From: Spirochaetales bacterium | GTDB lineage: Bacteria > Spirochaetota > GWE2-31-10 | NCBI GenBank assembly: GCA_017624275.1 | Contig: JAGANG010000048.1 | Location: 199 to 64,198 of the forward strand | Direction of reading: 5' to 3' | DNA length: 64,000 bases | Shown: positions 1 through 64,000 of the stretch, piece after piece | Position numbering within the stretch: position 1 is the first letter of the stretch | Layout: the number at the start of each line of letters is the position of its first letter | The notes under the pieces: generated by a model | Databases searched by the model: none | Told to the model about the DNA's origin: nothing | The model's input: the letters and a program-made list of their open reading frames with translations, nothing else | Position numbers and translations under genes: made by a program

Positions 1-282
1 CTTTCTACATCTTTTCTTCGTCGCTGTCAAGAACTTTTTTTAGTTTTTTTAACATCGTTTAAATCACTGCTTTTCATATCTATTTCCAGATTACAGTATT
101 TCTCTTGTAACCCAGAGGCAAAATCGTGATTCAGACGACTTCACGCCTTATACTATACGCATTACATTTTGTCAATTAAAAAATCTTTCATATTTATAAA
201 AAAATGTCATTCAATAAAACAGAAGAATTTATTTTATTATTTATGATATTAATAGAGAAAATTAACTAGATAAAGGCTAAAT

Positions 283-1176
283 ATGTTTTTAAAAAAGAAA
301 ATCTCACTGCTGTTACTCAGTATTTGCATATTAATCGGTTGTACTGATAAAAAAAATCAATCAACTATTACTCTTAATGATTCATATGGAAGAAAAATAA
401 AAATTCCAAGCTTCGCAAAAACACCACGTATTATCTCTATAGCTCCGTCGATGACTGAATTACTTTTTCAACTTGATAACGGAGAATCAATAATCGCACG
501 CAGTGATTACTGTGATTATCCGCAAGAAGCTAAATCTTTACCTTCTGTAGGAAGTCTAATAGATCCTAATCTCGAATATATTTTGTCTTTTAAACCGGAC
601 TTAGTTGTTGCTTCCGATCATTTTACAAAAGAAAGCGTAAATAAGTTAGAACATTTTAATATCCCTGTTTATATAGGAAAACAAGGACAATATATTGAAG
701 ATTTCTATCAAATTATTGCGGATATGGGACAAATCATAGGAAAAAAAGAGCGTTCCCAAATTTTAATAACAAAAATGCAAGATCAAATATCAGAAATAAA
801 ACAACGTGTTCAAAACAATGATAAACCAAAAGTTTATTACATGATTTCATTTGGTGAATCCGGAGATTATACCGCCGGAAAAAACACTTTTATCGCAAAC
901 TTAATCCGCACTGCCGGAGGAATAAATATTTCTGATGACGCTAACGGCTGGAGTTACAATCGAGAAAAATTATTTGCAGGAAATCCCGATTTAATATTGA
1001 TAAGCCGTAATGAAATCGGCAATCAATTAAAAAAAGACGCTATATATTCAAAACTTAAAGCCGTACAAAATAATAATATATATTTTTTGGAATCCGGCAC
1101 TGTAGAACGTCCGTCGTTGCGTAATATAGAAGCTTTATTGGAAATGGAAAAAATCTTCTCTTCATATAGTGAATAA
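283..1176 (+). CDS. ABC-transporter periplasmic substrate-binding lipoprotein, BtuF/FhuD-fold (cobalamin/haem/siderophore type)
   Basis: 297-aa ORF. Signal peptide ends in lipobox LIGC. RIISIAPSMTELLFQL and the overall length are typical of class-8 binding proteins. No cognate permease or ATPase lies in the window. Confidence 0.75.
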   Translation: MFLKKKISLLLLSICILIGCTDKKNQSTITLNDSYGRKIKIPSFAKTPRIISIAPSMTELLFQLDNGESIIARSDYCDYPQEAKSLPSVGSLIDPNLEYILSFKPDLVVASDHFTKESVNKLEHFNIPVYIGKQGQYIEDFYQIIADMGQIIGKKERSQILITKMQDQISEIKQRVQNNDKPKVYYMISFGESGDYTAGKNTFIANLIRTAGGINISDDANGWSYNREKLFAGNPDLILISRNEIGNQLKKDAIYSKLKAVQNNNIYFLESGTVERPSLRNIEALLEMEKIFSSYSE

Positions 1177-1177
1177 A

Positions 1178-3367
1178 TCATTTCTTACATTGGAAATATA
1201 ATTCGCATTCTTCGTCGCCACACAATATTTTTATTGTATAAAAACCGGGCAATAAAGGTAACTTAAAGGAAAAAGGTCTGCTTACCGTAAAAGTTTCTTT
1301 CCCGGTTTCAACATAAAGCAAATCTTTTTTACCGCCGACAACTTCTATCGTTAGATTTTGCACATTTGCCGGAAGAGACGAATCATAATAAAAAACACTT
1401 CCGTTGCGTGGAGTAACAATTTGCAGCGGAATATAATCGCTTTGAATATTACCGATAAATTCTTTTTGATAAAACCAACGACTGAATTCTTCCGGATAAG
1501 ACACGCCGTTTTCATTATGCCATGAGCATTCTTTTGTTTTTTCTTCATTCGGTAAAAACTCAAATTTCGTATCCGGACAATTTTCTGTTGCAATCAAACC
1601 GGATAAAAGACAAATTTTTCTTTTACCATGTAAAACCGGTTGAGGAAATTCAACATTTTCATCACCTTGTAAAATTCTCAAAAGCTCATTCGCTACAGAT
1701 GCCGGCAACGAACTTCCTGTTTTTCCAATCACTGTAGCTCCGTCAAAATTTCCCATCCACACACCTACAGTATAAAGCGGCGTTGCAGCCAATGCAGTTA
1801 TATTTTGAAATTGATTTGCCGTTCCTGTTTTAAAAATTGACGGAAAGGAAGTCTTGAATACTTTACCGCTGCCAAATCCCAAATAGCGAGCATCAGCATC
1901 AGACAAAATATTACAAATCATTCGTGCAGTATCACGTTGAAAAGCAACTTTTTCTTCCGTCTTTAAATTCTTGGAAAAAACAAGAGGTAAAAAAAATCCG
2001 TCACGAGGAAAAACACTGAAAGCTTGCACTAATTCAAACAAACTTACTTCAGCATTACCCAAAGCCAATCCCAAACCGGCATTACTGTTTTCTAAGGAAA
2101 CAAACTGCAAATCATTTTTCAACAGCGAAAGATAATTATCCAACCCCAACTGATTAAGTAAATAAACTGCCGGGATATTCAAACTTGAAGCCAATGCTGT
2201 ACGCAAACGAACCGGTCCGTTATATCGATTATTAAAATTCAGCGGCACATAAAGTTGTTCATTTCCAAATTCCATGGGAACATCCGGCAAAATCGTCGCC
2301 GCCGTAAAACCATTTTCAAGTCCCATTGCATACAAAAAAGGTTTCATACTGGATCCCGGTTGATTCCTTGCTAGAACTCCGTCATTTTGTCCGCCGTGAA
2401 AATCGTCATAAAAATTTGCACTGCCGACCCACGCCAAAATTTCTCCGGTTTTATTATCACAAATCAAGACCGCACCATTTGTAATACGTGAATACGAATT
2501 CTTTTGTATAGTCACAGAAATCAAACTTTCTGCTTTTTTTTGCAACTCTAAAGATGCGGCAACTTTTATTTCTTCGTCAGTATAACAACCGGAACTTTTT
2601 TGAGAAATTAGATAACGAACATAATGAAGCATATTTTCCGGGTAAATGAATTTTCTTGCTTTATACGCAGCGTTTTTTAATGTTTCACCGGATAAATGAG
2701 AAAATTGCATTGCCGCAGCAACACATTTTTCAGGATTTTTCAAAGGATTGTACAATATCGGTTTACGTGGAATTACCGCAAGACAACAAAGCTCGGCCTC
2801 GGATAATTGGGACAACTCTTTGCCGAAAAAAAATCTTGCCGCACTTCCTACGCCTTCCGTATTAAAACCAAACGGTAAATGATTCAAATAAAGTTCCAAT
2901 ATTTCATCTTTTGTCAGGCGAGCTTCCAAACGCAATGAATCAATCATTTCCAAACATTTTGCTGCAATATTTCGCCGGGGCAAAGGTTTTATCATCCGTG
3001 CCAATTGCATTGTAATTGTAGAAGCACCGCTTACAATTCTGTCGTTCTTAAAATTTTGAAATACTGCTCGACACAAGGAAAAAAAATCAATTCCGAAATG
3101 TCGATAAAATTTCTTATCTTCTGCCAATAAGAAAATTTTACCGACATTTGCCGGCATTTCATCCAAAGCTATAAATTCTCGATGTAATCCGTTTTCAAGG
3201 CTCAAAATCTGAATCAATTCACCGTTACAATCATAAATTCGTGTACTTTTTGGTAAATTGCAAAATGCTTCAAGTTGCGGATAAGGAGAAAAACAAATAA
3301 AAATTCGAGATGCGACTATGATAAAAATCACAATCGCCAATCCCGAAATAATTTTTACACGCTTCAT
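1178..3367 (-). CDS. pbpC: Penicillin-binding protein 1C (bifunctional glycosyltransferase/transpeptidase)
   Basis: 729-aa ORF with an N-terminal membrane anchor. GT51 motifs EDKKFYRHFG and GASTITMQLAR. Transpeptidase motifs SSMKP (SxxK), SLN (SxN) and KTGT. Long C-terminal PBP1C-type extension. Its ATG abuts the stop codon of the upstream alpha-2-macroglobulin gene. Confidence 0.9.
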   Translation of the reverse strand: MKRVKIISGLAIVIFIIVASRIFICFSPYPQLEAFCNLPKSTRIYDCNGELIQILSLENGLHREFIALDEMPANVGKIFLLAEDKKFYRHFGIDFFSLCRAVFQNFKNDRIVSGASTITMQLARMIKPLPRRNIAAKCLEMIDSLRLEARLTKDEILELYLNHLPFGFNTEGVGSAARFFFGKELSQLSEAELCCLAVIPRKPILYNPLKNPEKCVAAAMQFSHLSGETLKNAAYKARKFIYPENMLHYVRYLISQKSSGCYTDEEIKVAASLELQKKAESLISVTIQKNSYSRITNGAVLICDNKTGEILAWVGSANFYDDFHGGQNDGVLARNQPGSSMKPFLYAMGLENGFTAATILPDVPMEFGNEQLYVPLNFNNRYNGPVRLRTALASSLNIPAVYLLNQLGLDNYLSLLKNDLQFVSLENSNAGLGLALGNAEVSLFELVQAFSVFPRDGFFLPLVFSKNLKTEEKVAFQRDTARMICNILSDADARYLGFGSGKVFKTSFPSIFKTGTANQFQNITALAATPLYTVGVWMGNFDGATVIGKTGSSLPASVANELLRILQGDENVEFPQPVLHGKRKICLLSGLIATENCPDTKFEFLPNEEKTKECSWHNENGVSYPEEFSRWFYQKEFIGNIQSDYIPLQIVTPRNGSVFYYDSSLPANVQNLTIEVVGGKKDLLYVETGKETFTVSRPFSFKLPLLPGFYTIKILCGDEECELYFQCKK

Positions 3368-6300
3368 TTATTTAATCGTAAAGATTCCGCCGTTTGCACG
3401 CCCGAAAACTTCCGATTCATACATGCATTCTGCATTAACCGGAGGTGTCGGAAAAACTCCCCGTCGCACTGTTCTGAATCTCAATGAAACTACCGAACGC
3501 CCTTTTACAAAATCATCCCAGAAAATATGAGCTTCGTTATCATAAAGTTCTTTTCTTGTCACAAAACGGAATTCTTCATTATTACCGAACGTTGTATCTA
3601 CATCCACAATTTCTGCTCCCGACGGAATAGGCAATCGTAACGCCAAGTAATTTCTGTCAAACGTGGACATTACATTTACTTCCATGCGATAAACTTTATC
3701 AGTTTCCAATTCCGTCACAAACTCATTATCAGTAATTTCTGCTCCGGTAGCATCATCATAAACATTAACATTTATTCCGATTCCTTCATCTCTGGATGAC
3801 TGCATTTCTTCAGGCAATGCATAAGTCAAACTTGCAGAATAAAGTAATGAACCTTTCCCGTTTTTTATAATTTCCAAAGGAAGCTGCTTATCTTTCGCAT
3901 AAGATTTCAATTTTTCTTTATCCATTACAACATTAACAATATCAGCATTGTCTGCATCAAATTTTCCGGCAGCAATTTTTTTACTGTCAAATAGAACTTC
4001 TGCTGATAACTTTTTATTTTCAAGATTATAAATTTTAATAACTTTAGCCACCGCATTCAACACTATCGAAGTAGTAGACAAATCTTTCCAATAGCCGCAT
4101 TTTTGATTTTCAAGTAATGTAAACAACATTTTACCTATCATTTCATCAGATGAATTTACTTTAACAAGCAATTCCAAAGTTCTGGACAATCGACACAATT
4201 TATCAAAACCGGCAATAATTCTTTCATACGGAGAAACAACGTCATTTTCAAATACCGAAATATCTACGCCTCTGGCTGTAGGACGAATATAAGTTTTAAT
4301 ACGTTCCGCACATTTTGCCGCCAGCTGAGCGTCTGAAGTTGTGAGTCCTATAAGTGATAACGCCGTAACAGAAATATCTTCCTTTGAATAAAGTTTATTT
4401 AGAAAATCCTCGTCGGCATTCACTCCCAAGCAAGAAATAACATGACAAATTTCCAGCTTTTCTTCGTCACAAACATCTTTTATTTCTGCCGATTTATTTT
4501 GCAAATACTCAACAAGCATTTTTTTATTAATCGCTAAATCACTTTCCGAATAACCGGCTTCCGACGCCATTGCCCACAACGCACCTATTCGCATTGAAAC
4601 AAAAACATGGGAATCTCGTGATTCTTCCCAATACCCGAAACCTCCGTCGGAATGTTGAAGTTTTGCAAGCTTTTTGAAAAATGCCTTCACCGTTTTTGAC
4701 ACATTGTCAATTTTTTTATCAGAATCAAAATCATTTACTTTGTCACCAAAAAGAACCAACGGCATAATTTTTACACTCTGCTGTTCCAAGCAATCAAACG
4801 GATAATCGGAAATGTATTGCAAAACATCTTTCAAAAGTCCCATTCCTGTCGTACCAAAGGCAACAGACAATCGACTGTCACCATCATCGGCAAAACTCGG
4901 AATTACAACTGCTTCCGTTATGCTTTTTTCTTCATCATTCAGAATTCCTACAGAAGTAACAGTTTCACGAATATATGGCTTTTCTATAATTACCGGACAA
5001 ACTATTCGCTCGTTAATAATATCCGAATGTATTGTAAATACAGCGTCGACAACTCCGGCACGAACAGCTGCCACATCAAAATATACTACCGTATTTGCAC
5101 CAGACGGAACCGTAACCTTATGTTCTTTAATATCTGCATCCACAAAAGCTTCCCCGGCACGCAATGTTTCGCCGGCTTCATTTTTATGAGATTCCGCCCC
5201 TCTCATTTCCAATGCCACTGTAATATCATGAGATACCGAATCAAGATTTGAAATTAATACACCAAGTTCGCTTGTGTCACGTTCTCGCATTCTTCGAGGC
5301 AACACTTCTTGAATATTAACAGGATTTTGTACCGCAATCTCACTTTCTTGAAATGCCAGAAATTCTCCGGCAGCCCCTAACGCAGTAACTCTGTAAGTTG
5401 TCAAAGTATCCGGCAATTTAAATCGACATGTAACTTTTCCGTTTTCATCAGTTTTTAATACAGGTAAAAATACTGCCGTAGGATTAAAATTACGTCGTTC
5501 TTCAATACCGTCTGCCGCACTTTCCATTTTACCGTAATTTGCATCGCCGCCACGCAAAGTTTTTGCTTCATACGTTACCGGATCAAGCAACAAAGAACGA
5601 GAATCGCCGCCTTTTACAAGTAAAGGGAAATTATGATTGGCATAGAAGAAATCAAGCGGATTAGGGACATGATAATTAATCAAATCCAATACACCTCTGT
5701 CGGCAGCCACAAGAGAAAGTTCTGCATTTGCCAACGGTTTTCCGTTCTTTGTAGCTGTCAATGTAATCTCAGCCTCTTCTCCGGGGCGATAAATCGGTTT
5801 TATGCTGTCTACTTTTACGCTAAAAGCTTTTACACGAGGATTTACAAATAATCTTATCGCACCGTAAAAACTTTTCGGCTTATCCAAATCTATTTTCCCG
5901 TACTCGGTTGATGGAGCCCCGTTACGCACTGAATACGATGCCACCGAAACATAAACTACAGGTACATAATTTCGTGCAATAGGAATTTCCAGTACTTGCA
6001 TACTTCTGTCAAAATAACGAACTTCCTCTGTAAAAATACCTTCTCGTTCTACGGTAATAAGATAATGTCCTGCCGGCAACGTACTTTCCAATAAAACTTG
6101 TGCAGTTTCTCCGGGATTGTAAACATCTTTATCCGCAGTCAAACGCAATGATGTCGTATTATCTTGATTCCAAAAAACACGCTCTGTTCCGGTTACAAAG
6201 AAACCTTTTTCGGAAACGGTCTCTCTTCCGGCAAAATCTTTTGCTGTTACCCGCAAGATATAATAACCGGCTTCTTTCGGTGTAACAGAAATCTTTCCTT

Positions 6301-9300
6301 TAGAATTAACCGAAATCTTTTGTTCATTCTGCTGTACAAGATTTTTTTCATAGCGGCTGTAAACATGACCGCCGATTCCCTGCTGTTGTACAATATTCCA
6401 TTCTTCCTTGAATAAAGTCGCAGTCATTGATTTGTTTTTACCTATATGCTGTCCTATTTTGTCACGTTCAATCAAATCTTCTTCAGGACTTACCAACAAA
6501 TATTCAAAAGACAATTTCTGTCCGGATTTAGGAAATCTCGAAATTCCCAATGGTTTAGAAATACCCACATAATATGATGCCGGATGAACCATTATTGATG
6601 ACCATGACGAAATTTTTTGATTACTTACATCTGTAACCATAGTGCTTGTATTGTAATTATAAGAAATTCCTTTTGTCTTATTGCCGGTTGTAGCACAAGA
6701 AAAACGTACTTTTCCCTCATTATCGAGAGTTCCTTCATCAGCCGCAACTTCCGAACTTCCTTCCCCGAAAGATTCCATTCCGAACGAATAATCTTTAAAT
6801 TGAACTTTCTTCGATGTAAAGTTGCAAGGTTCTCGATACCAACTGCTTTGAAATTTCGCATTTGCGGGAACTCCCCCGGCAAGATACGATGCCGAAAGTT
6901 GAGCTTCTATTTTTTCTCCGGCTATAATTGCTTTTTTAGGTAAAGTCACAACCGATTGAAATTTTGCTCGTTCAAAATATGAAACCGTAAAATAAAGAGA
7001 CTCTTCTGTTTTATTATCAGAACGTTTATACAACAAGCTATAAGTCCCCGGTTTGGCATCTTCCGGAATAACAAAACTTCCGTAGAACCCTCCGGATTCA
7101 CTTGTTTTATCAGTTTTTGACTCGTAAGTTATCGGATTTCTCCAATCATTATTTTTTAATACAATCGAATATTCTCCGGAATAAGGAGTAAAATTGCCGA
7201 GTTTTTGATCTCTGTCGATTCCTCTGAATGACAAAGTTTCTCCCGGTTTGTAAATACCTCGATCGGTAAACATAAAAATTCTCGGCTTACTTTGTAATGC
7301 AAATCCGACTGAATCGGAATTGTAAATTCCTACTCGCCAAGGATAATGACTTTCCGGCTTAAAAGTTGCAAAATCACCGTCTTTTTCTGCAGCAATTGCA
7401 AAATTATCTTCGTATCCTACAAAAAGCTTACTGGCATTTTCTGCCGTTATAGGAATTACCGCAAATCCATCCGCAGAAGTTTTTGCACATTCCAAGTATT
7501 TTCCGTCAGCACAGTCTGCCATACTGTTTTCTTTAACATTGTAAATGTAGACATTTGCATTTTCCACCGGCTTGCCTGTAGAAAGTTCCGTTACCAAAAC
7601 AATCGCTTTGTTTATTCCGTAACGCACGGTAATCCCCAAATCTGTCACCTGAATAGTAGAGTAATCTTCATGAGTAAAAAAACCTTCTTTTCGCCATGTT
7701 GAAGCAGTACGCACTGATGTATCTATACGCACTGCCCCCATTCCGTTTGTAAGATACGGAGCCAAATCTACAATTTCAAGCTTTCTCTCATTCCGAGGTA
7801 AAATTGACAACTCTTTATAACCGGACAAAGTTTTCACATCCAAATCTTTTATTTCACCTAAAAGCGGATTATCTGTTTTTCTTATGCTGTATCCGGAATC
7901 AGCTAAAATATTTTGATATTCAAAAACAACTTTTGCTGGGCAATCGGGACGTTTTTCCAACATCTTCGCACCGTACATTCCGAATTTAAATTCACTACGA
8001 GCTTCCGGTACCGTCACTTCGGCAACAGCTTCTTTTTCCAAACGTTGCCCGTAAATATCACAAAGTTGCGGAGAAACATTAATAAAATATTTATCCTTAT
8101 AATTTACCGGGAGTCCGAAAATAATAACTTCATTTTCTGATAATTTTATATTTTCCAAACCTACATTATTTTTCTGACCGTTTGCCAAAGTATAACTGAA
8201 AGCATTTTCCAAAGATTTTGAATCTACCGGATGAGAAAAGCAAATATGTACCGGAAATCGTTCTTTATCCGATGATTCCCCCTCATAAACATAAGTGTAT
8301 TTAAAATTTTGCAATGTAGAATAAGAAACTTCTGTCTTTTTATCACCGTTTCCTACTGCTATTTTAATTTTTGTCTGCGGTGACAGTTCATCTGTTATAT
8401 GATAAGCAATTACGTCAGCTTTTTCTTGCGTCGTTACAAAATTCAGTTTTTTATCTTTGGCCGTAATTGTTGATAATTTCGCTGCTTCTTGTGCATCAAT
8501 GTCATAATTGAATTGTACCAAAACGTCTTTTGCTGCTTCTAGCGGCACATCGTTATTATCAAAACGAACATGATTTTTTTCAGCATATTTCAATCCGGCT
8601 GCAAACCACACTATTTTCAATGCCGCCGCCGCAGTCGTAAAAGTAGTATCTCCTTCAATCGGTTTATCATAAAGAGATTTGATTTGTTTATTTACGGTAA
8701 TTGTATAAAATCCTTGCGGTTCACACGGTTGTGCTGCATCAAAACAAAGCAAAGAAGTTCCCTTCCAGCGAAAAACGCCTTCTATTTGCGGCGTAATACT
8801 GACATACTTTGAAGTTTTTTCAGGTTGATTCAAAGCTTCCAGTGCTACTACAGGTTCTGAAAAAAGCACATAAAACGACGGATTGCGAACTTCCGACGGA
8901 ATAGAACCTTTAGGGCCCCAATCGCAAACAGTAAACGGAGCCGCCGCTTGTTTTTTAGATAATTTAATCTGAGTGTTTTCTGCTCTGTCGGACTTTTCTG
9001 ATTTTTTCCCGGTTTTATAATTTGTTTTGTACATATTCAATTTTCGCAATCCGGGAATTATTGAAGTAACTTTTTCTGAAGATGAAATATTTTTTAGATT
9101 CACACGGTATGCTTCAATTTGTTTTTCCGGTTCACACGGCGTGTAATCCGGTATAAAAAAATCCTGAGAGGAAATAAAATTATTTTCAAATTCCGTATTA
9201 ATATTTTTTGCATCACTACTTATTTGCGACGGCACTGATTTGCTTACATCTTTAGCAGAATCTTTTTTATTACACGAAATCATACCTACACAAATTAACA

Positions 9301-9337
9301 ACACAATCGTAATTTTTGCCATTATTCTCTTATTCAT
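3368..9337 (-). CDS. Alpha-2-macroglobulin family lipoprotein with an intact thioester motif
   Basis: The ORF runs to 9379. I place the start at ATG 9337, where GGAGG lies 6 nt upstream (MNKRIMAKITIVLLICVGMISC, lipobox MISC). Thioester CLEQ is encoded at 4781-4792 within YPFDCLEQQ. The size (about 1990 aa) and pairing with pbpC fit the ECAM/YfhM class. Confidence 0.88.
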   Translation of the reverse strand: MNKRIMAKITIVLLICVGMISCNKKDSAKDVSKSVPSQISSDAKNINTEFENNFISSQDFFIPDYTPCEPEKQIEAYRVNLKNISSSEKVTSIIPGLRKLNMYKTNYKTGKKSEKSDRAENTQIKLSKKQAAAPFTVCDWGPKGSIPSEVRNPSFYVLFSEPVVALEALNQPEKTSKYVSITPQIEGVFRWKGTSLLCFDAAQPCEPQGFYTITVNKQIKSLYDKPIEGDTTFTTAAAALKIVWFAAGLKYAEKNHVRFDNNDVPLEAAKDVLVQFNYDIDAQEAAKLSTITAKDKKLNFVTTQEKADVIAYHITDELSPQTKIKIAVGNGDKKTEVSYSTLQNFKYTYVYEGESSDKERFPVHICFSHPVDSKSLENAFSYTLANGQKNNVGLENIKLSENEVIIFGLPVNYKDKYFINVSPQLCDIYGQRLEKEAVAEVTVPEARSEFKFGMYGAKMLEKRPDCPAKVVFEYQNILADSGYSIRKTDNPLLGEIKDLDVKTLSGYKELSILPRNERKLEIVDLAPYLTNGMGAVRIDTSVRTASTWRKEGFFTHEDYSTIQVTDLGITVRYGINKAIVLVTELSTGKPVENANVYIYNVKENSMADCADGKYLECAKTSADGFAVIPITAENASKLFVGYEDNFAIAAEKDGDFATFKPESHYPWRVGIYNSDSVGFALQSKPRIFMFTDRGIYKPGETLSFRGIDRDQKLGNFTPYSGEYSIVLKNNDWRNPITYESKTDKTSESGGFYGSFVIPEDAKPGTYSLLYKRSDNKTEESLYFTVSYFERAKFQSVVTLPKKAIIAGEKIEAQLSASYLAGGVPANAKFQSSWYREPCNFTSKKVQFKDYSFGMESFGEGSSEVAADEGTLDNEGKVRFSCATTGNKTKGISYNYNTSTMVTDVSNQKISSWSSIMVHPASYYVGISKPLGISRFPKSGQKLSFEYLLVSPEEDLIERDKIGQHIGKNKSMTATLFKEEWNIVQQQGIGGHVYSRYEKNLVQQNEQKISVNSKGKISVTPKEAGYYILRVTAKDFAGRETVSEKGFFVTGTERVFWNQDNTTSLRLTADKDVYNPGETAQVLLESTLPAGHYLITVEREGIFTEEVRYFDRSMQVLEIPIARNYVPVVYVSVASYSVRNGAPSTEYGKIDLDKPKSFYGAIRLFVNPRVKAFSVKVDSIKPIYRPGEEAEITLTATKNGKPLANAELSLVAADRGVLDLINYHVPNPLDFFYANHNFPLLVKGGDSRSLLLDPVTYEAKTLRGGDANYGKMESAADGIEERRNFNPTAVFLPVLKTDENGKVTCRFKLPDTLTTYRVTALGAAGEFLAFQESEIAVQNPVNIQEVLPRRMRERDTSELGVLISNLDSVSHDITVALEMRGAESHKNEAGETLRAGEAFVDADIKEHKVTVPSGANTVVYFDVAAVRAGVVDAVFTIHSDIINERIVCPVIIEKPYIRETVTSVGILNDEEKSITEAVVIPSFADDGDSRLSVAFGTTGMGLLKDVLQYISDYPFDCLEQQSVKIMPLVLFGDKVNDFDSDKKIDNVSKTVKAFFKKLAKLQHSDGGFGYWEESRDSHVFVSMRIGALWAMASEAGYSESDLAINKKMLVEYLQNKSAEIKDVCDEEKLEICHVISCLGVNADEDFLNKLYSKEDISVTALSLIGLTTSDAQLAAKCAERIKTYIRPTARGVDISVFENDVVSPYERIIAGFDKLCRLSRTLELLVKVNSSDEMIGKMLFTLLENQKCGYWKDLSTTSIVLNAVAKVIKIYNLENKKLSAEVLFDSKKIAAGKFDADNADIVNVVMDKEKLKSYAKDKQLPLEIIKNGKGSLLYSASLTYALPEEMQSSRDEGIGINVNVYDDATGAEITDNEFVTELETDKVYRMEVNVMSTFDRNYLALRLPIPSGAEIVDVDTTFGNNEEFRFVTRKELYDNEAHIFWDDFVKGRSVVSLRFRTVRRGVFPTPPVNAECMYESEVFGRANGGIFTIK

Positions 9338-9357
9338 TTGTGTCCTCCTACAAAAAA

Positions 9358-10485
9358 TTATACTTCCAAATCTTCCCACAAAAGTCCCGCTCCGGCAGTT
9401 ACATCTACTGCCAATTTTCTTCCCGGAATTTCTTTAAAATATTCCGGTGAAATCCCCGGCGTAAGAACTTTTTCAGTTCGTAATACAGCAATATCTTTAG
9501 CTCGTAATTTTGTTCCGGCTTTTAATGATTTTAAATAATGAATTGAACGATTCGTTCTGTTGTAATTTGCCTTTTCCGAAGCTGCTAATTTTTTTTGACC
9601 GTCACCTAATATCGCATTCACTTTTTCTGTACCGAATTCTTTCATTAGATAAGATAAACGTTCTTCTTCCGCAAGTAAATCCACAGAATGAACTATTTTT
9701 ACCATTTGTGCAAATTGTTTCGGATTAAGTGCTACCGGATCGTCAAGTCCGTCAGTTTCCCGGCTCAACGTAATGTGTTTTTCTATAATCTTTCCCCCAG
9801 CTGCAACCGTAATCGCCGGTACAAGTTCCGGATCCAAAGAATGATCGCTTACACCTACTGATATAGAAAAACGTTCCTTTAAGAATTTCAGAACAGCTAA
9901 ATTGTAATCTGTTTCCGGAGCCGGGTAACTTGTCACGCAATGCAATAGTGAAACTAAGGGCAATTCTTTATCTGCACACGCTGCGTATAATAACGGATTT
10001 AAGAACTTTAAAGTTTTATCGATATCTTCTAACTTTGATACTCCGGACGATAAAATTACCGGTATTTGTGCATTCTCATAATATGTGTTTTGCAATCGCA
10101 AAAGTTCTTCTAACATCGGAAAATGATTTAATTCCGGTGATGCAATTTTTATGGCATCCGGACGTAGCTTCCACAATTCTCGCAAACTGCGAATCCCAAA
10201 CGGCGAACAAGCAAATGCAACGCCTTTACTGCGTGCATACCGACAAACCTTTTTAAAAAATGAAGCGGGAACTTCCAGTGCCAAAAATCTATCATACAAT
10301 CGAATAGATCCTCCCGGTAAATTCACCATCCCTGTATCCGGATGAAGAATTTCATCAGCATAAACCCATTGAAATTTTACACAATCAGCACCGGCAAAAA
10401 CTGCGGCATCTATAAGTTGATATGCTTTTTCAAGTGAACCTCCGTGAGAAGTTCCTATTTCAGCAATAATATATGTTCTGTCCAT
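9358..10485 (-). CDS. NeuB-family nonulosonic/sialic-acid synthase-like protein with C-terminal SAF domain
   Basis: N-terminus MDRTYIIAEIGTSHGGSLEKAYQLIDAAVFAGADCVKFQ matches the NeuB/SpsE signature. A C-terminal SAF-like segment is present. Start chosen at ATG 10485 (GGGAGG 7 nt upstream) rather than ORF start 10500. Confidence 0.75.
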   Translation of the reverse strand: MDRTYIIAEIGTSHGGSLEKAYQLIDAAVFAGADCVKFQWVYADEILHPDTGMVNLPGGSIRLYDRFLALEVPASFFKKVCRYARSKGVAFACSPFGIRSLRELWKLRPDAIKIASPELNHFPMLEELLRLQNTYYENAQIPVILSSGVSKLEDIDKTLKFLNPLLYAACADKELPLVSLLHCVTSYPAPETDYNLAVLKFLKERFSISVGVSDHSLDPELVPAITVAAGGKIIEKHITLSRETDGLDDPVALNPKQFAQMVKIVHSVDLLAEEERLSYLMKEFGTEKVNAILGDGQKKLAASEKANYNRTNRSIHYLKSLKAGTKLRAKDIAVLRTEKVLTPGISPEYFKEIPGRKLAVDVTAGAGLLWEDLEV

Positions 10486-10557
10486 AATTTTTCCTCCCAC
10501 ATTTATAAAAAAAGCGGAATATTACTTCATTTAAATAGATGACGCAAATCAATAATG

Positions 10558-11379
10558 CTAAACTTTTTTAATGTCACGTAATCGAAAATTACCAATCAAT
10601 TTTTCAAGATAATCAAAAATTATTTTCAACGCTTCAATGAATGTTTTACCTTTGAAAATTTTAACAACATCACCGCTGAGAGAAGCTTCCTTAAAAATCG
10701 GATCCAGCACAATATTTCCATCTTTTGATTCTTTAAGTTCATTAATAAGATTTTTTAATAAATCACGTGAAGAATTTAGTAAAAAGCCAAAATTTTGAAT
10801 CAATCGCTGATATTCAAACATAATGCGAGAATCGTCATTGCTTGTAGCCAATGTATCAATATAATGACGTGCAACCGGTACTTGTGCTTCGTATCCGATG
10901 TGCATTGATAAATCATCGTAATGCTGAGTAAATTTGCGTTGTAATGCAGTTCCTGCAGTTCGCTTTTCTATTATTACCGCAACCGGGAAATAAACATTCA
11001 GATAATGTCTTGCCGCTCCGCAAAGATAATTTATTTCGTCATCAGAATCCGGAGACAAAACAAGTTTCGGATAGCATTGATAACGACGCTGATTTTCTTG
11101 CATTACTCGGTCAACAAATGACATTTGCGGTTTTTGATTTCTTTTTTTTATCGCTTCACTTCTTTTTTCTTCTTCTGATTTTATTAGCTCTTCCACGGCT
11201 TGTATTTCGGCAAGTAAAAATACCGACAAGTTTTTACGCATTTTCAAAGTAGAAATATAACGTTGCTGAAAATTTTCTAATATTATTGGATTCTTTTTAT
11301 ACGAATCTATCAATTTTTGATATTTTGACCTGATTTTCTCTAAAACCATATTGATTTCAGCTTGAGAAAGATTTTTCAT
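10558..11379 (-). CDS. Hypothetical protein (no recognisable domain)
   Basis: The long ORF starts with GTG at 11439. The internal ATG at 11379 is preceded by GAGGA 7 nt upstream, so I take it as the likelier start. The protein is helical and charged, with no motif I recognise. Confidence 0.5.
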   Translation of the reverse strand: MKNLSQAEINMVLEKIRSKYQKLIDSYKKNPIILENFQQRYISTLKMRKNLSVFLLAEIQAVEELIKSEEEKRSEAIKKRNQKPQMSFVDRVMQENQRRYQCYPKLVLSPDSDDEINYLCGAARHYLNVYFPVAVIIEKRTAGTALQRKFTQHYDDLSMHIGYEAQVPVARHYIDTLATSNDDSRIMFEYQRLIQNFGFLLNSSRDLLKNLINELKESKDGNIVLDPIFKEASLSGDVVKIFKGKTFIEALKIIFDYLEKLIGNFRLRDIKKV

Positions 11380-11452
11380 TTGATAATCCTCTTGATGTTT
11401 CTGACTATGTTGAAATATCGGAAAATTATCAGTATTCACAATATTGAGAAAT

Positions 11453-11478
11453 AAAAAAAGCCGTCATTAAGACGGCTT
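11453..11478 (-). terminator. Rho-independent terminator downstream of tRNA-Asn
   Basis: On the minus strand, a GCCGTC/GACGGC stem with a 5-nt loop is followed by a run of 7 T. Confidence 0.75.
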
Positions 11479-11483
11479 CGTTG

Positions 11484-11556
11484 CTCCTCCGGAGGGACTC
11501 GAACCCCCGACCTAGTGGTTAACAGCCACCCGCTCTACCGACTGAGCTACAAAGGA
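11484..11556 (-). tRNA. tRNA-Asn (anticodon GTT)
   Basis: 73-nt cloverleaf folded by hand. Acceptor TCCTTTG/CGGAGGA, D-arm GCTC-AGTCGGTA-GAGC, anticodon stem GGTGG/CCACT with loop CTGTTAA, T-arm GGGGG-TTCGAGT-CCCTC, discriminator G. The 3' CCA is not encoded. Confidence 0.9.
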
Positions 11557-11642
11557 ATGTTTGATGGTGCATATATACACTACATCTCTTTTTACGTCAA
11601 GCATTTTTTTTATTTTTTCGATAAAAAAATGCCAACTTTTTT

Positions 11643-11676
11643 AAAAAAACCGGTACAAGCAACTTTCTCGTACCGA
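11643..11676 (-). terminator. Rho-independent terminator downstream of thrC (A-run / T-run flanked, possibly bidirectional)
   Basis: CGGTAC/GTACCG stem with a 13-nt loop. A T-run follows on the minus strand, and the plus-strand copy is also followed by a T-run. Confidence 0.6.
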
Positions 11677-11688
11677 TTTTTTTATAGC

Positions 11689-12981
11689 TTATTTATTTTT
11701 TCTTGTTTTCAAATAAGCTTTTAGTTCTTCATAAACCGGTTTCATCGGAATAGAAACTTTTTCCTTGTTCAAATATTCCTGCAAGTTTGCCGGGATTTCC
11801 GGGTTAATACCAAGAATTTCATGAATAACTTCACTAAATTTTGCAGGATGAGCAGTTTCCAAGAAAACATAAGGAGTTTCTTTATCTCCGGTCTTCTCGA
11901 TATGACGCTTAACAGCTGTATAACCAACAGCTCCATGCGGATCTAATAAATAATCATATTTTTCTTTTACTTCTTTTATTGTTGCTGCCGTATCTGCATC
12001 CGTTACGCTATAACCGCTGATATATTTTGCCATTTCATCTCGATTTTCATAAATAGCAAGCATTCTGGCAAAATTTGACGGATCTCCGACATCCATTGCA
12101 TTAGAATAAGTAGTAACAGACGGACGAGCTCTATAAACGCCAGTTTCTAAATATTCAGGAACCGTATCATTTATATTTGTCGCTGCAATAAAATGTTTTA
12201 CCGGTAATCCCATTTTATTGGCAATTAAACCGCCGGTAATATTTCCGAAGTTTCCTGACGGCGTACAAAAAATCGGCGTTCCCAATGATTTAACTTGGTG
12301 ATAAGCCCAGCAATAGTAGAATGATTGAGGATATAAACGACCGATATTTATAGAATTAGCTGATGATAAATCAAGCCAGCCTTTTACTTCATCATCCATA
12401 AATGCTTCTTTTACCAAAGCCTGACACTCATCAAAAGTTCCGTCAATCTCCAACGCAGTAATATTTTTACCTAATGTAGTAAGTTGTTTTTCTTGCAAAG
12501 GAGAAACTTTTCCGGACGGATAAAGAATTATTACATCGATATTAGGCAACCCGTAAAAACCTTTTGCTACGGCACTTCCTGTATCGCCTGATGTCGCAAC
12601 AAGAATTGTCAATTTCTTTTCGCCCAAAAAATAACTCATTGCACGAGCCATAAAGCGAGCACCGAAATCTTTAAATGCAGCTGTCGGTCCGTGATACAAT
12701 TCTAATGCATAAATATTGTCATGAACTTTTTTTACCGGTACATCAAAATCAAACGCATCATCTGTAAGTTTGCGTAAATCCGCATCCAGAATCTCACCGT
12801 CAACTAATAGTTTAGCCATTTCAAAAGCCATATCTTGAAAAGAATCTTTTTCAAAAATTGCACTGTCGGCTTTTGGAAAACTTTCCGGTAAATATAAACC
12901 TCTATCCGGTGCTAAACCTTGTAATAAAGCCTCTTTAAAAGAAACTGAAGCTGAATTTTTACCCGTACTGAAATATTTCAT
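11689..12981 (-). CDS. thrC: Threonine synthase
   Basis: 430 aa. The PLP-lysine region GPTAAFKDFGARF and the overall ThrC architecture are recognisable. Confidence 0.92.
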   Translation of the reverse strand: MKYFSTGKNSASVSFKEALLQGLAPDRGLYLPESFPKADSAIFEKDSFQDMAFEMAKLLVDGEILDADLRKLTDDAFDFDVPVKKVHDNIYALELYHGPTAAFKDFGARFMARAMSYFLGEKKLTILVATSGDTGSAVAKGFYGLPNIDVIILYPSGKVSPLQEKQLTTLGKNITALEIDGTFDECQALVKEAFMDDEVKGWLDLSSANSINIGRLYPQSFYYCWAYHQVKSLGTPIFCTPSGNFGNITGGLIANKMGLPVKHFIAATNINDTVPEYLETGVYRARPSVTTYSNAMDVGDPSNFARMLAIYENRDEMAKYISGYSVTDADTAATIKEVKEKYDYLLDPHGAVGYTAVKRHIEKTGDKETPYVFLETAHPAKFSEVIHEILGINPEIPANLQEYLNKEKVSIPMKPVYEELKAYLKTRKNK

Positions 12982-13079
12982 AGGAAAACTCCTTTTTTGT
13001 AAAAAATAGTGTTCAACGATATAACATAAAACAATAATAATGGCAATTTAGAATCATTACACTTTCAAAAAAGGAATCA

Positions 13080-15110
13080 TCAGAAAATCAGAGAAACTTT
13101 CTTATTTTTACAAATATCCGGAGCCGGTTCGCCGAACAAATAGCCTTGAGAATAATCTATTCCGTATTCCTGAACTTTTTTGAATACTTCCGGAGTATGA
13201 ACAAATTCCGAAACTGTTTTTATATTCAATTCCTTTGTAAAATTAACTATCGTCTTCGTTATTATCTGTGATGATTTTTCCGTATCAAGGTTTTTAATCA
13301 TTGATGCATCAATTTTTAATACATCCACATCCAATGACATTACATGATCAAAATTAGAATACCCGGATCCGAAATCATCAATCGCAACTTTACAGCCATA
13401 AGATTTTACTTCTTCTATAAACGCTTTGATAATGTCATAATTTTCGATTCCGTCAGATTCCAACAATTCAAAAACTGCTCTTTTAGCCGTTTCTTGGTTA
13501 CTCAACAATATCGATCTAATGCAATGACGCGTTTCTTCATTCTGAATATCAAAAACTGACACGTTAATAGAAAACTCATACGGTAAATCTGAAAATTTCT
13601 CAAACGATCTAATCAAAATCCTGCGAGTAATATTAGGATACAATCGAATTTTTTTTGCTATATCAAGAAAATAATATGGACTGATAATGTCATTATTACT
13701 GTTTATCAACCGACAAAGACATTCATATTTTTCAATATCTCCGGTTTTATTATTGATAATAGGCTGAAAAAACGGAACTATTTGATCTTTTGCCACCGCT
13801 TCTTTAAGAATAAAAGTCCATTTAATATTATTCTCATATTCTTTGGCGATTTCCATTGTTTCATCATACAAAAGATAATGTTTATGCATTTGTTTGGCCT
13901 TTTTCAACGCCATATCTGCATTATAAAGAGCCGCATGACCTATAGTTTCCGTCACTTTTGCAGCACCTACAGTCGCACTGATATTAATCTCGCTTTCATT
14001 ACAAATAAAAACTTTATCGTTTATGACAAGAAATACAAACGCCCCGATAATACTGCGAATTTCATTATACAAACTATTACTGCGATCATGATAAAATAAA
14101 TTCTTTCTGTCATCCTGTGCTGAATCTCGTTTCAATAACAACCCAAATTCATCTGCTTGCAACCGATAAATTGTAATATTGAAATTAACTTTTACCTGTT
14201 TTAATCGAGACGCAATTTCTTTCAAGATTTCATCACCGACTTCGTGCCCGTAAAAATCGTTTATCTCCCGAAAGCTATCAACATTAATGATAAAAATTAA
14301 GCCGTTATTTATAATTTGTAAATCATCCAAAAGCTTAGTTCTGTTCGGTAAGCCGGTCAAATTGTCATAATACAATTGATTTAAAAGAAGATTATTTTTT
14401 AATTCAATAGAATCTGCCATTTCATTAAAAGTTTTTCCCAAATCCCCTATTTCATCTCTGGGAAATCTTCTCAATCTGATAGCTAAATTGTTTCTGGAAA
14501 ATTTCTTAACCACATCGGTAAGTTCTTTTAACGGAATAAGAAATAAAACGTTACATCCAAAAAACAATAATACCGGCAACAAAATAAATATAATCATTGA
14601 ATGAAAACAGGTGGTAACAAACTTATCACGGAAGTCTTTATTAAAAGTTTCCGGAGAAACAATAACATTCAATTCTCCAATCTTTTTTCCGTTGTATACA
14701 ACATCTTTGTTCAACGAAAGCATTGTGTTTGCATTAAGATGTTTTTTATCGACTAAATCATTGTATGTTTTTGTTTGGCCTCTTTTATCTTTTACCTGCT
14801 CATACAAAATCAATTGATTCTGATCATCAATGTAATCACTTAAACGTATATAAATAACATCCTCAATCAGAATTTCATTATCCAAAATATTTTTGATTTC
14901 GGCAGAATCATAATCCCAAAGCGTTTTTGACAACATAAATGAGATTTTAGAAATATTTAATTCATGCTTTTCCTTTATATTTTCCAGACAATTTTTTTTT
15001 GTAATCGAATACGAAATTGCGATTTCCACACAAAGAAGTGAAAATACGCAAATAAGAATAAAAGCAGTAAACTTTAAAAAAATAGGAGGAAATATTTGTT
15101 TCTTTTTCAT
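13080..15110 (-). CDS. Membrane sensor protein with HAMP, degenerate GGDEF and EAL domains (probable c-di-GMP phosphodiesterase)
   Basis: Two TM segments bracket a periplasmic region. HAMP (PLKELTDVVKKFSRNN...FNEMADSIE). The GGDEF signature is replaced by QADEF (14145-14159). EAL domain with ECL (13716-13724), ELLESD, DDFGSGYS, KID, SEFVHT and QGY. ATG 15110 is preferred over GTG 15122. Confidence 0.85.
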   Translation of the reverse strand: MKKKQIFPPIFLKFTAFILICVFSLLCVEIAISYSITKKNCLENIKEKHELNISKISFMLSKTLWDYDSAEIKNILDNEILIEDVIYIRLSDYIDDQNQLILYEQVKDKRGQTKTYNDLVDKKHLNANTMLSLNKDVVYNGKKIGELNVIVSPETFNKDFRDKFVTTCFHSMIIFILLPVLLFFGCNVLFLIPLKELTDVVKKFSRNNLAIRLRRFPRDEIGDLGKTFNEMADSIELKNNLLLNQLYYDNLTGLPNRTKLLDDLQIINNGLIFIINVDSFREINDFYGHEVGDEILKEIASRLKQVKVNFNITIYRLQADEFGLLLKRDSAQDDRKNLFYHDRSNSLYNEIRSIIGAFVFLVINDKVFICNESEINISATVGAAKVTETIGHAALYNADMALKKAKQMHKHYLLYDETMEIAKEYENNIKWTFILKEAVAKDQIVPFFQPIINNKTGDIEKYECLCRLINSNNDIISPYYFLDIAKKIRLYPNITRRILIRSFEKFSDLPYEFSINVSVFDIQNEETRHCIRSILLSNQETAKRAVFELLESDGIENYDIIKAFIEEVKSYGCKVAIDDFGSGYSNFDHVMSLDVDVLKIDASMIKNLDTEKSSQIITKTIVNFTKELNIKTVSEFVHTPEVFKKVQEYGIDYSQGYLFGEPAPDICKNKKVSLIF

Positions 15111-15128
15111 ATTGCTCCGCACACTAAA

Positions 15129-16349
15129 TTAAAAATCCCAACCAATAAAAAATCCGACACTTTTTGCAAATACATAATAATCTTCGTAAGTACGTTTTCT
15201 AAAATCTGCATATGCAAACGTATCGTCCGTATACGCTCGATCATTTCTGAACAAAAAGAAAAATTGTGCCCAAATATGATACGGCAAATCAAGTCGTAAT
15301 GCCGGTCCGAAATTTATAGAAGCAAAATCCGACCCCCATCCGCCGTTTTCCATTTTAGAATCTTCATAATGAGATAAATTTAAATGATCTATATGCAAAT
15401 AGAAAGCAAATGTTAAAATTGTAGTGTAATTTGTAATTTTCAAGAATCTGTCTTGCGTACCGGAATTGTCCTCTCGGATAAAAATTCTGTATCCTGTGGT
15501 AAAATCTCCGGTAAGTTTCCAGCCGTTAAATTGCATTCCGTAATCTGCTTTATAAATATAAGGCTGGTCATAATCCACACCAAAATAATGTTGATATTGA
15601 AACTGCGGATTTGCCAGTATGAAAAAATGCGTCCATTTCTGGTAAGCCGGCGGCAAAACATAAGCTAAATCAAATTGAAATGTCGGCTTGAACCACAATT
15701 GAAGAATCGGAGCATCAAACGACATAGCCACAAAATTACCTTCATTATCAGCTTTTATTCCTGTTCCGGTAACATTAAACGCCGGAACTTCCCATGCTCC
15801 GCCTATAAAAAAACCAAATTGAAATTGCAAAAAAGCCGCTGCGGCTAAAGTCATTGTCCCGCCGACATTTAAAGTCACCGGCGACAACTGAGAAAGTATT
15901 TTAAATTGTAAAAAATTATCTTTTGTCAATGGAGTATCAAAATTCAATACCGGTACAGAAAAGCCGTATTCATTGTAAAGTTCCATCTGTACACCGCCGT
16001 AATTTCCGCCGACAATACGCCCGGCTCCCTCTTCGCCGTGATGTTTTCCTGCTTCTCTATAATCATTTTTATCATAGCAAATAGGTGCAAAATGTCCCGG
16101 ATGATTAACTCCGTCTTGGCAATCAAATAAATATGAAAAAACCGCAGACACGGAACCGCGGAATCTTATAGGAAACGGTATTTTAGATTCAGATAAATTA
16201 TTCACATTTTCCACAACCGAACCTGATTCTGCATTATTTTCAGCAACAGAATCTGTACTTGTATCCGTCAAAGCAATATTCTCTTGGGAAAATACAAAAA
16301 AAGGCAACAACAAAACGCATAGCAAAAACACATAAAACTTTCTTATCAC
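15129..16349 (-). CDS. Putative outer-membrane beta-barrel protein (hypothetical)
   Basis: GTG start with GGAGG 8 nt upstream. Signal peptide MIRKFYVFLLCVLLLPFFVFSQ. Alternating aromatic/Gly-rich segments, and a C-terminus ending GFFIGWDF with a terminal Phe as in many OMPs. Confidence 0.5.
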   Translation of the reverse strand: MIRKFYVFLLCVLLLPFFVFSQENIALTDTSTDSVAENNAESGSVVENVNNLSESKIPFPIRFRGSVSAVFSYLFDCQDGVNHPGHFAPICYDKNDYREAGKHHGEEGAGRIVGGNYGGVQMELYNEYGFSVPVLNFDTPLTKDNFLQFKILSQLSPVTLNVGGTMTLAAAAFLQFQFGFFIGGAWEVPAFNVTGTGIKADNEGNFVAMSFDAPILQLWFKPTFQFDLAYVLPPAYQKWTHFFILANPQFQYQHYFGVDYDQPYIYKADYGMQFNGWKLTGDFTTGYRIFIREDNSGTQDRFLKITNYTTILTFAFYLHIDHLNLSHYEDSKMENGGWGSDFASINFGPALRLDLPYHIWAQFFFLFRNDRAYTDDTFAYADFRKRTYEDYYVFAKSVGFFIGWDF

Positions 16350-16415
16350 TGGAATATCCTCCGTTTACTTTTTATGTTCTATTTTTACTATAAGTAGCTA
16401 TAAAAAATCAAAAGA

Positions 16416-17462
16416 TTACTTATAAAATTTGTGCATTTTCATATCAAACGCCAATGCTTTATCGCCTTCCTGTAAAGAATAAAGAATTCCCGGAGATTGT
16501 CCTTGTGCAATATCTCCGCTTTTTCCTATTACATCACCCGGATAAACCTCTTGGTCTTTTCGTACGTAAATCACGCTAAAGCCGGAATATGTAGATACCA
16601 AACCGTTTGCATGACGAATAAATACTATCAATCCAAAAGCTGCCGTATTTTCAATATGACTGACAACTCCTCGATCTATCGAACGAACTTCTCTGTCATC
16701 TTTATTAAAAATAAGTATTCCTCGATAATGAGATTTTACATAAGGAACAACTTCACCTTTCAATGGTAATGAATAATTTAAATATTTTTTCCCATTTTTA
16801 TGACGTTGAAGGATCTGTTCTATTGACGCAGTTTTTACATCGTATTTTATCTTCGGGATTTTTATCTGCACACCCGGTTTCAACACTGTAGAATCAGCAA
16901 TTCCGTTAATTTCCATCAATTTAGCTACAGGCACATGAAAAGTTTTACCGATTCGATAGAGAGTTTCTCCCTTTTGCATTGTATGGTAAATAAAACCATG
17001 TTCTCCGTTATGTTTTTGTTTTTCCGAAATAGAAACTTTATCGTTTCTTTTTCCTGCAGATGAAGAAGCAACTATTTTTTCCGAACCGTCATCTTTTGGC
17101 ACTATAATTTTCATACCGGCAAACAATTTTACGTTTTCTGAAAAACCGTTTATCTTACAAAGTCTATCAACCGTAATATTGTGTTTCAATCCTATACGAA
17201 AAAGATTTTCACCTTCTCCTACTGTGTGTATATCGTATTCTTCAGAAATCGGAATATTTAAAACAACGCCTTTTATCAACGGTGCATTTTTTTTCAAATT
17301 ATTAGCAATACGAATTTCCTCAGTCGAAACATTATACTTTGCCCCGATTACAGAAAGTGACTCTCCGTCTTTAACTTGATGTTTCAAAAAAGTTTTTGGA
17401 TAACAATGAAAAGTAAATAACAAAATTGCAGATATTAATAAAAGATATTTAGTTTTAATCAT
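16416..17462 (-). CDS. LysM-repeat protein with a degenerate M23/LytM domain
   Basis: Three LysM repeats (HQVKDGESLSVIGAKY..., HTVGEGENLFRIGLKH..., HTMQKGETLYRIGKTF...). The C-terminal M23 fold lacks the HxxxD aspartate and the HxH histidines (PGILYSL where PHLHFE is expected). ATG 17462 or GTG 17468 are both possible starts. Confidence 0.8.
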   Translation of the reverse strand: MIKTKYLLLISAILLFTFHCYPKTFLKHQVKDGESLSVIGAKYNVSTEEIRIANNLKKNAPLIKGVVLNIPISEEYDIHTVGEGENLFRIGLKHNITVDRLCKINGFSENVKLFAGMKIIVPKDDGSEKIVASSSAGKRNDKVSISEKQKHNGEHGFIYHTMQKGETLYRIGKTFHVPVAKLMEINGIADSTVLKPGVQIKIPKIKYDVKTASIEQILQRHKNGKKYLNYSLPLKGEVVPYVKSHYRGILIFNKDDREVRSIDRGVVSHIENTAAFGLIVFIRHANGLVSTYSGFSVIYVRKDQEVYPGDVIGKSGDIAQGQSPGILYSLQEGDKALAFDMKMHKFYK

Positions 17463-17684
17463 CGTCACTACACCGTATATCAGATTTCAATGTTTCGCCA
17501 TGTTCGAAGTTTTCCTTCGAAAATCCCCTCATTGTTTATTTCAATCGACTTTCAACATAATAAACTTTATTTCCAAATAAAAAATGGCGGTAATTTTCGA
17601 CCGGGAATAAAAAAAGTTTATAGATAAATTCTGTATTTATTCTATATCTTCCACAAAATCTTTGATTATAAACGGTGCATTCAA

Positions 17685-17713
17685 TTAACATAAATTTTTA
17701 CTTATGATATAAT
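17685..17713 (+). promoter_or_regulatory. Putative sigma70-type promoter for proC-hisA-hisF
   Basis: TTAACA, 17-nt spacer, TATAAT, with a TG at the extended -10 position (TGATATAAT). It lies 57 nt upstream of the proC ATG. Confidence 0.5.
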
Positions 17714-17769
17714 GCGGTTATTTTATACAAACGTTACAGTTTATAAATCATTATAAAAAAGGAAATAAT

Positions 17770-18594
17770 ATGAAAGAAAATAAGATTCTTTTTATCGGTG
17801 CCGGAAATATGGGCAGTGCGATTATAAAAGGATTAAAACAAAAAACTGATTTTGAAAACAATATATACTTTTATGAACCTACGGAAGACATTCGCAATGA
17901 AATTTCCGCAAAATTAAACATTAAAGCCATCAGCGAAATTAATAAAGAAATTGCAGAATTTGACACAATAATCTTTGCCGTAAAGCCACAAGTTTTCCGC
18001 AATTTCCCGACTGACAAAAATATGGCAAATCTTGCAAATTTTATTACTGAAAAACAATTAATACTTTCTATAATGGCAGGAATTTCCATTTCAACAATTA
18101 ATAACTTCCTTACTAATGCAAAAAAAATCGTTCGTATAATGCCGAACACGCCGGCACTTATAGGAGAAGCAATAAGCGTTTTAGCTCCAAGTCCCGACGT
18201 TTTACCGGACGATTTAAATTTGACTAAAGAGATTTTTGAATGCATCGGACAAGTTGAAATATTATCGGAAAATGCAATGGACAGCGTAACCGGACTAAGC
18301 GGTTCGGGGCCGGCATTCGTAATGATGTTTATAGAAGCTCTTACTCAAGGCGGCGTCCTTTGCGGATTAACAAAAAAAACTGCCGAAAAATTAGCAATAC
18401 AAACAGTTTTAGGCAGTGCGAAAATGGCACTGGAAACAGACTCTTCTGTCGAAGAACTTCGCCATGCAGTCACTTCTCCCGGCGGAACAACTATTGCCGG
18501 CGTTGCTGCATTAGAAGAAAATAATTTTCGCAACAGCGTAATAAAAGCTGTCCGAGCAGCATGTATTCGCTCTGAAGAACTCGGAAAATCTTAA
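17770..18594 (+). CDS. proC: Pyrroline-5-carboxylate reductase
   Basis: 274 aa. Rossmann motif FIGAGNMGSAII and the C-terminal P5CR signature SPGGTTIAG. Confidence 0.9.
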   Translation: MKENKILFIGAGNMGSAIIKGLKQKTDFENNIYFYEPTEDIRNEISAKLNIKAISEINKEIAEFDTIIFAVKPQVFRNFPTDKNMANLANFITEKQLILSIMAGISISTINNFLTNAKKIVRIMPNTPALIGEAISVLAPSPDVLPDDLNLTKEIFECIGQVEILSENAMDSVTGLSGSGPAFVMMFIEALTQGGVLCGLTKKTAEKLAIQTVLGSAKMALETDSSVEELRHAVTSPGGTTIAGVAALEENNFRNSVIKAVRAACIRSEELGKS

Positions 18595-18617
18595 TTAATT
18601 ACATAAGGAACAACATC

Positions 18618-19349
18618 ATGCAAATTATCCCAGCAATTGATTTTATAGACGGAAAATGTGTTCGCCTTGTTCAAGGTGACTTTGACCAGATGACAGTTTA
18701 CAATGAAGACCCACTGAAACAAGCTCAAATTTTCAAAGACGCCGGAGTTTCAAGAATACACCTTGTAGACCTTGACGGAGCCAGAGGTAATATTGACGGC
18801 AGCCGCAAGAACAGAGAAATGATTTGTAAAATAAAAAAAGAAATCGGACTGGAAATAGAAACCGGCGGCGGAATCCGCTGTGAAGATGACATGAAAGAAC
18901 TCATTTCTTGCGGAGTTGATTATTTGATTCTCGGAACAATCTTGGTAGAACAATTTCCGATGATTGAAAAACTTTTCCCTGTTTACGGCAAACATTTTAT
19001 CGCCGGTATTGACGTTAGAAATAATGTTGTAAAAACACGCGGATGGAAAGAAGGTGAAGGCGTAAACCCTATAGATTTAGGGAAAAAACTTTATCAATTA
19101 GGATTCAAAACCGCAGTTTATACAGACATCAGTGTTGACGGGAAATTAACAGGCCCTAATATTGAAGCGACAAAAAACTTCTGTAATAACACAAAATTAC
19201 AAGCAATTCTTTCCGGAGGAGTTAGTTGTATCGATGATATTCGTAATGCAAAAGCTGTTGCTGCCGATGAATTTGAAGGTGTGATTGTAGGTAAAGCTTA
19301 TTATGAAGGCAGAATTGATTTGAAACAAGCCGTAGCCGAACTACGTTAA
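18618..19349 (+). CDS. hisA: ProFAR isomerase (HisA)
   Basis: 243 aa. N-terminal IIPAIDFIDGKCVRLVQGDF and the (beta-alpha)8 HisA pattern with GVIVGKAYYEG. Confidence 0.88.
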   Translation: MQIIPAIDFIDGKCVRLVQGDFDQMTVYNEDPLKQAQIFKDAGVSRIHLVDLDGARGNIDGSRKNREMICKIKKEIGLEIETGGGIRCEDDMKELISCGVDYLILGTILVEQFPMIEKLFPVYGKHFIAGIDVRNNVVKTRGWKEGEGVNPIDLGKKLYQLGFKTAVYTDISVDGKLTGPNIEATKNFCNNTKLQAILSGGVSCIDDIRNAKAVAADEFEGVIVGKAYYEGRIDLKQAVAELR

Positions 19350-19373
19350 TAAAAAGTTAATTAAGGATAAAAT

Positions 19374-20135
19374 ATGTTAAAAACACGAATTATTCCTTGT
19401 CTGGACGTAAATGACGGCAGAGTAGTAAAAGGAATAAATTTTTTAAATCTAAGAGACGCCGGTGACCCCGTAGAATGTGCCAAGCGTTACTCTGAGTCCG
19501 GAGCCGACGAACTTGTTTTTCTTGATATTACGGCAAGTTCAGACCGCCGTGAAACAATGGTAGAAACAATCAAAAAAGTAAGCGAAGTTACATTTATACC
19601 GTTCACCGTCGGTGGCGGAATAAAAAGCATTTCAGATATTGAAAGAATTTTGCAAGCCGGTTCTGACAAAGTTTCTATTAATACACAAGCTGTTCTTCAT
19701 CCGGAACTTATCACCGAAGGTGCAAAAAACTTTGGCTCACAATGTATCGTCGTTGCGGTAGACTCTAAAAATGTCGACGGTGAAGATATGGTTTTTATTT
19801 ACGGCGGACGAACAAATACAGGTAAACGTGTCGTTGATTGGTGCCGTGAATGCGAACAATTGGGAGCCGGAGAAATTTTACTTACTAGCTGGGACAAAGA
19901 CGGAACTAAAAGCGGTTTTGACAATGCAGCACTCAAGCGTGTCACTGACCAAATCAAGATTCCCGTAATCGCATCCGGCGGCGGCGGAAAAAAAGAACAT
20001 TTTGTTTCTGCCGTAAAAGAAGGAAACGCCAGTGCATTATTAGCTGCCAGCGTTTTTCATTTCGGCGAAATTGATATTATGGATTTAAAACGCTACATGG
20101 CTGATAACGGAATCCCGGTCAGATTGGACGTTTAA
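19374..20135 (+). CDS. hisF: Imidazole glycerol phosphate synthase, cyclase subunit (HisF)
   Basis: 253 aa. [27 protein letters not shown] and ASGGGG are HisF hallmarks. Confidence 0.92.
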
Positions 20136-20155
20136 TTTTTTAAGGAGGATTTTTT

Positions 20156-21421
20156 TTGGAAGGTGAAATAAGTACGTGGAATTTTATTCTGTTAGGAATA
20201 TTATTAGTATTATCTGCATTTTTCTCGGCAAGCGAGACTGCTTTTACATCTATGAGTAAATTAAAAGTCCGACATATGCTTGACGCAAACATCAAAGGTG
20301 CAAAACATATTGCAAAAATATTAGATAATCCAAACAAAATGTTGACTACAATTTTGGTAGGAAACAACATTGTAAATATAACGACTACCTCTATTGCAAC
20401 AGCACTTACCATTCATTATTTAGGAGAATCCGGAACCGGTATCGCTGCAATAATTACTACAATTTTTATTCTTTTATTCGGTGAAATTACACCTAAAACA
20501 TTGGCAAATGCATTCCCCGAAAAAATTTGTATCAGTGTTGCTGTAATTATGAGAATTATAATTTTTATTCTTACTCCGTTTTCAATTGTTTTCTCTAAAA
20601 TCTCGGACTTACTGCTGTTTTTGTTCGGAGATAAAAAAGGAAAGAAAAAGGTTTCCATAACAGAAGAAGAATTGAAAACGATGGTAAACGTATCCCAAGA
20701 AGAAGGCGTTCTGGAAACTGACGAACAAGAAATGATTCTCAATATCATAGAATTTAATGATACCGAAGTCGGAAAAATAATGACTCCGAGAACGGAAATC
20801 ATCGGTGTAGATATCAATGCCGGTTACGACGAAGTTTATCGTGTCTTCAAAGAAAATCAATATTCGAGAATCCCCGTATACCAAAATTCTTTAGATGAAA
20901 TCGTCGGAGTCTTACACCTGAAAGACTTGGTTTTGTTTGATAAAGACAAAAGTGCTTATCACAATAAAAACTTTATGAAAGAGCCGTATATCACATTGGA
21001 AAACTTAAAAGTTTCAGATGTATTTAAAAAAATGAAAAGTTCAAAATGTACAATGGGAATAGTATTAGATGAATACGGCGGAACTGCCGGCATTGTAACA
21101 ATAGAAGATTTCGTTGAGGAAATTGTCGGTGATATTAACGATGAATACGATGAATTTGATAATAAAAAAATAAGCGTAATCAATGAAAATACAATATTAG
21201 CAGACGGCTTAGCTGAAATCAGCGATATTAACGATAAACTAGATTTAAATCTCAGCGATGAACGTTTCAACACTATCGGAGGTTTTATTACCGGAGAATT
21301 GGGAAAATTCCCCATAAAAGGTGACACTCTCATTTATAATGATACAGTAGAATTCGTTGTTGAATCAGCCGGGAAAAATAAGGTTGAAAAAGTCAAAATC
21401 ACCAAGTTTTCTCAAGCATAA
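20156..21421 (+). CDS. CNNM/TlyC-family membrane protein (DUF21 + CBS pair + CorC_HlyC domain)
   Basis: TTG start with AAGGAGG 6 nt upstream. N-terminal 4-TM DUF21 (SAFFSASETAFTS), a CBS pair (IMTPRTEI...) and a C-terminal CorC/HlyC transporter-associated domain. Confidence 0.85.
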   Translation: MEGEISTWNFILLGILLVLSAFFSASETAFTSMSKLKVRHMLDANIKGAKHIAKILDNPNKMLTTILVGNNIVNITTTSIATALTIHYLGESGTGIAAIITTIFILLFGEITPKTLANAFPEKICISVAVIMRIIIFILTPFSIVFSKISDLLLFLFGDKKGKKKVSITEEELKTMVNVSQEEGVLETDEQEMILNIIEFNDTEVGKIMTPRTEIIGVDINAGYDEVYRVFKENQYSRIPVYQNSLDEIVGVLHLKDLVLFDKDKSAYHNKNFMKEPYITLENLKVSDVFKKMKSSKCTMGIVLDEYGGTAGIVTIEDFVEEIVGDINDEYDEFDNKKISVINENTILADGLAEISDINDKLDLNLSDERFNTIGGFITGELGKFPIKGDTLIYNDTVEFVVESAGKNKVEKVKITKFSQA

Positions 21422-21437
21422 TAAATCCTTACATCAT

Positions 21438-21500
21438 GCATGGAAAAGTATTTACAGTATTAAACTTTAAATACACTTTCCATGCTTTATTTCCCTTTTA
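21438..21500 (+). terminator. Possible terminator after the CNNM-family gene
   Basis: GCATGGAAAAGT pairs with ACTTTCCATGC (one bulge) across a long loop of about 25 nt. A T-rich tract TTTATTTCCCTTTT follows. Confidence 0.4.
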
Positions 21501-21502
21501 TC

Positions 21503-21531
21503 TTGCAATTCGAATGATTTTTCACTATAAC
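21503..21531 (+). promoter_or_regulatory. Putative sigma70-type promoter for leuA
   Basis: TTGCAA, 17-nt spacer, TATAAC. It lies 37 nt upstream of the leuA ATG. Confidence 0.4.
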
Positions 21532-21567
21532 CAGCTTTATTCTTAATTAAGAAAAAGAGGTTGTTTT

Positions 21568-23232
21568 ATGTCAAAATATTTAAAGTATCCTACGGTCGAT
21601 CTTCCTAACAGAAAATGGCCTAATGCCTCAATAGAAAAAGCTCCTATTTGGTGTAGTGTTGATTTACGAGACGGAAATCAAGCTTTGGCAACACCGATGT
21701 GTTTAAATGAAAAATTAGATTTTTTCAAATTACTTGTTGATATAGGTTTCAAAGAAATTGAAGTAGGTTTCCCTTCTGCCAGTCAAATTGAATACGATTT
21801 TTTACGTCATTTAATCGACAACAATCTTGTTCCTGATGATGTTTATTTACAAATCTTGACACAAGCTCGTGAAGAATTAATAGACAAATCTTTTGAAAGT
21901 CTTGCCGGTGCAAAAAAAGCAATTATTCATTTGTACAATTCAACATCAGAGCAACAACGTCGAATTACATTTAAAAAATCAAAAGAAGAAATAAAAGCAA
22001 TTGCGTTACATGGTGTAGATTTAATTTTGGCACGTCTTAATCTGTTGCCGAATACAGAAGTTTTGCTTGAATATTCTCCGGAAAGTTTTACCGGAACAGA
22101 ACTTGATTATGCGTTAGAAGTTTGTGAAGCTGTCGTAGAACGTTGGCGAACAAAACAAACAAGCCCTGTAATCATTAATTTACCTTCTACCGTAGAAATG
22201 TCTACTCCGAATGTTTTTGCAGACAGGGTCGAATGGTTTTTAGAAAATTTCAGCAACCGTGACAATATTATTTTAAGTGTTCACCCTCACAATGATCGAG
22301 GTTGTGCCGTAGCTACAGCCGAACTCGCCTTACTTGCCGGTGCAGACAGAATCGAAGGTACGCTTTTCGGTAACGGAGAAAGAACCGGAAATCTGGATAT
22401 TGTTACTACAGGACTTAATATGTATACTCAAGGCGTCAATCCTGAGTTAGATTTATTCAACGTGCCAGCTTTATCTGAAAGCTATCAGAAATTTACAAAG
22501 ATGGATATTCCGCCTCGACAACCTTATGCCGGAGAATTAGTGTTTACTGCTTTTTCCGGTTCTCACCAAGATGCAATCAAAAAAGGCATGGATTTACTTG
22601 CTGAGAAAAATGAAAACGACAGCGTTTGGGATGTTCCGTATTTACCTATTAATCCTAAAGACATCGGTCGTTCATACGAAGCTATTATCAGAATCAACAG
22701 TCAAAGCGGAAAGGGTGGAATTGCTTATGTTATGGAAAAAGAATATTCATTAATTATTCCTAAAAACATGCAACCTCAATTGCGTGAAGTAGTACAGCAA
22801 TATTCTGATAAAGTCGTTCACGAATTGTCACCAAAAGAAATTCACGATATTTTGCGTAAAGAATTTATTGATTTGGAACAACCATACAAGCTGTTAAATT
22901 ACAAATTGCAAACAGACACTGTAACCGGCGAAGTAATTTTTGTCGGAGAATTGCAAATCAGTCAGACTTCCATCTCTATTTCCGGAAGCGGAACCGGAGC
23001 AATGGATGCGTTTATCAATTCTTTGGCAAGCGTAATAACTTCAAATTTAGAAGTTGTAGAATATCATGAACAAGCCCTTAATTCTGGAACAAATGCCGTT
23101 GCGGTTACATTCCTTGCGTTGAAAATAGATGAAGAAGATATTTGCTGGGCTGGTGGATATGGAATTGACAGTTCTCATGTTAATTTCACTGCAATTTTAA
23201 ATTGTATTAACAGAAGAAGTACTAATAATTAA
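21568..23232 (+). CDS. leuA: 2-isopropylmalate synthase, long (LeuA type 2) form
   Basis: 554 aa. N-terminal NRKWPNASIEKAPIWCSVDLRDGNQAL, HPHNDRGCAVA, and a C-terminal LeuA dimerisation/regulatory domain. Confidence 0.92.
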   Translation: MSKYLKYPTVDLPNRKWPNASIEKAPIWCSVDLRDGNQALATPMCLNEKLDFFKLLVDIGFKEIEVGFPSASQIEYDFLRHLIDNNLVPDDVYLQILTQAREELIDKSFESLAGAKKAIIHLYNSTSEQQRRITFKKSKEEIKAIALHGVDLILARLNLLPNTEVLLEYSPESFTGTELDYALEVCEAVVERWRTKQTSPVIINLPSTVEMSTPNVFADRVEWFLENFSNRDNIILSVHPHNDRGCAVATAELALLAGADRIEGTLFGNGERTGNLDIVTTGLNMYTQGVNPELDLFNVPALSESYQKFTKMDIPPRQPYAGELVFTAFSGSHQDAIKKGMDLLAEKNENDSVWDVPYLPINPKDIGRSYEAIIRINSQSGKGGIAYVMEKEYSLIIPKNMQPQLREVVQQYSDKVVHELSPKEIHDILRKEFIDLEQPYKLLNYKLQTDTVTGEVIFVGELQISQTSISISGSGTGAMDAFINSLASVITSNLEVVEYHEQALNSGTNAVAVTFLALKIDEEDICWAGGYGIDSSHVNFTAILNCINRRSTNN

Positions 23233-23253
23233 TATTTTATAAACAGATTTAAG

Positions 23254-23288
23254 ACGTCACATATTTTATATGTGACGTTAATTTTTTA
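23254..23288 (+). terminator. Rho-independent terminator of leuA
   Basis: Perfect 11-bp stem ACGTCACATAT/ATATGTGACGT with a 3-nt loop, followed by TAATTTTTT. Confidence 0.8.
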
Positions 23289-23304
23289 TACAAGGAATTT
23301 GATT

Positions 23305-23769
23305 ATGAACGGAATTATTATTTACGGAACATTTCACGGCAGTACAAAAGAATGTGCCGAAAAGCTGGCAAAATTGACTAATTTCTCTATAATTGATGCC
23401 AAAACTGCATTAAATATGGATTTTTCATCCTATGACAAAATTATCATAGGAAGTGCTTTACAGAAATTCAGAGTTCACCCGGACATTGAAAAACTTTTTA
23501 ATACAAAAAAAGCATCTTTCACTCCGGAAAAAACATATTTTTTCCAAGTCAGTACAAACCCGAAACTGCCGAAATATTTTCAGCCGAATCTGCAAAATAT
23601 AAAATCTGCACATTTCGGCGGAAAAATTGACTGGGCGACTTTAAATTTTTCAGAACGCATTATTATTTCTATAATTTCATTTCTTTGCAAAACGAACTTA
23701 AAGAACTTTAACAATATTCAAGAAGCTAGAATCAAAAAATTTGCAGCAGAAGTTATAAATTCAAAATAA
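23305..23769 (+). CDS. Flavodoxin-domain protein
   Basis: Start set at ATG 23305 (AAGGAA upstream), because the longer ORF start at 23272 lies inside the leuA terminator. MNGIIIYGTFHGSTKECAEKLA is a flavodoxin-like FMN-loop N-terminus. Confidence 0.65.
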   Translation: MNGIIIYGTFHGSTKECAEKLAKLTNFSIIDAKTALNMDFSSYDKIIIGSALQKFRVHPDIEKLFNTKKASFTPEKTYFFQVSTNPKLPKYFQPNLQNIKSAHFGGKIDWATLNFSERIIISIISFLCKTNLKNFNNIQEARIKKFAAEVINSK

Positions 23770-23784
23770 TTTTAAAACGAAAAA

Positions 23785-23877
23785 AGGACTGTCTATAAGT
23801 AAAAGGCACAATGTCATTCCTGACTTGTCTGGAATTTACTAACAACATCCAGCATGACAGACTTTACAGACAGTCCT
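23785..23877. repeat. Long inverted repeat with the shared stem AGGACTGTCT/AGACAGTCCT, between convergent genes (probable bidirectional terminator)
   Basis: 10-bp arms at 23785-23794 and 23868-23877, flanked by a 5' A-run and a 3' T-rich tract, with a 73-nt interior. The same stem core recurs at 52812-52854 and 59017-59053. Confidence 0.5.
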
Positions 23878-23886
23878 CTTTTGCAT

Positions 23887-24543
23887 TCAAATTAAGCCAC
23901 TCTTATAAAAACTAAAGTAACCATTAGGGCTTACTATCAAATGTTCCAATACTTCAATACCGATTAATTCACCGACTTTTTTTATTTTCAATGTTGATTC
24001 AATATCATCTTTACTGGGATTCGTATCACCGGAAGGATGATTGTGAACCAAAACAATAGACGCAGCTCGATCTTTTATTGCATGATGGAAAATTTCTCTG
24101 GGATGAACAAGACTTTGATTTATTGTGCCGACAAAGATTATCCTTTTCTTTATAACGCACGACGCCCCATTTAAAGTTATTAACATAAAATGTTCTTGTC
24201 TTTTCTTGGCAATATTAAAAGAAAGTTTGTAAATATCACCGGCACGTACTATAGATTCCTCAGAATCAGCTTTTAATCGTTTTACAAGTTCCAATACTGC
24301 TAATATCTTCGCCGCTTTTATAAAACCAATCCCCTCTATGGACAATAATCTTTTTAATGAAATCTTGTCCGGTTCATATTTTAATATTTTCGCTAAGCGA
24401 CCGGATATTTGCATTACGTTTTTTCTGGATGTTCCTACTTGAATTATCAAAGCCAACAGCTCTGTCATTGATAAAGATTGAATACCCAGCAATTTTAATT
24501 TTTCACGAGGTTTAATAGACGGAATAATTTTTTCATCTGACAT
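23887..24543 (-). CDS. radC: RadC-family JAB/MPN domain protein (UPF0758)
   Basis: 218 aa. N-terminal HhH-like region, and the JAMM motif HNHPSGDTNPSKDD in the C-terminal domain. Confidence 0.85.
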   Translation of the reverse strand: MSDEKIIPSIKPREKLKLLGIQSLSMTELLALIIQVGTSRKNVMQISGRLAKILKYEPDKISLKRLLSIEGIGFIKAAKILAVLELVKRLKADSEESIVRAGDIYKLSFNIAKKRQEHFMLITLNGASCVIKKRIIFVGTINQSLVHPREIFHHAIKDRAASIVLVHNHPSGDTNPSKDDIESTLKIKKVGELIGIEVLEHLIVSPNGYFSFYKSGLI

Positions 24544-24650
24544 TTTTACATCTCCATATATGCTTTAATTAAAAAAAAGTTTTTTTTATTGCATAACAGA
24601 GACTTTTTTTACTTTTCATTCCGTTTTAGTATTGCAAAACTGAATTAAAA

Positions 24651-26252
24651 TCACTTTCCGAGTTCTTTTGCTCGTTCAATATGAATATGATTTTTCCCCT
24701 TTTTGCGGCGAAATGCATCGATAATAGTATTTGCATCATCAGCAGAAACTGTCATAAAAGAAAATTTATCAAATACAGCAACATCATTTATCGCTTTAGA
24801 AGGAATTCTTGTTTCGGAACAAATCAAATCTACTAATTTTTTAGGATTAATCTTTTCCTTTTTTCCCAATCCTATAAATAAACGAGTTTTCTCATTCTTT
24901 TTACTTTTTACCTGACGAATCTGTGCATAACTTTTCTCTTCCAGTTCATCATCCAATGCAAATTGCAAAACTGAAGCTATCAAATCTTCAAGATTCTGTC
25001 CTTGATCTTCACCGGAAAGTAATAAATCCCGTGCGAATTCACGACATCCTTTGGAAATACCTTTTTCCATAATATCTGAGATTTGATTACGTATTCGATC
25101 TTTCTTAGCTTCAATAACTTCATTTATTTCCGGGACTTGCTGTTTTTTTATATCAGTCTTTGCAACACGCTTTATAAACATCAATTTTCTGTATTCATCC
25201 GGAGTCACAAAAGTAATCGCAGTTCCTTCTCTACCAGCACGTCCGGTACGTCCTATTCGATGAACATAAGCTTCCGGATCTTGCGGCAATGAATAATTAA
25301 TAACGTGAGTCAAATTATTTACGTCTATACCACGAGCTGCTACATCTGTAGCCACAAGAATAGTAAGTTTTTTATTTTTAAATCTAGTCAATACTTTCTC
25401 TCGTTGCATTTGTGTAATATCACCATGAATCGCTTCGGCATCATAGCCTCTGTCAATCAAACGAGTTGTTGTAGTATCTACATCATGTTTTGTTCTACAA
25501 AAAATTATTCCGTAAAAATCAACTTCTAAATCCAGAATACGACAAAGAGCTTCAAATTTATCACGTTCCGAAACTTCAAAATAAATCTGTTCGGTTAAAT
25601 CTGTCGTTACAGCTTTCTTTTGAATCTTAATGACTTTATGGTCTTTCATATAATTCTTTGCGATACGCATAATTTCTTGCGGCATTGTCGCACTAAAAAG
25701 CAATACACGACGATTTTCAGATGTTTGCGATAATATTTTTTCTACATCCTCAATAAACCCCATATTCAACATTTCATCGGCTTCGTCAAGAATCATAAAT
25801 TTCAAATTATCAAGTTTTAATGTACCACGTTCAAGATGATCTATAATTCGTCCCGGAGTTCCTACAATTATATGAATTCCGCCTTTTTTTAAATGTTTTA
25901 TTTGTAATTCTATTCCCTGCCCACCGTAAACAGGTAATACTTTCAATTTCTTATCGCCCTTTAAAGAGTTAATTTCATCTGCAACCTGCAAAGCCAATTC
26001 TCTCGTAGGAGTTAAAATTAAAGCTCCGATTTGTTTAGATTTTTCATCCAATCGTTCAATAATAGGAATTCCGAATGCAGCAGTTTTCCCTGTTCCGGTT
26101 TGTGCCTGACCTACCAAATCAGAATCTCCGTTTAATAAAAGAGGAATTGTTTGTTCTTGAATTTGAGATGGTTCTTCAAACCCCTTAGCCTCAAGAGCTT
26201 TTAAAATATTCTCAGACAATCCCATTGCTGCAAATTTTTCAAGTTTTTCCAT
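24651..26252 (-). CDS. DEAD-box ATP-dependent RNA helicase with DbpA-type C-terminal RNA-binding domain
   Basis: Q-motif region, AQTGTGKT, DEAD (ILDEADEML), SAT and HRIGRTGRAG, plus a C-terminal DbpA-like domain. ATG 26252 (AGGAA upstream) is preferred to 26261. Confidence 0.9.
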   Translation of the reverse strand: MEKLEKFAAMGLSENILKALEAKGFEEPSQIQEQTIPLLLNGDSDLVGQAQTGTGKTAAFGIPIIERLDEKSKQIGALILTPTRELALQVADEINSLKGDKKLKVLPVYGGQGIELQIKHLKKGGIHIIVGTPGRIIDHLERGTLKLDNLKFMILDEADEMLNMGFIEDVEKILSQTSENRRVLLFSATMPQEIMRIAKNYMKDHKVIKIQKKAVTTDLTEQIYFEVSERDKFEALCRILDLEVDFYGIIFCRTKHDVDTTTTRLIDRGYDAEAIHGDITQMQREKVLTRFKNKKLTILVATDVAARGIDVNNLTHVINYSLPQDPEAYVHRIGRTGRAGREGTAITFVTPDEYRKLMFIKRVAKTDIKKQQVPEINEVIEAKKDRIRNQISDIMEKGISKGCREFARDLLLSGEDQGQNLEDLIASVLQFALDDELEEKSYAQIRQVKSKKNEKTRLFIGLGKKEKINPKKLVDLICSETRIPSKAINDVAVFDKFSFMTVSADDANTIIDAFRRKKGKNHIHIERAKELGK

Positions 26253-26459
26253 GATTAACATTCCTATACTAACGACACATATTCAGACATGCCCAAAATT
26301 TATATTTCTATGCGAATTGATTTTTTTATGTTCCGAGTAATTTAAAAAGAAAATTATTGAGGATTAAAACGCAGTAAAAAATCGTTCGATTTATACGGTT
26401 TTATTCATTGAATGTCAATCTTTTGATTAGAATAAGAATTAAAGATATTTTGTTGATTA

Positions 26460-26909
26460 TCAACCGATCCAGCTGTACAAATCACGCTTATAAACAATCA
26501 ATTCTTCTGCTGAGAAAAAATTATTTATTTCACGTTCTGCACTTTCCGGAGAGTCTGAAGTATGAACCACATTACTTGCAATGTGAATTACATAATCTCC
26601 GCGAATTGTACCGGGAGCAGCCTCTTCTACCTTTGTCGCACCTGCCAATTTTCTGGCTATACGAATAGCATTTTCTGCTTCCAACACAAGCACTACACAC
26701 GGTGAAGAAATAATAAAATCCACTAATTCATTAAAAAAAGGTTTGTCTTTATGCTCTGCATAATGATATTCAGCTTTCTCTTTAGAAATCATAATCATTT
26801 TCATTGCAATAAATTTCAAACCTTTTTTTTCAAAACGTGAAAGAATCTCTCCTGTGATACCTCGCTGAATACAATCCGGTTTTAAAATTACAAGAGTTCT
26901 TTCATGCAT
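26460..26909 (-). CDS. ndk: Nucleoside diphosphate kinase
   Basis: 149 aa. ERTLVILKPD, the active-site His in NVVHTSDS, and GTIRGDY. Confidence 0.93.
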   Translation of the reverse strand: MHERTLVILKPDCIQRGITGEILSRFEKKGLKFIAMKMIMISKEKAEYHYAEHKDKPFFNELVDFIISSPCVVLVLEAENAIRIARKLAGATKVEEAAPGTIRGDYVIHIASNVVHTSDSPESAEREINNFFSAEELIVYKRDLYSWIG

Positions 26910-26911
26910 AA

Positions 26912-27184
26912 TTATAGACCGTATTTTGCTTTAATTTCAGCTTCAGCTTCTAACCAGTCAGTTAAGCTATTGCCTTCTTTACCGCTTCTTTGTCTTTCTT
27001 CAAACAAAGCATAAGATCTCTTTTCTACTTCAGCAATAAAATCTTCTTTAGAAATTGTAACTGCGGCAGCTGCTGCTTTTTTTGTAGTTGTTTTTCTAGT
27101 TGTTGTCTTTTTTACTGTTTCTGTAGTTGCTTCTTTTTTAACATCTTCAGTAGATGCTGTTTCAGCTGTTTTTCTCTTAGCCAT
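26912..27184 (-). CDS. Small Lys/Thr-rich protein with a DUF2934-like C-terminal motif
   Basis: 90 aa. The C-terminal SLTDWLEAEAEIKAKY resembles the DUF2934 signature. AAGGAG RBS. The stop lies 2 nt before the ndk start. Confidence 0.55.
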   Translation of the reverse strand: MAKRKTAETASTEDVKKEATTETVKKTTTRKTTTKKAAAAAVTISKEDFIAEVEKRSYALFEERQRSGKEGNSLTDWLEAEAEIKAKYGL

Positions 27185-27320
27185 AAAAAAACACTCCTTT
27201 TTACTTATTCTTTTTTACTGTGGTATTTTACCATTTTTTTAAATGGACAATTTTCAGATACTTATACTTAAAATAAAAATAAATTGCAAATATTTCTTAA
27301 TATAACTACACAATAAAAAA

Positions 27321-28322
27321 TTAATATCCGATACTTATAAGTATTTTCCCGAAAGATTTTTCTTCTTTGGAAGATTTTTCGAAAATCCAACGACAAAATT
27401 GTCTTCGAATATCTTCATCCCACTCCGAATTCCCGGAACTTTTTACTATATTTGCATTTCTTATGTACCCATCGGAATCTACATTAAAATTAATTTCTAT
27501 TACAAATTTAAATCCAGCTTCTTTTACTTCCTGCGGAACTTCGATTGCATCAGAATAAAGCAAACCTCTTGCTCCTCCATTGCTCCACTCAATATCTTTT
27601 CCCTTATTGGATTCATTATCATTATTATTTTTGCTTCCTTCATTTCCCACACCGTTACCGTCATTGTCTTTTCCCGGCGTAGAATTATCAGCAAATAAAA
27701 CATCATCAAAATTAAAATCCGGCAAACTTTCCTGCGATTGCTGAGAATCCTCAAAAAAGTCTTCTTCCAACTGGTGTTTAGTTTCTTTTTGTAATTGTTC
27801 AAATTTATCAAAAATATCCACCTCTTCCGTAACTACCGGTACATTTTCCACAGGTTCAACTTGTTCTTTGATTTGGACATTTTCTTGTTTTTCTTTAATT
27901 TCTTCTTTTGGTAAATCCGGCTGTTTTGCTGCAACATTTGGCTTTTGTGTTTTTTCTACTGTTTTAGTTTTTTTCACATTTACTGATTTAGAAACATTTG
28001 TCGCTTTAGGTTTAAAATCAGATTTCTTCTTATTCACCGATTTCTGAGGAATATTTTTTTTCACCGGAGTAATTTGTTTCTTTGCCGGAGCAGACTCCTT
28101 TTTCATTGATGCATCTTTTTTGTTTCCCGATTTTTCTTGCGAAACACTAAGCTGATCTTGCACTAATCTGACAGTCATTACTCTGTCTTCCGGTTTTGAA
28201 ACATCCGGTTTAAAATATGAAATTCCAAAGATAAAAAAGAAATGCAAAAGAATTGATAAAAAGATTGCCCAGCCTAAGCGTCTTTCTTGTGACTTAACTT
28301 CTCTGTCATTCACCGTATTCAT
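27321..28322 (-). CDS. TonB-like energy transducer
   Basis: N-terminal anchor LGWAIFLSILLHFFFIFGISYF, a long Lys/Pro/Glu-rich linker, and a C-terminal TonB_C-like fold of about 80 aa. Its start overlaps the exbD stop. Confidence 0.7.
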   Translation of the reverse strand: MNTVNDREVKSQERRLGWAIFLSILLHFFFIFGISYFKPDVSKPEDRVMTVRLVQDQLSVSQEKSGNKKDASMKKESAPAKKQITPVKKNIPQKSVNKKKSDFKPKATNVSKSVNVKKTKTVEKTQKPNVAAKQPDLPKEEIKEKQENVQIKEQVEPVENVPVVTEEVDIFDKFEQLQKETKHQLEEDFFEDSQQSQESLPDFNFDDVLFADNSTPGKDNDGNGVGNEGSKNNNDNESNKGKDIEWSNGGARGLLYSDAIEVPQEVKEAGFKFVIEINFNVDSDGYIRNANIVKSSGNSEWDEDIRRQFCRWIFEKSSKEEKSFGKILISIGY

Positions 28323-28735
28323 TACCGCTTCCTGTCTAATGCCAAATCAATACTGTCATAGCCATGTTCTTTTAAAATATCCATAATATTAATGAGTAAT
28401 TCATATTCTATGCTTTTATTTCCATACAAAATAACAGACTTTCTGTCATTACCTCCGGTTACAGCGGATTCCGATAAAATAGCAGAAAAATTTGTCAAAT
28501 TCGTTTTTTGGGTTCCTACCATAATAGAATTTTTATTAACGACAGTTATTTTCAATGGAGTTTCGGCTATTTTTGATAAATTCTCTGCTTTCGGTAACTC
28601 AAATTCCATTCCCGTCGTTATTTTAACTTGCGTTGCTAACATAAAAAATATGATTAACTGGAAAACAATATCAATCATCGGAGCCATATCAAGCACAACT
28701 TTTGTTTTCAGTCTTCTGTTAAATTTTACAGCCAT
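28322..28735 (-). CDS. exbD: ExbD/TolR-family biopolymer transport protein
   Basis: 137 aa. MAPMIDIVFQLIIFFM with the conserved Asp in the single TM segment. Confidence 0.85.
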   Translation of the reverse strand: MAVKFNRRLKTKVVLDMAPMIDIVFQLIIFFMLATQVKITTGMEFELPKAENLSKIAETPLKITVVNKNSIMVGTQKTNLTNFSAILSESAVTGGNDRKSVILYGNKSIEYELLINIMDILKEHGYDSIDLALDRKR

Positions 28736-28736
28736 A

Positions 28737-29366
28737 TCAGCCTCTTTTTTCCTGTTTTATTAACATTTGAATAAGATTATTTGCCTGAATTTCCAGTTTC
28801 AAAATCATATTATTAACCTTGTTTGTGTAATGATTATAAACAACCGTTGACGGTATCGCCACAACCAACCCAAACGCAGTCGTTAATAACGCCTTAGAAA
28901 TTCCTTGTGCCAACTGTTCCATATTTCCCAAAGACGCTCCGGCTCCGATAACTCCGAATGTTTCCATATTTCCCATTACTGTACCTAAAAGCCCCAACAA
29001 CGGAGCAATACTTGCAATAGAACCTAATGTAGTAAGAAATTTTTCCAACTTAGGAATCTCCAAACTTGCAGCATCTTTTATTGCATCTTGAATTCTGGCT
29101 TCATCTTCCTTTCGATGTTTTATTCCTGCTTTTACTAAATTTGTTACCGGAGACGGTTTAGAATCACAAATCGCAAGTACTTCTTCATAGTGATTCATAG
29201 ATATCGCCTTGGCAATTCTATCTAAAAGTTTATCTGTACCTAAATTAATCTTTTTATAATAAAAGAATCGTTCCAGCGTAATCGCCAATGCAATAATCGA
29301 ACAGATAAAAATAGCAGACATTATAAAAGGTCCGCCATCCATAAATAACTTTATAATTCCTTTCAT
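28737..29366 (-). CDS. exbB: MotA/TolQ/ExbB-family proton channel
   Basis: 209 aa with three TM segments. APLLGLLGTVMGNMETF is the ExbB/TolQ signature. Confidence 0.88.
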   Translation of the reverse strand: MKGIIKLFMDGGPFIMSAIFICSIIALAITLERFFYYKKINLGTDKLLDRIAKAISMNHYEEVLAICDSKPSPVTNLVKAGIKHRKEDEARIQDAIKDAASLEIPKLEKFLTTLGSIASIAPLLGLLGTVMGNMETFGVIGAGASLGNMEQLAQGISKALLTTAFGLVVAIPSTVVYNHYTNKVNNMILKLEIQANNLIQMLIKQEKRG

Positions 29367-29430
29367 GTTACCCCCAAATAGACTACATACGACAAGAAAA
29401 TCATCGTCACAATATCAAAATGTCTAAGCA

Positions 29431-29474
29431 AAAAATAAAAAAACCCTTTAATAGAAATCTTATCTATTAAAGGG
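29431..29474 (-). terminator. Rho-independent terminator of the hyperacidic-protein gene
   Basis: On the minus strand, an 11-bp stem CCCTTTAATAG/CTATTAAAGGG with a 9-nt loop is followed by TTTTTTTATTTTT. Confidence 0.8.
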
Positions 29475-29495
29475 CTAACTTGAAATCAACAAAAA

Positions 29496-29837
29496 TTATT
29501 CATCTTCATCATAATCATTATAATCTAATTCGTCGTCTTCGTAATCATCTTCATCATCGTCGAATTCGTCATAATCTTCATCGTCTTCATCATAATCATC
29601 ATAGTCTTCGTCGTCATAATCTTCATCATCATAATCATCGAAGTCATCATCATAATCATCATCATCAAAGTCGTCATCAAAGTCGTCGTCTTCGTCATAA
29701 TCTTCGTCGTCTTCATCATAATCATCGCTGTCATCGTAGTCATCATCAAAATCGTCTTCTCCGTCATCGTCATCATCGTACGCAACAGCAAAAAGAGTAT
29801 TTTTTTCTAATAATTCTTCTTCTTCTACATAAAACAT
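29496..29837 (-). CDS. Hyperacidic Asp/Glu-rich protein with periodic Tyr/Phe (no known family)
   Basis: 113 aa. GGGAGGG lies 8 nt upstream of the ATG, and a strong terminator lies directly downstream. In residues 21-113, 72 of 93 are D/E and 17 are Y/F. Only one basic residue (K12). No signal peptide. Confidence 0.7.
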   Translation of the reverse strand: MFYVEEEELLEKNTLFAVAYDDDDDGEDDFDDDYDDSDDYDEDDEDYDEDDDFDDDFDDDDYDDDFDDYDDEDYDDEDYDDYDEDDEDYDEFDDDEDDYEDDELDYNDYDEDE

Positions 29838-29937
29838 AATAAGGTCCCTCCCTTAGTGTCTCTAAAATTTTCATAGACATAGAACATAAAGCAAATATTC
29901 TTGTCAAGATATTTTTTATGAATTAATGCTATACATC

Positions 29938-30603
29938 CTATGAAAAAATACTGTTTAAAATAGAACTGCAATCTTTCTTGAAATAATCCACAAAATTTTG
30001 AGATGCAGTAAACACGGGGATCTCATATTCTTCCGTTAAAATTTGAGGCAAAGGCCAGCAGTCTTTAGCCATTACGCACCAAATAACAAGCATCTTTACG
30101 TTCTTTTCAATAAAATCAGCCAGTCTTACCGGTTCTTTTAATTGCAAATCTTTCATGAACGACAAAAAACCTACCGGTTTTTCACGATAATAATATTTAC
30201 TGTTAATTTTATCGTTTCCTAAGTAAAACTTAAGTAATTGATTTCTAAGTTTATTACCAAAGCTATTTTTTTTGTATTTACCACTTAAAAGTGTTCCGTA
30301 AAAATCCGGTTCAATAAAAAAAACACCTTTTATTTTTTCTGAAAACCGTTTTACCAACTCACCGGCAATGTAAGAAAAAACTCCGAATGAAACAATATAA
30401 ACCGGCTCTTTTTCATTTATTATAATTTGCGATATATTCAAAACAAATTCATCATAAGTTGTGTCTTTAGAATAATCTAAAAAAATCGGATTATACTGAA
30501 TACTTCCAAAAAGACTGTAAACAACTTCATTACTAAAAATTCGGTTAAAAGGGAAGAAAGGAGAGACAATAACACTGACAGGTTTATTATTTTCCAAATT
30601 CAC
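29938..30603 (-). CDS. Hypothetical protein, possibly a degenerate alpha/beta-hydrolase fold
   Basis: 221 aa. GTG start with GGGAGG 6 nt upstream. The strand/helix pattern resembles a small alpha/beta hydrolase (PVSVIVSPFF..., EPVYIVSFGVFSYIAGELV), but I see no GxSxG and no catalytic His. Confidence 0.45.
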   Translation of the reverse strand: MNLENNKPVSVIVSPFFPFNRIFSNEVVYSLFGSIQYNPIFLDYSKDTTYDEFVLNISQIIINEKEPVYIVSFGVFSYIAGELVKRFSEKIKGVFFIEPDFYGTLLSGKYKKNSFGNKLRNQLLKFYLGNDKINSKYYYREKPVGFLSFMKDLQLKEPVRLADFIEKNVKMLVIWCVMAKDCWPLPQILTEEYEIPVFTASQNFVDYFKKDCSSILNSIFS

Positions 30604-30647
30604 TTTTTACCTCCCGATAGCTTTTCTATAAAATCTTAGAATTTTAA

Positions 30648-32006
30648 TTAATTCGTACTATTAAGCAACGCTTCTATTGCTACTTTATTAATTTTTCCCA
30701 TTTCGTTTTTGGGAATTTTTGTTTGAAAAATTTTCTTAGGAACTGCATAACCAGGTAAAATCTTTCTCAAGTCTCTGCTAATTTGATTTATATCCAATAT
30801 ATTATCAAACTCAACTAAAATATAAATAGATTCGTCCTGGCATCCCACAAAAACTTCATTTTCATTTAAGTCAATTCCAAATGAATCTTTTAAATAAGTT
30901 CTAAAATTAGCAGAAACGAATCCCAAATCAACTCTTTTTCCATGTATTTTCACAAAGCGAGTATTACGTCCCAATAAAACAAAATGTTTATCATCAGTAA
31001 ACTTTACAACATCACCGGTACAATAACCAATATCTTTATCATATTCGACAGAAATCGCAGGAGATGAAATAAAAAGTTCCAATTCTTGTTCCGGGTCATA
31101 ATTTTTTATTGTTACGTAATCAATCAAACAATAATTGGGATTTTCTGCAAATACTCGATATGCCATCCCTCCGGTCTCTGTAGAACCGTAAATCTCATGA
31201 ATCTTAATACCTTTTTCTAAAAACTTTTGAGAAATCTCTCCCGGTAAAGGCCCGGAAGAACTAAAAGCACCTTTTAATTTAGAAAAACTATCTATTAAAT
31301 CCAACTTATCAAATAATGAATAATAAGACGGTACCGAAACGAGATAATCAATATTTGACTTTGCAACATAATCAGCTATTGATTCCGGTGTGAAAAAAGA
31401 ATTCAAATCAATCACTGCTGAAGCAAAAATAGGTAACATCGTAAAAAGAAAACCATAAATATGATAAATCGGCGGTATACAAAAAAATACATCTTCGCTT
31501 TTCAGCGAAAACAATCTGTGAAGTTCCGCCAACTCGGTTAATATATTGGAATTCCATTTGCCAATATTTTTAGATTTTCCCGTAGAACCGGACGTAAAAA
31601 AATACAAATCATAAGTATTTTCAAAACTCTTAACTTTATCCGGACAAAAATTCTCGCCCGGAATTAAAGAAAAATCTTCATTCAAAAAAATACCATCCGG
31701 GCAATGTTTATTGTCACTGATATAAATTATACCCGGCTCAAAGAAAATTTGAGGTTGAATTTCAATAGGAACTAAAACCGTTACCAGGTTCAATTTCTTC
31801 ATTGTAAAAAATAAAATTAAAAAAGAAAACCTATCCTTTATATCAATATAAACTCGCTTGTTATCAATATCTTTTAGCAAATTACAAAAATTCTTTTCCA
31901 ATAAAGATATTTTTTTATCTATATCACTTTTTGTATAGCAAGAATCTTTATATAAAAAGGAAACATTTTGCGAATCACTGTAAATCGAATACAAAGAATT
32001 TTTCAT
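30648..32006 (-). CDS. AMP-dependent synthetase/ligase (short, about 450-aa adenylate-forming enzyme; probable acyl/aryl-ACP ligase)
   Basis: Adenylation core motifs FFTSGSTGKSKNIG, YGSTETGG, TGDVV, GRNTRFVKIHGKRVDL and EMGKINK. Its ATG overlaps the upstream stop (ATGA). Confidence 0.85.
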   Translation of the reverse strand: MKNSLYSIYSDSQNVSFLYKDSCYTKSDIDKKISLLEKNFCNLLKDIDNKRVYIDIKDRFSFLILFFTMKKLNLVTVLVPIEIQPQIFFEPGIIYISDNKHCPDGIFLNEDFSLIPGENFCPDKVKSFENTYDLYFFTSGSTGKSKNIGKWNSNILTELAELHRLFSLKSEDVFFCIPPIYHIYGFLFTMLPIFASAVIDLNSFFTPESIADYVAKSNIDYLVSVPSYYSLFDKLDLIDSFSKLKGAFSSSGPLPGEISQKFLEKGIKIHEIYGSTETGGMAYRVFAENPNYCLIDYVTIKNYDPEQELELFISSPAISVEYDKDIGYCTGDVVKFTDDKHFVLLGRNTRFVKIHGKRVDLGFVSANFRTYLKDSFGIDLNENEVFVGCQDESIYILVEFDNILDINQISRDLRKILPGYAVPKKIFQTKIPKNEMGKINKVAIEALLNSTN

Positions 32007-32890
32007 AAGACAACCTCAAATAGGAAATATTTCCCTTTAAAATGTCCTATCACAGCAGTCTTTCCATGAAGACTTAAAATAAAAGGAAGTGCCAACCGTG
32101 TTATTATTGAAATCGGTGCATCGCCGACTATCGGATAATCAGTCAGCAATTCTGCATTTACTTTATCTTTTAGTTCTATAAAAGACTCTTTATCTGCAAA
32201 TACGTATTCATAATCACACAAGAAGCTTTTTATTTGCTCCCATGAACAATTTTCATGCTTTAGAAAAAATCCTTTTTGTTCATCAACATTCTTTTGAATT
32301 TTATAAGAAACAAAACTTGGATAAAGTTGATATTTGTATTTTACTTCCAAATCATAAAATGAAGAATACTCATCTCCGGCAACAATTACAAATTCCGGAT
32401 TAATTCTTACTAAGAATTTTATTAAATCTACAAAAGATTTTCCCGTATTTATTCCGTCAGACACTGCTAAACAATAATTATGATATTTATTAATTATTGT
32501 GTAATATCCTAAAGGTGTATTATGTACTGAATTATGAAATAAAACAGGACTTACTAATTTACTTTGATTCAATTCTAAATCTGCAATAATTTTATTCGAT
32601 GTATCAATCTCAGCAAAAGATGTGAATAAATAAATTTCGTCATCTTCCCTAAGATTTTTTGCACCTCCGTTTTGAAGTGCTTGATACACACCTAAAGACA
32701 ACTGACTCATTCGTCGTTTCAAAGGTGATTTTATATTATCAGACAATCCGGGAATCTCTTGTGATAAATTCTCTGGTAATTTCACATCAGAAAAAAGACC
32801 ATTGCTATACATTTCTCTTAATGAATCTAAAGATGAAACATTGGAATTTATGAAATGAATATCTCTAATGTAAGTAAATTCTTGTTCCAT
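32003..32890 (-). CDS. Ketosynthase N-terminal-like partner protein (chain-length-factor-like, PF13723-type)
   Basis: 295 aa. KRRMSQLSLGVYQAL and FHNSVHNTPLGYYTI resemble the KS-like partner proteins of aryl-polyene-type clusters. No Cys-His-His triad. Translationally coupled on both sides. Confidence 0.6.
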   Translation of the reverse strand: MEQEFTYIRDIHFINSNVSSLDSLREMYSNGLFSDVKLPENLSQEIPGLSDNIKSPLKRRMSQLSLGVYQALQNGGAKNLREDDEIYLFTSFAEIDTSNKIIADLELNQSKLVSPVLFHNSVHNTPLGYYTIINKYHNYCLAVSDGINTGKSFVDLIKFLVRINPEFVIVAGDEYSSFYDLEVKYKYQLYPSFVSYKIQKNVDEQKGFFLKHENCSWEQIKSFLCDYEYVFADKESFIELKDKVNAELLTDYPIVGDAPISIITRLALPFILSLHGKTAVIGHFKGKYFLFEVVL

Positions 32891-34059
32891 TATGCGTCTT
32901 TCTCTCCGGAATTATCATCTAAATTTGTTTTTATCAATACAGAAACATTGTTTCCGCCGAATCCAAAAGAATTCTTTAAGAAATATCTTATATTTTCCGC
33001 TTTTACTGTTTTTAACGGAATTAAAGGACTGATAGGATCAGAAAAATCTGTCGGCTGATAAATAAAACCGCTTCTTAACATATCAATACAAATTGCAATT
33101 TCTGCAATTGTCGATGCCCCTAATGTATGACCGACATATGACTTTAATGAAGTTACAAGAGTTTTCTTGCTGAAAATATCTTCCAATACAGACAATTCTA
33201 CTTGGTCATTCATTTTTGTCCCGGTACCATGAGCATTTACATATCCCACATCATCGGAACAAACTCCTGCTTCATCTAATGCACTATAAATACATTTTCT
33301 TTGATTTGCTCCGGAAGGATCCGGAGAAGTAATATGATGTCCGTCAACTCCGGAAGCAACACCGGCTATTTCAAAATCATTAGGTGTTCGGGATTTATTC
33401 TCTAAAATAAGAATTCCGGCTCCCTCTCCCAGCGTAAGACCGTCTCTCTGCTCTGTTAAAGGACGTGAAGCTTTATCTGACACCAATTGTAACGAATCAA
33501 AACCAATCAACGTTGTTTTTGAAATTATATCAATCCCTAGTAAAATCGCATAATCAATTACTCCGGCACGAATTAAGCGTGCTGCTTGATAAATTGCGTG
33601 TCCTGAAGAAGAACATGCGGTTGAAAAAGTAAAAATCTCACCGATTTTTCCTTCCGGATATCTCTTTTTTACATCCGTACTGGTTTTATTGAAAAAATGG
33701 TTTTCAAACACAGAATAAGAAGATTTTTTATTAATCAAATCAATATAATTACACTCAGTTTCTCTTATTCCGCCTGTCGATGACGATAAAAAGACCGGGA
33801 TATTTTCATGCGAATCGATAAAGTCTTTGCACTTATCTAGAAGAGAAAAAATAATAGCAGACGATCTGACTTGATTCCCATATTCTTTAAAAGAATTCGA
33901 AATCTCATAATAAGGCTTACTAAAATTAAAAACTTTTTCGTCTGTTCTCGGTTCTGGTTTATTCTGGCTTAAAGACTGTAAAATTTCATCTGTAGTAATA
34001 CCAAGGGAGCTTGCACTCCCATGGTACGTAATAAACACTCTATTTTTTTGCATTTTCAT
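32890..34059 (-). CDS. Beta-ketoacyl-ACP synthase (FabF/FabB-like, divergent)
   Basis: 389 aa. Active-site Cys in FSTACSSSGHA, and His residues in NAHGTGT and VGHTLGAS. The C-terminus carries NSFGFGGNN. Confidence 0.88.
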   Translation of the reverse strand: MKMQKNRVFITYHGSASSLGITTDEILQSLSQNKPEPRTDEKVFNFSKPYYEISNSFKEYGNQVRSSAIIFSLLDKCKDFIDSHENIPVFLSSSTGGIRETECNYIDLINKKSSYSVFENHFFNKTSTDVKKRYPEGKIGEIFTFSTACSSSGHAIYQAARLIRAGVIDYAILLGIDIISKTTLIGFDSLQLVSDKASRPLTEQRDGLTLGEGAGILILENKSRTPNDFEIAGVASGVDGHHITSPDPSGANQRKCIYSALDEAGVCSDDVGYVNAHGTGTKMNDQVELSVLEDIFSKKTLVTSLKSYVGHTLGASTIAEIAICIDMLRSGFIYQPTDFSDPISPLIPLKTVKAENIRYFLKNSFGFGGNNVSVLIKTNLDDNSGEKDA

Positions 34060-34294
34060 TTACAAAATCGTAGAAAATTTTAAATGAATCCAGTTTATTT
34101 TGATTCAAATCTTTATCTTTTATTTTAATTCCGAATTTCTTTTCGATTTCTACAATTAATTCCAAAACATCAATTGAATCGAAAAATAATCCGTCCTCTC
34201 CGATTAAAACTGTATCATCTGTAATTGAACTGATATCATCATCACTTTTTGCTACAGTTAAAATCACTTTTTTTAATTCATCTTTATCAACCAT
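34040..34294 (-). CDS. Dedicated acyl carrier protein
   Basis: 84 aa. Phosphopantetheine site DSIDVLEL. GGAGG RBS. Its 3' end overlaps the KS start by 20 nt. It begins 24 nt after the secG stop. Confidence 0.8.
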   Translation of the reverse strand: MVDKDELKKVILTVAKSDDDISSITDDTVLIGEDGLFFDSIDVLELIVEIEKKFGIKIKDKDLNQNKLDSFKIFYDFVNENAKK

Positions 34295-34318
34295 AATTTC
34301 CTCCCCTATCTAATTCTC

Positions 34319-34867
34319 TTATTCTACTATTGTAGTTACAGCCTCAGGAGAATAATTAATATCATTCAAGATTTCTACAATTCGTGCTTTATTATTCTTT
34401 GCAGCATCTTTTGTCAAAGTATAATACAAACCGCTCTTATCTTTTTCATAATAAGATTTAAGTTCTGTTTTAACACCTTCATCAGAAATCTTTCCGATAA
34501 TAAAAGTTTCAAAATCTTCTGCGTTAATATTTTCCGGAGCTTCAGACAATGTTTTAACAGCAGTTTCTGAAGTAATACCGGCATCAAATTCTAACTCGCT
34601 TATAAGTTTATCTCCAATTTGAGCGTCTCTTGTTGTCTTAGCTGAAAGAGATCCGATTATCAAACTCAAAACAAAGAATAAAACTAAAAGAACAGAAGTT
34701 ATTTTTGTAAGCATTGTCGCTGAACTTGCACCAAAGAAAGACTGTGATGATCCGCCAAGAACACCCAATCCGCCACCGGATTTATCTTCTTGAACTAAGA
34801 TTACCAAAGTCATTAAAACACAAACGACAAGCATAATCACTGCTAAAATATTAATTGTTAAATGCAT
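34319..34867 (-). CDS. secG: Preprotein translocase subunit SecG with a long C-terminal extension
   Basis: The N-terminal 75 aa or so match SecG (two TM segments flanking QEDKSGGGLGVLGGSSQSFFGASS). An extra soluble tail of about 100 aa follows. It sits downstream of tpiA, as in many bacteria. Confidence 0.8.
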   Translation of the reverse strand: MHLTINILAVIMLVVCVLMTLVILVQEDKSGGGLGVLGGSSQSFFGASSATMLTKITSVLLVLFFVLSLIIGSLSAKTTRDAQIGDKLISELEFDAGITSETAVKTLSEAPENINAEDFETFIIGKISDEGVKTELKSYYEKDKSGLYYTLTKDAAKNNKARIVEILNDINYSPEAVTTIVE

Positions 34868-34882
34868 TTTATTTCCTTAAAA

Positions 34883-35644
34883 TTAAACTTTTTCAAATTT
34901 AGCAATTTTTGTAAACGGAGCCAATTTAAGAGATGCACCGCCGACTAACGCTCCGTCAATATTTTTTTGTGCCATCAAATTATCAACATTTGCATCAGAT
35001 ACAGAACCACCATATTGAACAGTCACATTTTCTGCAACTTCAGCACCATAAAGATTTGTCAAAATATTTCTAATATCTTGGTGGGTCGCTTCTGCAATTT
35101 CCGGTGTAGCGGTTTTTCCAGTACCGATAGCCCAAACAGGTTCGTAAGCGATTACAACATTAGCCATTTCTGCCGCAGAAACATCTTTTAACCCTTCTTC
35201 CAATTGTTTTTTTACAACATCAGCAGTAACACCGGCTTCTCTTTCTTCCAAATGCTCTCCGATACAAAGAACAGGTTTTAAACCTTTTGCCAATGCAAAT
35301 TTCACTTTTTTATTGATTAAAGCATTATCTTCCTTATAGATATCTCTTCTTTCTGAATGTCCTAAAATAACATACTCAACACCCAAGTCGAGCAACATAT
35401 CCGCAGAAACTTCTCCGGTATAAGCACCTTTTTCATTATCATTCATATTTTGAGCACCCAACTTTATAGGTGTTCCTGCAATAGCTTCTTTTACATACGC
35501 AAGTGATGCAAAATTCGGTGCAATCATAACATCTACATCTTTATCTAAATCTTTAATGTTTGCAGCAAGCTCTAAAGCAAATTTTTTCGCTTCGCTTGGA
35601 GTTAAATTCATCTTCCAATTTCCTGCCATTAAATATCTTCTCAT
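34883..35644 (-). CDS. tpiA: Triosephosphate isomerase
   Basis: 253 aa. AGNWKMN, ILGHSERR and AYEPVWAIGTGKTA. Confidence 0.95.
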   Translation of the reverse strand: MRRYLMAGNWKMNLTPSEAKKFALELAANIKDLDKDVDVMIAPNFASLAYVKEAIAGTPIKLGAQNMNDNEKGAYTGEVSADMLLDLGVEYVILGHSERRDIYKEDNALINKKVKFALAKGLKPVLCIGEHLEEREAGVTADVVKKQLEEGLKDVSAAEMANVVIAYEPVWAIGTGKTATPEIAEATHQDIRNILTNLYGAEVAENVTVQYGGSVSDANVDNLMAQKNIDGALVGGASLKLAPFTKIAKFEKV

Positions 35645-35801
35645 AATACTTACTCCACTGAAAAAAAATAATTGGGTCGAATATACCCTTATGAAATTAA
35701 ATTGTCAAAGTATTTTTCGATATTGCGGTTCTATAATTCTTAACTGTACCTTTTACCTAAAATAAGGTACAATTATCGTCAATTATTTTCAAGGAGACCT
35801 T

Positions 35802-36494
35802 ATGTATTTTGACCCTCTTTATATAATACTTTCTGCTCCGATACTGCTATTTTCAATGTTGGCACAATGGGCGGTAAAATCTAACTTTTCAAAATATTCA
35901 AGAATAAAAAACAGTTCGGGAATTTCCGGTTGTGAAATTGCACGTATGATTTTAGAGCGTAACGGAATTATGGATGTTAAAGTTGAACCGACAAGCGGCT
36001 GGTTATCAGACCATTATTCTCCGTCAGAAAGAGTTTTAAGATTATCAGAGCCTGTTTACGGAAGCAATTCTATTGCTGCTATCGGTGTAGCTGCTCACGA
36101 AGCGGGGCATGCATTACAACATCAAGACGGTTATTCTATGATGAAAATCAGACAATCTCTTGCTTATCCTGCATCTTTTGCAAGCAATATTTCTGTTTGG
36201 CTAATATTTATCGGAGCGATTATAGGTGCAATGGGACTGGCTAAAATCGGTTTTTTCCTATTTTGTATAGTTGTATTATTTCAATTAGTTACACTTCCCG
36301 TAGAATTCGACGCTTCCAGAAGAGCAAAAAGAATATTAATGGAATACTGTATTGTTAATGACAAAGACTCTCATGGTGTTGCAAAAGTCTTAAATTCTGC
36401 AGCAATGACTTATATTGCAGCAGCAGCAGCTTCAATAAGTCAATTGTTATACTATGCAATAAGACTCGGCTTATTTAATAGAAGAGACGACTGA
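35802..36494 (+). CDS. Membrane zinc metallopeptidase (Zn_peptidase_2 family)
   Basis: 230 aa. HEAGHALQH within the conserved AAHEAGHA context, with flanking TM segments. Confidence 0.85.
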   Translation: MYFDPLYIILSAPILLFSMLAQWAVKSNFSKYSRIKNSSGISGCEIARMILERNGIMDVKVEPTSGWLSDHYSPSERVLRLSEPVYGSNSIAAIGVAAHEAGHALQHQDGYSMMKIRQSLAYPASFASNISVWLIFIGAIIGAMGLAKIGFFLFCIVVLFQLVTLPVEFDASRRAKRILMEYCIVNDKDSHGVAKVLNSAAMTYIAAAAASISQLLYYAIRLGLFNRRDD

Positions 36495-36539
36495 GATTTG
36501 TTTACGAAATTCTAAAAATGTTTTATTAATAAAATAATT

Positions 36540-37580
36540 ATGAATAAAAACTACATGAAAATATTAAACCTAAGTAACGAATCAATAAAAAATCTTCTTA
36601 TTCCTTTTGAAAAGAAATTTCAGATAGAACAAATGAATCCGGAAAATCTGACAAGGCAAATATTCGAAAACATAAAACCGGATATTGTAATAACTTCTGT
36701 AATAAGTAAAAGATTGTTGAATTGGAAAGAAAAATTCTTTACCAAGCTAATCAAAGTTTTTGATTCTCCGGAAAATTTGTCTATTGAACCATACGTTGAC
36801 GATTTTATTATTTTAAACCAACCGGAAACTTCTGCTCGACTGGCTCAAATCATTGCATCACAAGAGAAAATTCTGCAATTGCAATACAATTCGCAAAAAC
36901 ATTATAATTTTTTGTCTAATACCGTTCACGATTTAAAAACTCCGCTGACATCCATTTTAGGATTTGCTGAATTATTGCAGGAAGAAAGGATTTCCGGAGA
37001 GTTAAATCAAAAACAGCAAAAATTTATAACTCAAATAACAAATTCTGCGAATCACCTCTTTCAAATGATAAAAGATTTACTGAATTATTCTATTGTTGAA
37101 TCAGGACGTATGCAACTGGAAATAAAAAAGCAAAATTTAAATGATGTTCTATATCAAATTTACCCGGAAATCGCCGTTTTGATAAAAAATAAAGAAATAA
37201 ACTATCTGACTTCTGTTGCAGATAATATTTACGGTTTTTTTGACCAAGACAGACTGCGTCAAGTTTTAGAAAATCTGATTTCAAACGCCGTAAAATTTAC
37301 ATCAAAGCAAGGTATGATTCACGTTTCCGCATTGCGAACAAGAAACAGTTTAAAAATTACGGTAAAAGATACAGGAATCGGCATTGCCCCTGAAGATATT
37401 GAAAAAATTTTAGATAAAGAAACTCTTTTTACTACAAAAGGAATTAACGGCGAAAAAGGTACCGGGCTGGGAGTGTCCATTTGTGTCGAAATTATGCGAG
37501 CTCATGACGGAGAACTTGAAATTGAAAGTCAGCCTAAAGAGGGAACCGTCGTAACATTAACATTTCCGGATCACGATTAA
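36540..37580 (+). CDS. Cytoplasmic sensor histidine kinase with an N-terminal pseudo-receiver-like domain
   Basis: H-box SNTVHDLKTPLTSILGFAELL, N-box LENLISNAVKFT, G1 VKDTGIGI, G2 GTGLGVSI. No TM segment. The first 110 aa or so have a receiver-like pattern without the acidic pocket or phospho-Asp. Confidence 0.85.
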   Translation: MNKNYMKILNLSNESIKNLLIPFEKKFQIEQMNPENLTRQIFENIKPDIVITSVISKRLLNWKEKFFTKLIKVFDSPENLSIEPYVDDFIILNQPETSARLAQIIASQEKILQLQYNSQKHYNFLSNTVHDLKTPLTSILGFAELLQEERISGELNQKQQKFITQITNSANHLFQMIKDLLNYSIVESGRMQLEIKKQNLNDVLYQIYPEIAVLIKNKEINYLTSVADNIYGFFDQDRLRQVLENLISNAVKFTSKQGMIHVSALRTRNSLKITVKDTGIGIAPEDIEKILDKETLFTTKGINGEKGTGLGVSICVEIMRAHDGELEIESQPKEGTVVTLTFPDHD

Positions 37581-38251
37581 CTATTTTCTATTACATAAAC
37601 ATTTGTTGCACTCAATAGTTTATTTTCTTTCATATCTTTTTCCTTTGATGCTTTTATGGAATATCCCGCATCTTTTACCAAAGATAAAAAATCATTAATA
37701 TATGCTCGTCCCGGATCAGCCAAATAAACAGGAATTTTCTTCTGTAAAAAAGTATTTAGTACATTAAACAACGGAGCAACCTGTTTTTTTTCATATAAAA
37801 CATCAGAACATATTACCACATCAATATTTTCTTCTATTTCCGGGAAATCTCGCCAATCAGCTACTAATGTTTCAAAATTATCCAAATTATTAATTTCACA
37901 ATTATGATGACATAATTGGCAACTAAATTCTTCATAATCCGTAAAAATTACTCGGCAATCTACATTCATTGCAAGTGCAATTCCCGTTACTCCGGTACCG
38001 GCTCCTAATTCCAACACCGTCTTCCCTTGTAACGATAATGAATTGTTAATTAAATATTCTGCCAATAAAACACCGGAATCCCAAACTGCAAAAAAATACG
38101 GGAATCGTTCATCCTCTTCAAATTGCTCATTAGTCATTTGATCTATTATTGCATCAAGATCATCACTATAATCAATTTTGAAATTCTTATTCCCGCAACA
38201 AAATTGCTTACTTTTTAATTTTACATTTGAAAAAATTTCATTCATTCCCAT
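37577..38251 (-). CDS. Class I SAM-dependent methyltransferase (Methyltransf_16/METTL21-like)
   Basis: 224 aa. VWDSGVLLAEYL and the SAM motif VLELGAGTGVTGIALA, then DVVICSDVLY. Confidence 0.75.
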   Translation of the reverse strand: MGMNEIFSNVKLKSKQFCCGNKNFKIDYSDDLDAIIDQMTNEQFEEDERFPYFFAVWDSGVLLAEYLINNSLSLQGKTVLELGAGTGVTGIALAMNVDCRVIFTDYEEFSCQLCHHNCEINNLDNFETLVADWRDFPEIEENIDVVICSDVLYEKKQVAPLFNVLNTFLQKKIPVYLADPGRAYINDFLSLVKDAGYSIKASKEKDMKENKLLSATNVYVIENS

Positions 38252-38349
38252 AAAATAATCACCACCGAAAGACTTATACTACATTTATAGAATTACGTAA
38301 TCATTGTATTATCAATTTTTGTACTTTGATTTTAAAATATTGTTCTCGG

Positions 38350-38378
38350 TTGACACAAAAAAATGAAAAGATTATATC
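38350..38378 (+). promoter_or_regulatory. Putative sigma70-type promoter placed for a leaderless antiporter mRNA
   Basis: TTGACA, 17-nt spacer, TATATC. The -10 element ends 6 nt before ATG 38385. No Shine-Dalgarno sequence lies between them. Confidence 0.45.
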
Positions 38379-38384
38379 CACTCC

Positions 38385-40412
38385 ATGGACTTTTCACAAA
38401 TTTTCCCGGCAAAAGATCCGGTTATAGTATTTTCTATTATTAGTTTAATTATTCTTTTCATTCCGATATTGTTCGAACGTATTCACTTGCCCGGCTTGGT
38501 CGGTTTTATTGTGATAGGAGCATTACTCGGAGAACACGGGCTCAATATTTTACAAAGAGACAGTGCGATTACTTTGTTCGGAACAGTCGGACTTTTGTAT
38601 ATAATGTTTGCTTCCGGACTGGAAACCGATATTGACGATTTCAAGAAAAATACAAAGCGAAGTATAATATTCGGATTATTAACATTTATTATTCCGCAAG
38701 GTTTGGGAACATTAATCTCATATTATATACTTGGATTCTCATGGATTTCTTCTATTTTATTGGCAAGTATGTTTGCTTCCCATACGCTATTGGCGTATCC
38801 ACTTGTAAGTAAATTTAACATATCAAAAAATGAAGCAGTTACAATTACCGTCGGCGGAACAATCATTGTAAATTTCTTAGCATTGTTAGTTTTATCTGTA
38901 ATAATCAGTGCCGACGGCGGTGAATTAAACACTAAATTTTGGATAAAACTCACCGTAAATGTTTTTGTATTTTTACTGATAGTTTTGTTCTTGATTCCGA
39001 GAGGTTGCCGTTGGTTTTTCAAACGATTAAACAGTGAAGACGGCTCGCAATTCGTTTTTGTACTTTTCGTAGTCTTCGGGGTCAGTCTTTTAGCACAAAT
39101 TCTGGGAATTGAACCGATTATCGGAGCATTCTTTTCCGGATTAATATTAAGTAACCTGATTTCCCCGACTTCCAAACTAGCAGATCGATTATCATTTACC
39201 GGAAACAGTCTTTTTATTCCGTTTTTCTTAATCAGTGTAGGAATGTTAATAAATGTCAAAGGTTTCGGAAGCGGTTTTACTCCGTGGCTGGTCGCAATAG
39301 TTATGATTGTAACTGCTACTGTATGTAAATTTTTACCGGCATTTATTGTGCGTCACGCATTTCGTTACACAAAAGATGAAGGCTGGTTGATTTTCGGACT
39401 TTCAAATGCTCAAGCAGCAGCTACTCTTGCCGCTGTAATGGTAGGACATCAAAAAGGTTTATTAAATGACGATGTATTAAACGGTACTATTTTAATGATT
39501 GTAGCTACCGTATTTATAAGCACTTACGTTACAGACCGTGTCGGACGACGCATTGCTATTGTAATGAAAGAAAATACACCTTCGGACAACGGACACAACA
39601 ATTATTTAATAAATGTTTTCAATCCTAAAACTGCCGAACATTTGATAAATCTTGCATTACTTTTCAGTAACGACAAGGCAAATATGTATGCGTTATCAAT
39701 TATCAGTGATGATAAAAATATTGATCAGCAAAAGAAAAATATTAACGACATTCATGACCATGTAAAAAAATACGCTAAAAATCTTAACAAAGACATTGAA
39801 ACTTCAATGCGTGTCGACATAAATATTCCCGGCGGAATTGTACGTGCATCAAAAGAACTTAATGCCGGAAATATGTTAATAGGTTGGAACAGTAAAACTC
39901 GTGCAACCGACAAATTATTCGGTTCATTACAAACTCAAATCCTTCAAAATTCCGACGGTCAACTTATGATTTGTAATGTTCAAAATCAGCTGGAAAAAAT
40001 ACATCAGATTTCCGTATTTTTACCCAATAACATAGAAAAAGAAGCCGGTTTTGCAGATTTACTACAGACAATTTTAAATATAGCCAACAAGCGTAAGATT
40101 CCTATGCATATTCATTGTGCCGAATCTATATGCCAATTAATCGCAGAAAAAAGCCATCCGGATTTCGTATCCATAATCGGCTCAAAGTCAAATGTAGAAC
40201 GGATGAAATTAATATTCGAAAATCTATCAGAAGACAATTTTGTAATAGTAATAGGTGCCAGAAAAAATTCTATTTCTTGGTCAAAAGAAAACGACAAGAT
40301 TCCAAAACTATTAAACAATTATTCAGCAAAACACGATTTCGCTTTAATTTATCCCAGAATTTTGCCGGACAGCAGCAGCGTAAATCTTTTTGAATCAGAG
40401 GTTGTCACATGA
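38385..40412 (+). CDS. Cation:proton antiporter (CPA2/Kef-like) with a C-terminal tandem USP-like region
   Basis: 675 aa. About 12 TM segments with a Na_H_Exchanger pattern (LPGLVGFIVIGALLGEHGLN). The C-terminal 280 aa or so are soluble with a universal-stress-protein-like alpha/beta pattern. Confidence 0.8.
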   Translation: MDFSQIFPAKDPVIVFSIISLIILFIPILFERIHLPGLVGFIVIGALLGEHGLNILQRDSAITLFGTVGLLYIMFASGLETDIDDFKKNTKRSIIFGLLTFIIPQGLGTLISYYILGFSWISSILLASMFASHTLLAYPLVSKFNISKNEAVTITVGGTIIVNFLALLVLSVIISADGGELNTKFWIKLTVNVFVFLLIVLFLIPRGCRWFFKRLNSEDGSQFVFVLFVVFGVSLLAQILGIEPIIGAFFSGLILSNLISPTSKLADRLSFTGNSLFIPFFLISVGMLINVKGFGSGFTPWLVAIVMIVTATVCKFLPAFIVRHAFRYTKDEGWLIFGLSNAQAAATLAAVMVGHQKGLLNDDVLNGTILMIVATVFISTYVTDRVGRRIAIVMKENTPSDNGHNNYLINVFNPKTAEHLINLALLFSNDKANMYALSIISDDKNIDQQKKNINDIHDHVKKYAKNLNKDIETSMRVDINIPGGIVRASKELNAGNMLIGWNSKTRATDKLFGSLQTQILQNSDGQLMICNVQNQLEKIHQISVFLPNNIEKEAGFADLLQTILNIANKRKIPMHIHCAESICQLIAEKSHPDFVSIIGSKSNVERMKLIFENLSEDNFVIVIGARKNSISWSKENDKIPKLLNNYSAKHDFALIYPRILPDSSSVNLFESEVVT

Positions 40413-40927
40413 AAAATATTATTTTAATCGGAATGCCCGGAGCCGGCAAAAGTACAATCGGAGTTGTTTTAGCGAAAGTTGCCGGTGCCGCCTTTGTAGA
40501 TACTGATCTTTTGATTCAACAACAAGAAGGGAAATTATTACAAGCTATCGTTGATAAAATCGGTTGTGACAACTTTATCACTTTAGAAAGTAATTTTCTT
40601 GCCGGATTTATTCCGCAAGGTTTCAGTGTTATAGCAACAGGTGGCAGTGCTGTCTATACAAAAATTGCAATGGATAATCTAAGCAGTATCGGGAAAATCG
40701 TATACCTACAATTGCCTTACAGTGAAATAGAAAAACGTATTCATAATATTACAACTCGTGGTTTAGCTATGGCAAAAGGAAAAACGTTACTTGATTTGTA
40801 CAACGAACGTCTTCCTCTTTACCAAAAATATGCAGATATAACTATAGATTGCCAAAATAAAACAATCGAGAATATCGCTTTAGAAATTTTAAATGAATTT
40901 AAAAAAGAGCTGAATGTTTCTCTATAA
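40409..40927 (+). CDS. aroK: Shikimate kinase
   Basis: 172 aa. P-loop GMPGAGKSTIG, DTD, GGSAV. Its ATG overlaps the antiporter stop (ATGA). Confidence 0.88.
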   Translation: MKNIILIGMPGAGKSTIGVVLAKVAGAAFVDTDLLIQQQEGKLLQAIVDKIGCDNFITLESNFLAGFIPQGFSVIATGGSAVYTKIAMDNLSSIGKIVYLQLPYSEIEKRIHNITTRGLAMAKGKTLLDLYNERLPLYQKYADITIDCQNKTIENIALEILNEFKKELNVSL

Positions 40928-41630
40928 GAGCCTCAATCTCTCCGGTAGAAATCATCTCTTCTAAGATTGCATTTATTTCATTTAACAATTTTGTATTACC
41001 CTTCTGTATACATATTGCATAATATTCGGCAGTACCTCGCAGCGGATTGCATTGTAATTGATTGTATTGAGATTTTGCCCAAGCCGCAGTTTGTTGATCA
41101 ATAACAATTGCGTCAATTTCATCATTTAACAATGCTTTTACTACATGCAAAGTTGTCGGATAAATAAGCAAATCAGTTTTTTTCAAATCCATTTGCCTTA
41201 CCAACGAATGTCCCGTAGTTCCCTGTTTTATTCCGATTCTTATACCGTCAAACTCATCTCTACTTATTACCGGAAATTTATTCAACGAAATTATAAATTG
41301 CTCACTTTTGGCATAAGGAATAGAAAAATCAACATGCTTTTTTCGTTCCGGTGTAACCGTCATTGCGGCAATTCCTATATCACCGAATTTTCTCTCAATC
41401 GACGGAATGATTGAACTAAACCCCACAGAAACAATTTTTACTTTTCGTCCTGTTCTTTCCCCTATTTTTACGGCAATATCAGGATCCACACCTGCCGGCT
41501 CACCGTCTTTAAGATATTCAAACGGAGGAAAACTATGATCCGTAAGAACAACCAATTCATTTTTTTTATTACAAGATAAAAATGCTAATAAAAATATTAG
41601 TAAAGGAAAAAATTTCGTCATTCTGTACAC
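40899..41630 (-). CDS. Amino-acid ABC transporter substrate-binding lipoprotein (PBP type 3)
   Basis: 243 aa. Lipobox FLSC, and an SBP_bac_3 pattern (FPPFEY, DIGIAAMTVTPERKK, VDFSIPY). Confidence 0.8.
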   Translation of the reverse strand: MYRMTKFFPLLIFLLAFLSCNKKNELVVLTDHSFPPFEYLKDGEPAGVDPDIAVKIGERTGRKVKIVSVGFSSIIPSIERKFGDIGIAAMTVTPERKKHVDFSIPYAKSEQFIISLNKFPVISRDEFDGIRIGIKQGTTGHSLVRQMDLKKTDLLIYPTTLHVVKALLNDEIDAIVIDQQTAAWAKSQYNQLQCNPLRGTAEYYAICIQKGNTKLLNEINAILEEMISTGEIEALIEKHSALF

Positions 41631-41732
41631 CTACAAAAAATCTTTATTAAAGATTAAGTCGCATATTCTGGTAAATCAAAAAAATTACATTATAAAAAAT
41701 TATACTTTTCAGATTTTTTTTCTAAATAACAG

Positions 41733-41760
41733 TTGCAATTTAAAAAAAAATGGATATAAT
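41733..41760 (+). promoter_or_regulatory. Putative strong sigma70-type promoter for acpP
   Basis: TTGCAA, 16-nt spacer, TATAAT. It lies 50 nt upstream of the acpP ATG. Confidence 0.55.
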
Positions 41761-41810
41761 ACAGTCAAGATTTATGACCAGTTGGTCACTTTATATGAAG
41801 GGAGTTAGAA

Positions 41811-42053
41811 ATGACAAACGAAGAAATTTTTGAAAAAGTTAAAAAATTAATTGCTGAAAGATTAGCTGTAAATGAAAGTAAAATTGTTCCTGAAGCTTCT
41901 TTTATTGAAGATTTAGGTGCAGACTCTTTAGACACTGTAGAATTACTTACACAGTTGGAACAAGAATTCAACATTACAATTCCTGATGAAGATGCTGAAA
42001 AAATTACTACAGTTGGAAGCGTTATCGATTATATCCAGGCAAATGAAGCATAA
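41811..42053 (+). CDS. acpP: Housekeeping acyl carrier protein
   Basis: 80 aa. Canonical [19 protein letters not shown]. Confidence 0.93.
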
Positions 42054-42078
42054 TTAAAATCTTCATTTATCAACCAAG

Positions 42079-42122
42079 CCTTTATAAAAGAACCGGATAA
42101 GTTTTTTTATAAAGGTTTTTTT
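42079..42122 (+). terminator. Rho-independent terminator (or attenuator) after acpP
   Basis: 11-bp stem CCTTTATAAAA/TTTTATAAAGG, followed by TTTTTTT. Confidence 0.7.
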
Positions 42123-42169
42123 GTTAGATAGAGTTACAATTTTTACTCTATTAATTACGGAGTTCCCCC

Positions 42170-42946
42170 TTGGAAACAAAAAGAAAAAATGAATTAAAAA
42201 ATTTCCTAAAAGTACAAAAGATTAAATTCAATGACCTCAACCTTCTTGATTTGGCATTATCACATCGTTCTTTTGCCAATGAAAAAAACTCCGGCACAGA
42301 AAACAACGAAAAATTAGAATTTCTCGGAGATTCTGTTCTAGGCTTAATTATCACGGAATTTCTTTACAAAAACTACCCAACCTTACACGAAGGTGATTTT
42401 GCAAGAGTAAAATCATTTGTTGTCAGTGAAGAAATGTTGTCACAACAAGGTAAAAATATAGGGTTAAATAAATTAATAAAAATCGGACACGGCGAAGAAA
42501 TGACCGGCGGTCGTGAAAAAAAAGCAATAATTGCCGATGCGTTTGAAGCATTCCTCGGAGCGATGTATTTAGATTCAAAATATTCAAAAGTCGAAGAATT
42601 TGTAATCAGATTATTTGCGGAAGAAATCACCCTTGTAATAAACGAACATCACGGACAAGACTACAAAACTTTATTGCAAGAATTTGTTCAGAAAAAATAT
42701 CGAGATTGTCCGCAATATCGTCAAATTTCTGAGAGCGGTCCGGAACATAACAAAACTTTCTTGATGGAAGTTATTATAAACAACGAAACTATTGCACAAG
42801 GATACGGAAAATCAAAAAAAGAAGCCGAAAAAAATGCTGCTAAAATTGCTTACCAAAAAATTACAGCAAATTCTCCTAAAACAGAAAAACAAATTACCGA
42901 AATCCATAAAAAAGGCCGAAAATCTCATAGTAAAAAGAGAGGTTAA
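42170..42946 (+). CDS. rnc: Ribonuclease III
   Basis: TTG start (no in-frame ATG nearby). Signature EKLEFLGDSVL, and a C-terminal dsRBD followed by a Lys-rich tail. Confidence 0.9.
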   Translation: METKRKNELKNFLKVQKIKFNDLNLLDLALSHRSFANEKNSGTENNEKLEFLGDSVLGLIITEFLYKNYPTLHEGDFARVKSFVVSEEMLSQQGKNIGLNKLIKIGHGEEMTGGREKKAIIADAFEAFLGAMYLDSKYSKVEEFVIRLFAEEITLVINEHHGQDYKTLLQEFVQKKYRDCPQYRQISESGPEHNKTFLMEVIINNETIAQGYGKSKKEAEKNAAKIAYQKITANSPKTEKQITEIHKKGRKSHSKKRG

Positions 42947-42951
42947 ATTTC

Positions 42952-43995
42952 ATGATTTCAGTCGGAAATATAAAAATCGGGAATCGCAATTTTATTCCGG
43001 TTCAAACAATGTTAAAAAATCCTGTTTGGGAAATAGACAAAACGTTAGAAAAAATTGAAAGACTTGAAAAAATCGGTTGTGATATTTTAAGAATCACTGT
43101 TCCGGATCAACAAGCTCTTGCCGGATTGAAAGAAATATTAAAAATAACAAAACTCCCGATAGTTGCTGATATACACTTCGATTATAAATTAGCAATCGCC
43201 TCTGTTGAAGCCGGAGTTCACAAAGTTCGTATTAATCCGGGAAATATCGGAGACAAAAGTCGAGTACAATGCGTTATTGATTGCTTAAAAAAACACGGAA
43301 CTCCGGTAAGAATAGGTATAAATAAAGGTTCTTTGCCAAAACATTTAAAAGAAAAATATAAAGATCCGATAAAAGTAATGATAGAATCTGCCAGAGAAGA
43401 AGCTGAATATTTTAAAGAAGCCGGATATGACAACGTAGTTCTTTCGTTCAAATCTTCTACTGTTACGGAAACAATTGCAGTTAATCGACTTGCCAAACAA
43501 GAATTCGATTATCCGCTGCATATCGGAGTAACTGAAGCCGGAGATTTGATTGACGGAACTATAAAAAACAGTATCGGAATCGCAACTCTTTTACAAGAAG
43601 GTATCGGCGATACAATCAGAGTAAGTCTGACCGCCGCAGAGGAAGAAGAAGTTAAAACCGGTATAAAAATACTTGAAGCTTTAAAATTGCGTGAAAGTCA
43701 TGTTGAAATCATCAGTTGCCCTACTTGCGGACGAACACAAATCGAATTGGCAAAACTCGGTCAACAAGTAAAAAAACTTACCGAAGGAAAGCGATTTTGT
43801 AAGAACCTAAAAATAGCGGTAATGGGATGCATTGTAAACGGCCCGGGAGAAGCCGGGGAATGTGATTTTGGTATTGCCGGCGGAAAAGATCAGTCGATTC
43901 TATTCAAAAACGGCGAAAAGCTAAAGATTATCAAGAATGACTGTATTATGTCTGAAATGGAACAGTTGTTAATGGAGTATTATGAAAAAGATTAA
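42952..43995 (+). CDS. ispG: 4-hydroxy-3-methylbut-2-enyl diphosphate synthase (IspG/GcpE)
   Basis: 347 aa. VADIHFDY, RINPGNIG, and the [4Fe-4S] cysteines in SCPTCGRT and GCIVNGPGE. Confidence 0.93.
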   Translation: MISVGNIKIGNRNFIPVQTMLKNPVWEIDKTLEKIERLEKIGCDILRITVPDQQALAGLKEILKITKLPIVADIHFDYKLAIASVEAGVHKVRINPGNIGDKSRVQCVIDCLKKHGTPVRIGINKGSLPKHLKEKYKDPIKVMIESAREEAEYFKEAGYDNVVLSFKSSTVTETIAVNRLAKQEFDYPLHIGVTEAGDLIDGTIKNSIGIATLLQEGIGDTIRVSLTAAEEEEVKTGIKILEALKLRESHVEIISCPTCGRTQIELAKLGQQVKKLTEGKRFCKNLKIAVMGCIVNGPGEAGECDFGIAGGKDQSILFKNGEKLKIIKNDCIMSEMEQLLMEYYEKD

Positions 43996-44998
43996 TCTGA
44001 TAATTTTATTTCTTTTACAATGTCTATGGATTTTTGCATCTAAGGAGCCAAGTTGGGTTCATCTAAAGCGAGCTGAAAATCTCACAGCCAAAGGTGAATA
44101 TTCTGAAGCAATGAGTGAAGTTCGTAAAGCAAGAGCTCGACATATTGACGAAGCTTTAGAGCGTTATTGGAACAAGCTAGTCATAGAAAATCCGGATAAA
44201 ACAGACTACGAATTAAAAAAACTTTTGCAAAAAGAAGAACAGAATCTTAAGATTTCAGATAATTATCCGCAATACCACAATATCGTAGGTGATTTATACG
44301 TAAAAACAAACTTCCTTTCCGAAGCAGAACGTGAATACAAATTGGTTTTAGAACAACAGGATTTTCTCGATTACCCAGATGAAATCTTAAATGTTCGTTA
44401 TAAACTTGCAGAGCTTTACAGCAGTCGCGGTGATTTAGACCTTGAAGAAATGACTTATCTTGAAATTATCAACGGATTTTTTGCCACAAAAAAAGACTCT
44501 TTTTGGGATAGAATTCGGTATAACATTCGCCAAGATATTACATTATCTCATATTTTTAAAGTTTACAGACTTGATAACGGAATGAAATATTTTAATGCAC
44601 TTTATAATATAGGTCGCAGTGCTGCAATTTCTCAAAAAAGAGATGAATCTTTATTTTACCTCGGATGTGCGGCTATTGTTTGGATGACACATTTTAATAA
44701 TGAGATTCGTAAAGTACAACCGGATTTTCATTATACCAGTCCGGTGAATTTTCTTAATTACATAAATAATCCGGCATTTCAAATTATGCTTACGGAAGAT
44801 TTTATCCTTGATAAATTAATGTTTTATATCGGTTATAATCATTTTCTTAACGGAAATATTCAAGAACGAGATCATTACTTTAATTTAGCGAGAAGTTTTG
44901 CGGAAAAAGCCGGACGTGTAAATATGATTAATGATCAAATTGATTATTTAATTGCTCATCCGGAACATGAGTTGACATATCAGGAAATTTTAAAATAA
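43982..44998 (+). CDS. Hypothetical secreted protein, TPR-like helical repeats
   Basis: 338 aa with a signal peptide. The AKGEYSEAMSEVRKA-type helical repeats are TPR-like. It overlaps the ispG 3' end by 14 nt. Confidence 0.5.
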   Translation: MKKINLIILFLLQCLWIFASKEPSWVHLKRAENLTAKGEYSEAMSEVRKARARHIDEALERYWNKLVIENPDKTDYELKKLLQKEEQNLKISDNYPQYHNIVGDLYVKTNFLSEAEREYKLVLEQQDFLDYPDEILNVRYKLAELYSSRGDLDLEEMTYLEIINGFFATKKDSFWDRIRYNIRQDITLSHIFKVYRLDNGMKYFNALYNIGRSAAISQKRDESLFYLGCAAIVWMTHFNNEIRKVQPDFHYTSPVNFLNYINNPAFQIMLTEDFILDKLMFYIGYNHFLNGNIQERDHYFNLARSFAEKAGRVNMINDQIDYLIAHPEHELTYQEILK

Positions 44999-44999
44999 T

Positions 45000-46073
45000 A
45001 TGATGAATATGATAAAAATTTTGTTGGTACTTTCATTTTCTGTTTTCTTCTCAAGTTGCTTTAATTACAATAAAAATTTTAATACTGAAATTGAAATGAT
45101 TGAACCGGAAATTTACGCTAAATATTTATCTATGGCTCCCGGCAATGACAAACCCAATTTGTATTACAGTGACGAATCAATGTTAGGATTAAAACTTTCT
45201 CGTTTTTCACAAAATAAATGGGAAACAATTTATCTGGATCAACTCGATACTCAAGAACATTTTAATCCGGTAATGGGAAAACATTTTTTAATGTACGACA
45301 AAATTTTTTATCTTGATTACCAAACTGAAACCAGAATTGTTTTAAAACAATTAAGAGAAAAAGAAGAAGGCGGTTTTCTGGCAGACGGAACTCGTGTTAC
45401 ATGTTCCGATTTTTGTATTCTTCAAGATTCTCCGGACAGCGACCCGCTTCTTTTTTACAATGACAGCGGAGAATTGAAAGCTGCAATATTGGAAGAACAA
45501 AGATATCTTGAAGAATTGGAATTTGATACGGAAAAGTTTCAAGGAATCGGAGAATTTCAAGTTTTCAAAACATTCGATTATTACACTATGGTTTACAGTA
45601 ACGACAGCGAGTTATTTTTAGTTCGTCTGGCTCTTAACAAAGAAGATAAAAAAATTGATGTAGAAAGCCTTTTACAAATTGACAGCGGAATCGAACAATT
45701 TCATGCAACGTTATTTGATAATGACGTAACTATTTTATATTACTCGAGAGAATATCTTTTAAGCTATTATTGCGGCGGAACAAATCAAAAAATAGGTTAT
45801 TATCCGGAAATACATTTTCTTAACGTAAATTATCACAACAGTCATCCGGTATTTACTATTTGTGCTCCGGATAAAGAATCTAAAAATCAGCCGGTTTATG
45901 CAACTTATTTTATTCATTACAACGACTCAAATAAAAAATGGCGAGAAGATTTACTTGTTCGTTCTAACACGCCGTTTATTGCTTGCAGTTCATTGAGTAC
46001 AACAAATAATTTTTATCTATTATTGTCCGGAAATGTTTTGCAACTGTTGACAATTCCGGCTGCCGGGTTGTAA
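45000..46073 (+). CDS. Hypothetical lipoprotein
   Basis: 357 aa. Lipobox FSSC. Beta-rich. It starts 1 nt after the upstream stop. Confidence 0.5.
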   Translation: MMNMIKILLVLSFSVFFSSCFNYNKNFNTEIEMIEPEIYAKYLSMAPGNDKPNLYYSDESMLGLKLSRFSQNKWETIYLDQLDTQEHFNPVMGKHFLMYDKIFYLDYQTETRIVLKQLREKEEGGFLADGTRVTCSDFCILQDSPDSDPLLFYNDSGELKAAILEEQRYLEELEFDTEKFQGIGEFQVFKTFDYYTMVYSNDSELFLVRLALNKEDKKIDVESLLQIDSGIEQFHATLFDNDVTILYYSREYLLSYYCGGTNQKIGYYPEIHFLNVNYHNSHPVFTICAPDKESKNQPVYATYFIHYNDSNKKWREDLLVRSNTPFIACSSLSTTNNFYLLLSGNVLQLLTIPAAGL

Positions 46074-47297
46074 ATGCAAAAATATGATTTATTAATAATA
46101 GGTGCCGGAAGTGCAGGAACCGCTGCCGCTTTACACGCAAAAGGAAAAAAGATTGCAATTGCTGAAAAATCTTTAATCGGCGGAACCTGCGTCAATGACG
46201 GTTGTATTCCATTTAAATCATTCTTAAATATCGCTGAAAAAATTGCAGAAAATCGTAACGGATTAATAGGACTTACTTCCGGCTGCGTTAACAATAACAT
46301 TATAGATTACACCGCAATTACCGACGAAGTAAGACGCCGTACCGAAAGTGTAAGAAAATCGCTGGAATTTTCACTGAGAGATATTCCGATTTTACAAGGC
46401 GAAGTAACGCTGATTGATTCAAACCACGCAATTATTAACAACGAAAAAATTGAATTCGATTATTTACTTATTGCCACCGGAAGTCGCAGTGTGGCAAAAA
46501 TTTCACCGACACGACAACTTCTAGATTTCAATGAACTACCCAAAGAAATCACTGTAATCGGCAGCGGAACTACCGGAATAGAAGCTGCAACAATATTGGC
46601 AAAATTAGGAACAAAAGTAACTCTGCAAGAAAAACAAAGCATTATTGCTCCGGGAATTCCTGAAATTTTACGTAAAGAACTACAAATTATTTTACGCCGA
46701 AGCGGTATTATCACAAAAACAAACTGCGATGATTTACCGGAAAATGCGTTACTGTGCAACGGTCGTATTCCTGTTTTGCCGACTTTTTCTGACGGTTCGC
46801 CCGTTCCTGCAACAGATAAATTCGGTTGCTTGATAACCAACGAAAACCAACAGACATCAATACAAAACTGGTTTGCGGCAGGTGATGTTTGCAGCGGGAC
46901 TCCGAAACTTGCATATATTGCTGCTCGTCAAGCACAACAAGCTATTTCTGTAATGTTCAATTTTTCTAAAATTCCAGAAATTACGCCGCAATTCATTCCG
47001 CATTGCATATTTGCATCATCGCCTTTAGCTTGGTTCGGAGATTTAGAAAATCCGGATTATTCCATTGAAAAAAAATCATATAAAGCCATTCCTGCTGCCG
47101 TCGCATACAATGATGTTCGCGGTTTTATAATTACGGCTACTGATAAAAAAGGACAACTTTGCGGTGCTGCAATTTGCGGAACTGCTGCACATGAAATGAT
47201 TCATCAATTATTAATTTGTGCAAAATACAAAATAACTCTTGAAGAATTGCACCGCAACGTACTGACTCTTCATCCCGTATTATCTGAAATTTTATAG
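46074..47297 (+). CDS. FAD-dependent pyridine nucleotide-disulfide oxidoreductase (class I, short)
   Basis: 407 aa. FAD motif LLIIGAGSAGTAAA, redox-active disulfide GGTCVNDGCIPFK, second Rossmann motif VIGSGTTGIEAA, and a C-terminal HPVLSE. Its ATG immediately follows the upstream stop. Confidence 0.8.
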   Translation: MQKYDLLIIGAGSAGTAAALHAKGKKIAIAEKSLIGGTCVNDGCIPFKSFLNIAEKIAENRNGLIGLTSGCVNNNIIDYTAITDEVRRRTESVRKSLEFSLRDIPILQGEVTLIDSNHAIINNEKIEFDYLLIATGSRSVAKISPTRQLLDFNELPKEITVIGSGTTGIEAATILAKLGTKVTLQEKQSIIAPGIPEILRKELQIILRRSGIITKTNCDDLPENALLCNGRIPVLPTFSDGSPVPATDKFGCLITNENQQTSIQNWFAAGDVCSGTPKLAYIAARQAQQAISVMFNFSKIPEITPQFIPHCIFASSPLAWFGDLENPDYSIEKKSYKAIPAAVAYNDVRGFIITATDKKGQLCGAAICGTAAHEMIHQLLICAKYKITLEELHRNVLTLHPVLSEIL

Positions 47298-47348
47298 CAA
47301 TTCTATTTTATTGCATTTAACAACAAGTTCTTGTATATTTTTTTCACC

Positions 47349-48883
47349 ATGCAACCTAATCTAGTTATAAATAAAAAATACTGTTTTAAAGTTTCGATGA
47401 TTTATTTTGCCAGTGTGCTTTTTGCAAATTTTATGGCATCGCTGATACCGGCAACAATGAACTTCCCGTCATTACACACAAAAGATATGCTTGTATGGAA
47501 ATCTTTTGCCGAATCACATAATTCTTTTTATACATGTCTTTTAATAACCGCATTTTTAATTCCGTCTATGATTTGCCTGTGGTATTGTTTTTCAATTCTG
47601 TTTGCAAAAGACGACGCAATAATTGCAAAAAAAGTAGTAAATCTCCCCATAAAATTTTCACTTTGGGAATATTAGGTTGGGGATTGTGCATTATTTATGA
47701 GTTTTTATTTTACTTATTTGCAAAATCCATATTAAAAATTGATATTTCTTATGCTTTGTTAAGCGGGACTGTCTTTCTTGTTCTTGAAGCTATTTTTAGT
47801 TTTGTAGTTTCATATTTTGTTACGGAAACCATAAATCGCAGTTTTGTTTTGCCCAGACTTTTCCCCGACGGACATGTTTCAAAGCTCCCCGGAGTAAAAA
47901 AGTTTTCGCTTAATTTCTTATTCCTTTTCTTTTTTATTACGATTTCTATGTTCCCGATAATTTTTATTTTGTCTTCGTTTATTTCGATTCAATTAAACAA
48001 CAATCTTCCTATCAATTGGGGAACAATTTTGATGGGAGTAATTCTTTTTTTAAGTTCGATTTTGTTGACACTCTTTTTTATGCGACTTTTTACTGTTCCG
48101 CTGGGAAAACTTACAATAGGTACAGAGCGAATCAAAGCCGGAGATTACGATGTAAGGGTAAAAAATATTTCTAATGACGAAATGGGAATATTAAGCGATA
48201 CATTCAATGAAATGGCGGAATCTTTAAAAGAAAAAGAATTTATTCGTGATACTTTCGGAAAAGTTGTAGATCCAAACATCAGAGATCATCTTTTGAAAGG
48301 CAACATTTCACTCGGCGGTGAAAATCGTTTGGTTACGGTAATGTTCTGCGATATAAGAAACTTCACTTCTATGTCTGAAAAAATGGAAGCTGAAAAAGTC
48401 GTACTTCTTTTAAATCAATATTTTACCAAACTGGGAAAATGCATTTCCAATAATCACGGAGTAATTAATAAATATATCGGAGATGCTGTTATGGCTATTT
48501 TCGGAGCTCCGATAAATTCTTCAAATCACGCATTGGATGCTTACAATGCAGCTTCCGAAATGAAAACAGCACTTGTAGAATTAAATGAAAGTTTTGTTTC
48601 CCAAAATTTACCCACAATTCAATTCGGAATCGGCTTGCATACCGGAAGCGTTTTAGCCGGAAATATCGGAGCTGAGAACCGCATGGAATATACAGTCATC
48701 GGCGATACCGTAAACACAGCCAGTCGAATAGAAAGTCTTTGCAAAATTTATAATACAGATTTGCTTATTTCTGAAAGCACCGCCGATTATCTACTTCATG
48801 CCGAGCAAAAAATAAATTTGCAATTTATCGATAACGCCGAGATTCGCGGTAAAGCAGAAAAAGTAAAACTTTACAGCTGCTGA
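47349..48883 (+). pseudogene. Membrane-bound HAMP + class III adenylate/guanylate cyclase, interrupted by a frameshift near 47650-47675
   Basis: The TM-rich N-terminal ORF (47331/47349-47675) and the main ORF (translated sense from about 47660 to 48883) lie in different frames and overlap. The ORF-B translation upstream of about 47655 looks like out-of-frame noise. Cyclase motifs VTVMFCDIRNFTSMSE, KYIGDAVMAIFGAP and GDTVNTASRIE. HAMP (PLGKLTIGTERIKAGDYD...FNEMAESL). Confidence 0.7.
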
Positions 48884-48906
48884 TTTTGTCTACGAAACAA
48901 AAAAGA

Positions 48907-50127
48907 TTAGAAATTTCTGGCTAAACGAATACCGCCCATTTTTACATACGGCGGACAAGTATATCTTTTTGCTGCGGCAAAATAATAATTAGCCCATTCG
49001 TAAGTATGTCCACGCAATGCTCGTGACGGATGAATCTCATATTTCCAATCATAATCTGCACCGTAGTCAAACTGCCATTCGTAAGCGTTACCCGCCATAT
49101 CATAAAAACCCAAATCTGTCGGTTTTTTCCCGCCTTGCTTATGCATTCTGTAACCGGTCATTCCGCTTACGGGCGTACTGTCGTCCCAGCCGGCAGCAGT
49201 AGGATTTGATCCGGCAAGATTAGAATTTTCATAACTCCATCCGTAATCTTTAAGCACTTTTGAAGATTCTTTTTTCTCTGTTATCCCTTGGATTTGTTCC
49301 AATAATGTCGGTTCCCCAGAACTTGATTCTACAATTCCGCTGGCATCTCCGGGAGCGTTTGCACCGGAAATAAACGTTCCGTCTTTACATTTTCTGGCTG
49401 CATATTCCCATTCATAATCATAAGGAAGTCGCCAACCATTTGCATTTTTATTCACATACGGATTATCTACATTTCCCATTGTCAACGAAGTCATATCAAC
49501 ATCTTTTGCCAAATCAGAATATGGCAACGGCATATTAGTAATTTGTTTACCGGCTTCATATACGGCATTTCGTATCGGCTCGGAAAAAGCTGCGTCGGTA
49601 TAATAAACCGGAGTCAATTTGCACATTTCACTGAATGCATTACACCAAACCATTGCATCACGCCAACTTATTCCGGTAACGGGCATTCCTTCTGTTTTTG
49701 CGTCGCCGCCCTCATTAAACAATACACTGTTTCCGCTTTTTGAAGTTTTATAAGAACCTTCAGCTCCGGGATTTTCAAATTTATAAATCTTATTTCCACG
49801 TTCTGTCGATGTCGCCCATTTGTAAACAATTCGCCAAACGTTATAACTCAACTCATATTTTGCAAGTTTGTAGGGAAAAACTTTTTTGGTGGCCGTAACC
49901 TTTTCATAATCTTCACCAACAACAATAGAATCGTAACCGATATTATCCGGGAAATCGATACATATCATTTCAACTTTAGCCGAATCTTTAACAGATTGCG
50001 TTTCTTCATTTAATATCGGTTTTATTTTCAATTCACTGCCGGTGCCTGTTCGTTCTTCCAATTGAGTTTCGCAACATGAAATCATCGATAAAATCAAAAT
50101 AATAAGAGAAATATTTTTTTTTAACAT
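48907..50127 (-). CDS. Formylglycine-generating-enzyme (SUMF1/FGE-sulfatase) family lipoprotein
   Basis: 406 aa. Lipobox MISC followed by a second Cys. FGE-domain motifs GWRLPYDYEWEYAAR, GNAYEWQFD and RALRGHTYEW. Confidence 0.8.
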   Translation of the reverse strand: MLKKNISLIILILSMISCCETQLEERTGTGSELKIKPILNEETQSVKDSAKVEMICIDFPDNIGYDSIVVGEDYEKVTATKKVFPYKLAKYELSYNVWRIVYKWATSTERGNKIYKFENPGAEGSYKTSKSGNSVLFNEGGDAKTEGMPVTGISWRDAMVWCNAFSEMCKLTPVYYTDAAFSEPIRNAVYEAGKQITNMPLPYSDLAKDVDMTSLTMGNVDNPYVNKNANGWRLPYDYEWEYAARKCKDGTFISGANAPGDASGIVESSSGEPTLLEQIQGITEKKESSKVLKDYGWSYENSNLAGSNPTAAGWDDSTPVSGMTGYRMHKQGGKKPTDLGFYDMAGNAYEWQFDYGADYDWKYEIHPSRALRGHTYEWANYYFAAAKRYTCPPYVKMGGIRLARNF

Positions 50128-50161
50128 TTGTAGTTTTTCCTTTTTTAAAAATGCCAGTTAT

Positions 50162-50190
50162 AAAAAAACCGCTGACGGGCAGCCAGCGGT
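50162..50190 (-). promoter_or_regulatory. Terminator-like hairpin inside the 5' leader of the FGE-family gene (candidate attenuator or riboswitch expression platform)
   Basis: On the minus strand, stem ACCGCTG/CAGCGGT with a 9-nt GC-rich loop is followed by TTTTTTT. It ends about 35 nt upstream of ATG 50127. No upstream minus-strand gene exists for it to terminate. Confidence 0.4.
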
Positions 50191-50303
50191 AAACGGTAGT
50201 TGAAAGGTTGTCCAAAGATTCAGACAAACCTTTTAGGAGACTGCCGCATCTATAGAGAACAACAACAAACAAACAAATAGAAAGATTACAACGAAAAGTA
50301 ACA

Positions 50304-50332
50304 ATTCTATTCACCCTAAATCTCGGAAACAA
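50304..50332 (-). promoter_or_regulatory. Possible promoter for the FGE-gene leader
   Basis: On the minus strand: TTGTTT, 17-nt spacer, TAGAAT. This would give a leader of about 170 nt. Confidence 0.3.
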
Positions 50333-50431
50333 AACTCTATAAATTGAATTTATGATTAATTTTGTTAAAAAATGAAAAAATGCTATCATAAAAAATTAAT
50401 CGACTACGGTACTTTTATAGGAGAAATAAAA

Positions 50432-51790
50432 ATGAAAAAACTATTATTCTATATTCTTATTTTGACAACAATACTCGGATGTGATTCCACCGACAATGAG
50501 CAAACAAACAAAAACAAGGATGCAATTATTGATAATGCAACTGTCGGTAAACTACAAGACAGAATAAATAACGCTATAGATAATGACATTATCAATCTGG
50601 AAGATTTTGATTTAGACGACACCGATGTAGTAATTAACAAAAAATTGACAATAAAAAACGGCTCTCTGGATAATGTTCGTCTGAAAATAACAAGCAATGA
50701 TGTTACATTACAAAACATAAAATCTATTAAAAATATCGACAGCAACTCTTCAAATCTGACAATCATAAATTCTAAAGTGTCCGATTTACTTTTGCAAAGC
50801 GGGAATTCTCGCAGTAATACTGATTGTAACCTTATAGGTTGCAGAATCAATTCTTTGACTGTAAGCAGTACTACAAATCTGTTAGTCGCTAATTTTAACA
50901 AAAATATTGATAAACTGACCGGTACGCCTTTTTCACTAACAGCTCCTACAAATATCGCCGAAGAACTCGGTATTTCAACTGCCGACGAAATGGGAAATAA
51001 CACACTTTACGACTATTACGACACAAACACACCGGCCGGCGAAAATGTAATTTATACCGCAAAAGGTTGGCCGGAATATGTAGCACGTTATGTGTCCGCA
51101 TTGTATCCGGAAAGTTTTGATTTTGACGCAGACTTACCTATAGACAAAAACGTGAATTATTACATTGACGACAAATCTAAAGCAAAAAATACTTTTGTCA
51201 AAGCCGGCTTTAAAGACATAAAAAAAGCCAGAATTTGTAAATTCTACATCGCAGAAGATGATGAAGAAAATTTTTCCGGTTACAACGCTTACATAGAAAA
51301 ATTAAAAGCAATCGACAATGTCTATAGTGATTTTTGCTTTTTTGATATTGCCGATAATGACACAATAGTTTCTTTTGACTTCGATGAAGACGGAATTTAT
51401 TACAATTCAAACAATTGGAAAGAAGCCGTAACCGATTATATTACCGCATTTGATTGCACTGAAGATGATGCGAAAATGCAACTGTTTGGTTCTACCGACG
51501 ACATCGAAATAGAAGAAAATTTCGGTGGGGATAACAGTATTGTCGCAATTTATCCGACAGATTGGAAAGCAACGGATGAAGCAAAATGGATAGAACACGT
51601 AACAGAAACAAGATGTAAACAAAAAAATCTGTCTCGTGAAAATATTTACAGAAGTGATTCTTATACATGGAAAAATAATGAGAGCATATTTTTTATATAT
51701 GTAGATGAACCGTGTTTCTATGAAAAGAATGAAAAATTTGATGCAAACGCATACTATTACGAAATAGATTTGTATTCTGCCACAAAATAA
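50432..51790 (+). CDS. Hypothetical lipoprotein with N-terminal right-handed beta-helix-like repeats
   Basis: Start set at ATG 50432 (AGGAGA upstream), giving MKKLLFYILILTTILGC. Short repeated N/I/L/T-rich beta-strand units (LTIKNGSLDNVRLKITSNDVTLQNIKSIKNI...). Confidence 0.55.
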   Translation: MKKLLFYILILTTILGCDSTDNEQTNKNKDAIIDNATVGKLQDRINNAIDNDIINLEDFDLDDTDVVINKKLTIKNGSLDNVRLKITSNDVTLQNIKSIKNIDSNSSNLTIINSKVSDLLLQSGNSRSNTDCNLIGCRINSLTVSSTTNLLVANFNKNIDKLTGTPFSLTAPTNIAEELGISTADEMGNNTLYDYYDTNTPAGENVIYTAKGWPEYVARYVSALYPESFDFDADLPIDKNVNYYIDDKSKAKNTFVKAGFKDIKKARICKFYIAEDDEENFSGYNAYIEKLKAIDNVYSDFCFFDIADNDTIVSFDFDEDGIYYNSNNWKEAVTDYITAFDCTEDDAKMQLFGSTDDIEIEENFGGDNSIVAIYPTDWKATDEAKWIEHVTETRCKQKNLSRENIYRSDSYTWKNNESIFFIYVDEPCFYEKNEKFDANAYYYEIDLYSATK

Positions 51791-51842
51791 CGGCATTAAA
51801 AAACGGTCTGAAAAAACAATCAGACGACAAGGAGGTAAAATA

Positions 51843-52802
51843 ATGAAGCATTACTTACTCCTTTTAATTATACCGTTTGCATTTTTTTCTTGTTGTTTTG
51901 GTCTTTGTGAACCGTCAATACATCCAAAACCTTTCAATTTTTGTGAATATAATCCGGAAAAAGCTAGAGCTGAAATCTTGCAAATACATAATTTTCAAAG
52001 TTTATTTGATACGTCACTACAATTTATTTATATATGTGAACATGCGGAAAAATTTTATTTTGCAAGTAATATAAATGATAAAGAAATTACTATATGCATA
52101 GTTGATAAAGCAACAATGACCTTAGAAAATAAGGTAAAAATAACTTTAGAAGATATTGAAAATGAAGTAAAAACTTATACTCCTGCAAGTCTTTTAGACT
52201 TTGAAGTTTTTTATAACAAAGCTTATTTCCAAATTGAATGGAGTTATCGCCACTATAATGAAAACTCATATACATATACAACTGAGTATATATATAAACT
52301 TTTAACTTTTGATTTTTCTGACAATACACTGGCAGAACTGGATACATTTAAGACGTTTGGGATTGATATTGATGATATTGACAACTTTACCATAGACCAG
52401 GTAACAAATCGTTTTTGCTTGCAAGATTACAATAAACTCAATTTTTTTACTTATGACAAATCAAACGACACTTACATAAAAGATGAAATCATTGAAATAG
52501 AAGAATATAAAAACATCGAAATTCACGAATTCGATGATTTTGCTTTTTTTGATACTAATGTTTTAAATATTTATGGAAATACAATTTGCAGAAGTGGCTC
52601 TATTGATAATAATTATAACAAAGGCGATACAACTTACATTCTTCTTTCTGACATTGCAGATGTGACAAAAGAAGAGTTTATAATCTTAAATTATTTAGAA
52701 TATACTTATTTTAAGGATGTTCTGTATGACGGAGAATTTGTTTGGGTTATTACGGGCAACAAGAATGAAAATAACCAACTGTTAAAACTTAAATTGCTGT
52801 GA
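51843..52802 (+). CDS. Cys-rich-N-terminus lipoprotein, paralogue 1 (hypothetical family)
   Basis: 319 aa. MKHYLLLLIIPFAFFSCC lipobox. It aligns along its whole length with the 54358 gene (CEYNP, KFYF, F-x-SDNT, GIDI-x-I-NF, FFTYD, YDGEF-W-IT, QLLKLKLL). Confidence 0.6.
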   Translation: MKHYLLLLIIPFAFFSCCFGLCEPSIHPKPFNFCEYNPEKARAEILQIHNFQSLFDTSLQFIYICEHAEKFYFASNINDKEITICIVDKATMTLENKVKITLEDIENEVKTYTPASLLDFEVFYNKAYFQIEWSYRHYNENSYTYTTEYIYKLLTFDFSDNTLAELDTFKTFGIDIDDIDNFTIDQVTNRFCLQDYNKLNFFTYDKSNDTYIKDEIIEIEEYKNIEIHEFDDFAFFDTNVLNIYGNTICRSGSIDNNYNKGDTTYILLSDIADVTKEEFIILNYLEYTYFKDVLYDGEFVWVITGNKNENNQLLKLKLL

Positions 52803-52807
52803 AAATG

Positions 52808-52858
52808 AAAAAGGACTGTCCCTGAAAGAATGACACTTCTTATCGGACAGTCCTTTTT
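52808..52858. terminator. Bidirectional terminator hairpin with shared stem AGGACTGTCC/GGACAGTCCT
   Basis: 10-bp GC-containing stem extended by a 5' A-run pairing with a 3' T-run, with a 23-nt loop. It lies between convergent genes. Confidence 0.75.
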
Positions 52859-52872
52859 ACCATATAAACTAA

Positions 52873-54201
52873 TTATTTATCTGCCTTATCATCATCGGAA
52901 ATAAGCCCGTGCTTTTTCTGATATTCTTCGGTAAGATTATAATATTTCATTGCTTCAGCCGGATCTAACGGGAAGCGAGTGAAGAATTCTTTCCAGCAAT
53001 ACAAGAAACCTTCTTCCATTTCCTCTTTTGTCATTTTCTTAGGTTGGAATACACAATGAGCTCCGTTGTACAAATCGAAATCCTCTGTCAAAATACGATT
53101 TTTTGCTTTGTATTTTCGCCACATCGGAGTTCCCGGATACGGGGTCGCAAGCCAGAATTCTACAAATCTAATTTTGTTACGTTCCAAGAATTTCAAATGT
53201 TTTTCAAAAATATCTTTTGTGTCAGATTCCAAGCCCATTGTAACTGACGCAAAAATTTCCAAACCTGCATCTCTCATGCGTTTGAAGTTTGTTTCTGCTT
53301 CTTCCGGCATATCGTGTGTTACGGCTTTCATACTGATAGGGTCAAATCCGGTTACACAATACAAATGATCTACACCGGCATCTTTTACCAAACGAAGCAA
53401 TTTTTCATCTTTGGTAAGCATAGCCGAACCGGAAAGGAATATTGATTTTTTATAATTTAAATCTTTCAATCGAGAGAAAAATTCGTATGCATATTTTTCC
53501 GTAACTTCGGTAGGAAACAACAATTGGTCATCGGCAATGAATAATCCGTCCATATCCATATTCATTTCAATTTCTTTAATAACATGTTCAGGCGGACGCA
53601 TTCTTATACAATTACCGTGAGCTCCGGGAATCGCACAATAATTACAACGCATATCACAACCACGGAAACATTGTACAAGTACAGGTTTCCAGTCATAACC
53701 TTTTTTATTCTTAAACAATCGACGGTCGGGCATTACATAGTTTGCCATGTCAAAGGTATTATCGCCGACATAAAATTCTTGTAATTTACCTTTTTTGGCA
53801 TCTTCAAGAACTTGCGGATAAGTTTGTTCTGCTTCACCGATACAAACTGCATCACAATGTTTTTTTGCATCTTCCGGATAATTAGTCGGCAAAATTCCGC
53901 CCATTACAGTTTTCACACCTCTGGCACGGAAAGTATCACCTATTTCATAGGCATGTTTTGCCTGCGGAGTAAAACAGTTGATAACAACTAAATCAAAATG
54001 TTCATCGTACGGAATCGGGTCAAGGTTACCGTCTGCAAAATGAACTTCGTGTTCGTCCGGTGTCAAAGCTGTCATAATCGGGATTCCCAAAGACGGCGTG
54101 CTTTTGTACGACGCATACAAAGGGAAATTCAACGCTTCCAAAATTCCGGGGTTAGTCTCCAGATATTTTTTGAAATGCGGATAAACGAAAAGAATTTTCA
54201 T
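52873..54201 (-). CDS. B12-binding-domain radical SAM protein
   Basis: 442 aa. N-terminal cobalamin-binding-type Rossmann region (MKILFVYPHF...VVINCFTP). Radical SAM CxxxCxxC = CDMRCNYC at 53635-53658. Confidence 0.85.
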   Translation of the reverse strand: MKILFVYPHFKKYLETNPGILEALNFPLYASYKSTPSLGIPIMTALTPDEHEVHFADGNLDPIPYDEHFDLVVINCFTPQAKHAYEIGDTFRARGVKTVMGGILPTNYPEDAKKHCDAVCIGEAEQTYPQVLEDAKKGKLQEFYVGDNTFDMANYVMPDRRLFKNKKGYDWKPVLVQCFRGCDMRCNYCAIPGAHGNCIRMRPPEHVIKEIEMNMDMDGLFIADDQLLFPTEVTEKYAYEFFSRLKDLNYKKSIFLSGSAMLTKDEKLLRLVKDAGVDHLYCVTGFDPISMKAVTHDMPEEAETNFKRMRDAGLEIFASVTMGLESDTKDIFEKHLKFLERNKIRFVEFWLATPYPGTPMWRKYKAKNRILTEDFDLYNGAHCVFQPKKMTKEEMEEGFLYCWKEFFTRFPLDPAEAMKYYNLTEEYQKKHGLISDDDKADK

Positions 54202-54307
54202 AAAATGTCCTGCTTATATAAAATTAAAGTGAGTGAAATATAACATACATTTAAATGCAAAACATAAATATTTTTTTTACATAGAATAATGTAAATCTTG
54301 AGTAATA

Positions 54308-54336
54308 TTGAAATTCCTATATGATTGAAGTAAAAT
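54308..54336 (+). promoter_or_regulatory. Putative promoter for lipoprotein paralogue 2
   Basis: TTGAAA, 17-nt spacer, TAAAAT. It ends just before the 75-nt block that is shared with paralogue 1. Confidence 0.4.
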
Positions 54337-54357
54337 TGACGACAAGGAGGTAAAATA

Positions 54358-55225
54358 ATGAAGCATTACTTACTCCTATTAATTATACCGTTTGCATTTT
54401 TTTCTTGTTGTTGTGATATTTGTGACCCAGCTGCAGGTGGACGTAGCCCTCAAATTTGTGAATATAATCCCTCAAAAGCCGGTGCAGACATTGTAGAGCA
54501 ATATTACATCGCAAATTTATTTCAAGAAAAGCAAGAATGGACCTGTATTTTCAATCAATACAACGATAAGTTCTATTTCGTAACTTATTTTGATACAAAT
54601 AAATACATTTCGGTAGTTAATAAAACAACTATGCAAGTAGAAAAAAATATTCTTATTCCTTTTCCTTTTGAAAATATTAAGATTCGTGATTTTGCATTAC
54701 ACAACAATAAAATATTATTTTTCATCAAAACTGAAGAATATGGGAATGCTCTTTTTTCTTTTGACCAATCTGATAACACTGTAAAAGAAATTACAATTGA
54801 AACTATTGGAATAGACATTAATGAAATTAATAATTTCGGGATAGACAGCGTAACCGGTAAGTTCTATTTTAGAATACATCGCAATGTACTTCAATTTTTT
54901 ACATATGATGAAACCAATAACACTTGTTCGGCAAGTGAATCAGTGAAGACTGCTAAGCTGATTAATTGGAGTTATGCATATGGCTTAGACCTTTATAATA
55001 ACGTTATATACTCACCCCCGTTCATATCAGAATATGGCAGGCCAGATACGTACATATATTCGTATACGTAATTTATCTGACATCAGTGAAAAACTAAAAA
55101 AAATAGACTTGAATTATCTTAATTCCATATATGCTTATAATGTACTATACGACGGAGAATTTATCTGGACTATCACTAATGACAAGAATTGTAATTTGCA
55201 ACTGTTAAAACTTAAATTGCTGTGA
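54358..55225 (+). pseudogene. Cys-rich-N-terminus lipoprotein, paralogue 2, split by a frameshift at about 55050-55070
   Basis: ORF 54358-55071 (237 aa) ends in YIYSYT*. The conserved C-terminal third (LSDISEK...YDGEFIWTIT...QLLKLKLL) continues in the +1 frame (55034-55225). Confidence 0.6.
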
Positions 55226-55230
55226 AAATG

Positions 55231-55274
55231 AAAAAAGCCGGCAAGAGGATTTACCTTATGACCGGCTTGTTTTA
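55231..55274. terminator. Bidirectional terminator between paralogue 2 and the convergent membrane-protein gene
   Basis: AAGCCGG/CCGGCTT stem with a 21-nt loop, flanked by a 5' A-run and a 3' GTTTT. Confidence 0.55.
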
Positions 55275-55280
55275 GTTATA

Positions 55281-56843
55281 TTACTGATTAAACTCTGAAG
55301 GCTTTTCTAAACAGTTATGCGATTTATCTGTATAATCATTAATAATTTTAAATGTTACTATGAATATTATAAAGCTCATAAATAAATAACATCTACTGCC
55401 GCTTGCATAAACGGTCGGCGAAAAAGCGACTATAAGAGCCGAACAGTATCCGGCACAGAATAGAAAAACATTAAAAAGACCGGCTTTCTTTTCTTTCATT
55501 ACAGAATAAATTTGATATAAGAAACAAAATCCGACAGCTGTCAAAATTATGCATTCAAACAAAATTGCAACATTTGAATGGTTTGAAAATTTTGCAAGTT
55601 GGTTATTTGAAAGAATGAAATCTTTTTTCAAGATATGCAAAGCAAAGCAAAATACAATAAAAAGATTTAATAAGATTTGCATGATAAAATTAGACTTGCT
55701 TTTCTTATAAAAAAGAATCGTTAAAACTATACAAAGCGGAACAATAATAAAATTCATTTCCTTTAATGAAAAATAATAACTCAAAATTGTAAGAAGTCCA
55801 ATTTGGCATTTTTCAAAAATTGAAAGAGTCGAATATCCCGGAAACCATGTTGTAATTTCTTTCGAGAAGCGGATTTTATTTCCCGGACAAGAAAGAATAA
55901 AAATAAGTGACACGATACAAATAAAAATAACAGCTATAAAGTAAAAGTTATTTTTTTGAAAGTTGCGATTTTTTAACAAATTGAAAATCAAGAACGAAAC
56001 ATTCAACCCAAATATTAAAGCTGCGACTTGTTCTTGGTTTGTTGCAAAAATCAAAAGTAAAAGAGAAAGAATAACACTCATTTTTGACAGAGCTTTTTTT
56101 TCAAATATTTTCTTTTCAACCACAAACGTCGGCATTGCGGCTGCAACCGGCCATAAATAATTTACGGTAGTAGCTCCCCAGCCTGCTGTACATAAAGAAA
56201 AATAAGGAGTCAAAAACAAAATAACCGCATAAACAACTGCTGCATATTTTTTATCATTCAAACAAATTGAAACTATACTTTCTGCAATTACGACAAAAAC
56301 TACAACATCAAGAACACGCCAAAGTCCGAAATTCAACCAATAACAATTAATAAGAATCGTTTCTATAACCAAACGAGAAGACCAAGTATTGTAGCGGTCT
56401 TTTAAAAAATCTAAAAATGTTCTTCCTTCTAATGCATGACTAAAATAATTTACATCATCTCCACCTTGTACAAGGCAAAAATGAATCACACAAATAATAA
56501 GCGTAAAGAAAAACAACGGAATATAATGCATCCATTCTTCGTTTGAAATCTTACTTATTTTATTTGAAAAATATGTGAAAATATCTGTCTTTGCATCTAA
56601 AAGATTTTCCCAAAGTTTTGTCAAAAGATAAAACGCCAATACAAAGCCATAAAAAGCAATATTGAGGCTTATCAAAGTGTTGTTCCAATGTTCATGATCA
56701 AGCTCTCTGCTGATTTTTTTCTCAACAAATGAAATAATAAAATTTCTGATTTGCGGAACAAAAACAATAAGAAGGCAAAATGCAGCAATCAGACACAGGC
56801 ATTTCATGATTTTTATCAAAATTCTATTTTTTTCTTCTTTCAT
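55281..56843 (-). CDS. Polytopic membrane protein (12 or more TM; possibly a glycosyltransferase/polymerase-like, DUF6056-type protein)
   Basis: 520 aa, hydrophobic throughout. The loop GGDDVNYFSHALEGRTFLDFLKDRYNTWSSRLVIE resembles DUF6056-type proteins. The family call is from memory only. Confidence 0.5.
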   Translation of the reverse strand: MKEEKNRILIKIMKCLCLIAAFCLLIVFVPQIRNFIISFVEKKISRELDHEHWNNTLISLNIAFYGFVLAFYLLTKLWENLLDAKTDIFTYFSNKISKISNEEWMHYIPLFFFTLIICVIHFCLVQGGDDVNYFSHALEGRTFLDFLKDRYNTWSSRLVIETILINCYWLNFGLWRVLDVVVFVVIAESIVSICLNDKKYAAVVYAVILFLTPYFSLCTAGWGATTVNYLWPVAAAMPTFVVEKKIFEKKALSKMSVILSLLLLIFATNQEQVAALIFGLNVSFLIFNLLKNRNFQKNNFYFIAVIFICIVSLIFILSCPGNKIRFSKEITTWFPGYSTLSIFEKCQIGLLTILSYYFSLKEMNFIIVPLCIVLTILFYKKSKSNFIMQILLNLFIVFCFALHILKKDFILSNNQLAKFSNHSNVAILFECIILTAVGFCFLYQIYSVMKEKKAGLFNVFLFCAGYCSALIVAFSPTVYASGSRCYLFMSFIIFIVTFKIINDYTDKSHNCLEKPSEFNQ

Positions 56844-56911
56844 ATTTCTCCTCTTTTCACGGCATAGAAAAGTTATTTTTTATTTCAATATAGATTTGTC
56901 AAAAATAGTTC

Positions 56912-56958
56912 ATAAAATAAAAACTGAAGACCTTTCTGTAGAAAGAGAACTTCAGTTT
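56912..56958 (-). terminator. Rho-independent terminator after the 139-aa membrane-protein gene
   Basis: AAACTGAAG/CTTCAGTTT outer stem with an inner CTTTCT/AGAAAG stem. On the minus strand it is followed by TTTTATTTT. Confidence 0.6.
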
Positions 56959-56998
56959 CTTAATTAAATAATAAGATAAATTTAAATAATAAAAGAAA

Positions 56999-57418
56999 TT
57001 ACTTGTTGTTCTGCGGAAGTAAAATCGCCAAAATCAAAAGTTCTGTCACCAAAGCCAAAAGCCATTCTGACATATCGCCTTTGATTTGAACGCCGTTATT
57101 AAACTTCATTCCCCATACGATTTTTGTCAAAACAATCTGAATTACCCAGCAAATTGTAATTGCAAGTGTTCCCATTGACAAAATATTTGACGGAATGACA
57201 CCGAAACACCACAAAATCAAAAAGATTCCGCAAACCATGTTTACCACTGCAAACACTGTTGGAAGCCAATCAAAATCTCCCGGTGCTTTAAACTCAAACA
57301 TTCCCAAATCACCTTTGATGATTCCTAACCCGATAATTCCGAGCATGAGGAAAAATATTCCGGTCATCAAGCGAATGATTGAAAAAGAAGATGCTTTAGA
57401 CATAAAAAGTCCCTCCAT
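56999..57418 (-). CDS. Small 4-TM membrane protein (hypothetical)
   Basis: 139 aa with four hydrophobic segments. It starts 3 nt after the HAD-gene stop. Confidence 0.55.
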   Translation of the reverse strand: MEGLFMSKASSFSIIRLMTGIFFLMLGIIGLGIIKGDLGMFEFKAPGDFDWLPTVFAVVNMVCGIFLILWCFGVIPSNILSMGTLAITICWVIQIVLTKIVWGMKFNNGVQIKGDMSEWLLALVTELLILAILLPQNNK

Positions 57419-57421
57419 AAA

Positions 57422-58045
57422 TTATTGTATAAAGCTTTTTACTGTTTTCCAGTATTTTTTGTCAACCAAGTGAAAACTTTTGACCAGTCGGGAAAAAGGA
57501 TAGTCGCTCATGCTGTCAGAAAATCCCACTGATTCGGCTTTGTTTATTTCATTTTCCGAAAGCTTTTCCGAAATGCGTCGAATCTTTTCTTGTCCTTTAC
57601 AATTTTGCCCGACAATTTTCCATTTGCCGTCACAGTTTTGTGCTTGTGTTCCAAAAAAGTAATCAACTTCAAAATATTCTGCCAAATAGCGAAAATAAAC
57701 TTCCGGCGACGCAGTAGCAAATATAACTGTATAACCGGAATCTTTGTATTGTTTGATTTTTTCTTCTACACCCGGTTTTAAATCCGGGATAATACGCTCT
57801 TTCACAAATTTTTCAGAAAGTTCGGCAATTTCTTCTTCCGCCAAACCATCGGCAAGAGAAAGCCATTTTTCTTTATAACGAGTCAATTTTTCCGGTTTAC
57901 CGATTGCCGTGAATCCACCGAGAACCAATCCGGGAATTTTTAACCATTTGCTTTTATTTTTTTTCAAAACCAAAGCAATCCATTTTAAAAAACTGTCATA
58001 GGGAATAAGAGTTTTGTCTATATCAAATAAAGCTATCTTTTTCAT
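57422..58045 (-). CDS. HAD-IB family hydrolase (phosphoserine-phosphatase-like)
   Basis: 207 aa. Motif I FDIDKTL, motif II ATAS, and a C-terminal GFSDSMSD (motif IV-like). Confidence 0.78.
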   Translation of the reverse strand: MKKIALFDIDKTLIPYDSFLKWIALVLKKNKSKWLKIPGLVLGGFTAIGKPEKLTRYKEKWLSLADGLAEEEIAELSEKFVKERIIPDLKPGVEEKIKQYKDSGYTVIFATASPEVYFRYLAEYFEVDYFFGTQAQNCDGKWKIVGQNCKGQEKIRRISEKLSENEINKAESVGFSDSMSDYPFSRLVKSFHLVDKKYWKTVKSFIQ

Positions 58046-58142
58046 GTCGGGGAGAATAAACTTTTTTTACTGAATGAGTCAATACTGAAAAAAAACATAA
58101 AATAGGATAGATTTTTTTTATTTTTCTAAATATAACGAAATT

Positions 58143-58976
58143 ATGAAGAAAATAATGTTTATACTAATTTTAGTAATGTCATTTTTTACATTACACGGTC
58201 AGAAGAAACAAATTGAAATCACAATGGTAGATATTGTTCCCGGCAAGGATCGATATTATTTTGAACTGGTTAAACGCAGCTTGGAGAACTGCGGATACGA
58301 AGTCAAATTGAATATTAAAACCGATATACCGATTTTGCGGGTGGATGAATATTTAGTGACTTCAAAAATCGATGCTCACTTTTTTATGGACAATGTAGCC
58401 CGCCGAAAAAGATTTCCTAATTTTGCAAACGTAGGACTTACAAACGGTCTTATCGGGAAACGGGTTCTTCTTATTCCGAAAGGTCGTGCAAATATTTACG
58501 AAAATGTTCAAACTTTGGATGATTTCAGAAAATTGAACAAAATCGGGGCATTCGGAGAAGGTTGGAGTGACGTAAAAATTTGGAAACAAAATAATCTGAA
58601 ATATTATGAGAAAAGCGGTGATTATCGTTTGATTTTTGATATGTTAAAATCACAACGCCGTAATATCGATTATTTTTCACGAGGCGTGATGGAAATTATC
58701 AGCGAAGCTCAATTGTATCCAGACCTTGATATAGAACCGCACATGCTTTTTGTTTACAATAATCTCGATTTCAAATTATTCTTTTCTCCTAAATCCGTAG
58801 AAATGAAAAATATTGTTGAAAAAGCTATATTGGAAGCAAAAAAATCAGGTCTTATCGATCAATTGTTGAAAGAATTTTATCCGCAAATTTACAGCAGTAC
58901 TGATGGTTTAAATCTTTCTAACAGAGTAGAATTGCAACTTGATGTACCGGAAGAAATTCTTCCTAAAAATAAGTAG
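58143..58976 (+). CDS. Secreted substrate-binding-protein-like protein (PBP type 3-like, hypothetical)
   Basis: 277 aa with a signal peptide. The two-lobe SBP-like pattern gives only a weak call. Confidence 0.5.
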   Translation: MKKIMFILILVMSFFTLHGQKKQIEITMVDIVPGKDRYYFELVKRSLENCGYEVKLNIKTDIPILRVDEYLVTSKIDAHFFMDNVARRKRFPNFANVGLTNGLIGKRVLLIPKGRANIYENVQTLDDFRKLNKIGAFGEGWSDVKIWKQNNLKYYEKSGDYRLIFDMLKSQRRNIDYFSRGVMEIISEAQLYPDLDIEPHMLFVYNNLDFKLFFSPKSVEMKNIVEKAILEAKKSGLIDQLLKEFYPQIYSSTDGLNLSNRVELQLDVPEEILPKNK

Positions 58977-59016
58977 TATTTTTATTTGATTAAACAATTT
59001 TTTTTTAATATCAAAT

Positions 59017-59059
59017 GGACTGTCCGCTAAAGTTTAGGCTTTGGCGACAGTCCTTTTTT
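59017..59059 (+). terminator. Rho-independent terminator with shared stem GGACTGTC/GACAGTCC
   Basis: GGACTGTCCGC pairs with GGCGACAGTCC, and TTTTTT follows. Confidence 0.7.
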
Positions 59060-59080
59060 ATTATTTTTTAGGCGGTGTTT

Positions 59081-60334
59081 ATGAATATTGATTTATTACG
59101 CAGTAAATTAAAAGAACGTTTTTGTCGTTACGCTCAAATTTGGACTACAAGTGACAGCTCTTTTGCCGATAAAGGTACGATTCCGTCAACAGAATGCCAA
59201 TTTGAACTTGCAAAATTACTTGTAGAAGAATTAAAAAATATAGGCGTAAACAATGCAGAACTCACTCCGGACGGCTATGTATTCGCATCCATAAATGCAA
59301 ATTGCGACTGTTCAATTGAAAATTCTGTCTTATTTTGTGCCCACATGGATACAAGCGAAGAAGTTTCCGGTAATAATGTAAATCCGCAAATTCATGAAAA
59401 TTATGACGGAACTCCTATTTATTTACAAGACCAAGTTATTTTATCTGCCGAACAAGACTCGCAACTCGCCGCCTGTGCTAATGTCGCAGATACAATAATA
59501 ACTTCAGACGGAACAACTCTTTTGGGTGCCGATGACAAAGCCGGAATTGCGGCGATTATGACTGCAATCGAATATTTACTTTCTAATCCGGAAATTCCTC
59601 ATTGCAAAATAGAGTTGCTTTTTAATCCTGACGAAGAAACCGGTCACGGAATGGATAAAGTTCCTATGGATAAAATAACTTCAAAAATTGGTTATACGGT
59701 AGACGGCGGCGACGCTTCCGAAATAGAAGCTGAATGTTTTAATGCTTATTGTGTTTCCGTAGATTTTATGGGAATAGCTATGCATTTCGGTTATGCCAGA
59801 GGAAAAATGCAAAATGCCGTAACGATGGCGTCAAATTTTATTCAAATGCTGCCGCGTAACGAAAGCCCGGAAACTACAGACGGTTATGAAGGCTATTATT
59901 GCGTAAGTAACATTACCGGCAATGTAGAAACTACTCATATTGACGTAATGTTGCGAGATTTTACAACCGACGGAATGGAACGGCGAATTGCTGCGATAAA
60001 AACATTTGCACAATGTATAGAAAATCAATTTCCCGGCGGCAAAGTTATTCTAAATATTCGTAAGCAATATTCTAATATGAAAGAAGAAATCGATCGTTCG
60101 CCGCTGGTTTTGGAAAAATTGAATCAGGCTGTAAAAAATGCCGGTGGTAATGCAAAACTTTCTCCGATTCGCGGCGGAACCGATGGCTCTCGATTAACCG
60201 AAATGGGAATCCCGACACCGAATATTTTTACCGGCGGACATAATTTCCATTCTCGACGTGAGTGGCTGTCTTTAAATCAATTGGAATTATCATGTAAAAC
60301 ATTAATAGAACTGGCAAAATTATATGCAAAATAA
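59081..60334 (+). CDS. pepT: Peptidase T (tripeptide aminopeptidase, M20B)
   Basis: N-terminal LKERFCRYAQIWTTSD, AHMDT, GADDKAGIAAIM, DEETG, and a C-terminal GGTDGS. ATG 59081 is preferred to GTG 59075. Confidence 0.9.
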   Translation: MNIDLLRSKLKERFCRYAQIWTTSDSSFADKGTIPSTECQFELAKLLVEELKNIGVNNAELTPDGYVFASINANCDCSIENSVLFCAHMDTSEEVSGNNVNPQIHENYDGTPIYLQDQVILSAEQDSQLAACANVADTIITSDGTTLLGADDKAGIAAIMTAIEYLLSNPEIPHCKIELLFNPDEETGHGMDKVPMDKITSKIGYTVDGGDASEIEAECFNAYCVSVDFMGIAMHFGYARGKMQNAVTMASNFIQMLPRNESPETTDGYEGYYCVSNITGNVETTHIDVMLRDFTTDGMERRIAAIKTFAQCIENQFPGGKVILNIRKQYSNMKEEIDRSPLVLEKLNQAVKNAGGNAKLSPIRGGTDGSRLTEMGIPTPNIFTGGHNFHSRREWLSLNQLELSCKTLIELAKLYAK

Positions 60335-60335
60335 A

Positions 60336-60366
60336 AGCAATAGTGTTATATATTGCTGATTTTTTG
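60336..60366 (+). terminator. Possible terminator after pepT
   Basis: AGCAATA/TATTGCT stem with an 8-nt loop, followed by GATTTTTT. Confidence 0.5.
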
Positions 60367-60380
60367 AAACGGAGTAAAAA

Positions 60381-61454
60381 ATGAAAGTTGTTGTTGGTCT
60401 ATCCGGCGGTGTTGATTCTACCGTTACTGCAATGTTGTTAAAGGAAGCCGGTCATGAAGTTATCGGAATAACAATGAAAATTTGGAAAGAAGGACGATAC
60501 AAAGGCGGAACAAAAGACGCATGTTTAAGTCCTCGTGAAAGTGAAGATGTAGCAAAAACAAAACTTCTTTGCGAATCTCTCGGAATTCCTCATTATGATT
60601 TTGATTGCTCCGATGAATATGAAAAAGTCGTAATTGAAAATTTTAAACAAGAATATCTTTCCGGTAACACGCCAAATCCTTGTGTCCGCTGTAACAGCTT
60701 TTTAAAATTCGGAGTATTGCCGAATCTTGCAAGAAAATCAGGATTGGAATTTGATAAATTTGCTACCGGACATTACGCACGAATAGAACAAAATGAAGCC
60801 GGACGATATATTCTGTCTGTCGCCGCCGATAAAACAAAAGATCAATCATATTTTCTTTATAGATTAAATCAGCAACAACTGGGTTCTTTGATGTTACCTT
60901 TGGGAAATCTTACAAAAGCCGACGTGCGAGAATATGCTCGAAAAGCAGAATTGGCCGTAAGTGACAAACCGGACAGTCAAGATTTTTACAGCGGCGACCA
61001 CAACGAGCTACTCGAAACGCCCGACAGAGAGGGAAATATCGTAGATTTATCCGGGAAAGTTCTGGGGAAACACAAAGGTTTTTGGCATTACACTATCGGT
61101 CAACGAAGAGGCTTGGGTATCGGAGCCGGCAGCCCGTTGTATGTAGTAGAACTGAATGCTTGTCGCAATGAAGTAGTTGTCGGAAGTGTAACCGACACAA
61201 TTCGTCATAAAATCAAAATCAATTCATGCAATTGGGTATCAATCGAAGAACCGCAAAATTCATTGGAAGTTTCGGTAAAAGTTCGTTCGGCATCAAAACC
61301 GATTCCCGCAATATTAAAACCTGCCGGAAACAATATTTTTGAAATAGAATTTCCGGACGGAGTATCTGCTGCGGCTGCCGGACAGTCTGCGGTAATTTAC
61401 GACGGAGACTTATTACTCGGCGGCGGTATTATCAGTATTCCGGAAAAGGATTAA
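60381..61454 (+). CDS. mnmA: tRNA 2-thiouridine(34) synthase
   Basis: 357 aa. PP-loop VGLSGGVDSTV, NPCVRCN, and DQSYFLY. Confidence 0.93.
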   Translation: MKVVVGLSGGVDSTVTAMLLKEAGHEVIGITMKIWKEGRYKGGTKDACLSPRESEDVAKTKLLCESLGIPHYDFDCSDEYEKVVIENFKQEYLSGNTPNPCVRCNSFLKFGVLPNLARKSGLEFDKFATGHYARIEQNEAGRYILSVAADKTKDQSYFLYRLNQQQLGSLMLPLGNLTKADVREYARKAELAVSDKPDSQDFYSGDHNELLETPDREGNIVDLSGKVLGKHKGFWHYTIGQRRGLGIGAGSPLYVVELNACRNEVVVGSVTDTIRHKIKINSCNWVSIEEPQNSLEVSVKVRSASKPIPAILKPAGNNIFEIEFPDGVSAAAAGQSAVIYDGDLLLGGGIISIPEKD

Positions 61455-61494
61455 AATCCGACCGGTTTTTGTATGAATAATTGACATAAAATAT

Positions 61495-61515
61495 TGAAAA
61501 TGATAATCATTCTCA
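61495..61515. promoter_or_regulatory. Fur/Zur-box-like palindromic operator overlapping the zur promoter
   Basis: TGAAAATGATAATCATTCTCA is a 21-nt palindrome (9 of 10 arm positions pair). Its core, AATGATAATCATT, is the classic Fur-box core. A perfect TTGACA lies at 61481-61486. Confidence 0.65.
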
Positions 61516-61518
61516 ATT

Positions 61519-61932
61519 ATGAGAAGTAATACAAAAGCACGTGAAGCAATTTTAAATCTTTTACAAAGTAACACCAATCGCCAATTTACCGTAGAAGACA
61601 TCGCCAATGAAGTGATTCTTAACGGAATAAGAATTCCGACGGCGACTATTTATCGAACGCTTGTTTTTTTTGAAGAACAAAAATTGATAAATAAATTTGT
61701 TGTACCGGGAGAAAATCGAGCTTGTTACCAAGGGATTCCCAAAGGGCGAGATTGCAGTAAGCATTATCATTTAAAATGTAATACCTGCGGAAAACTGATT
61801 CATCTTGATTGTGAAATAATGGCAACATTTACAACTCATATGGAAAATGAACACGGCTTTGCAATAGATTTGGAAAGAACACTACTTTACGGAATTTGTG
61901 TTGACTGTAAGATTTTGGGAGCCGGTAAATGA
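61519..61932 (+). CDS. zur: Fur-family metalloregulator, probably Zur
   Basis: 137 aa. Winged-helix N-terminus, HYHLKC, and two CxxC pairs (CNTCGK and CVDC). It heads a znuACB-like operon. Confidence 0.75.
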   Translation: MRSNTKAREAILNLLQSNTNRQFTVEDIANEVILNGIRIPTATIYRTLVFFEEQKLINKFVVPGENRACYQGIPKGRDCSKHYHLKCNTCGKLIHLDCEIMATFTTHMENEHGFAIDLERTLLYGICVDCKILGAGK

Positions 61933-62909
61933 TAAAAAAAGTTTTTCCGTTTTTTTTATGTTTGATAATGTTTGTTGCCTGCAATAAAAAAGATTCGTCG
62001 ACTGCAACAACTAAATTTTCTGTGGTTACTACAAACTTTATGTGTTACGACTTAGCTCGTGCCGTTTGCGGAAATGGTAACGCCCAGAAAAATAAAATTT
62101 TCTCCGGGATGTTGCCGACATCGACAGATTTACAAATGATTTTAAAGCCGGGGACAGACCTTCATTCTTTCGACCCGTCACCTAAAGATATTATCGCTAT
62201 TGAAAATGCCGATATTTTTATCTTCACCGGCGGAGAAAGTGATGAATGGGTAAAAAAATTATTAAAAACTTTAAAAAATCCACCAACCAAAGTTTTCAGC
62301 CTGATTGAAAATTTAGATTTAACTAACGATAAACACGAAAATTGTACAACTGAACATCAACACGAGGAAAAACATCATCATGAAAATGATGAACACGTGT
62401 GGACTTCACCTGCAAATACTTTAAAACTGATAGATTTATTAGAAACCGCATTGAGCGAGTGCAATCCTGCAAACAAAGAAAATTATCACACCAATGCCGG
62501 TATTTACAAAAATGAAATAGAAAATGCCGGAAATGCAATCAGAAATGTTTTAGCTACAAAACAAAAACCTTTGATTGTAATGGGAGACAGATTTCCTCTG
62601 CAATATTTCGCACAAGAATTTAATATAAAATATTACGCAGCATTTGCCGGATGCAGTTCGGCTGTGGAAGCAAGTCCCGCAACTATTGCAAAATTGGTAG
62701 ATATTATAAAAGAAGAAAATCTGCCGGCTGTTTTTACTATAGAATTGAGTAATCGCCGAATTGCAAAAACAATTGCCGAAAGTACCGGAGTAAAAGTCCT
62801 CGAATTGAATGCTGCTCATAATCTTACACAAATGCAATTTGATGCAGAAATGACTTATATTGATACTCTTTATGCAAACGCAAATGCATTAGATGCCGGC
62901 TTGCGATAA
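61929..62909 (+). CDS. znuA: Metal ABC transporter substrate-binding lipoprotein (ZnuA/TroA cluster A-I) with a His-rich loop
   Basis: 326 aa. Lipobox FVAC. His/acid-rich loop TEHQHEEKHHHENDEH. DEHVWTSP motif. Its ATG overlaps the zur stop. Confidence 0.85.
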   Translation: MIKKVFPFFLCLIMFVACNKKDSSTATTKFSVVTTNFMCYDLARAVCGNGNAQKNKIFSGMLPTSTDLQMILKPGTDLHSFDPSPKDIIAIENADIFIFTGGESDEWVKKLLKTLKNPPTKVFSLIENLDLTNDKHENCTTEHQHEEKHHHENDEHVWTSPANTLKLIDLLETALSECNPANKENYHTNAGIYKNEIENAGNAIRNVLATKQKPLIVMGDRFPLQYFAQEFNIKYYAAFAGCSSAVEASPATIAKLVDIIKEENLPAVFTIELSNRRIAKTIAESTGVKVLELNAAHNLTQMQFDAEMTYIDTLYANANALDAGLR

Positions 62910-62921
62910 AAAGGATTTTGT

Positions 62922-63695
62922 ATGGAAAATAAAGAATTAATTTCATGTCGAAATGTTTGTGTAAATTACGGGTCTCTGGTAGCAGTGGATAATATTTCAT
63001 TTTCGCTTAATAAAGGAGACTACCTTTGCATTGTAGGTGCAAACGGTTCCGGGAAATCGACTTTAGTTAAAGCTATTTTAGGACTTTGCAAACCTGCTGA
63101 CGGTGAAATTGTAAAATCTTGCAAAGGTATCGGATATTTAGGACAGCAAAATGTGATTCAACGGGATTTTCCCGCAACTGTTCGTGAGGTTGTAATATCC
63201 GGATGTTTACCGCAAAATATTTTACCTCTTTATTCTAAAGCTGAAAAAAAACGAGCCAAAGAGGAAATCTATAAATTGGGCTTGGAGAAACTGACAAAAA
63301 AATCATTTAAAGAACTTTCAGGCGGACAAATGCAACGCGTTCTTTTGGCTCGTGCGTTTTGTGCTGCAACGGAGCTTTTGATTTTAGATGAACCGGTAAA
63401 CGGACTTGATCCGATTGTTACCGACGAACTTTACTCTATTGTTCGCAATCGTAATCGAGAAGAGAAGCTTACCGTGATGATGGTTTCCCATGATATTCAT
63501 CGAGCAGTTCAGAATGCCACTCATATATTACACATGAATAATCAAGCAATGTTTTTCGGGACTGCGGAAGATTATAAAAAAACACCTTTGTATAATGAAA
63601 TGACTACGGTAGAAACTTGTTCTACTCATGCATGCACGCACTGCGGAAGTGATTGTACCGCAAGCCATATTCGAGTAGGAGTGTATCATTCATGA
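62922..63695 (+). CDS. znuC: Metal ABC transporter ATP-binding protein with a Cys/His-rich C-terminal tail
   Basis: Walker A GANGSGKST, signature LSGGQMQR, Walker B LLILDEP. The tail is ETCSTHACTHCGSDCTASHIRVGVYHS. Confidence 0.9.
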   Translation: MENKELISCRNVCVNYGSLVAVDNISFSLNKGDYLCIVGANGSGKSTLVKAILGLCKPADGEIVKSCKGIGYLGQQNVIQRDFPATVREVVISGCLPQNILPLYSKAEKKRAKEEIYKLGLEKLTKKSFKELSGGQMQRVLLARAFCAATELLILDEPVNGLDPIVTDELYSIVRNRNREEKLTVMMVSHDIHRAVQNATHILHMNNQAMFFGTAEDYKKTPLYNEMTTVETCSTHACTHCGSDCTASHIRVGVYHS

Positions 63696-64000
63696 TTAAA
63701 ATTTTATCATTATTTTCATACGACTTTATTTTACGTGCTTTAATTGCCGGTTCTTTGGTAGCATTATGTTCTGCATTATTGGGAGTAATCCTTGTATTAA
63801 AGCGTTATTCGATGATCGGCGACGGATTAAGCCATGTAGGATTCGGAGCTATTGCTATTGCCATGACATTAAATGTAACTCCTTTAGTTGTATCTTTACC
63901 GGTGTCGTTGGCTGCTGCATTTTTTTTATTACGTATCAGCTCAAAAGATTCCGGTATAAAAGGTGATGCGGCAATTGCATTGATTTCTACAAGTGCATTA
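63692..64000 (+). CDS. znuB: Metal ABC transporter permease (ABC-3 family), 5' part; runs off the window
   Basis: Not in the ORF track because it is open at the window edge. My translation from ATG 63692 (ATGA overlap with znuC) gives MIKILSLFSYDFILRALIAGSLVALCSALLGVILVLKRYSMIGDGLSHVGFGAIAIA..., typical of ZnuB/TroC-type permeases. Confidence 0.85.
   Translation, partial: MIKILSLFSYDFILRALIAGSLVALCSALLGVILVLKRYSMIGDGLSHVGFGAIAIAMTLNVTPLVVSLPVSLAAAFFLLRISSKDSGIKGDAAIALISTSAL

Follow-up and report, generated by a model that had tools for sequence, protein, structure and literature searches.

A syntenic spirochaetal gene for a hyperacidic protein with regularly spaced aromatic residues

Gene structure and expression signals

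We have analyzed a stretch of 64,000 nucleotides from a Spirochaetales contig (the window), in which the minus-strand ORF at 29496-29837 encodes a protein of 113 amino acids that consists of a short head and a long acidic tail interrupted by bulky residues. The features of the gene and its borders are the following.

29902..29907, minus strand: -35 box of the gene's promoter, TTGACA, invariant in five species (alignment A3)
29879..29884, minus strand: -10 box TTCTAT, separated from the -35 box by a 17-nt spacer; a weak match to the consensus, yet conserved
29838..29870, minus strand: 5' UTR of about 33 nt, nearly invariant in five species, which includes the RBS
29846-29852, minus strand: RBS GGGAGGG, 8 nt before the ATG
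29778..29837, minus strand: non-repetitive head, codons 1-20, MFYVEEEELLEKNTLFAVAY, conserved as MFYVEDEdLLEKNtL.A..Y. (alignment A1)
29499..29777, minus strand: polyanionic tail, codons 21-113, with 58 D, 14 E, 12 Y and 5 F
29691-29726 (copy 1) and 29565-29600 (copy 2), minus strand: internal duplication of 36 nt, identical at 35 of 36 nt
29499..29537, minus strand: conserved C-terminal motif DDELDYNDYDEDE, with the family pattern LD[YF][ND][DN][YF][DN]E[DE]E, then the stop (alignment A1)
29496..29498, minus strand: stop codon TAA, read from the sequence
29432..29476, minus strand: intrinsic terminator, with a 14-pair stem, a 7-nt loop and then TTTTTATTTT
29400..29427, minus strand: promoter-like element for exbB (TTAGAC, 16 nt, GATGAT; GATAAT in relatives), which belongs to the next transcription unit

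A monocistronic minus-strand gene with a strong RBS, a perfect TTGACA -35 candidate and its own terminator had been described in the first-pass annotation, and the description stands: both sequence elements were recovered at the positions listed, and the conserved promoter, RBS and terminator, together with the orthologues, purifying selection and transcript contigs presented below, agree with it. The -10 box is also invariant in five species, and as it fits the consensus at just 3 of 6 positions it was missed by a generic promoter scan. The orthologue L150 carries TTGACG, 17 nt and TATAAT at the same place. Regarding the terminator, the hairpin is present and is kept in five species with A-U/G-U/G-C exchanges, but its stem at 29442-29476 has 14 pairs (with G-U allowed) and not the 11 bp given before; in L011 and L012 different hairpins with a T-run are found at this position. 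The element before exbB appears as the conserved block TTGTGACGATAATTTT in alignment A2; it is probably a promoter and would mark the boundary to the next unit.

Two metatranscriptomes contain contigs that match the predicted transcript. One of them (X2, 29474-29870) had a depth of 12.1, the highest within 26300-31700, and the other (X9, 29501-29857) a depth of 11.2 with flanks at 0. Their 5' ends, at 29870 and 29857, fall just downstream of the -10 box, and from the promoter geometry and the end of X2 we infer the transcription start. Another metatranscriptome contig (X4) reads through the terminator. Judged from this contig word depth, a poor expression measure that low complexity can inflate and that comes from contigs without strand information, the gene is independently transcribed and well expressed.

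Genomic context and conservation

The gene is located between a lipid module and an exbB-exbD-tonB-like group, and this order was the same in at least seven lineages. Within 6 kb are found ACP, KS, CLF-like KS, adenylase, hydrolase-like, ExbB, ExbD, TonB-like, DUF2934-like and NDK genes, and the surroundings are a syntenic chromosomal core with tpiA-secG, ndk, a DEAD-box helicase, leuA, PBP1c and alpha-2-macroglobulin. Of the neighbours, the ACP–KS–CLF-like–adenylase–hydrolase-like lipid module is the one conserved most deeply, and not ExbBD–TonB. In every lineage found the gene came directly after the last gene of the module (h221, which resembles an alpha/beta hydrolase), with the exception of L018, where it was within ~2.5 kb, and in most lineages it was also just before exbB-exbD-tonB-like. 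The order TIM-SecG-ACP-KS-KS2-AMP-h221-ACID is kept in the L087/L089 lineage, whose AMP ligase and h221 are 43% and 31% identical to those of the window; there the next gene is a convergent purA-like one (identified from its N-terminal sequence only) and there is no exbB downstream. The place between the lipid module and ExbBD-TonB had been called suggestive. The conserved position is borne out; a special link to ExbBD is not supported, in view of L087/L089. The idea, first hinted at by L018, that the acidic gene travels with ExbB was discarded on the same grounds, L087/L089 showing the opposite. The L018 contig is rearranged or misassembled, since its ORF has no start codon and the TonB-like gene is shortened. 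Even the adjacency to the module could reflect inherited gene order and not functional coupling, given that promoter and terminator are the gene's own. A RiPP precursor peptide would have a leader-core layout and a maturation enzyme next to it (radical SAM, YcaO, lanthionine synthetase or peptidase/exporter); a search for RiPP enzymes or dedicated exporters among the neighbours within 6 kb gave none, which does not fit such a precursor. Rfam and tRNA scans of the window detected only a tRNA-Asn, far away.

We found the gene at the same position in nine related Spirochaetota lineages, intact in seven and partial in two, so that the ORF is present in close relatives. In L007-L011 it has 113-123 aa, and over five species the protein lengths were 113-116 aa. 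L150 (head MYHLESEDDFFKDSYLLLAS) and L012 are two halves of one locus and both carry parts of the gene; the C-terminus is ELDFDNFDDE in L012 and DLDDFDEDE in L018. The gene is also found in L018 and in L087/L089/L052/L069. A spirochaetal family of head plus poly(Asp-aromatic) proteins was defined by four features: (a) the head ends in hydrophobic-x-x-[YF/L]-DDD; (b) the tail has 90 aa or more, is 65% D/E or higher, carries bulky residues at intervals of 2-9 positions and lacks Pro; (c) the C-terminus reads LD[YF]x[DN][YF]; and (d) the gene directly follows the hydrolase-like one of the ACP-KS-CLF-adenylase module. All four are present in the window gene and in L007-L011, as well as in L150 and L012 across the two contig halves; L087/L089 show (a), (b) and (d) with a related C-terminus, and L018, without a start codon, has (b) and (c).

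The dN/dS was about 0.05 (0.04-0.06) over the whole length, with dN of 0.07-0.09 and saturated dS. Judged by these comparisons, this is a genuine gene of a ruminant-gut spirochaete that is under strong purifying selection in head, tail and C-terminal motif. There is next to no probability that the region is non-coding or that the expressed frame is the plus-strand His/Arg-rich one at 29480-29839. This frame is open for 119 codons in the window, and in L018 a public gene caller picked the antisense frame; however, such openness is a by-product of the GAT/GAC/GAA composition, and the antisense frame has 2 stops each in L010 and L011. Besides, the conserved promoter, RBS, ATG, stop codon and terminator are all on the minus strand, and the substitutions are synonymous in the minus-strand frame, all of which speaks for the Asp frame.

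The near-identical duplication of ~33 nt noticed earlier is present, and its peptide DDYDEDDEDYDE occurs twice, but it measures 36 nt and occupies the coordinates listed above. Length variation by slippage or recombination had been considered plausible, and in the window species a comparison of contigs and runs went against it: all 21 contigs without gaps (shown or grouped as similar, among 24 with the same ExbB) encode 113 aa, with E42D as the single protein variant, and twelve DNA runs, drawn from five or more studies, contained all (100%) of the words sampled from 29400-29950. A contingency locus, in which the tract would expand or contract by slippage or recombination and thus tune or switch the gene between strains, has therefore only a slim chance, the more so as the longest run of a single codon in this degenerate low-complexity tract is 4 and the length is held at 113-116 aa across five species. 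What speaks for it is the duplication itself, the tendency of short-read assemblies to break inside the gene (L012, L148) and the in-frame variants of L087/L089/L052/L069, with 122, 165, 144 and 165 aa from the first start codon (~15 fewer from MESK). These variants differ by in-frame repeat blocks (matches 66 nt apart) and could be the result of assembly collapse. A clean tandem repeat was looked for and only degenerate periodicities were found, and L148 was dropped as a length variant, its contig having a scaffold gap of 100 N.

Composition and aromatic spacing of the protein

A recount of the 93-residue tail (residues 21-113) gave the 72 D/E and 17 Y/F reported before, the remainder being one each of G, S, L and N. 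In the whole protein there is one Lys, and R, H, P, C, W, Q and I are missing. With 77 carboxylates in 113 residues (68% acidic, Asp being far commoner than Glu), the computed mass is 13,987 Da and the net charge -76 at pH 7. The codon bias was not significant (GAC 38% here vs 28% in other genes, P=0.10).

The earlier observation of regularly spaced aromatics proved to be non-random. A bulky residue (Tyr or Phe, occasionally Leu) is found every 2-7 positions of the tail, and no acidic run in the window protein is longer than 6; across orthologues the longest one was of 5-8 residues and never above 8. The coefficient of variation of the aromatic gaps was lower in the window protein than in 20,000 of 20,000 random placements, and the aromatic or bulky spacing was more regular than random in six of six orthologues (P<=0.001). 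In alignment A1 the head and the C-terminal motif are conserved and the middle of the tail drifts. Tyr and Phe swap freely between orthologues, and the distant L011 is a (DDDDF)n protein with a tail almost without Tyr. Tyrosine chemistry is therefore not the point, and the proposals of a Tyr-modified matrix protein or of Tyr as a metal ligand are not supported. Sequence comparison indicates that the tail is selected for charge density and bulky-residue spacing and not for an exact sequence.

The N-terminus MFYVEEEELLEK is net negative and its longest hydrophobic stretch has 6 residues. As read from the sequence, it contains no export signal of the Sec, Tat or lipoprotein type, in agreement with the first reading that there is no signal peptide. 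The same segment is the sole useful tryptic peptide of the protein. An amphipathic membrane-binding helix in the head was considered and rejected, as the hydrophobic moment was low (0.03-0.2) and AlphaFold2 predicts no helix. The AlphaFold2 model is disordered (pLDDT 58, pTM 0.12) and has no secondary structure, head included; being a single-sequence model, it amounts to weak negative evidence.

Homology searches and comparable proteins

That the protein belongs to no known family was upheld by every search, within the limits that the composition correction of HMMER sets, because of which homology searches are nearly blind to such a protein. There was no Pfam or NCBIfam family at E<=0.01, nothing at E<=0.001 among 8,000 candidates of a HMMER search in a collection of 5.8 billion proteins, no match in an exhaustive phmmer search of 1.84 billion representatives, none among PDB sequences at E<=10, and none in PHROGs or PADLOC, so that no phage or defence family could be assigned. 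In the literature we found no described family for such a protein. The exact protein is missing from the clustered protein collection, yet contigs that carry it occur in 366 blocks of the assembly index. This is an unannotated family that standard homology searches cannot see.

A pattern scan, on the other hand, detected many other small "head + poly(Asp4-Phe)" proteins, 37 among the first 120 matches, at loci with a GC content of 27-69%. These look-alikes from other lineages lie in unrelated neighbourhoods with no common theme, and most of the neighbours have no Pfam match. The head-plus-poly-Asp architecture is thus recurrent and undescribed.

Several known proteins offer points of comparison. 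The C-terminal domain of the RNA polymerase delta subunit (RpoE) of Firmicutes is a disordered Asp/Glu-rich polyanion that acts as an electrostatic competitor of nucleic acids, and like our protein it joins a long disordered polyanion to a short targeting part. In delta, however, the latter is a folded N-terminal HARE-HTH domain (PF05066) of ~90 residues, whereas here it is a 20-residue unstructured head without Pfam match, and the neighbours are lipid/envelope genes instead of transcription genes. T7 Ocr, ArdA and the DMP12/DMP19 proteins of Neisseria are small and very acidic decoys for DNA-binding proteins. They are folded, ~25-35% acidic and copy B-DNA, unlike a protein that is 68% acidic and predicted to be disordered; Ocr and ArdA sit on mobile elements, usually in their early or leading region, whereas our gene is chromosomal and syntenic. 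On this basis, and given the empty PHROGs and PADLOC searches, the anti-restriction role proposed in the first-pass annotation is not supported. Prothymosin-alpha, nucleoplasmin, FACT/Spt16 and ANP32 combine extreme negative charge and disorder with aromatic anchors in acidic runs that contact basic partners, but they are proteins of another domain of life with no sequence relationship to ours, and prothymosin-alpha (~50% D/E) has a lower charge density. In the SSB tip DDDIPF an acidic run closes with an aromatic residue, which fits into pockets that are basic or hydrophobic. The combination of acidic run and aromatic residue is shared with it and with phage ssDNA-binding tails, and similar (DDDDF)n tails are present on phage proteins; unlike in SSB, the motif here lies inside the chain in ~17 repeats, an OB fold is missing, and the protein ends in DEDE and not in Phe. 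The biomineralisation and Ca2+-binding proteins Asprich, Aspein, AGARP (a coral acid-rich protein) and the calsequestrin tail have a comparable Asp content and disorder but are secreted or lumenal eukaryotic proteins, whereas ours is bacterial and carries no signal peptide. For AGARP, a strong sensitivity to counter-ions is described (PMC12557392).

Possible roles

A polyanion role, as suggested at the first reading, is still the most sensible one. Specifically, it is possible, and we put it forward tentatively, that this is a docked cytoplasmic polyanion acting electrostatically, with a sequence pattern that keeps the protein translatable. It would stay in the cytoplasm, as no export signal is found, and its head and C-terminal motif may dock it to one particular partner; the most plausible candidate is something that belongs to the adjacent lipid/envelope module or is made by it, on the inner side of the membrane. 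The tail would be purely electrostatic, a protein-encoded substitute for polyphosphate, nucleic acid or the acidic surfaces of carrier proteins. It could screen basic surfaces or compete for them, and it could bind polyamines, Mg2+ or Ca2+. The conservation of head and C-terminal motif against a drifting middle counts for docking; the lack of a convincing amphipathic helix and of AlphaFold2 structure in the head counts against it. Should the look-alikes elsewhere be homologous, the connection with lipids would not be a general one, as their neighbourhoods are unrelated. The periodic aromatics and the non-acidic head may have a second, translational role. Acidic runs destabilise ribosomes, and this is counteracted by ~30 residues in the tunnel and by bulky residues near the peptidyl-transferase centre (bioRxiv 10.1101/2021.02.02.429294). 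By analogy with those E. coli experiments, from which the argument would be carried over, the nascent chain may be kept bulky in the exit tunnel, allowing ~90 acidic codons to be read without abortion by intrinsic ribosome destabilisation.

The same hazard underlies another reading, a cis-acting leader, the translation of which would only sense a signal (e.g., Mg2+ or Asp-tRNA) and control read-through into exbB-exbD-tonB. MgtL-type leaders have acidic nascent chains that abort translation in a Mg2+-sensitive way (bioRxiv 10.1101/2021.02.02.429294), and here too Asp/Glu runs are hazardous and the preceding chain and bulky residues counteract. Our ORF is 130 nt upstream of exbB and one metatranscriptome contig spans the terminator. 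However, MgtL-type leaders are very short regulatory ORFs that exploit abortion, and the 113 codons found here are far more than in known leaders and apparently built to avoid it. An MgtL-like leader has no terminator or promoter before the gene that it controls, while here a strong conserved terminator and then a separate conserved promoter-like element stand before exbB. With a conserved C-terminal peptide motif, a dN/dS of ~0.05 over the whole length and no exbB downstream in the L087/L089 lineage, the leader is highly improbable, and the L089 context had already largely refuted it. A bulk cation buffer or store, in which an abundant soluble polycarboxylate would hold Mg2+, Ca2+, K+ or polyamines in the cytoplasm and need no dedicated protein partner, is an unlikely explanation. 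The following points speak for it: the number of carboxylates and the excess of Asp over Glu, the strong promoter and RBS with transcript contigs among the deepest in the region, the recurrence of the architecture in many lineages whatever the neighbours, and the strong response of acid-rich disordered proteins to counter-ion valency (PMC12557392). Such a buffer would need neither the conserved head and C-terminal motif nor a fixed genomic position, and cytoplasmic free Ca2+ is very low. The ion capacity per molecule is also small compared with that of ribosomes, nucleic acids or polyphosphate.

The tail could also be a nucleic-acid mimic, in which the acidic residues stand for the phosphate backbone and the aromatics for the bases. 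Such a mimic would tie up proteins that bind DNA or RNA, e.g., RNA polymerase, nucleoid proteins, SSB partners or ribosomal proteins. The charge density and the disorder fit this reading, the same pattern found DDDDF-type tails on phage and DnaK-like proteins, the DDD[FY] units are similar to the DDDIPF tip of SSB, and a DEAD-box helicase and a DUF2934-like basic protein are encoded nearby. Still, no gene for a nucleic-acid-binding partner is consistently adjacent, the conserved neighbours being lipid/envelope genes, and there is neither a folded DNA-shaped surface as in Ocr/ArdA nor a family match, all of which makes the mimic rather improbable. Placing the polyanion in the envelope is very unlikely. 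It would require non-classical export or acylation by the module, to act as a Ca2+-binding or matrix polyanion or as counter-ion of the TonB-like linker. Secreted Asp-rich proteins are classic Ca2+ binders, there is deep synteny with a lipid module that ends in a gene similar to an alpha/beta hydrolase or acyltransferase, and the Lys-rich linker of the TonB-like neighbour, which follows its single predicted membrane helix, should be periplasmic by the inferred TonB topology. Nevertheless, the N-terminus is acidic and without Sec, Tat or lipoprotein signal, no dedicated transporter gene was found, Phe can replace Tyr, and the head has no Cys or conserved Ser/Thr/Lys acceptor save K12, present in close orthologues and not in L011. 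Applied to this linker, the earlier suggestion of a counter-ion for a polycationic partner is not supported, the linker being presumably periplasmic and the protein having no export signal.

Significance

The docked cytoplasmic polyanion can be placed in a wider frame that joins an unannotated microprotein class, head-delivered polyanions, translatability by the Asp4-Phe/Tyr pattern and, in this locus, a lipid-module partner. Taken as a whole this frame is conceivable and somewhat doubtful. The members of the class would have a short lineage-specific head and 50-130 residues of poly-Asp with a bulky residue every 4-6 positions. They would be polyanions encoded as proteins, the genetic equivalents of polyphosphate or teichoic acid, whose heads deliver them to different partners, in the spirochaete clade the adjacent ACP/ketosynthase/adenylase/hydrolase lipid module. 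The shared Asp4-Phe/Tyr pattern may have evolved to make acidic runs readable that ribosomes could not otherwise translate.

The protein described here is an extreme natural polyanion, conserved and expressed, yet HMM-based annotation is blind to the gene. It provides a natural test case of how ribosomes cope with long acidic nascent chains. If it were only an ion buffer, the protein would be a curiosity. If a partner is found, it would mean that polyanions made on ribosomes serve bacteria as acidic disordered chaperones serve eukaryotes.

Composition and spacing of the acidic protein

The minus-strand ORF at 29496-29837 encodes a product of 113 residues, of which residues 21-113 comprise 58 Asp, 14 Glu, 12 Tyr, 5 Phe and one each of Gly, Ser, Leu and Asn. 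The whole protein (13,987 Da, net charge -76 at pH 7) contains a single Lys and no Arg, His, Pro, Cys, Trp, Gln or Ile. These counts equal those of the first-pass annotation (72 D/E and 17 Y/F in the tail, one Lys), whose description of regularly spaced aromatics and of a near-identical internal duplication also held. The regularity of the bulky residues was matched by 0 of 20,000 random placements, and in all six full-length orthologues the spacing was more regular than chance (P<=0.001); in these orthologues and the window protein the longest uninterrupted acidic run was at most 8 residues. The peptide DDYDEDDEDYDE is present twice, encoded by copies of 36 nt (29691-29726 and 29565-29600) identical at 35 of 36 positions. 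The rest of the gene is degenerate low-complexity DNA with no clean tandem array, the longest single-codon run being four.

AlphaFold2, run on the single sequence, gave zero secondary structure (pLDDT 58, pTM 0.12). No match was found among curated families, defence families, phage families or solved structures, and neither a word-indexed search of 5.8 billion proteins nor an exhaustive HMMER search of 1.84 billion representatives returned anything, in keeping with the earlier remark that no such family was known. Synteny and DNA patterns were the only means by which relatives came to light, and the family appears to be undescribed.

Signals and transcription

The following signals surround the gene, the first three read from the sequence:

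29902-29907 (-): perfect TTGACA -35 box
17 nt after TTGACA (-): weak -10 box, TTCTAT
8 nt before the ATG (-): ribosome-binding site GGGAGGG
29442-29476 (-): terminator beyond the stop codon, a 14-pair stem followed by a T-run

The ribosome-binding site, TTGACA and own terminator proposed before are thus all present, with a stem of 14 rather than 11 pairs. Across five species the promoter, the 33-nt 5' UTR and the ribosome-binding site hardly vary; the flanks vary far more. The hairpin is kept across relatives through A-U/G-U/G-C exchanges, and in two of the compared loci (L011 and L012) different hairpins replace it at the same place.

Metatranscriptomes show that the gene is transcribed. In a gut sample (X2) a 397-nt contig corresponds to 29474-29870, beginning at the predicted start and reaching the terminator's foot, and in a bovine one (X9) a 357-nt contig covers 29501-29857, both flanks being uncovered. 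Their depths were 12.1 (the highest within 26300-31700) and 11.2 respectively, values that low-complexity sequence can inflate. In a third (X4) one contig continues through the terminator into exbB. The data are assembled contigs without strand information, so that they agree with a monocistronic unit and do not by themselves prove its strand. Between terminator and exbB, at 29400-29427 (-), lies a conserved block (TTAGAC, 16 nt, GATGAT; TTGTGACGATAATTTT in relatives) that is probably the exbB promoter or operator.

Orthologues and tract length

The exact protein is encoded in 366 blocks of a public assembly index, always with the same gene order, from gut, faecal and named bovine, sheep and goat gut metagenomes; related genomes are MAGs of uncultured Spirochaetota or Spirochaetales. 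Starting from the neighbouring ExbB (94-70% identity), we located five species-level relatives, all five with an ORF of 113-123 aa at this position. With the window species counted, the protein has 113-116 aa in five of the six species and 123 aa in the other. The relatives have in common the head MFYVEDEdLLEKNtL.A..Y, tails of one kind and the C-terminal motif ...DDLDYND[YF]DEDE, and conservation is highest in the head and over about the last dozen residues. In a sixth lineage the locus is broken inside the repeat, over two contigs of one sample, one (L150) ending in the head MYHLESEDDFFKDSYLLLASDDDFDD... and the other (L012) starting in the tail ...ELDFDNFDDE. Between species, non-synonymous divergence was 0.07-0.09 with synonymous sites saturated; where computable, dN/dS was about 0.04-0.06, subject to uncertain alignment of the repetitive tail. 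Tyr and Phe interchange freely and the tail of the distant orthologue L011 is (DDDDF)n, indicating that the bulky aromatic side chain is selected and not the Tyr hydroxyl, which argues against the Tyr-modified matrix protein suggested at first.

Length variation by slippage or recombination had also been thought plausible. We examined 24 contigs of the window species with identical ExbB: the three shown give 113 aa, 20 more were grouped as similar, the sole variant was one E42D and the only apparent exception was a scaffold gap. Twelve DNA runs, drawn from five or more studies, contained every sampled 31-mer of 29400-29950. Within this species there is therefore no sign of slippage.

The exact protein is not in the clustered protein collection. 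In L018, a rearranged or misassembled locus, a public gene caller took the antisense His/Arg/Asn-rich frame (1149-1640(-), 163 aa) in place of the acidic one, and short-read assemblies often break within the gene or have stretches of N there (L012, L148). Together these point to systematic under-annotation of the family.

Genomic neighbourhood

The gene order is tpiA, secG, ACP, ketosynthase (KS), CLF-like KS, adenylase, 221-aa protein, acidic gene, exbB, exbD, TonB-like, DUF2934-like basic protein, ndk and DEAD-box helicase. The genes upstream of the acidic gene are:

30648-34294 (-): compact lipid or polyketide-like module directly after tpiA-secG, with ACP (34040-34294), FabF-like KS, CLF-like KS (PF13723) and AMP-binding adenylase
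29938-30603 (-): 221-aa protein, clade-specific, always preceding the acidic gene

The module lacks reductase and dehydratase genes and is retained in spirochaete lineages that diverged deeply. For the 221-aa protein no family matched; its model (pLDDT 64, pTM 0.67) matches only alpha/beta hydrolases, weakly (E about 2e-3). Ser72 is invariant at the nucleophile-elbow position, but six homologues showed no invariant His; the protein may accordingly be a non-canonical or non-catalytic hydrolase fold.

A metagenome pattern scan recovered a further lineage (L087, L089, L052 and L069; identities to the window of 51% for KS, 43% for the adenylase and 31% for the 221-aa protein) that retains the order from tpiA to the acidic gene. 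There a convergent purA-like gene, recognised from its N-terminal sequence only, comes next, and no exbB was found within 4.3 kb. Thus, of the two sides of a position once called suggestive, the lipid module is the deeply conserved neighbour and the ExbBD-TonB adjacency is lineage-specific. ExbB homologues at 59-67% identity had no acidic ORF adjoining or within the 5-6 kb flanks examined. Called from the first start codon, the acidic ORFs of the L087/L089 lineage measure 122, 144, 165 and 165 aa (L087, 6148-6516(+); L089, 4344-4841(-)). Heads and ends are identical and in-frame repeat blocks vary, with pattern matches 66 nt apart; the differences may be true polymorphism or assembly collapse.

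In L018 an acidic tail precedes exbB and the lipid genes are inverted, after tonB. Its acidic ORF lacks a start codon and its TonB-like gene is truncated, so we treated the contig as rearranged or misassembled and rejected it as evidence for linkage to exbB over the lipid module.

Between the TonB-like gene and ndk, a conserved place, lies a 90-aa protein (26912-27184 (-)) whose N-terminal half is basic and rich in Lys and Thr and whose C-terminal part has a ...LTDWLEAEAEIKAKYGL motif; its L012 homologue bears a faint DUF2934 flag. The remaining window is ordinary chromosome (neuB, leuA, c-di-GMP enzymes, transporters), including, at 1178-9379 (-), a bacterial alpha-2-macroglobulin (2003 aa) adjoining a PBP1c-type transglycosylase/transpeptidase, the known periplasmic defence/repair pair.

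Similar architectures in metagenomes and viruses

A DNA pattern for DDDDFDDDDFDDD matched at least 120 metagenome contigs. Among the 120 matches listed (L026-L145), 37 are complete small proteins (<=180 aa, >=45% D/E) in which a poly-Asp/Phe tail comes after a non-acidic head of 16-67 residues, for example L125:11109-11498(-), L071:7087-7464(-), L113:194-457(-) and L138:4588-4812(+). The heads are of roughly 20 types and the loci range from 27 to 69% GC; their neighbours share no common theme. Several heads end like that of the window protein (hydrophobic-x-x-[YF]-DDD) and several tails end LD[YF]x[DN]F (L113, L082, L030/L110, L117), a likeness in which homology cannot be separated from convergence at such sequence complexity. 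Head plus poly-Asp/Phe is apparently a recurrent, undescribed architecture.

In an AT-rich lineage the gene directly after the hyperacidic one (L071:6529-7047(-), L125:10588-11079(-)) encodes a protein whose N-terminus is extremely basic and rich in Lys and Asn (MAEKNNNKFAKDNYNKFYKKKNKEQFYKKKNNHNK...) and which has no meaningful Pfam match; the two could form a polyanion/polycation pair. The product of the following gene presumably resembles ArgJ at its N-terminus.

Viruses also use acidic-aromatic tails: on viral contigs the motif is an acidic segment of larger proteins, usually C-terminal. Phage proteins of about 215-227 aa (L019:5859-6506(+) and L021) carry C-terminal tails that are first Glu/Pro-rich and then (DDDDF)n/(DDDEY)n, ending DDDEWDDGDDE or DDDDEWGDDD.

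Possible role of the acidic protein

The gene is conserved and transcribed, and its product is a disordered cytoplasmic polyanion whose ends are conserved and whose sequence pattern is constrained. We tentatively favour a combined reading in which the ends would dock the protein, the tail would act electrostatically on basic surfaces or cations, and the lipid/envelope module, given its deep synteny, would be the likeliest arena. Acidic runs destabilise the translating ribosome, above all with Pro and near the N-terminus, an effect offset by a nascent chain that fills the tunnel and by bulky residues close to the peptidyl-transferase centre (bioRxiv 10.1101/2021.02.02.429294). The head and periodic bulky residues would also be the features predicted by that work to be necessary for translating acidic sequence; the protein has no Pro, acidic runs of at most 8 residues and F2 and Y3 at the chain start.

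A bulk cation buffer is a rather unlikely alternative to this combined reading, and a nucleic-acid mimic somewhat less likely again; the anti-restriction mimic proposed at first found no defence or phage family match, and by membership tests the protein falls outside the DNA mimics (Ocr, ArdA). It likewise falls outside secreted Ca2+-binding acidic proteins and RiPP precursors. An exported or lipidated envelope polyanion is improbable: as earlier stated there is no signal peptide, the N-terminus, net negative with a hydrophobic stretch of 6 residues, reading as one without a classical export signal. This N-terminus was also a poor candidate for an amphipathic helix. A contingency locus, against which the absence of slippage within the window species speaks, is more improbable still. 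We give very little credence to a leader-peptide sensor; the protein is not of the MgtL type. Scarcely credible is a wrong frame or non-coding region: the plus-strand His/Arg-rich frame (29480-29839(+)) owes its openness solely to GAT/GAC/GAA, which gives no stop when read in that antisense register; in the orthologous loci L010 and L011 it is interrupted by two stops apiece, and the minus-strand signals are conserved. The original assignment to the minus strand therefore stands.

The closest parallel to the protein's way of working is the disordered, acidic tail found on the delta subunit of RNA polymerase, to which by membership tests the protein does not belong, or alternatively eukaryotic acidic chaperone tracts. 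The protein appears to take its place among the polyanionic disordered proteins, a known kind, as a new family. The gene is real, extreme and conserved, and offers a handle on the translation of acidic chains.

Follow-up and report, generated by a model that had tools for sequence, protein, structure and literature searches.

The genes that follow tpiA and secG in an uncultured spirochaete form a six-gene operon that probably makes a lipid-like compound. Four of its products correspond to the core of the aryl-polyene (APE) machinery, which is of the highly reducing type II PKS-like kind, and the remaining two are a hydrolase-fold protein without a catalytic triad and an extremely acidic protein. 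We read the operon as one that is vertically inherited in a clade of uncultured Spirochaetota, and its four-protein core as an offshoot of the APE machinery, an explanation that we hold, taken as a whole, to be moderately probable. The analysis covered a stretch of 64,000 nucleotides from contig JAGANG010000048.1 (hereafter, the window), and the features of the operon and its surroundings are collected in Table 1.

The original prediction had placed five genes in this module. Their positions, junctions and motifs, all on the minus strand, were confirmed: the ACP and ketosynthase (KS) genes overlap by 20 nt, the KS stop and the partner start share 1 nt (TAATG), the partner and ligase genes overlap by 4 nt (ATGA), and 44 nt separate the ligase gene from that of the 221-aa protein. 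The ACP gene begins 24 nt after secG, and no terminator-like site was found in this gap. The number of genes, however, had to be raised to six, by the addition of a gene for a poly-acidic protein (29496–29837), after which comes a strong terminator. The latter (29442–29476) has a folding energy of −17.9 kcal/mol (z = −6.2), and none of 200 shuffled sequences folded equally well. The sigma-70-like candidate promoter is a consensus match only, and such matches are no commoner in the region than expected from shuffling.

Table 1. Genes of the operon, conserved upstream neighbours and candidate transcription signals.
Feature	Position	Strand	Basis
Candidate promoter for tpiA-secG (and the module in the window lineage)	35680..35708	-	sigma-70-like TTGACA-17-TATATT, 11/12, 5' of tpiA
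tpiA, triosephosphate isomerase, conserved upstream neighbour	34883..35644	-	PF00121, synteny
secG, conserved upstream neighbour, 182 aa	34319..34867	-	SecG domain at residues 7-72 and long C-terminal extension
Dedicated ACP, 84 aa	34040..34294	-	PF00550; Ser40 in DSID; strong SD GGGGAGG
ApeO-type ketosynthase (KS), 389 aa	32890..34059	-	PF00109/PF02801; Cys149-His277-His311, Lys306, Phe367
Non-catalytic KS partner, chain-length-factor (CLF) type, 295 aa	32003..32890	-	PF13723, 6QSP_B, E. coli ApeC
ApeH-like adenylate-forming enzyme, predicted acyl/aryl-ACP ligase, 452 aa	30648..32006	-	PF00501, ApeH match, motifs
Triad-less alpha/beta-hydrolase-fold protein, clade-restricted, 221 aa, GTG start	29938..30603	-	AF2/Foldseek, alignment
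Poly-acidic protein, sixth module gene, 113 aa	29496..29837	-	recurrence across loci; strong SD GGGAGGG
Intrinsic terminator closing the unit	29442..29476	-	14-bp stem and U-tract

Pfam searches detected PF00550, PF00109/PF02801, PF13723 and PF00501, all of them as anticipated. The interpretation of KS, partner, ACP and ligase as the core of a type II PKS-like APE system was likewise upheld, each being homologous to an APE protein: the closest E. coli or PDB match is ApeO for the KS, ApeC for the partner, ApeH for the ligase and ApeE for the ACP. In APE systems, the ACP receives 4-HBA directly from ApeH, with no passage through CoA; ApeO and ApeC form the condensing heterodimer, and the end product is an aryl-polyene carboxylic acid, a yellow pigment.

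The KS carries the complete Cys-His-His triad that had been described (Cys149/His277/His311), and these residues, with Lys306 and Phe367, align with C163/H303/H340, K335 and F400 of E. coli FabF. Against E. coli proteins, it scored 186 bits with ApeO, followed by ApeR (129), FabF (124) and FabB (96); in the PDB, it matched the ApeO chains 6QSP_A (170 bits) and 7F28_B (141 bits), with FabF structures at 138 bits or less. Among NCBIfam models, the APE-type PRK09185 gave 272 bits, which is below its cutoff of 407, versus 195 for fabF. In the phylogeny, the spirochaete KSs stand beside ApeO-like KSs (88%), and FabF, FabB and ApeR were split off in 100% of bootstraps, which places the window KS outside FabF/FabB. 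Assignment to the housekeeping FabF/FabB enzymes was rejected (TIGR03150 gave 195.5 bits, where its cutoff is 493.75, and PRK07967, the FabB model, 111 where 630 are required), as was assignment to the KS-alpha of aromatic type II PKSs (actinorhodin 1TQY_A, 95 bits versus 170 for ApeO). No cyclase-like genes were present among the annotated genes of the window.

The partner was correctly said to lack the triad: RRMSQLSLG and FHNSVHNTPLGYY are both present, and the protein is Cys-less. Kinship to the KS fold, on which its assignment had been made to depend, was found, as the 295-aa protein has a KS/CLF fold. It matched PF13723 (33.3 bits, cutoff 25), the ApeC chain 6QSP_B in the PDB (E = 0.002) and E. 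coli ApeC (E = 1e-5), and the top Foldseek match of its AF2 model was also 6QSP_B (TM 0.71), followed by the CLFs Iga12 and AntE. Its motifs are conserved across orthologues, and no NCBIfam model matched it. A full-length KS-beta of the aromatic-PKS type was rejected, since the partner has only 295 aa and is nearest to ApeC.

The DSID motif of the ACP, with Ser40 as the site of phosphopantetheine attachment, was found as predicted; the protein scored 29.6 bits with PF00550, and its best NCBIfam model was PRK09184. Also present is the separate canonical acpP (41811–42053), which adjoins rnc and whose product shares 60% identity with E. coli AcpP. Since none of the KS, the dedicated ACP and the ligase reaches the curated cutoff of any NCBIfam model, they are, as judged by sequence, a distinct lineage and not a set of APE orthologues.

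The core motifs of the ligase (A3, A5, A7, A8 and A10) were all confirmed. It matched E. coli ApeH (30% identity over 232 aa, E = 1e-15) and the PYP-type 4-coumarate-CoA ligase model (65 bits); its highest NCBIfam models include a long-chain fatty-acid-CoA ligase (80 bits) and an Aas-type acyl-ACP synthetase domain (65 bits), and malonyl-CoA synthetase 4FUQ was the best match in the PDB (42.7 bits), with malonyl-CoA synthase PRK07514 at 63 bits. These matches are generic, with similar scores for malonyl-CoA synthetase, fatty-acid ligases and NRPS A-domains, and point to no particular starter. Two sister loci (L025 and L026) have a MIO aromatic amino-acid ammonia-lyase gene 12–17 nt upstream of the ACP, joined to the same operon, and by analogy with them we take the probable starter to be an acid of the aryl or arylacrylic type. 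Flexirubin and PYP-chromophore starters are supplied by the tyrosine ammonia-lyase FlxA and a 4-coumarate ligase. The two loci resemble this supply in the lyase and in ligases that match the 4-coumarate-CoA ligase model (the best model for the L026 ligase), but differ in that the lyase, which scores about 430 bits on TAL and HAL models and 380–391 on that of FlxA, is below every equivalog cutoff and of ambiguous substrate; its selectivity residues read 'FH', a pair that we take to be ambiguous among His, Phe and Tyr lyases. The ligases of both loci are as similar to the window ligase (40–46%) as other orthologues are. No such lyase occurs in the window or in any locus of the main clade.

The module was found in about 20 uncultured Spirochaetota species, almost always 3' of tpiA-secG, and its recurrence in about 20 species-level lineages places this arrangement far beyond chance. 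It co-diverges with tpiA (Pearson 0.75–0.82), the overlaps of the ACP with the KS gene and of the partner with the ligase gene are conserved across loci, and cultured spirochaete genera are absent among the best 80 matches. The proposed linkage to tpiA-secG was sustained in the synteny survey as a conserved position but not as co-transcription across lineages: because several lineages have gaps of 140–220 nt with terminator-like hairpins after secG, the predicted co-transcription is lineage-specific. L095 is the one lineage in which an HAE3/HpnN-like MMPL transporter, unrelated to the APE export genes, is encoded 2 nt after the hydrolase-like gene; this coupling makes it probable that the product is hydrophobic and goes to the envelope. 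The view that spirochaetes were not known to have such a module is borne out, for this module, by the searchable literature, although antiSMASH 'arylpolyene' labels already exist for gut Treponema MAGs.

Compared with the APE core (6QSP, 7F28; E. coli CFT073 cluster), the module has four proteins that pair with their APE counterparts as mutual best matches, a partner with the ApeC fold, and a KS and a ligase of exactly the lengths of E. coli ApeO (389 aa) and ApeH (452 aa); as predicted from homology, it would also share the logic of a ligase that loads the ACP directly and a heterodimeric KS. It differs in its low identities (22–35%), with scores below the family cutoffs, in a single ACP instead of a tandem pair (some APE clusters with one ACP have been noted in the literature), in a partner of 295 aa instead of about 240, in two unrelated accessories (the dead alpha/beta hydrolase and the poly-acidic protein), and in its vertically inherited, chromosomal housekeeping position. 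It also differs in what is missing. As had been noted, the accessory APE genes are absent from the window, and the same is true of the neighbourhoods of orthologous loci. A six-frame search of the 64-kb window gave no homolog of KR, DH, TE, AT, LolA, MMPL, FabD, FabG or FabH, and within 8–10 kb of about 25 spirochaete loci there was no homolog of KR, DH, ApeR, TE, AT or LolA. The ApeQ ketoreductase and the ApeI/ApeP dehydratases, present in all non-spirochaete relatives, were found neither in the window nor within 8–10 kb in these loci. Neither the window nor its orthologous loci contain the second, FabB-like KS (ApeR) or the lipid anchoring and export genes ApeD, ApeJ, ApeK, ApeL, ApeM and ApeN, which include the ApeK TE, the ApeD/ApeJ transferase and the ApeL/ApeN/ApeM export set; the module has no ApeB methyltransferase either. 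The only FAS II gene in the window is acpP, and none of FabD/G/Z/I accompanies the KS in the approximately 25 loci.

From homology, fold, catalytic residues, gene order and distribution, we infer the biochemical steps, the starter and the product. Most likely, the module is a KS/CLF condensing unit that is primed by the ligase, possibly with an aryl acid, and leads to an exported lipid-like product. The ApeH-like ligase would adenylate a carboxylic acid and load it directly onto Ser40 of the ACP, and the ApeO-like KS (Cys149/His277/His311), in a heterodimer stabilised by the inert ApeC-like partner, would receive this starter and condense it with malonyl-ACP in one or more decarboxylative Claisen steps. 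Since the module encodes neither a reductase nor a dehydratase, and neither a thioesterase nor a second KS, any processing of the beta-carbon and the loading of malonyl would depend on enzymes encoded elsewhere, or else the product would remain a beta-keto compound. The module may borrow reductive enzymes from FAS II to make a lipid or polyene, as originally proposed, but need not: an unreduced, non-iterative product, for which AmcF-AmcG is a precedent (PMC10698177), could equally result.

That precedent belongs to the cispentacin/coronafacic-acid system (AmcH, AmcB, AmcF-AmcG), for which four-gene 'minimal type' clusters are documented, with FabD and FabI recruited in trans from FAS (PMC10698177). 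The module could be a non-iterative one of this kind, in which the KS and its partner would lengthen a ligase-loaded polar acid by a single C2 unit, with cyclisation possibly assisted by the partner, to yield a small beta-keto or cyclic acid instead of a long lipid or polyene. We consider this unlikely, if worth weighing. The two systems share a four-gene architecture with equal functional roles in one operon and a condensing step without a dedicated KR or DH, and the lack of KR, DH and ER genes near any locus fits a product needing no reduction cycle. The matches of the KS to AmcF (153 bits, cutoff 325) and of the ACP to AmcB (30 bits, cutoff 80) are significant but sub-threshold, and the KS scores far higher on the APE-type model (272 versus 153) and clusters with ApeO-like KSs. 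Moreover, the partner is PF13723/ApeC-like by both sequence and fold, whereas AmcG is described as having no known motifs (PMC10698177); the module has no homologs of AmcC, AmcD or AmcE; and the link to an MMPL gene in L095 points to a product that is hydrophobic.

Fatty-acid salvage or priming, with the ligase acting as an acyl-ACP synthetase on short, branched or long-chain acids of exogenous origin and the KS pair passing these into FAS or replacing its initiation by a FabH-independent route, seems quite improbable. It would agree with the top ligase models, with the position after tpiA-secG and vertical inheritance, both fitting primary metabolism, and with an acpP that lies alone beside rnc with no fab genes near. 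A dedicated second ACP, however, is a hallmark of specialised pathways, as is a heterodimeric KS of the ApeO/ApeC type, the lyase-linked variant indicates aromatic starters, and the module is confined to one clade. Highly improbable is a malonate-fed minimal PKS, in which a MatB-like ligase would load malonate and the partner or KS would decarboxylate malonyl-ACP to prime synthesis, giving an unreduced poly-beta-keto chain: the ligase matches to 4FUQ and PRK07514 are in its favour, and it would remove the need for FabD, absent from all loci, but malonate-type scores are no better than those of many unrelated ANL families, there is no cyclase or aromatase, and the partner is a short one as in APE systems and not a KS-beta like those of aromatic PKSs. 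That the module is the primary FAS II condensing set of the organism is effectively refuted, even though its KS is the only one in the 64-kb window and the neighbourhood is a housekeeping one, by a KS score far under the fabF equivalog cutoff (195 versus 494 bits), the FabF/FabB split in every bootstrap replicate, the Cys-less partner, the separate canonical AcpP and the lack of FabD/G/Z/I beside the KS in any of about 25 loci.

The condensing unit favoured here leaves two accessory proteins to be placed. The 221-aa protein (pI 8.3) was rightly reported to lack both GxSxG and His, having no His residue at all. Its AF2 model (pLDDT 85.6) adopts an alpha/beta-hydrolase fold, for which Foldseek gave esterases, HNLs and a TE domain of a PKS as matches (probability 1.00, TM 0.6–0.68). 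Gly74 occupies the nucleophile elbow, at the junction of strand 68–73 and helix 74–87, where the Ser of GFSFG stands in the aligned sequences of remote relatives. A catalytic alpha/beta hydrolase was rejected, since the Sm-x-Nu-x-Sm elbow has Gly74 instead of Ser, Cys or Asp and there is no His. No Ser, Cys or His is conserved across the orthologue alignment of the family, the invariant residues being F73, F76, E98-P99-D100, W175, P184-L185, Q187 and E191 (EPDF, WPLxQ). On the model, the protein is a degenerate alpha/beta hydrolase without a catalytic triad, in agreement with its initial description as hydrolase-like but degenerate: the fold is kept, and the nucleophile and His are gone. Non-catalytic proteins with this fold include the Ndr family, ABHD5/CGI-58 and GID1. 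The 221-aa protein resembles them in its canonical fold, replaced nucleophile and lack of His, but has its own invariant set, and its sequence could not be linked to any named family; its weak sequence relatives match Abhydrolase_1 and Ndr. It would most likely bind or pass on the acyl product without hydrolysis. The family has 36 representatives among 1.84 billion proteins, one of which sits outside any module. The poly-acidic protein consists of 68% Asp+Glu and 19% Phe+Tyr, with DDDF/DDDY-like repeats, and was present in 15 of the 17 loci with sufficient downstream sequence.

The original prediction had described five tightly coupled genes, and all five were recovered on the minus strand at exactly the expected coordinates; a sixth, coding for a poly-acidic protein, has to be added to them. 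Overlaps of 20 nt, 1 nt (TAATG) and 4 nt (ATGA) join ACP to KS, KS to partner and partner to ligase, respectively, and 44 nt separate the ligase gene from that of the 221-aa protein. The gap of 24 nt between secG and the ACP gene, with no terminator-like site in it, was also confirmed. A terminator lies 3' of the acidic gene (14-bp stem, free energy −17.9 kcal/mol, z = −6.2). The GC content of the module is 31%, against 34% for the window. Each of the Pfam families proposed for the four core proteins was matched (see the table), the ligase has the core motifs A3, A5, A7, A8 and A10, and the KS keeps its triad (Cys149, His277 and His311), these residues aligning, together with Lys306 and Phe367, with C163, H303, H340, K335 and F400 of Escherichia coli FabF. 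As had been noted from the sequence, there is a separate canonical acpP, which stands beside rnc (window 41811–42946, plus strand) without neighboring fab genes. A lone acpP next to rnc occurs in spirochaetes without de novo fatty-acid synthesis, which makes the presence of FAS II in this organism questionable. The SecG encoded 5' of the module (window 34319–34867, minus strand) has 182 aa, with an N-terminal SecG domain of ~70 aa and a C-terminal extension of ~110 aa; its orthologues in the clade are 112–198 aa long.

Coordinates of the module genes, the canonical acpP and the ammonia-lyase genes of two variant loci
Feature	Position	Strand	Remarks
ACP	34040–34294	−	PF00550; GGGGAGG Shine-Dalgarno
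KS	32890–34059	−	PF00109 + PF02801
KS partner	32003–32890	−	PF13723
Adenylate-forming enzyme (ligase)	30648–32006	−	PF00501
221-aa protein	29938–30603	−	Outside Pfam and NCBIfam models
Poly-acidic protein, 113 aa	29496–29837	−	GGGAGGG Shine-Dalgarno; 100 nt 3' of the 221-aa gene
Canonical acpP	41811–42053	+	60% identity to E. coli AcpP; adjoins rnc
MIO-family ammonia-lyase	L025 4963–6546; L026 4996–6582		Joined to ACP-KS-partner-ligase operon

The four core proteins were compared with the proteins of the aryl-polyene (APE) cluster of E. coli CFT073, together with FabF and FabB. The KS was closest to ApeO (31% identity over 391 aa, 186 bits), followed by ApeR (129 bits), FabF (124) and FabB (96). 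The best matches of the partner, the ligase and the ACP were ApeC (25% over 146 aa, E = 1e-5), ApeH (30% over 232 aa, E = 1e-15) and ApeE, respectively. In the PDB, ApeO supplies the two top matches of the KS (chains of 6QSP and 7F28), and the sole significant match of the partner is the ApeC chain of 6QSP, so that both map to the subunits of one solved heterodimer. The top NCBIfam models were the APE-type PRK09185 and PRK09184, with scores under their cutoffs. In a neighbor-joining tree of 31 KSs (Kimura distances, 373 columns, 500 bootstraps), the spirochaete KSs formed one clade (91% bootstrap) that joined the ApeO-like KSs at 88%, and FabF, FabB and the ApeR-like KSs were separated from both at 100%. 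When the partner was modeled with AlphaFold2 (pLDDT 81), the structure closest to the model was ApeC (TM 0.71 on target), with the chain-length factors (CLFs) of two type II PKSs, those for ishigamide and anthraquinone, ranking next. The tree therefore places the KS outside FabF/FabB and the model gives the partner a KS fold, so that neither of these two refuting conditions named in the original prediction applies. Judged from these comparisons, the core is recognizably APE-derived.

Beyond this core, no homologs of ApeQ/FabG, ApeI/ApeP, ApeR, ApeK, ApeD, ApeJ, ApeL, ApeM, ApeN, FabD or FabH were found within 8–10 kb of the module in ~25 spirochaete loci, nor anywhere in the 64-kb window, as the original prediction had held for the accessory APE genes. 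In the window, where almost every ORF of 110 aa or more was searched against Pfam and NCBIfam and all six frames by tblastn with E. coli FabD/G/H/F/B and ApeA-R, the only FAS II or APE matches were the module and acpP. By contrast, every non-spirochaete relative recovered with the partner profile (from Myxococcota, Methylococcaceae, mussel symbionts and others) belongs to a canonical ApeO-ApeC-ApeP-ApeQ-ApeR cluster with LolA, acyltransferase and thioesterase genes. The module is therefore an APE core and not an APE cluster: it has the core in common with such clusters but, without reductive, releasing and exporting genes, is not one of them. Automated tools probably count it as "arylpolyene", a label that would mislead given the missing genes; antiSMASH calls of this kind for gut Treponema MAGs are already in the literature. 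An SDR gene in one related locus (L095) was considered as a ketoreductase of the module and rejected, as it is placed past parAB and codes for a benzil-reductase-type enzyme.

On balance, the module probably works by ligase-primed loading of the ACP and condensation with malonyl-ACP by the KS and its partner, with processing by enzymes encoded elsewhere and a lipid-like product. The ligase would put a carboxylic acid, possibly an aryl acid, straight onto the dedicated ACP, in the manner of ApeH, which in APE systems loads the acid directly onto its ACP. The KS, with its inert CLF-type partner, would then condense the loaded acid with malonyl-ACP; later steps would depend on enzymes encoded outside the module, among which FAS II may supply the reductive ones, as the original prediction had proposed, and what results would be lipid-like. 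The matches of the ligase in the PDB and NCBIfam were generic and carried no specificity, and were dropped as a guide to its substrate. A single, non-iterative extension like that of cispentacin, for which the type II PKS-like system AmcH, AmcB and AmcF-AmcG is a precedent (PMC10698177), is unlikely, and a device for the salvage or priming of fatty acids is less likely still. We consider it very improbable that the genes make up a minimal PKS fed by malonate. Primary FAS II, with the KS standing apart from FabF and FabB in the tree, is hardly credible.

The 221-aa protein matched no Pfam or NCBIfam model and thus represents an orphan family. Word-indexed searches returned 10 relatives with the single sequence and 20 with a profile, and an exhaustive HMMER search of 1.84 billion proteins yielded 36 representatives; apart from this small family, the three kinds of search gave only marginal, generic alpha/beta hydrolases. 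Its AlphaFold2 model (pLDDT 85.6, pTM 0.87) has the alpha/beta-hydrolase fold (Foldseek probability 1.00, TM up to 0.68), with matches to esterases, hydroxynitrile lyases and the thioesterase domain of the curacin PKS. The weakest sequence relatives are genuine Abhydrolase_1 proteins, whose G-F-S-x-G is replaced in the family by G-F-G-x-F, with Gly74 at the nucleophile elbow. Its lack of histidine, noticed at the outset, is complete, and no Ser, Cys or His occurs among the family invariants (P18, F73, F76, E98-P99-D100, W175, P184-L185, Q187 and E191). From its sequence and predicted structure, we conclude that the protein is not a classical hydrolase; the most economical reading is that it may serve in binding, hand-over or scaffolding. 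One divergent member of the family lies outside any module. This protein of 273 aa, encoded in locus L092 (5804–7822) away from KS modules, keeps the motifs, and its gene is 3' of that for a secreted-looking orphan of 388 aa and 5' of clpP.

The acidic protein consists of 68% Asp+Glu and 19% Phe+Tyr, arranged in DDDF/DDDY-like repeats after a short non-acidic N-terminus. Lineages in which the partner is only 40–45% identical to that of the window have poly-acidic ORFs of 113–168 aa at the equivalent site. Of the 17 loci that extend at least 1.5 kb past the ligase gene, 15 had the hydrolase-like gene and 15 the acidic ORF. We rejected the readings of this ORF as a composition artefact or as the antisense of a His/Arg-rich plus-strand ORF (29480–29839) because of its strong Shine-Dalgarno sequence, the minus-strand terminator and its conservation on the module strand in 15 loci; the plus-strand ORF is the mirror image of the acidic gene and no gene. 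In locus L018 (9428–10040), the acidic gene appears as two overlapping acidic frames (141 and 165 codons), pointing to a frameshift or to a slip in the assembly of the repetitive GAT/GAC tract.

All full-length orthologues found for the partner belong to MAGs of uncultured Spirochaetota (~20 GTDB species), which come from rumen, faeces, anaerobic digesters and groundwater, and the best 80 matches include no cultured genus. The window itself matches metagenome scaffolds of ruminant type. The order tpiA-secG-ACP-KS-partner-ligase is nearly universal among the loci, and the pairwise identities of KS, partner and ligase rise and fall with those of tpiA (Pearson 0.75–0.82, 91 pairs); together with the near-window GC content, these sequence patterns indicate vertical inheritance. 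The secG-ACP gap measures 9–27 nt in the subclade of the window and in some other lineages and 140–220 nt in other lineages, with hairpins 3' of secG in several of the long-gap lineages. The module thus keeps its position, but whether it is transcribed together with secG probably depends on the lineage. A riboswitch or conserved RNA in the long gaps was rejected, as Rfam gave only noise and the gaps could not be aligned. Just past the module terminator, an operon (27321–29366, minus strand) codes for ExbB (209 aa), ExbD (137 aa) and a TonB-like protein (333 aa, with a Lys/Glu-rich linker). The trio is also found 3' of the module in the subclade of the window and in locus L012, and convergent to it in locus L093; the arrangement could reflect synteny alone or a functional tie to the envelope.

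No other family of bacterial biosynthetic clusters is considered as widespread as the APE type, whose members in Proteobacteria and Bacteroidota are large units of ~18 genes. Here, the four core enzymes are freed from all reductive, releasing and exporting genes and fixed beside housekeeping genes across a spirochaete lineage, where they have gained two orphan partners. The module is undescribed in the searchable literature; what is new about it is the minimal architecture, the setting among housekeeping genes, the hydrolase-fold partner that lacks a triad and the poly-acidic protein. Tentatively, and as a somewhat unlikely extension, it may be a clade-defining Spirochaetota pathway for a novel constitutive envelope lipid, made without cluster-encoded reductive enzymes, in which the APE-derived priming and condensing core is joined by a triad-less alpha/beta-fold protein that would receive or hand over the acyl product and by a poly-Asp/Glu protein with periodic Phe/Tyr as dedicated cofactor (for example, an ACP-surface mimic, scaffold, regulator or acceptor). 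If active, the module would show what a minimal ApeO-ApeC unit can do alone, and could uncover a new lipid or metabolite in a host-associated group without cultured members and provide functions for both a family of non-catalytic hydrolase-fold proteins and a highly unusual poly-acidic protein.

Several related loci depart from the common plan. In L025 and L026, which form a separate branch within the spirochaete KS clade and are without the hydrolase-like and acidic genes, an aromatic amino-acid ammonia-lyase gene takes the place of tpiA-secG, 12–17 nt 5' of the ACP gene. The lyase reaches ~430 bits with the models for tyrosine and histidine lyases and 380–391 bits with flexirubin FlxA; its selectivity residues read "FH", which is ambiguous among HAL, PAL and TAL. 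The ligases of both loci are 40–46% identical to that of the window, a range equal to that of other orthologues; the top model of the L026 ligase is the PYP-type 4-coumarate-CoA ligase, which the window ligase matches at 65 bits. This variant is the only direct clue to the starter, which, by analogy, may be an aryl- or heteroaryl-acrylic acid; no such lyase was found in the window or in the main-clade loci. L026 also carries a second ACP, a divergent KS of 355 aa, an orphan of 126 aa and a sodium/solute symporter.

A CheX-like gene (CheY-P phosphatase family) lies immediately 3' of the ligase gene in L095 (9768–13515) and L096 (5035–5490). In L095 it is followed by a member of the hydrolase-like family (E = 1.4e-53) and, after 2 nt, by an HAE3/HpnN-like MMPL transporter, a coupling which suggests that the product is hydrophobic and exported. 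In L094 and L096 the acidic gene occurs without the hydrolase-like one. In L023 (4881–12000) the module is in two convergent halves, partner-ligase-hydrolase-like-acidic on one strand and tpiA-secG-ACP-KS on the other, which is either a real inversion or a misassembly. L007 (5953–10385), which belongs to the MAG (JAKSBL01) that also contains the canonical module of L013, has a paralogous pair of KS and partner genes. Its neighbors are a metallo-beta-lactamase-fold gene and a B12/radical-SAM gene for lipid biosynthesis of the "ladderane-type" family TIGR04072 (328 bits).

The window has a B12-binding radical-SAM gene of its own (52873–54201, minus strand; 442 aa), with no defined subfamily and HpnJ as best match (62 bits); it was rejected as a module-linked enzyme of the ladderane type (43 bits against a cutoff of 360). 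Its neighbors are family-less ORFs (50372–52802 and 54358–55071) and a DUF6056 membrane protein (55281–56843). Elsewhere in the window, a giant ORF of 2003 aa with no NCBIfam family (3368–9379, minus strand) is flanked by genes for a class A PBP (1178–3367) and a NeuB-family protein (9358–10500).
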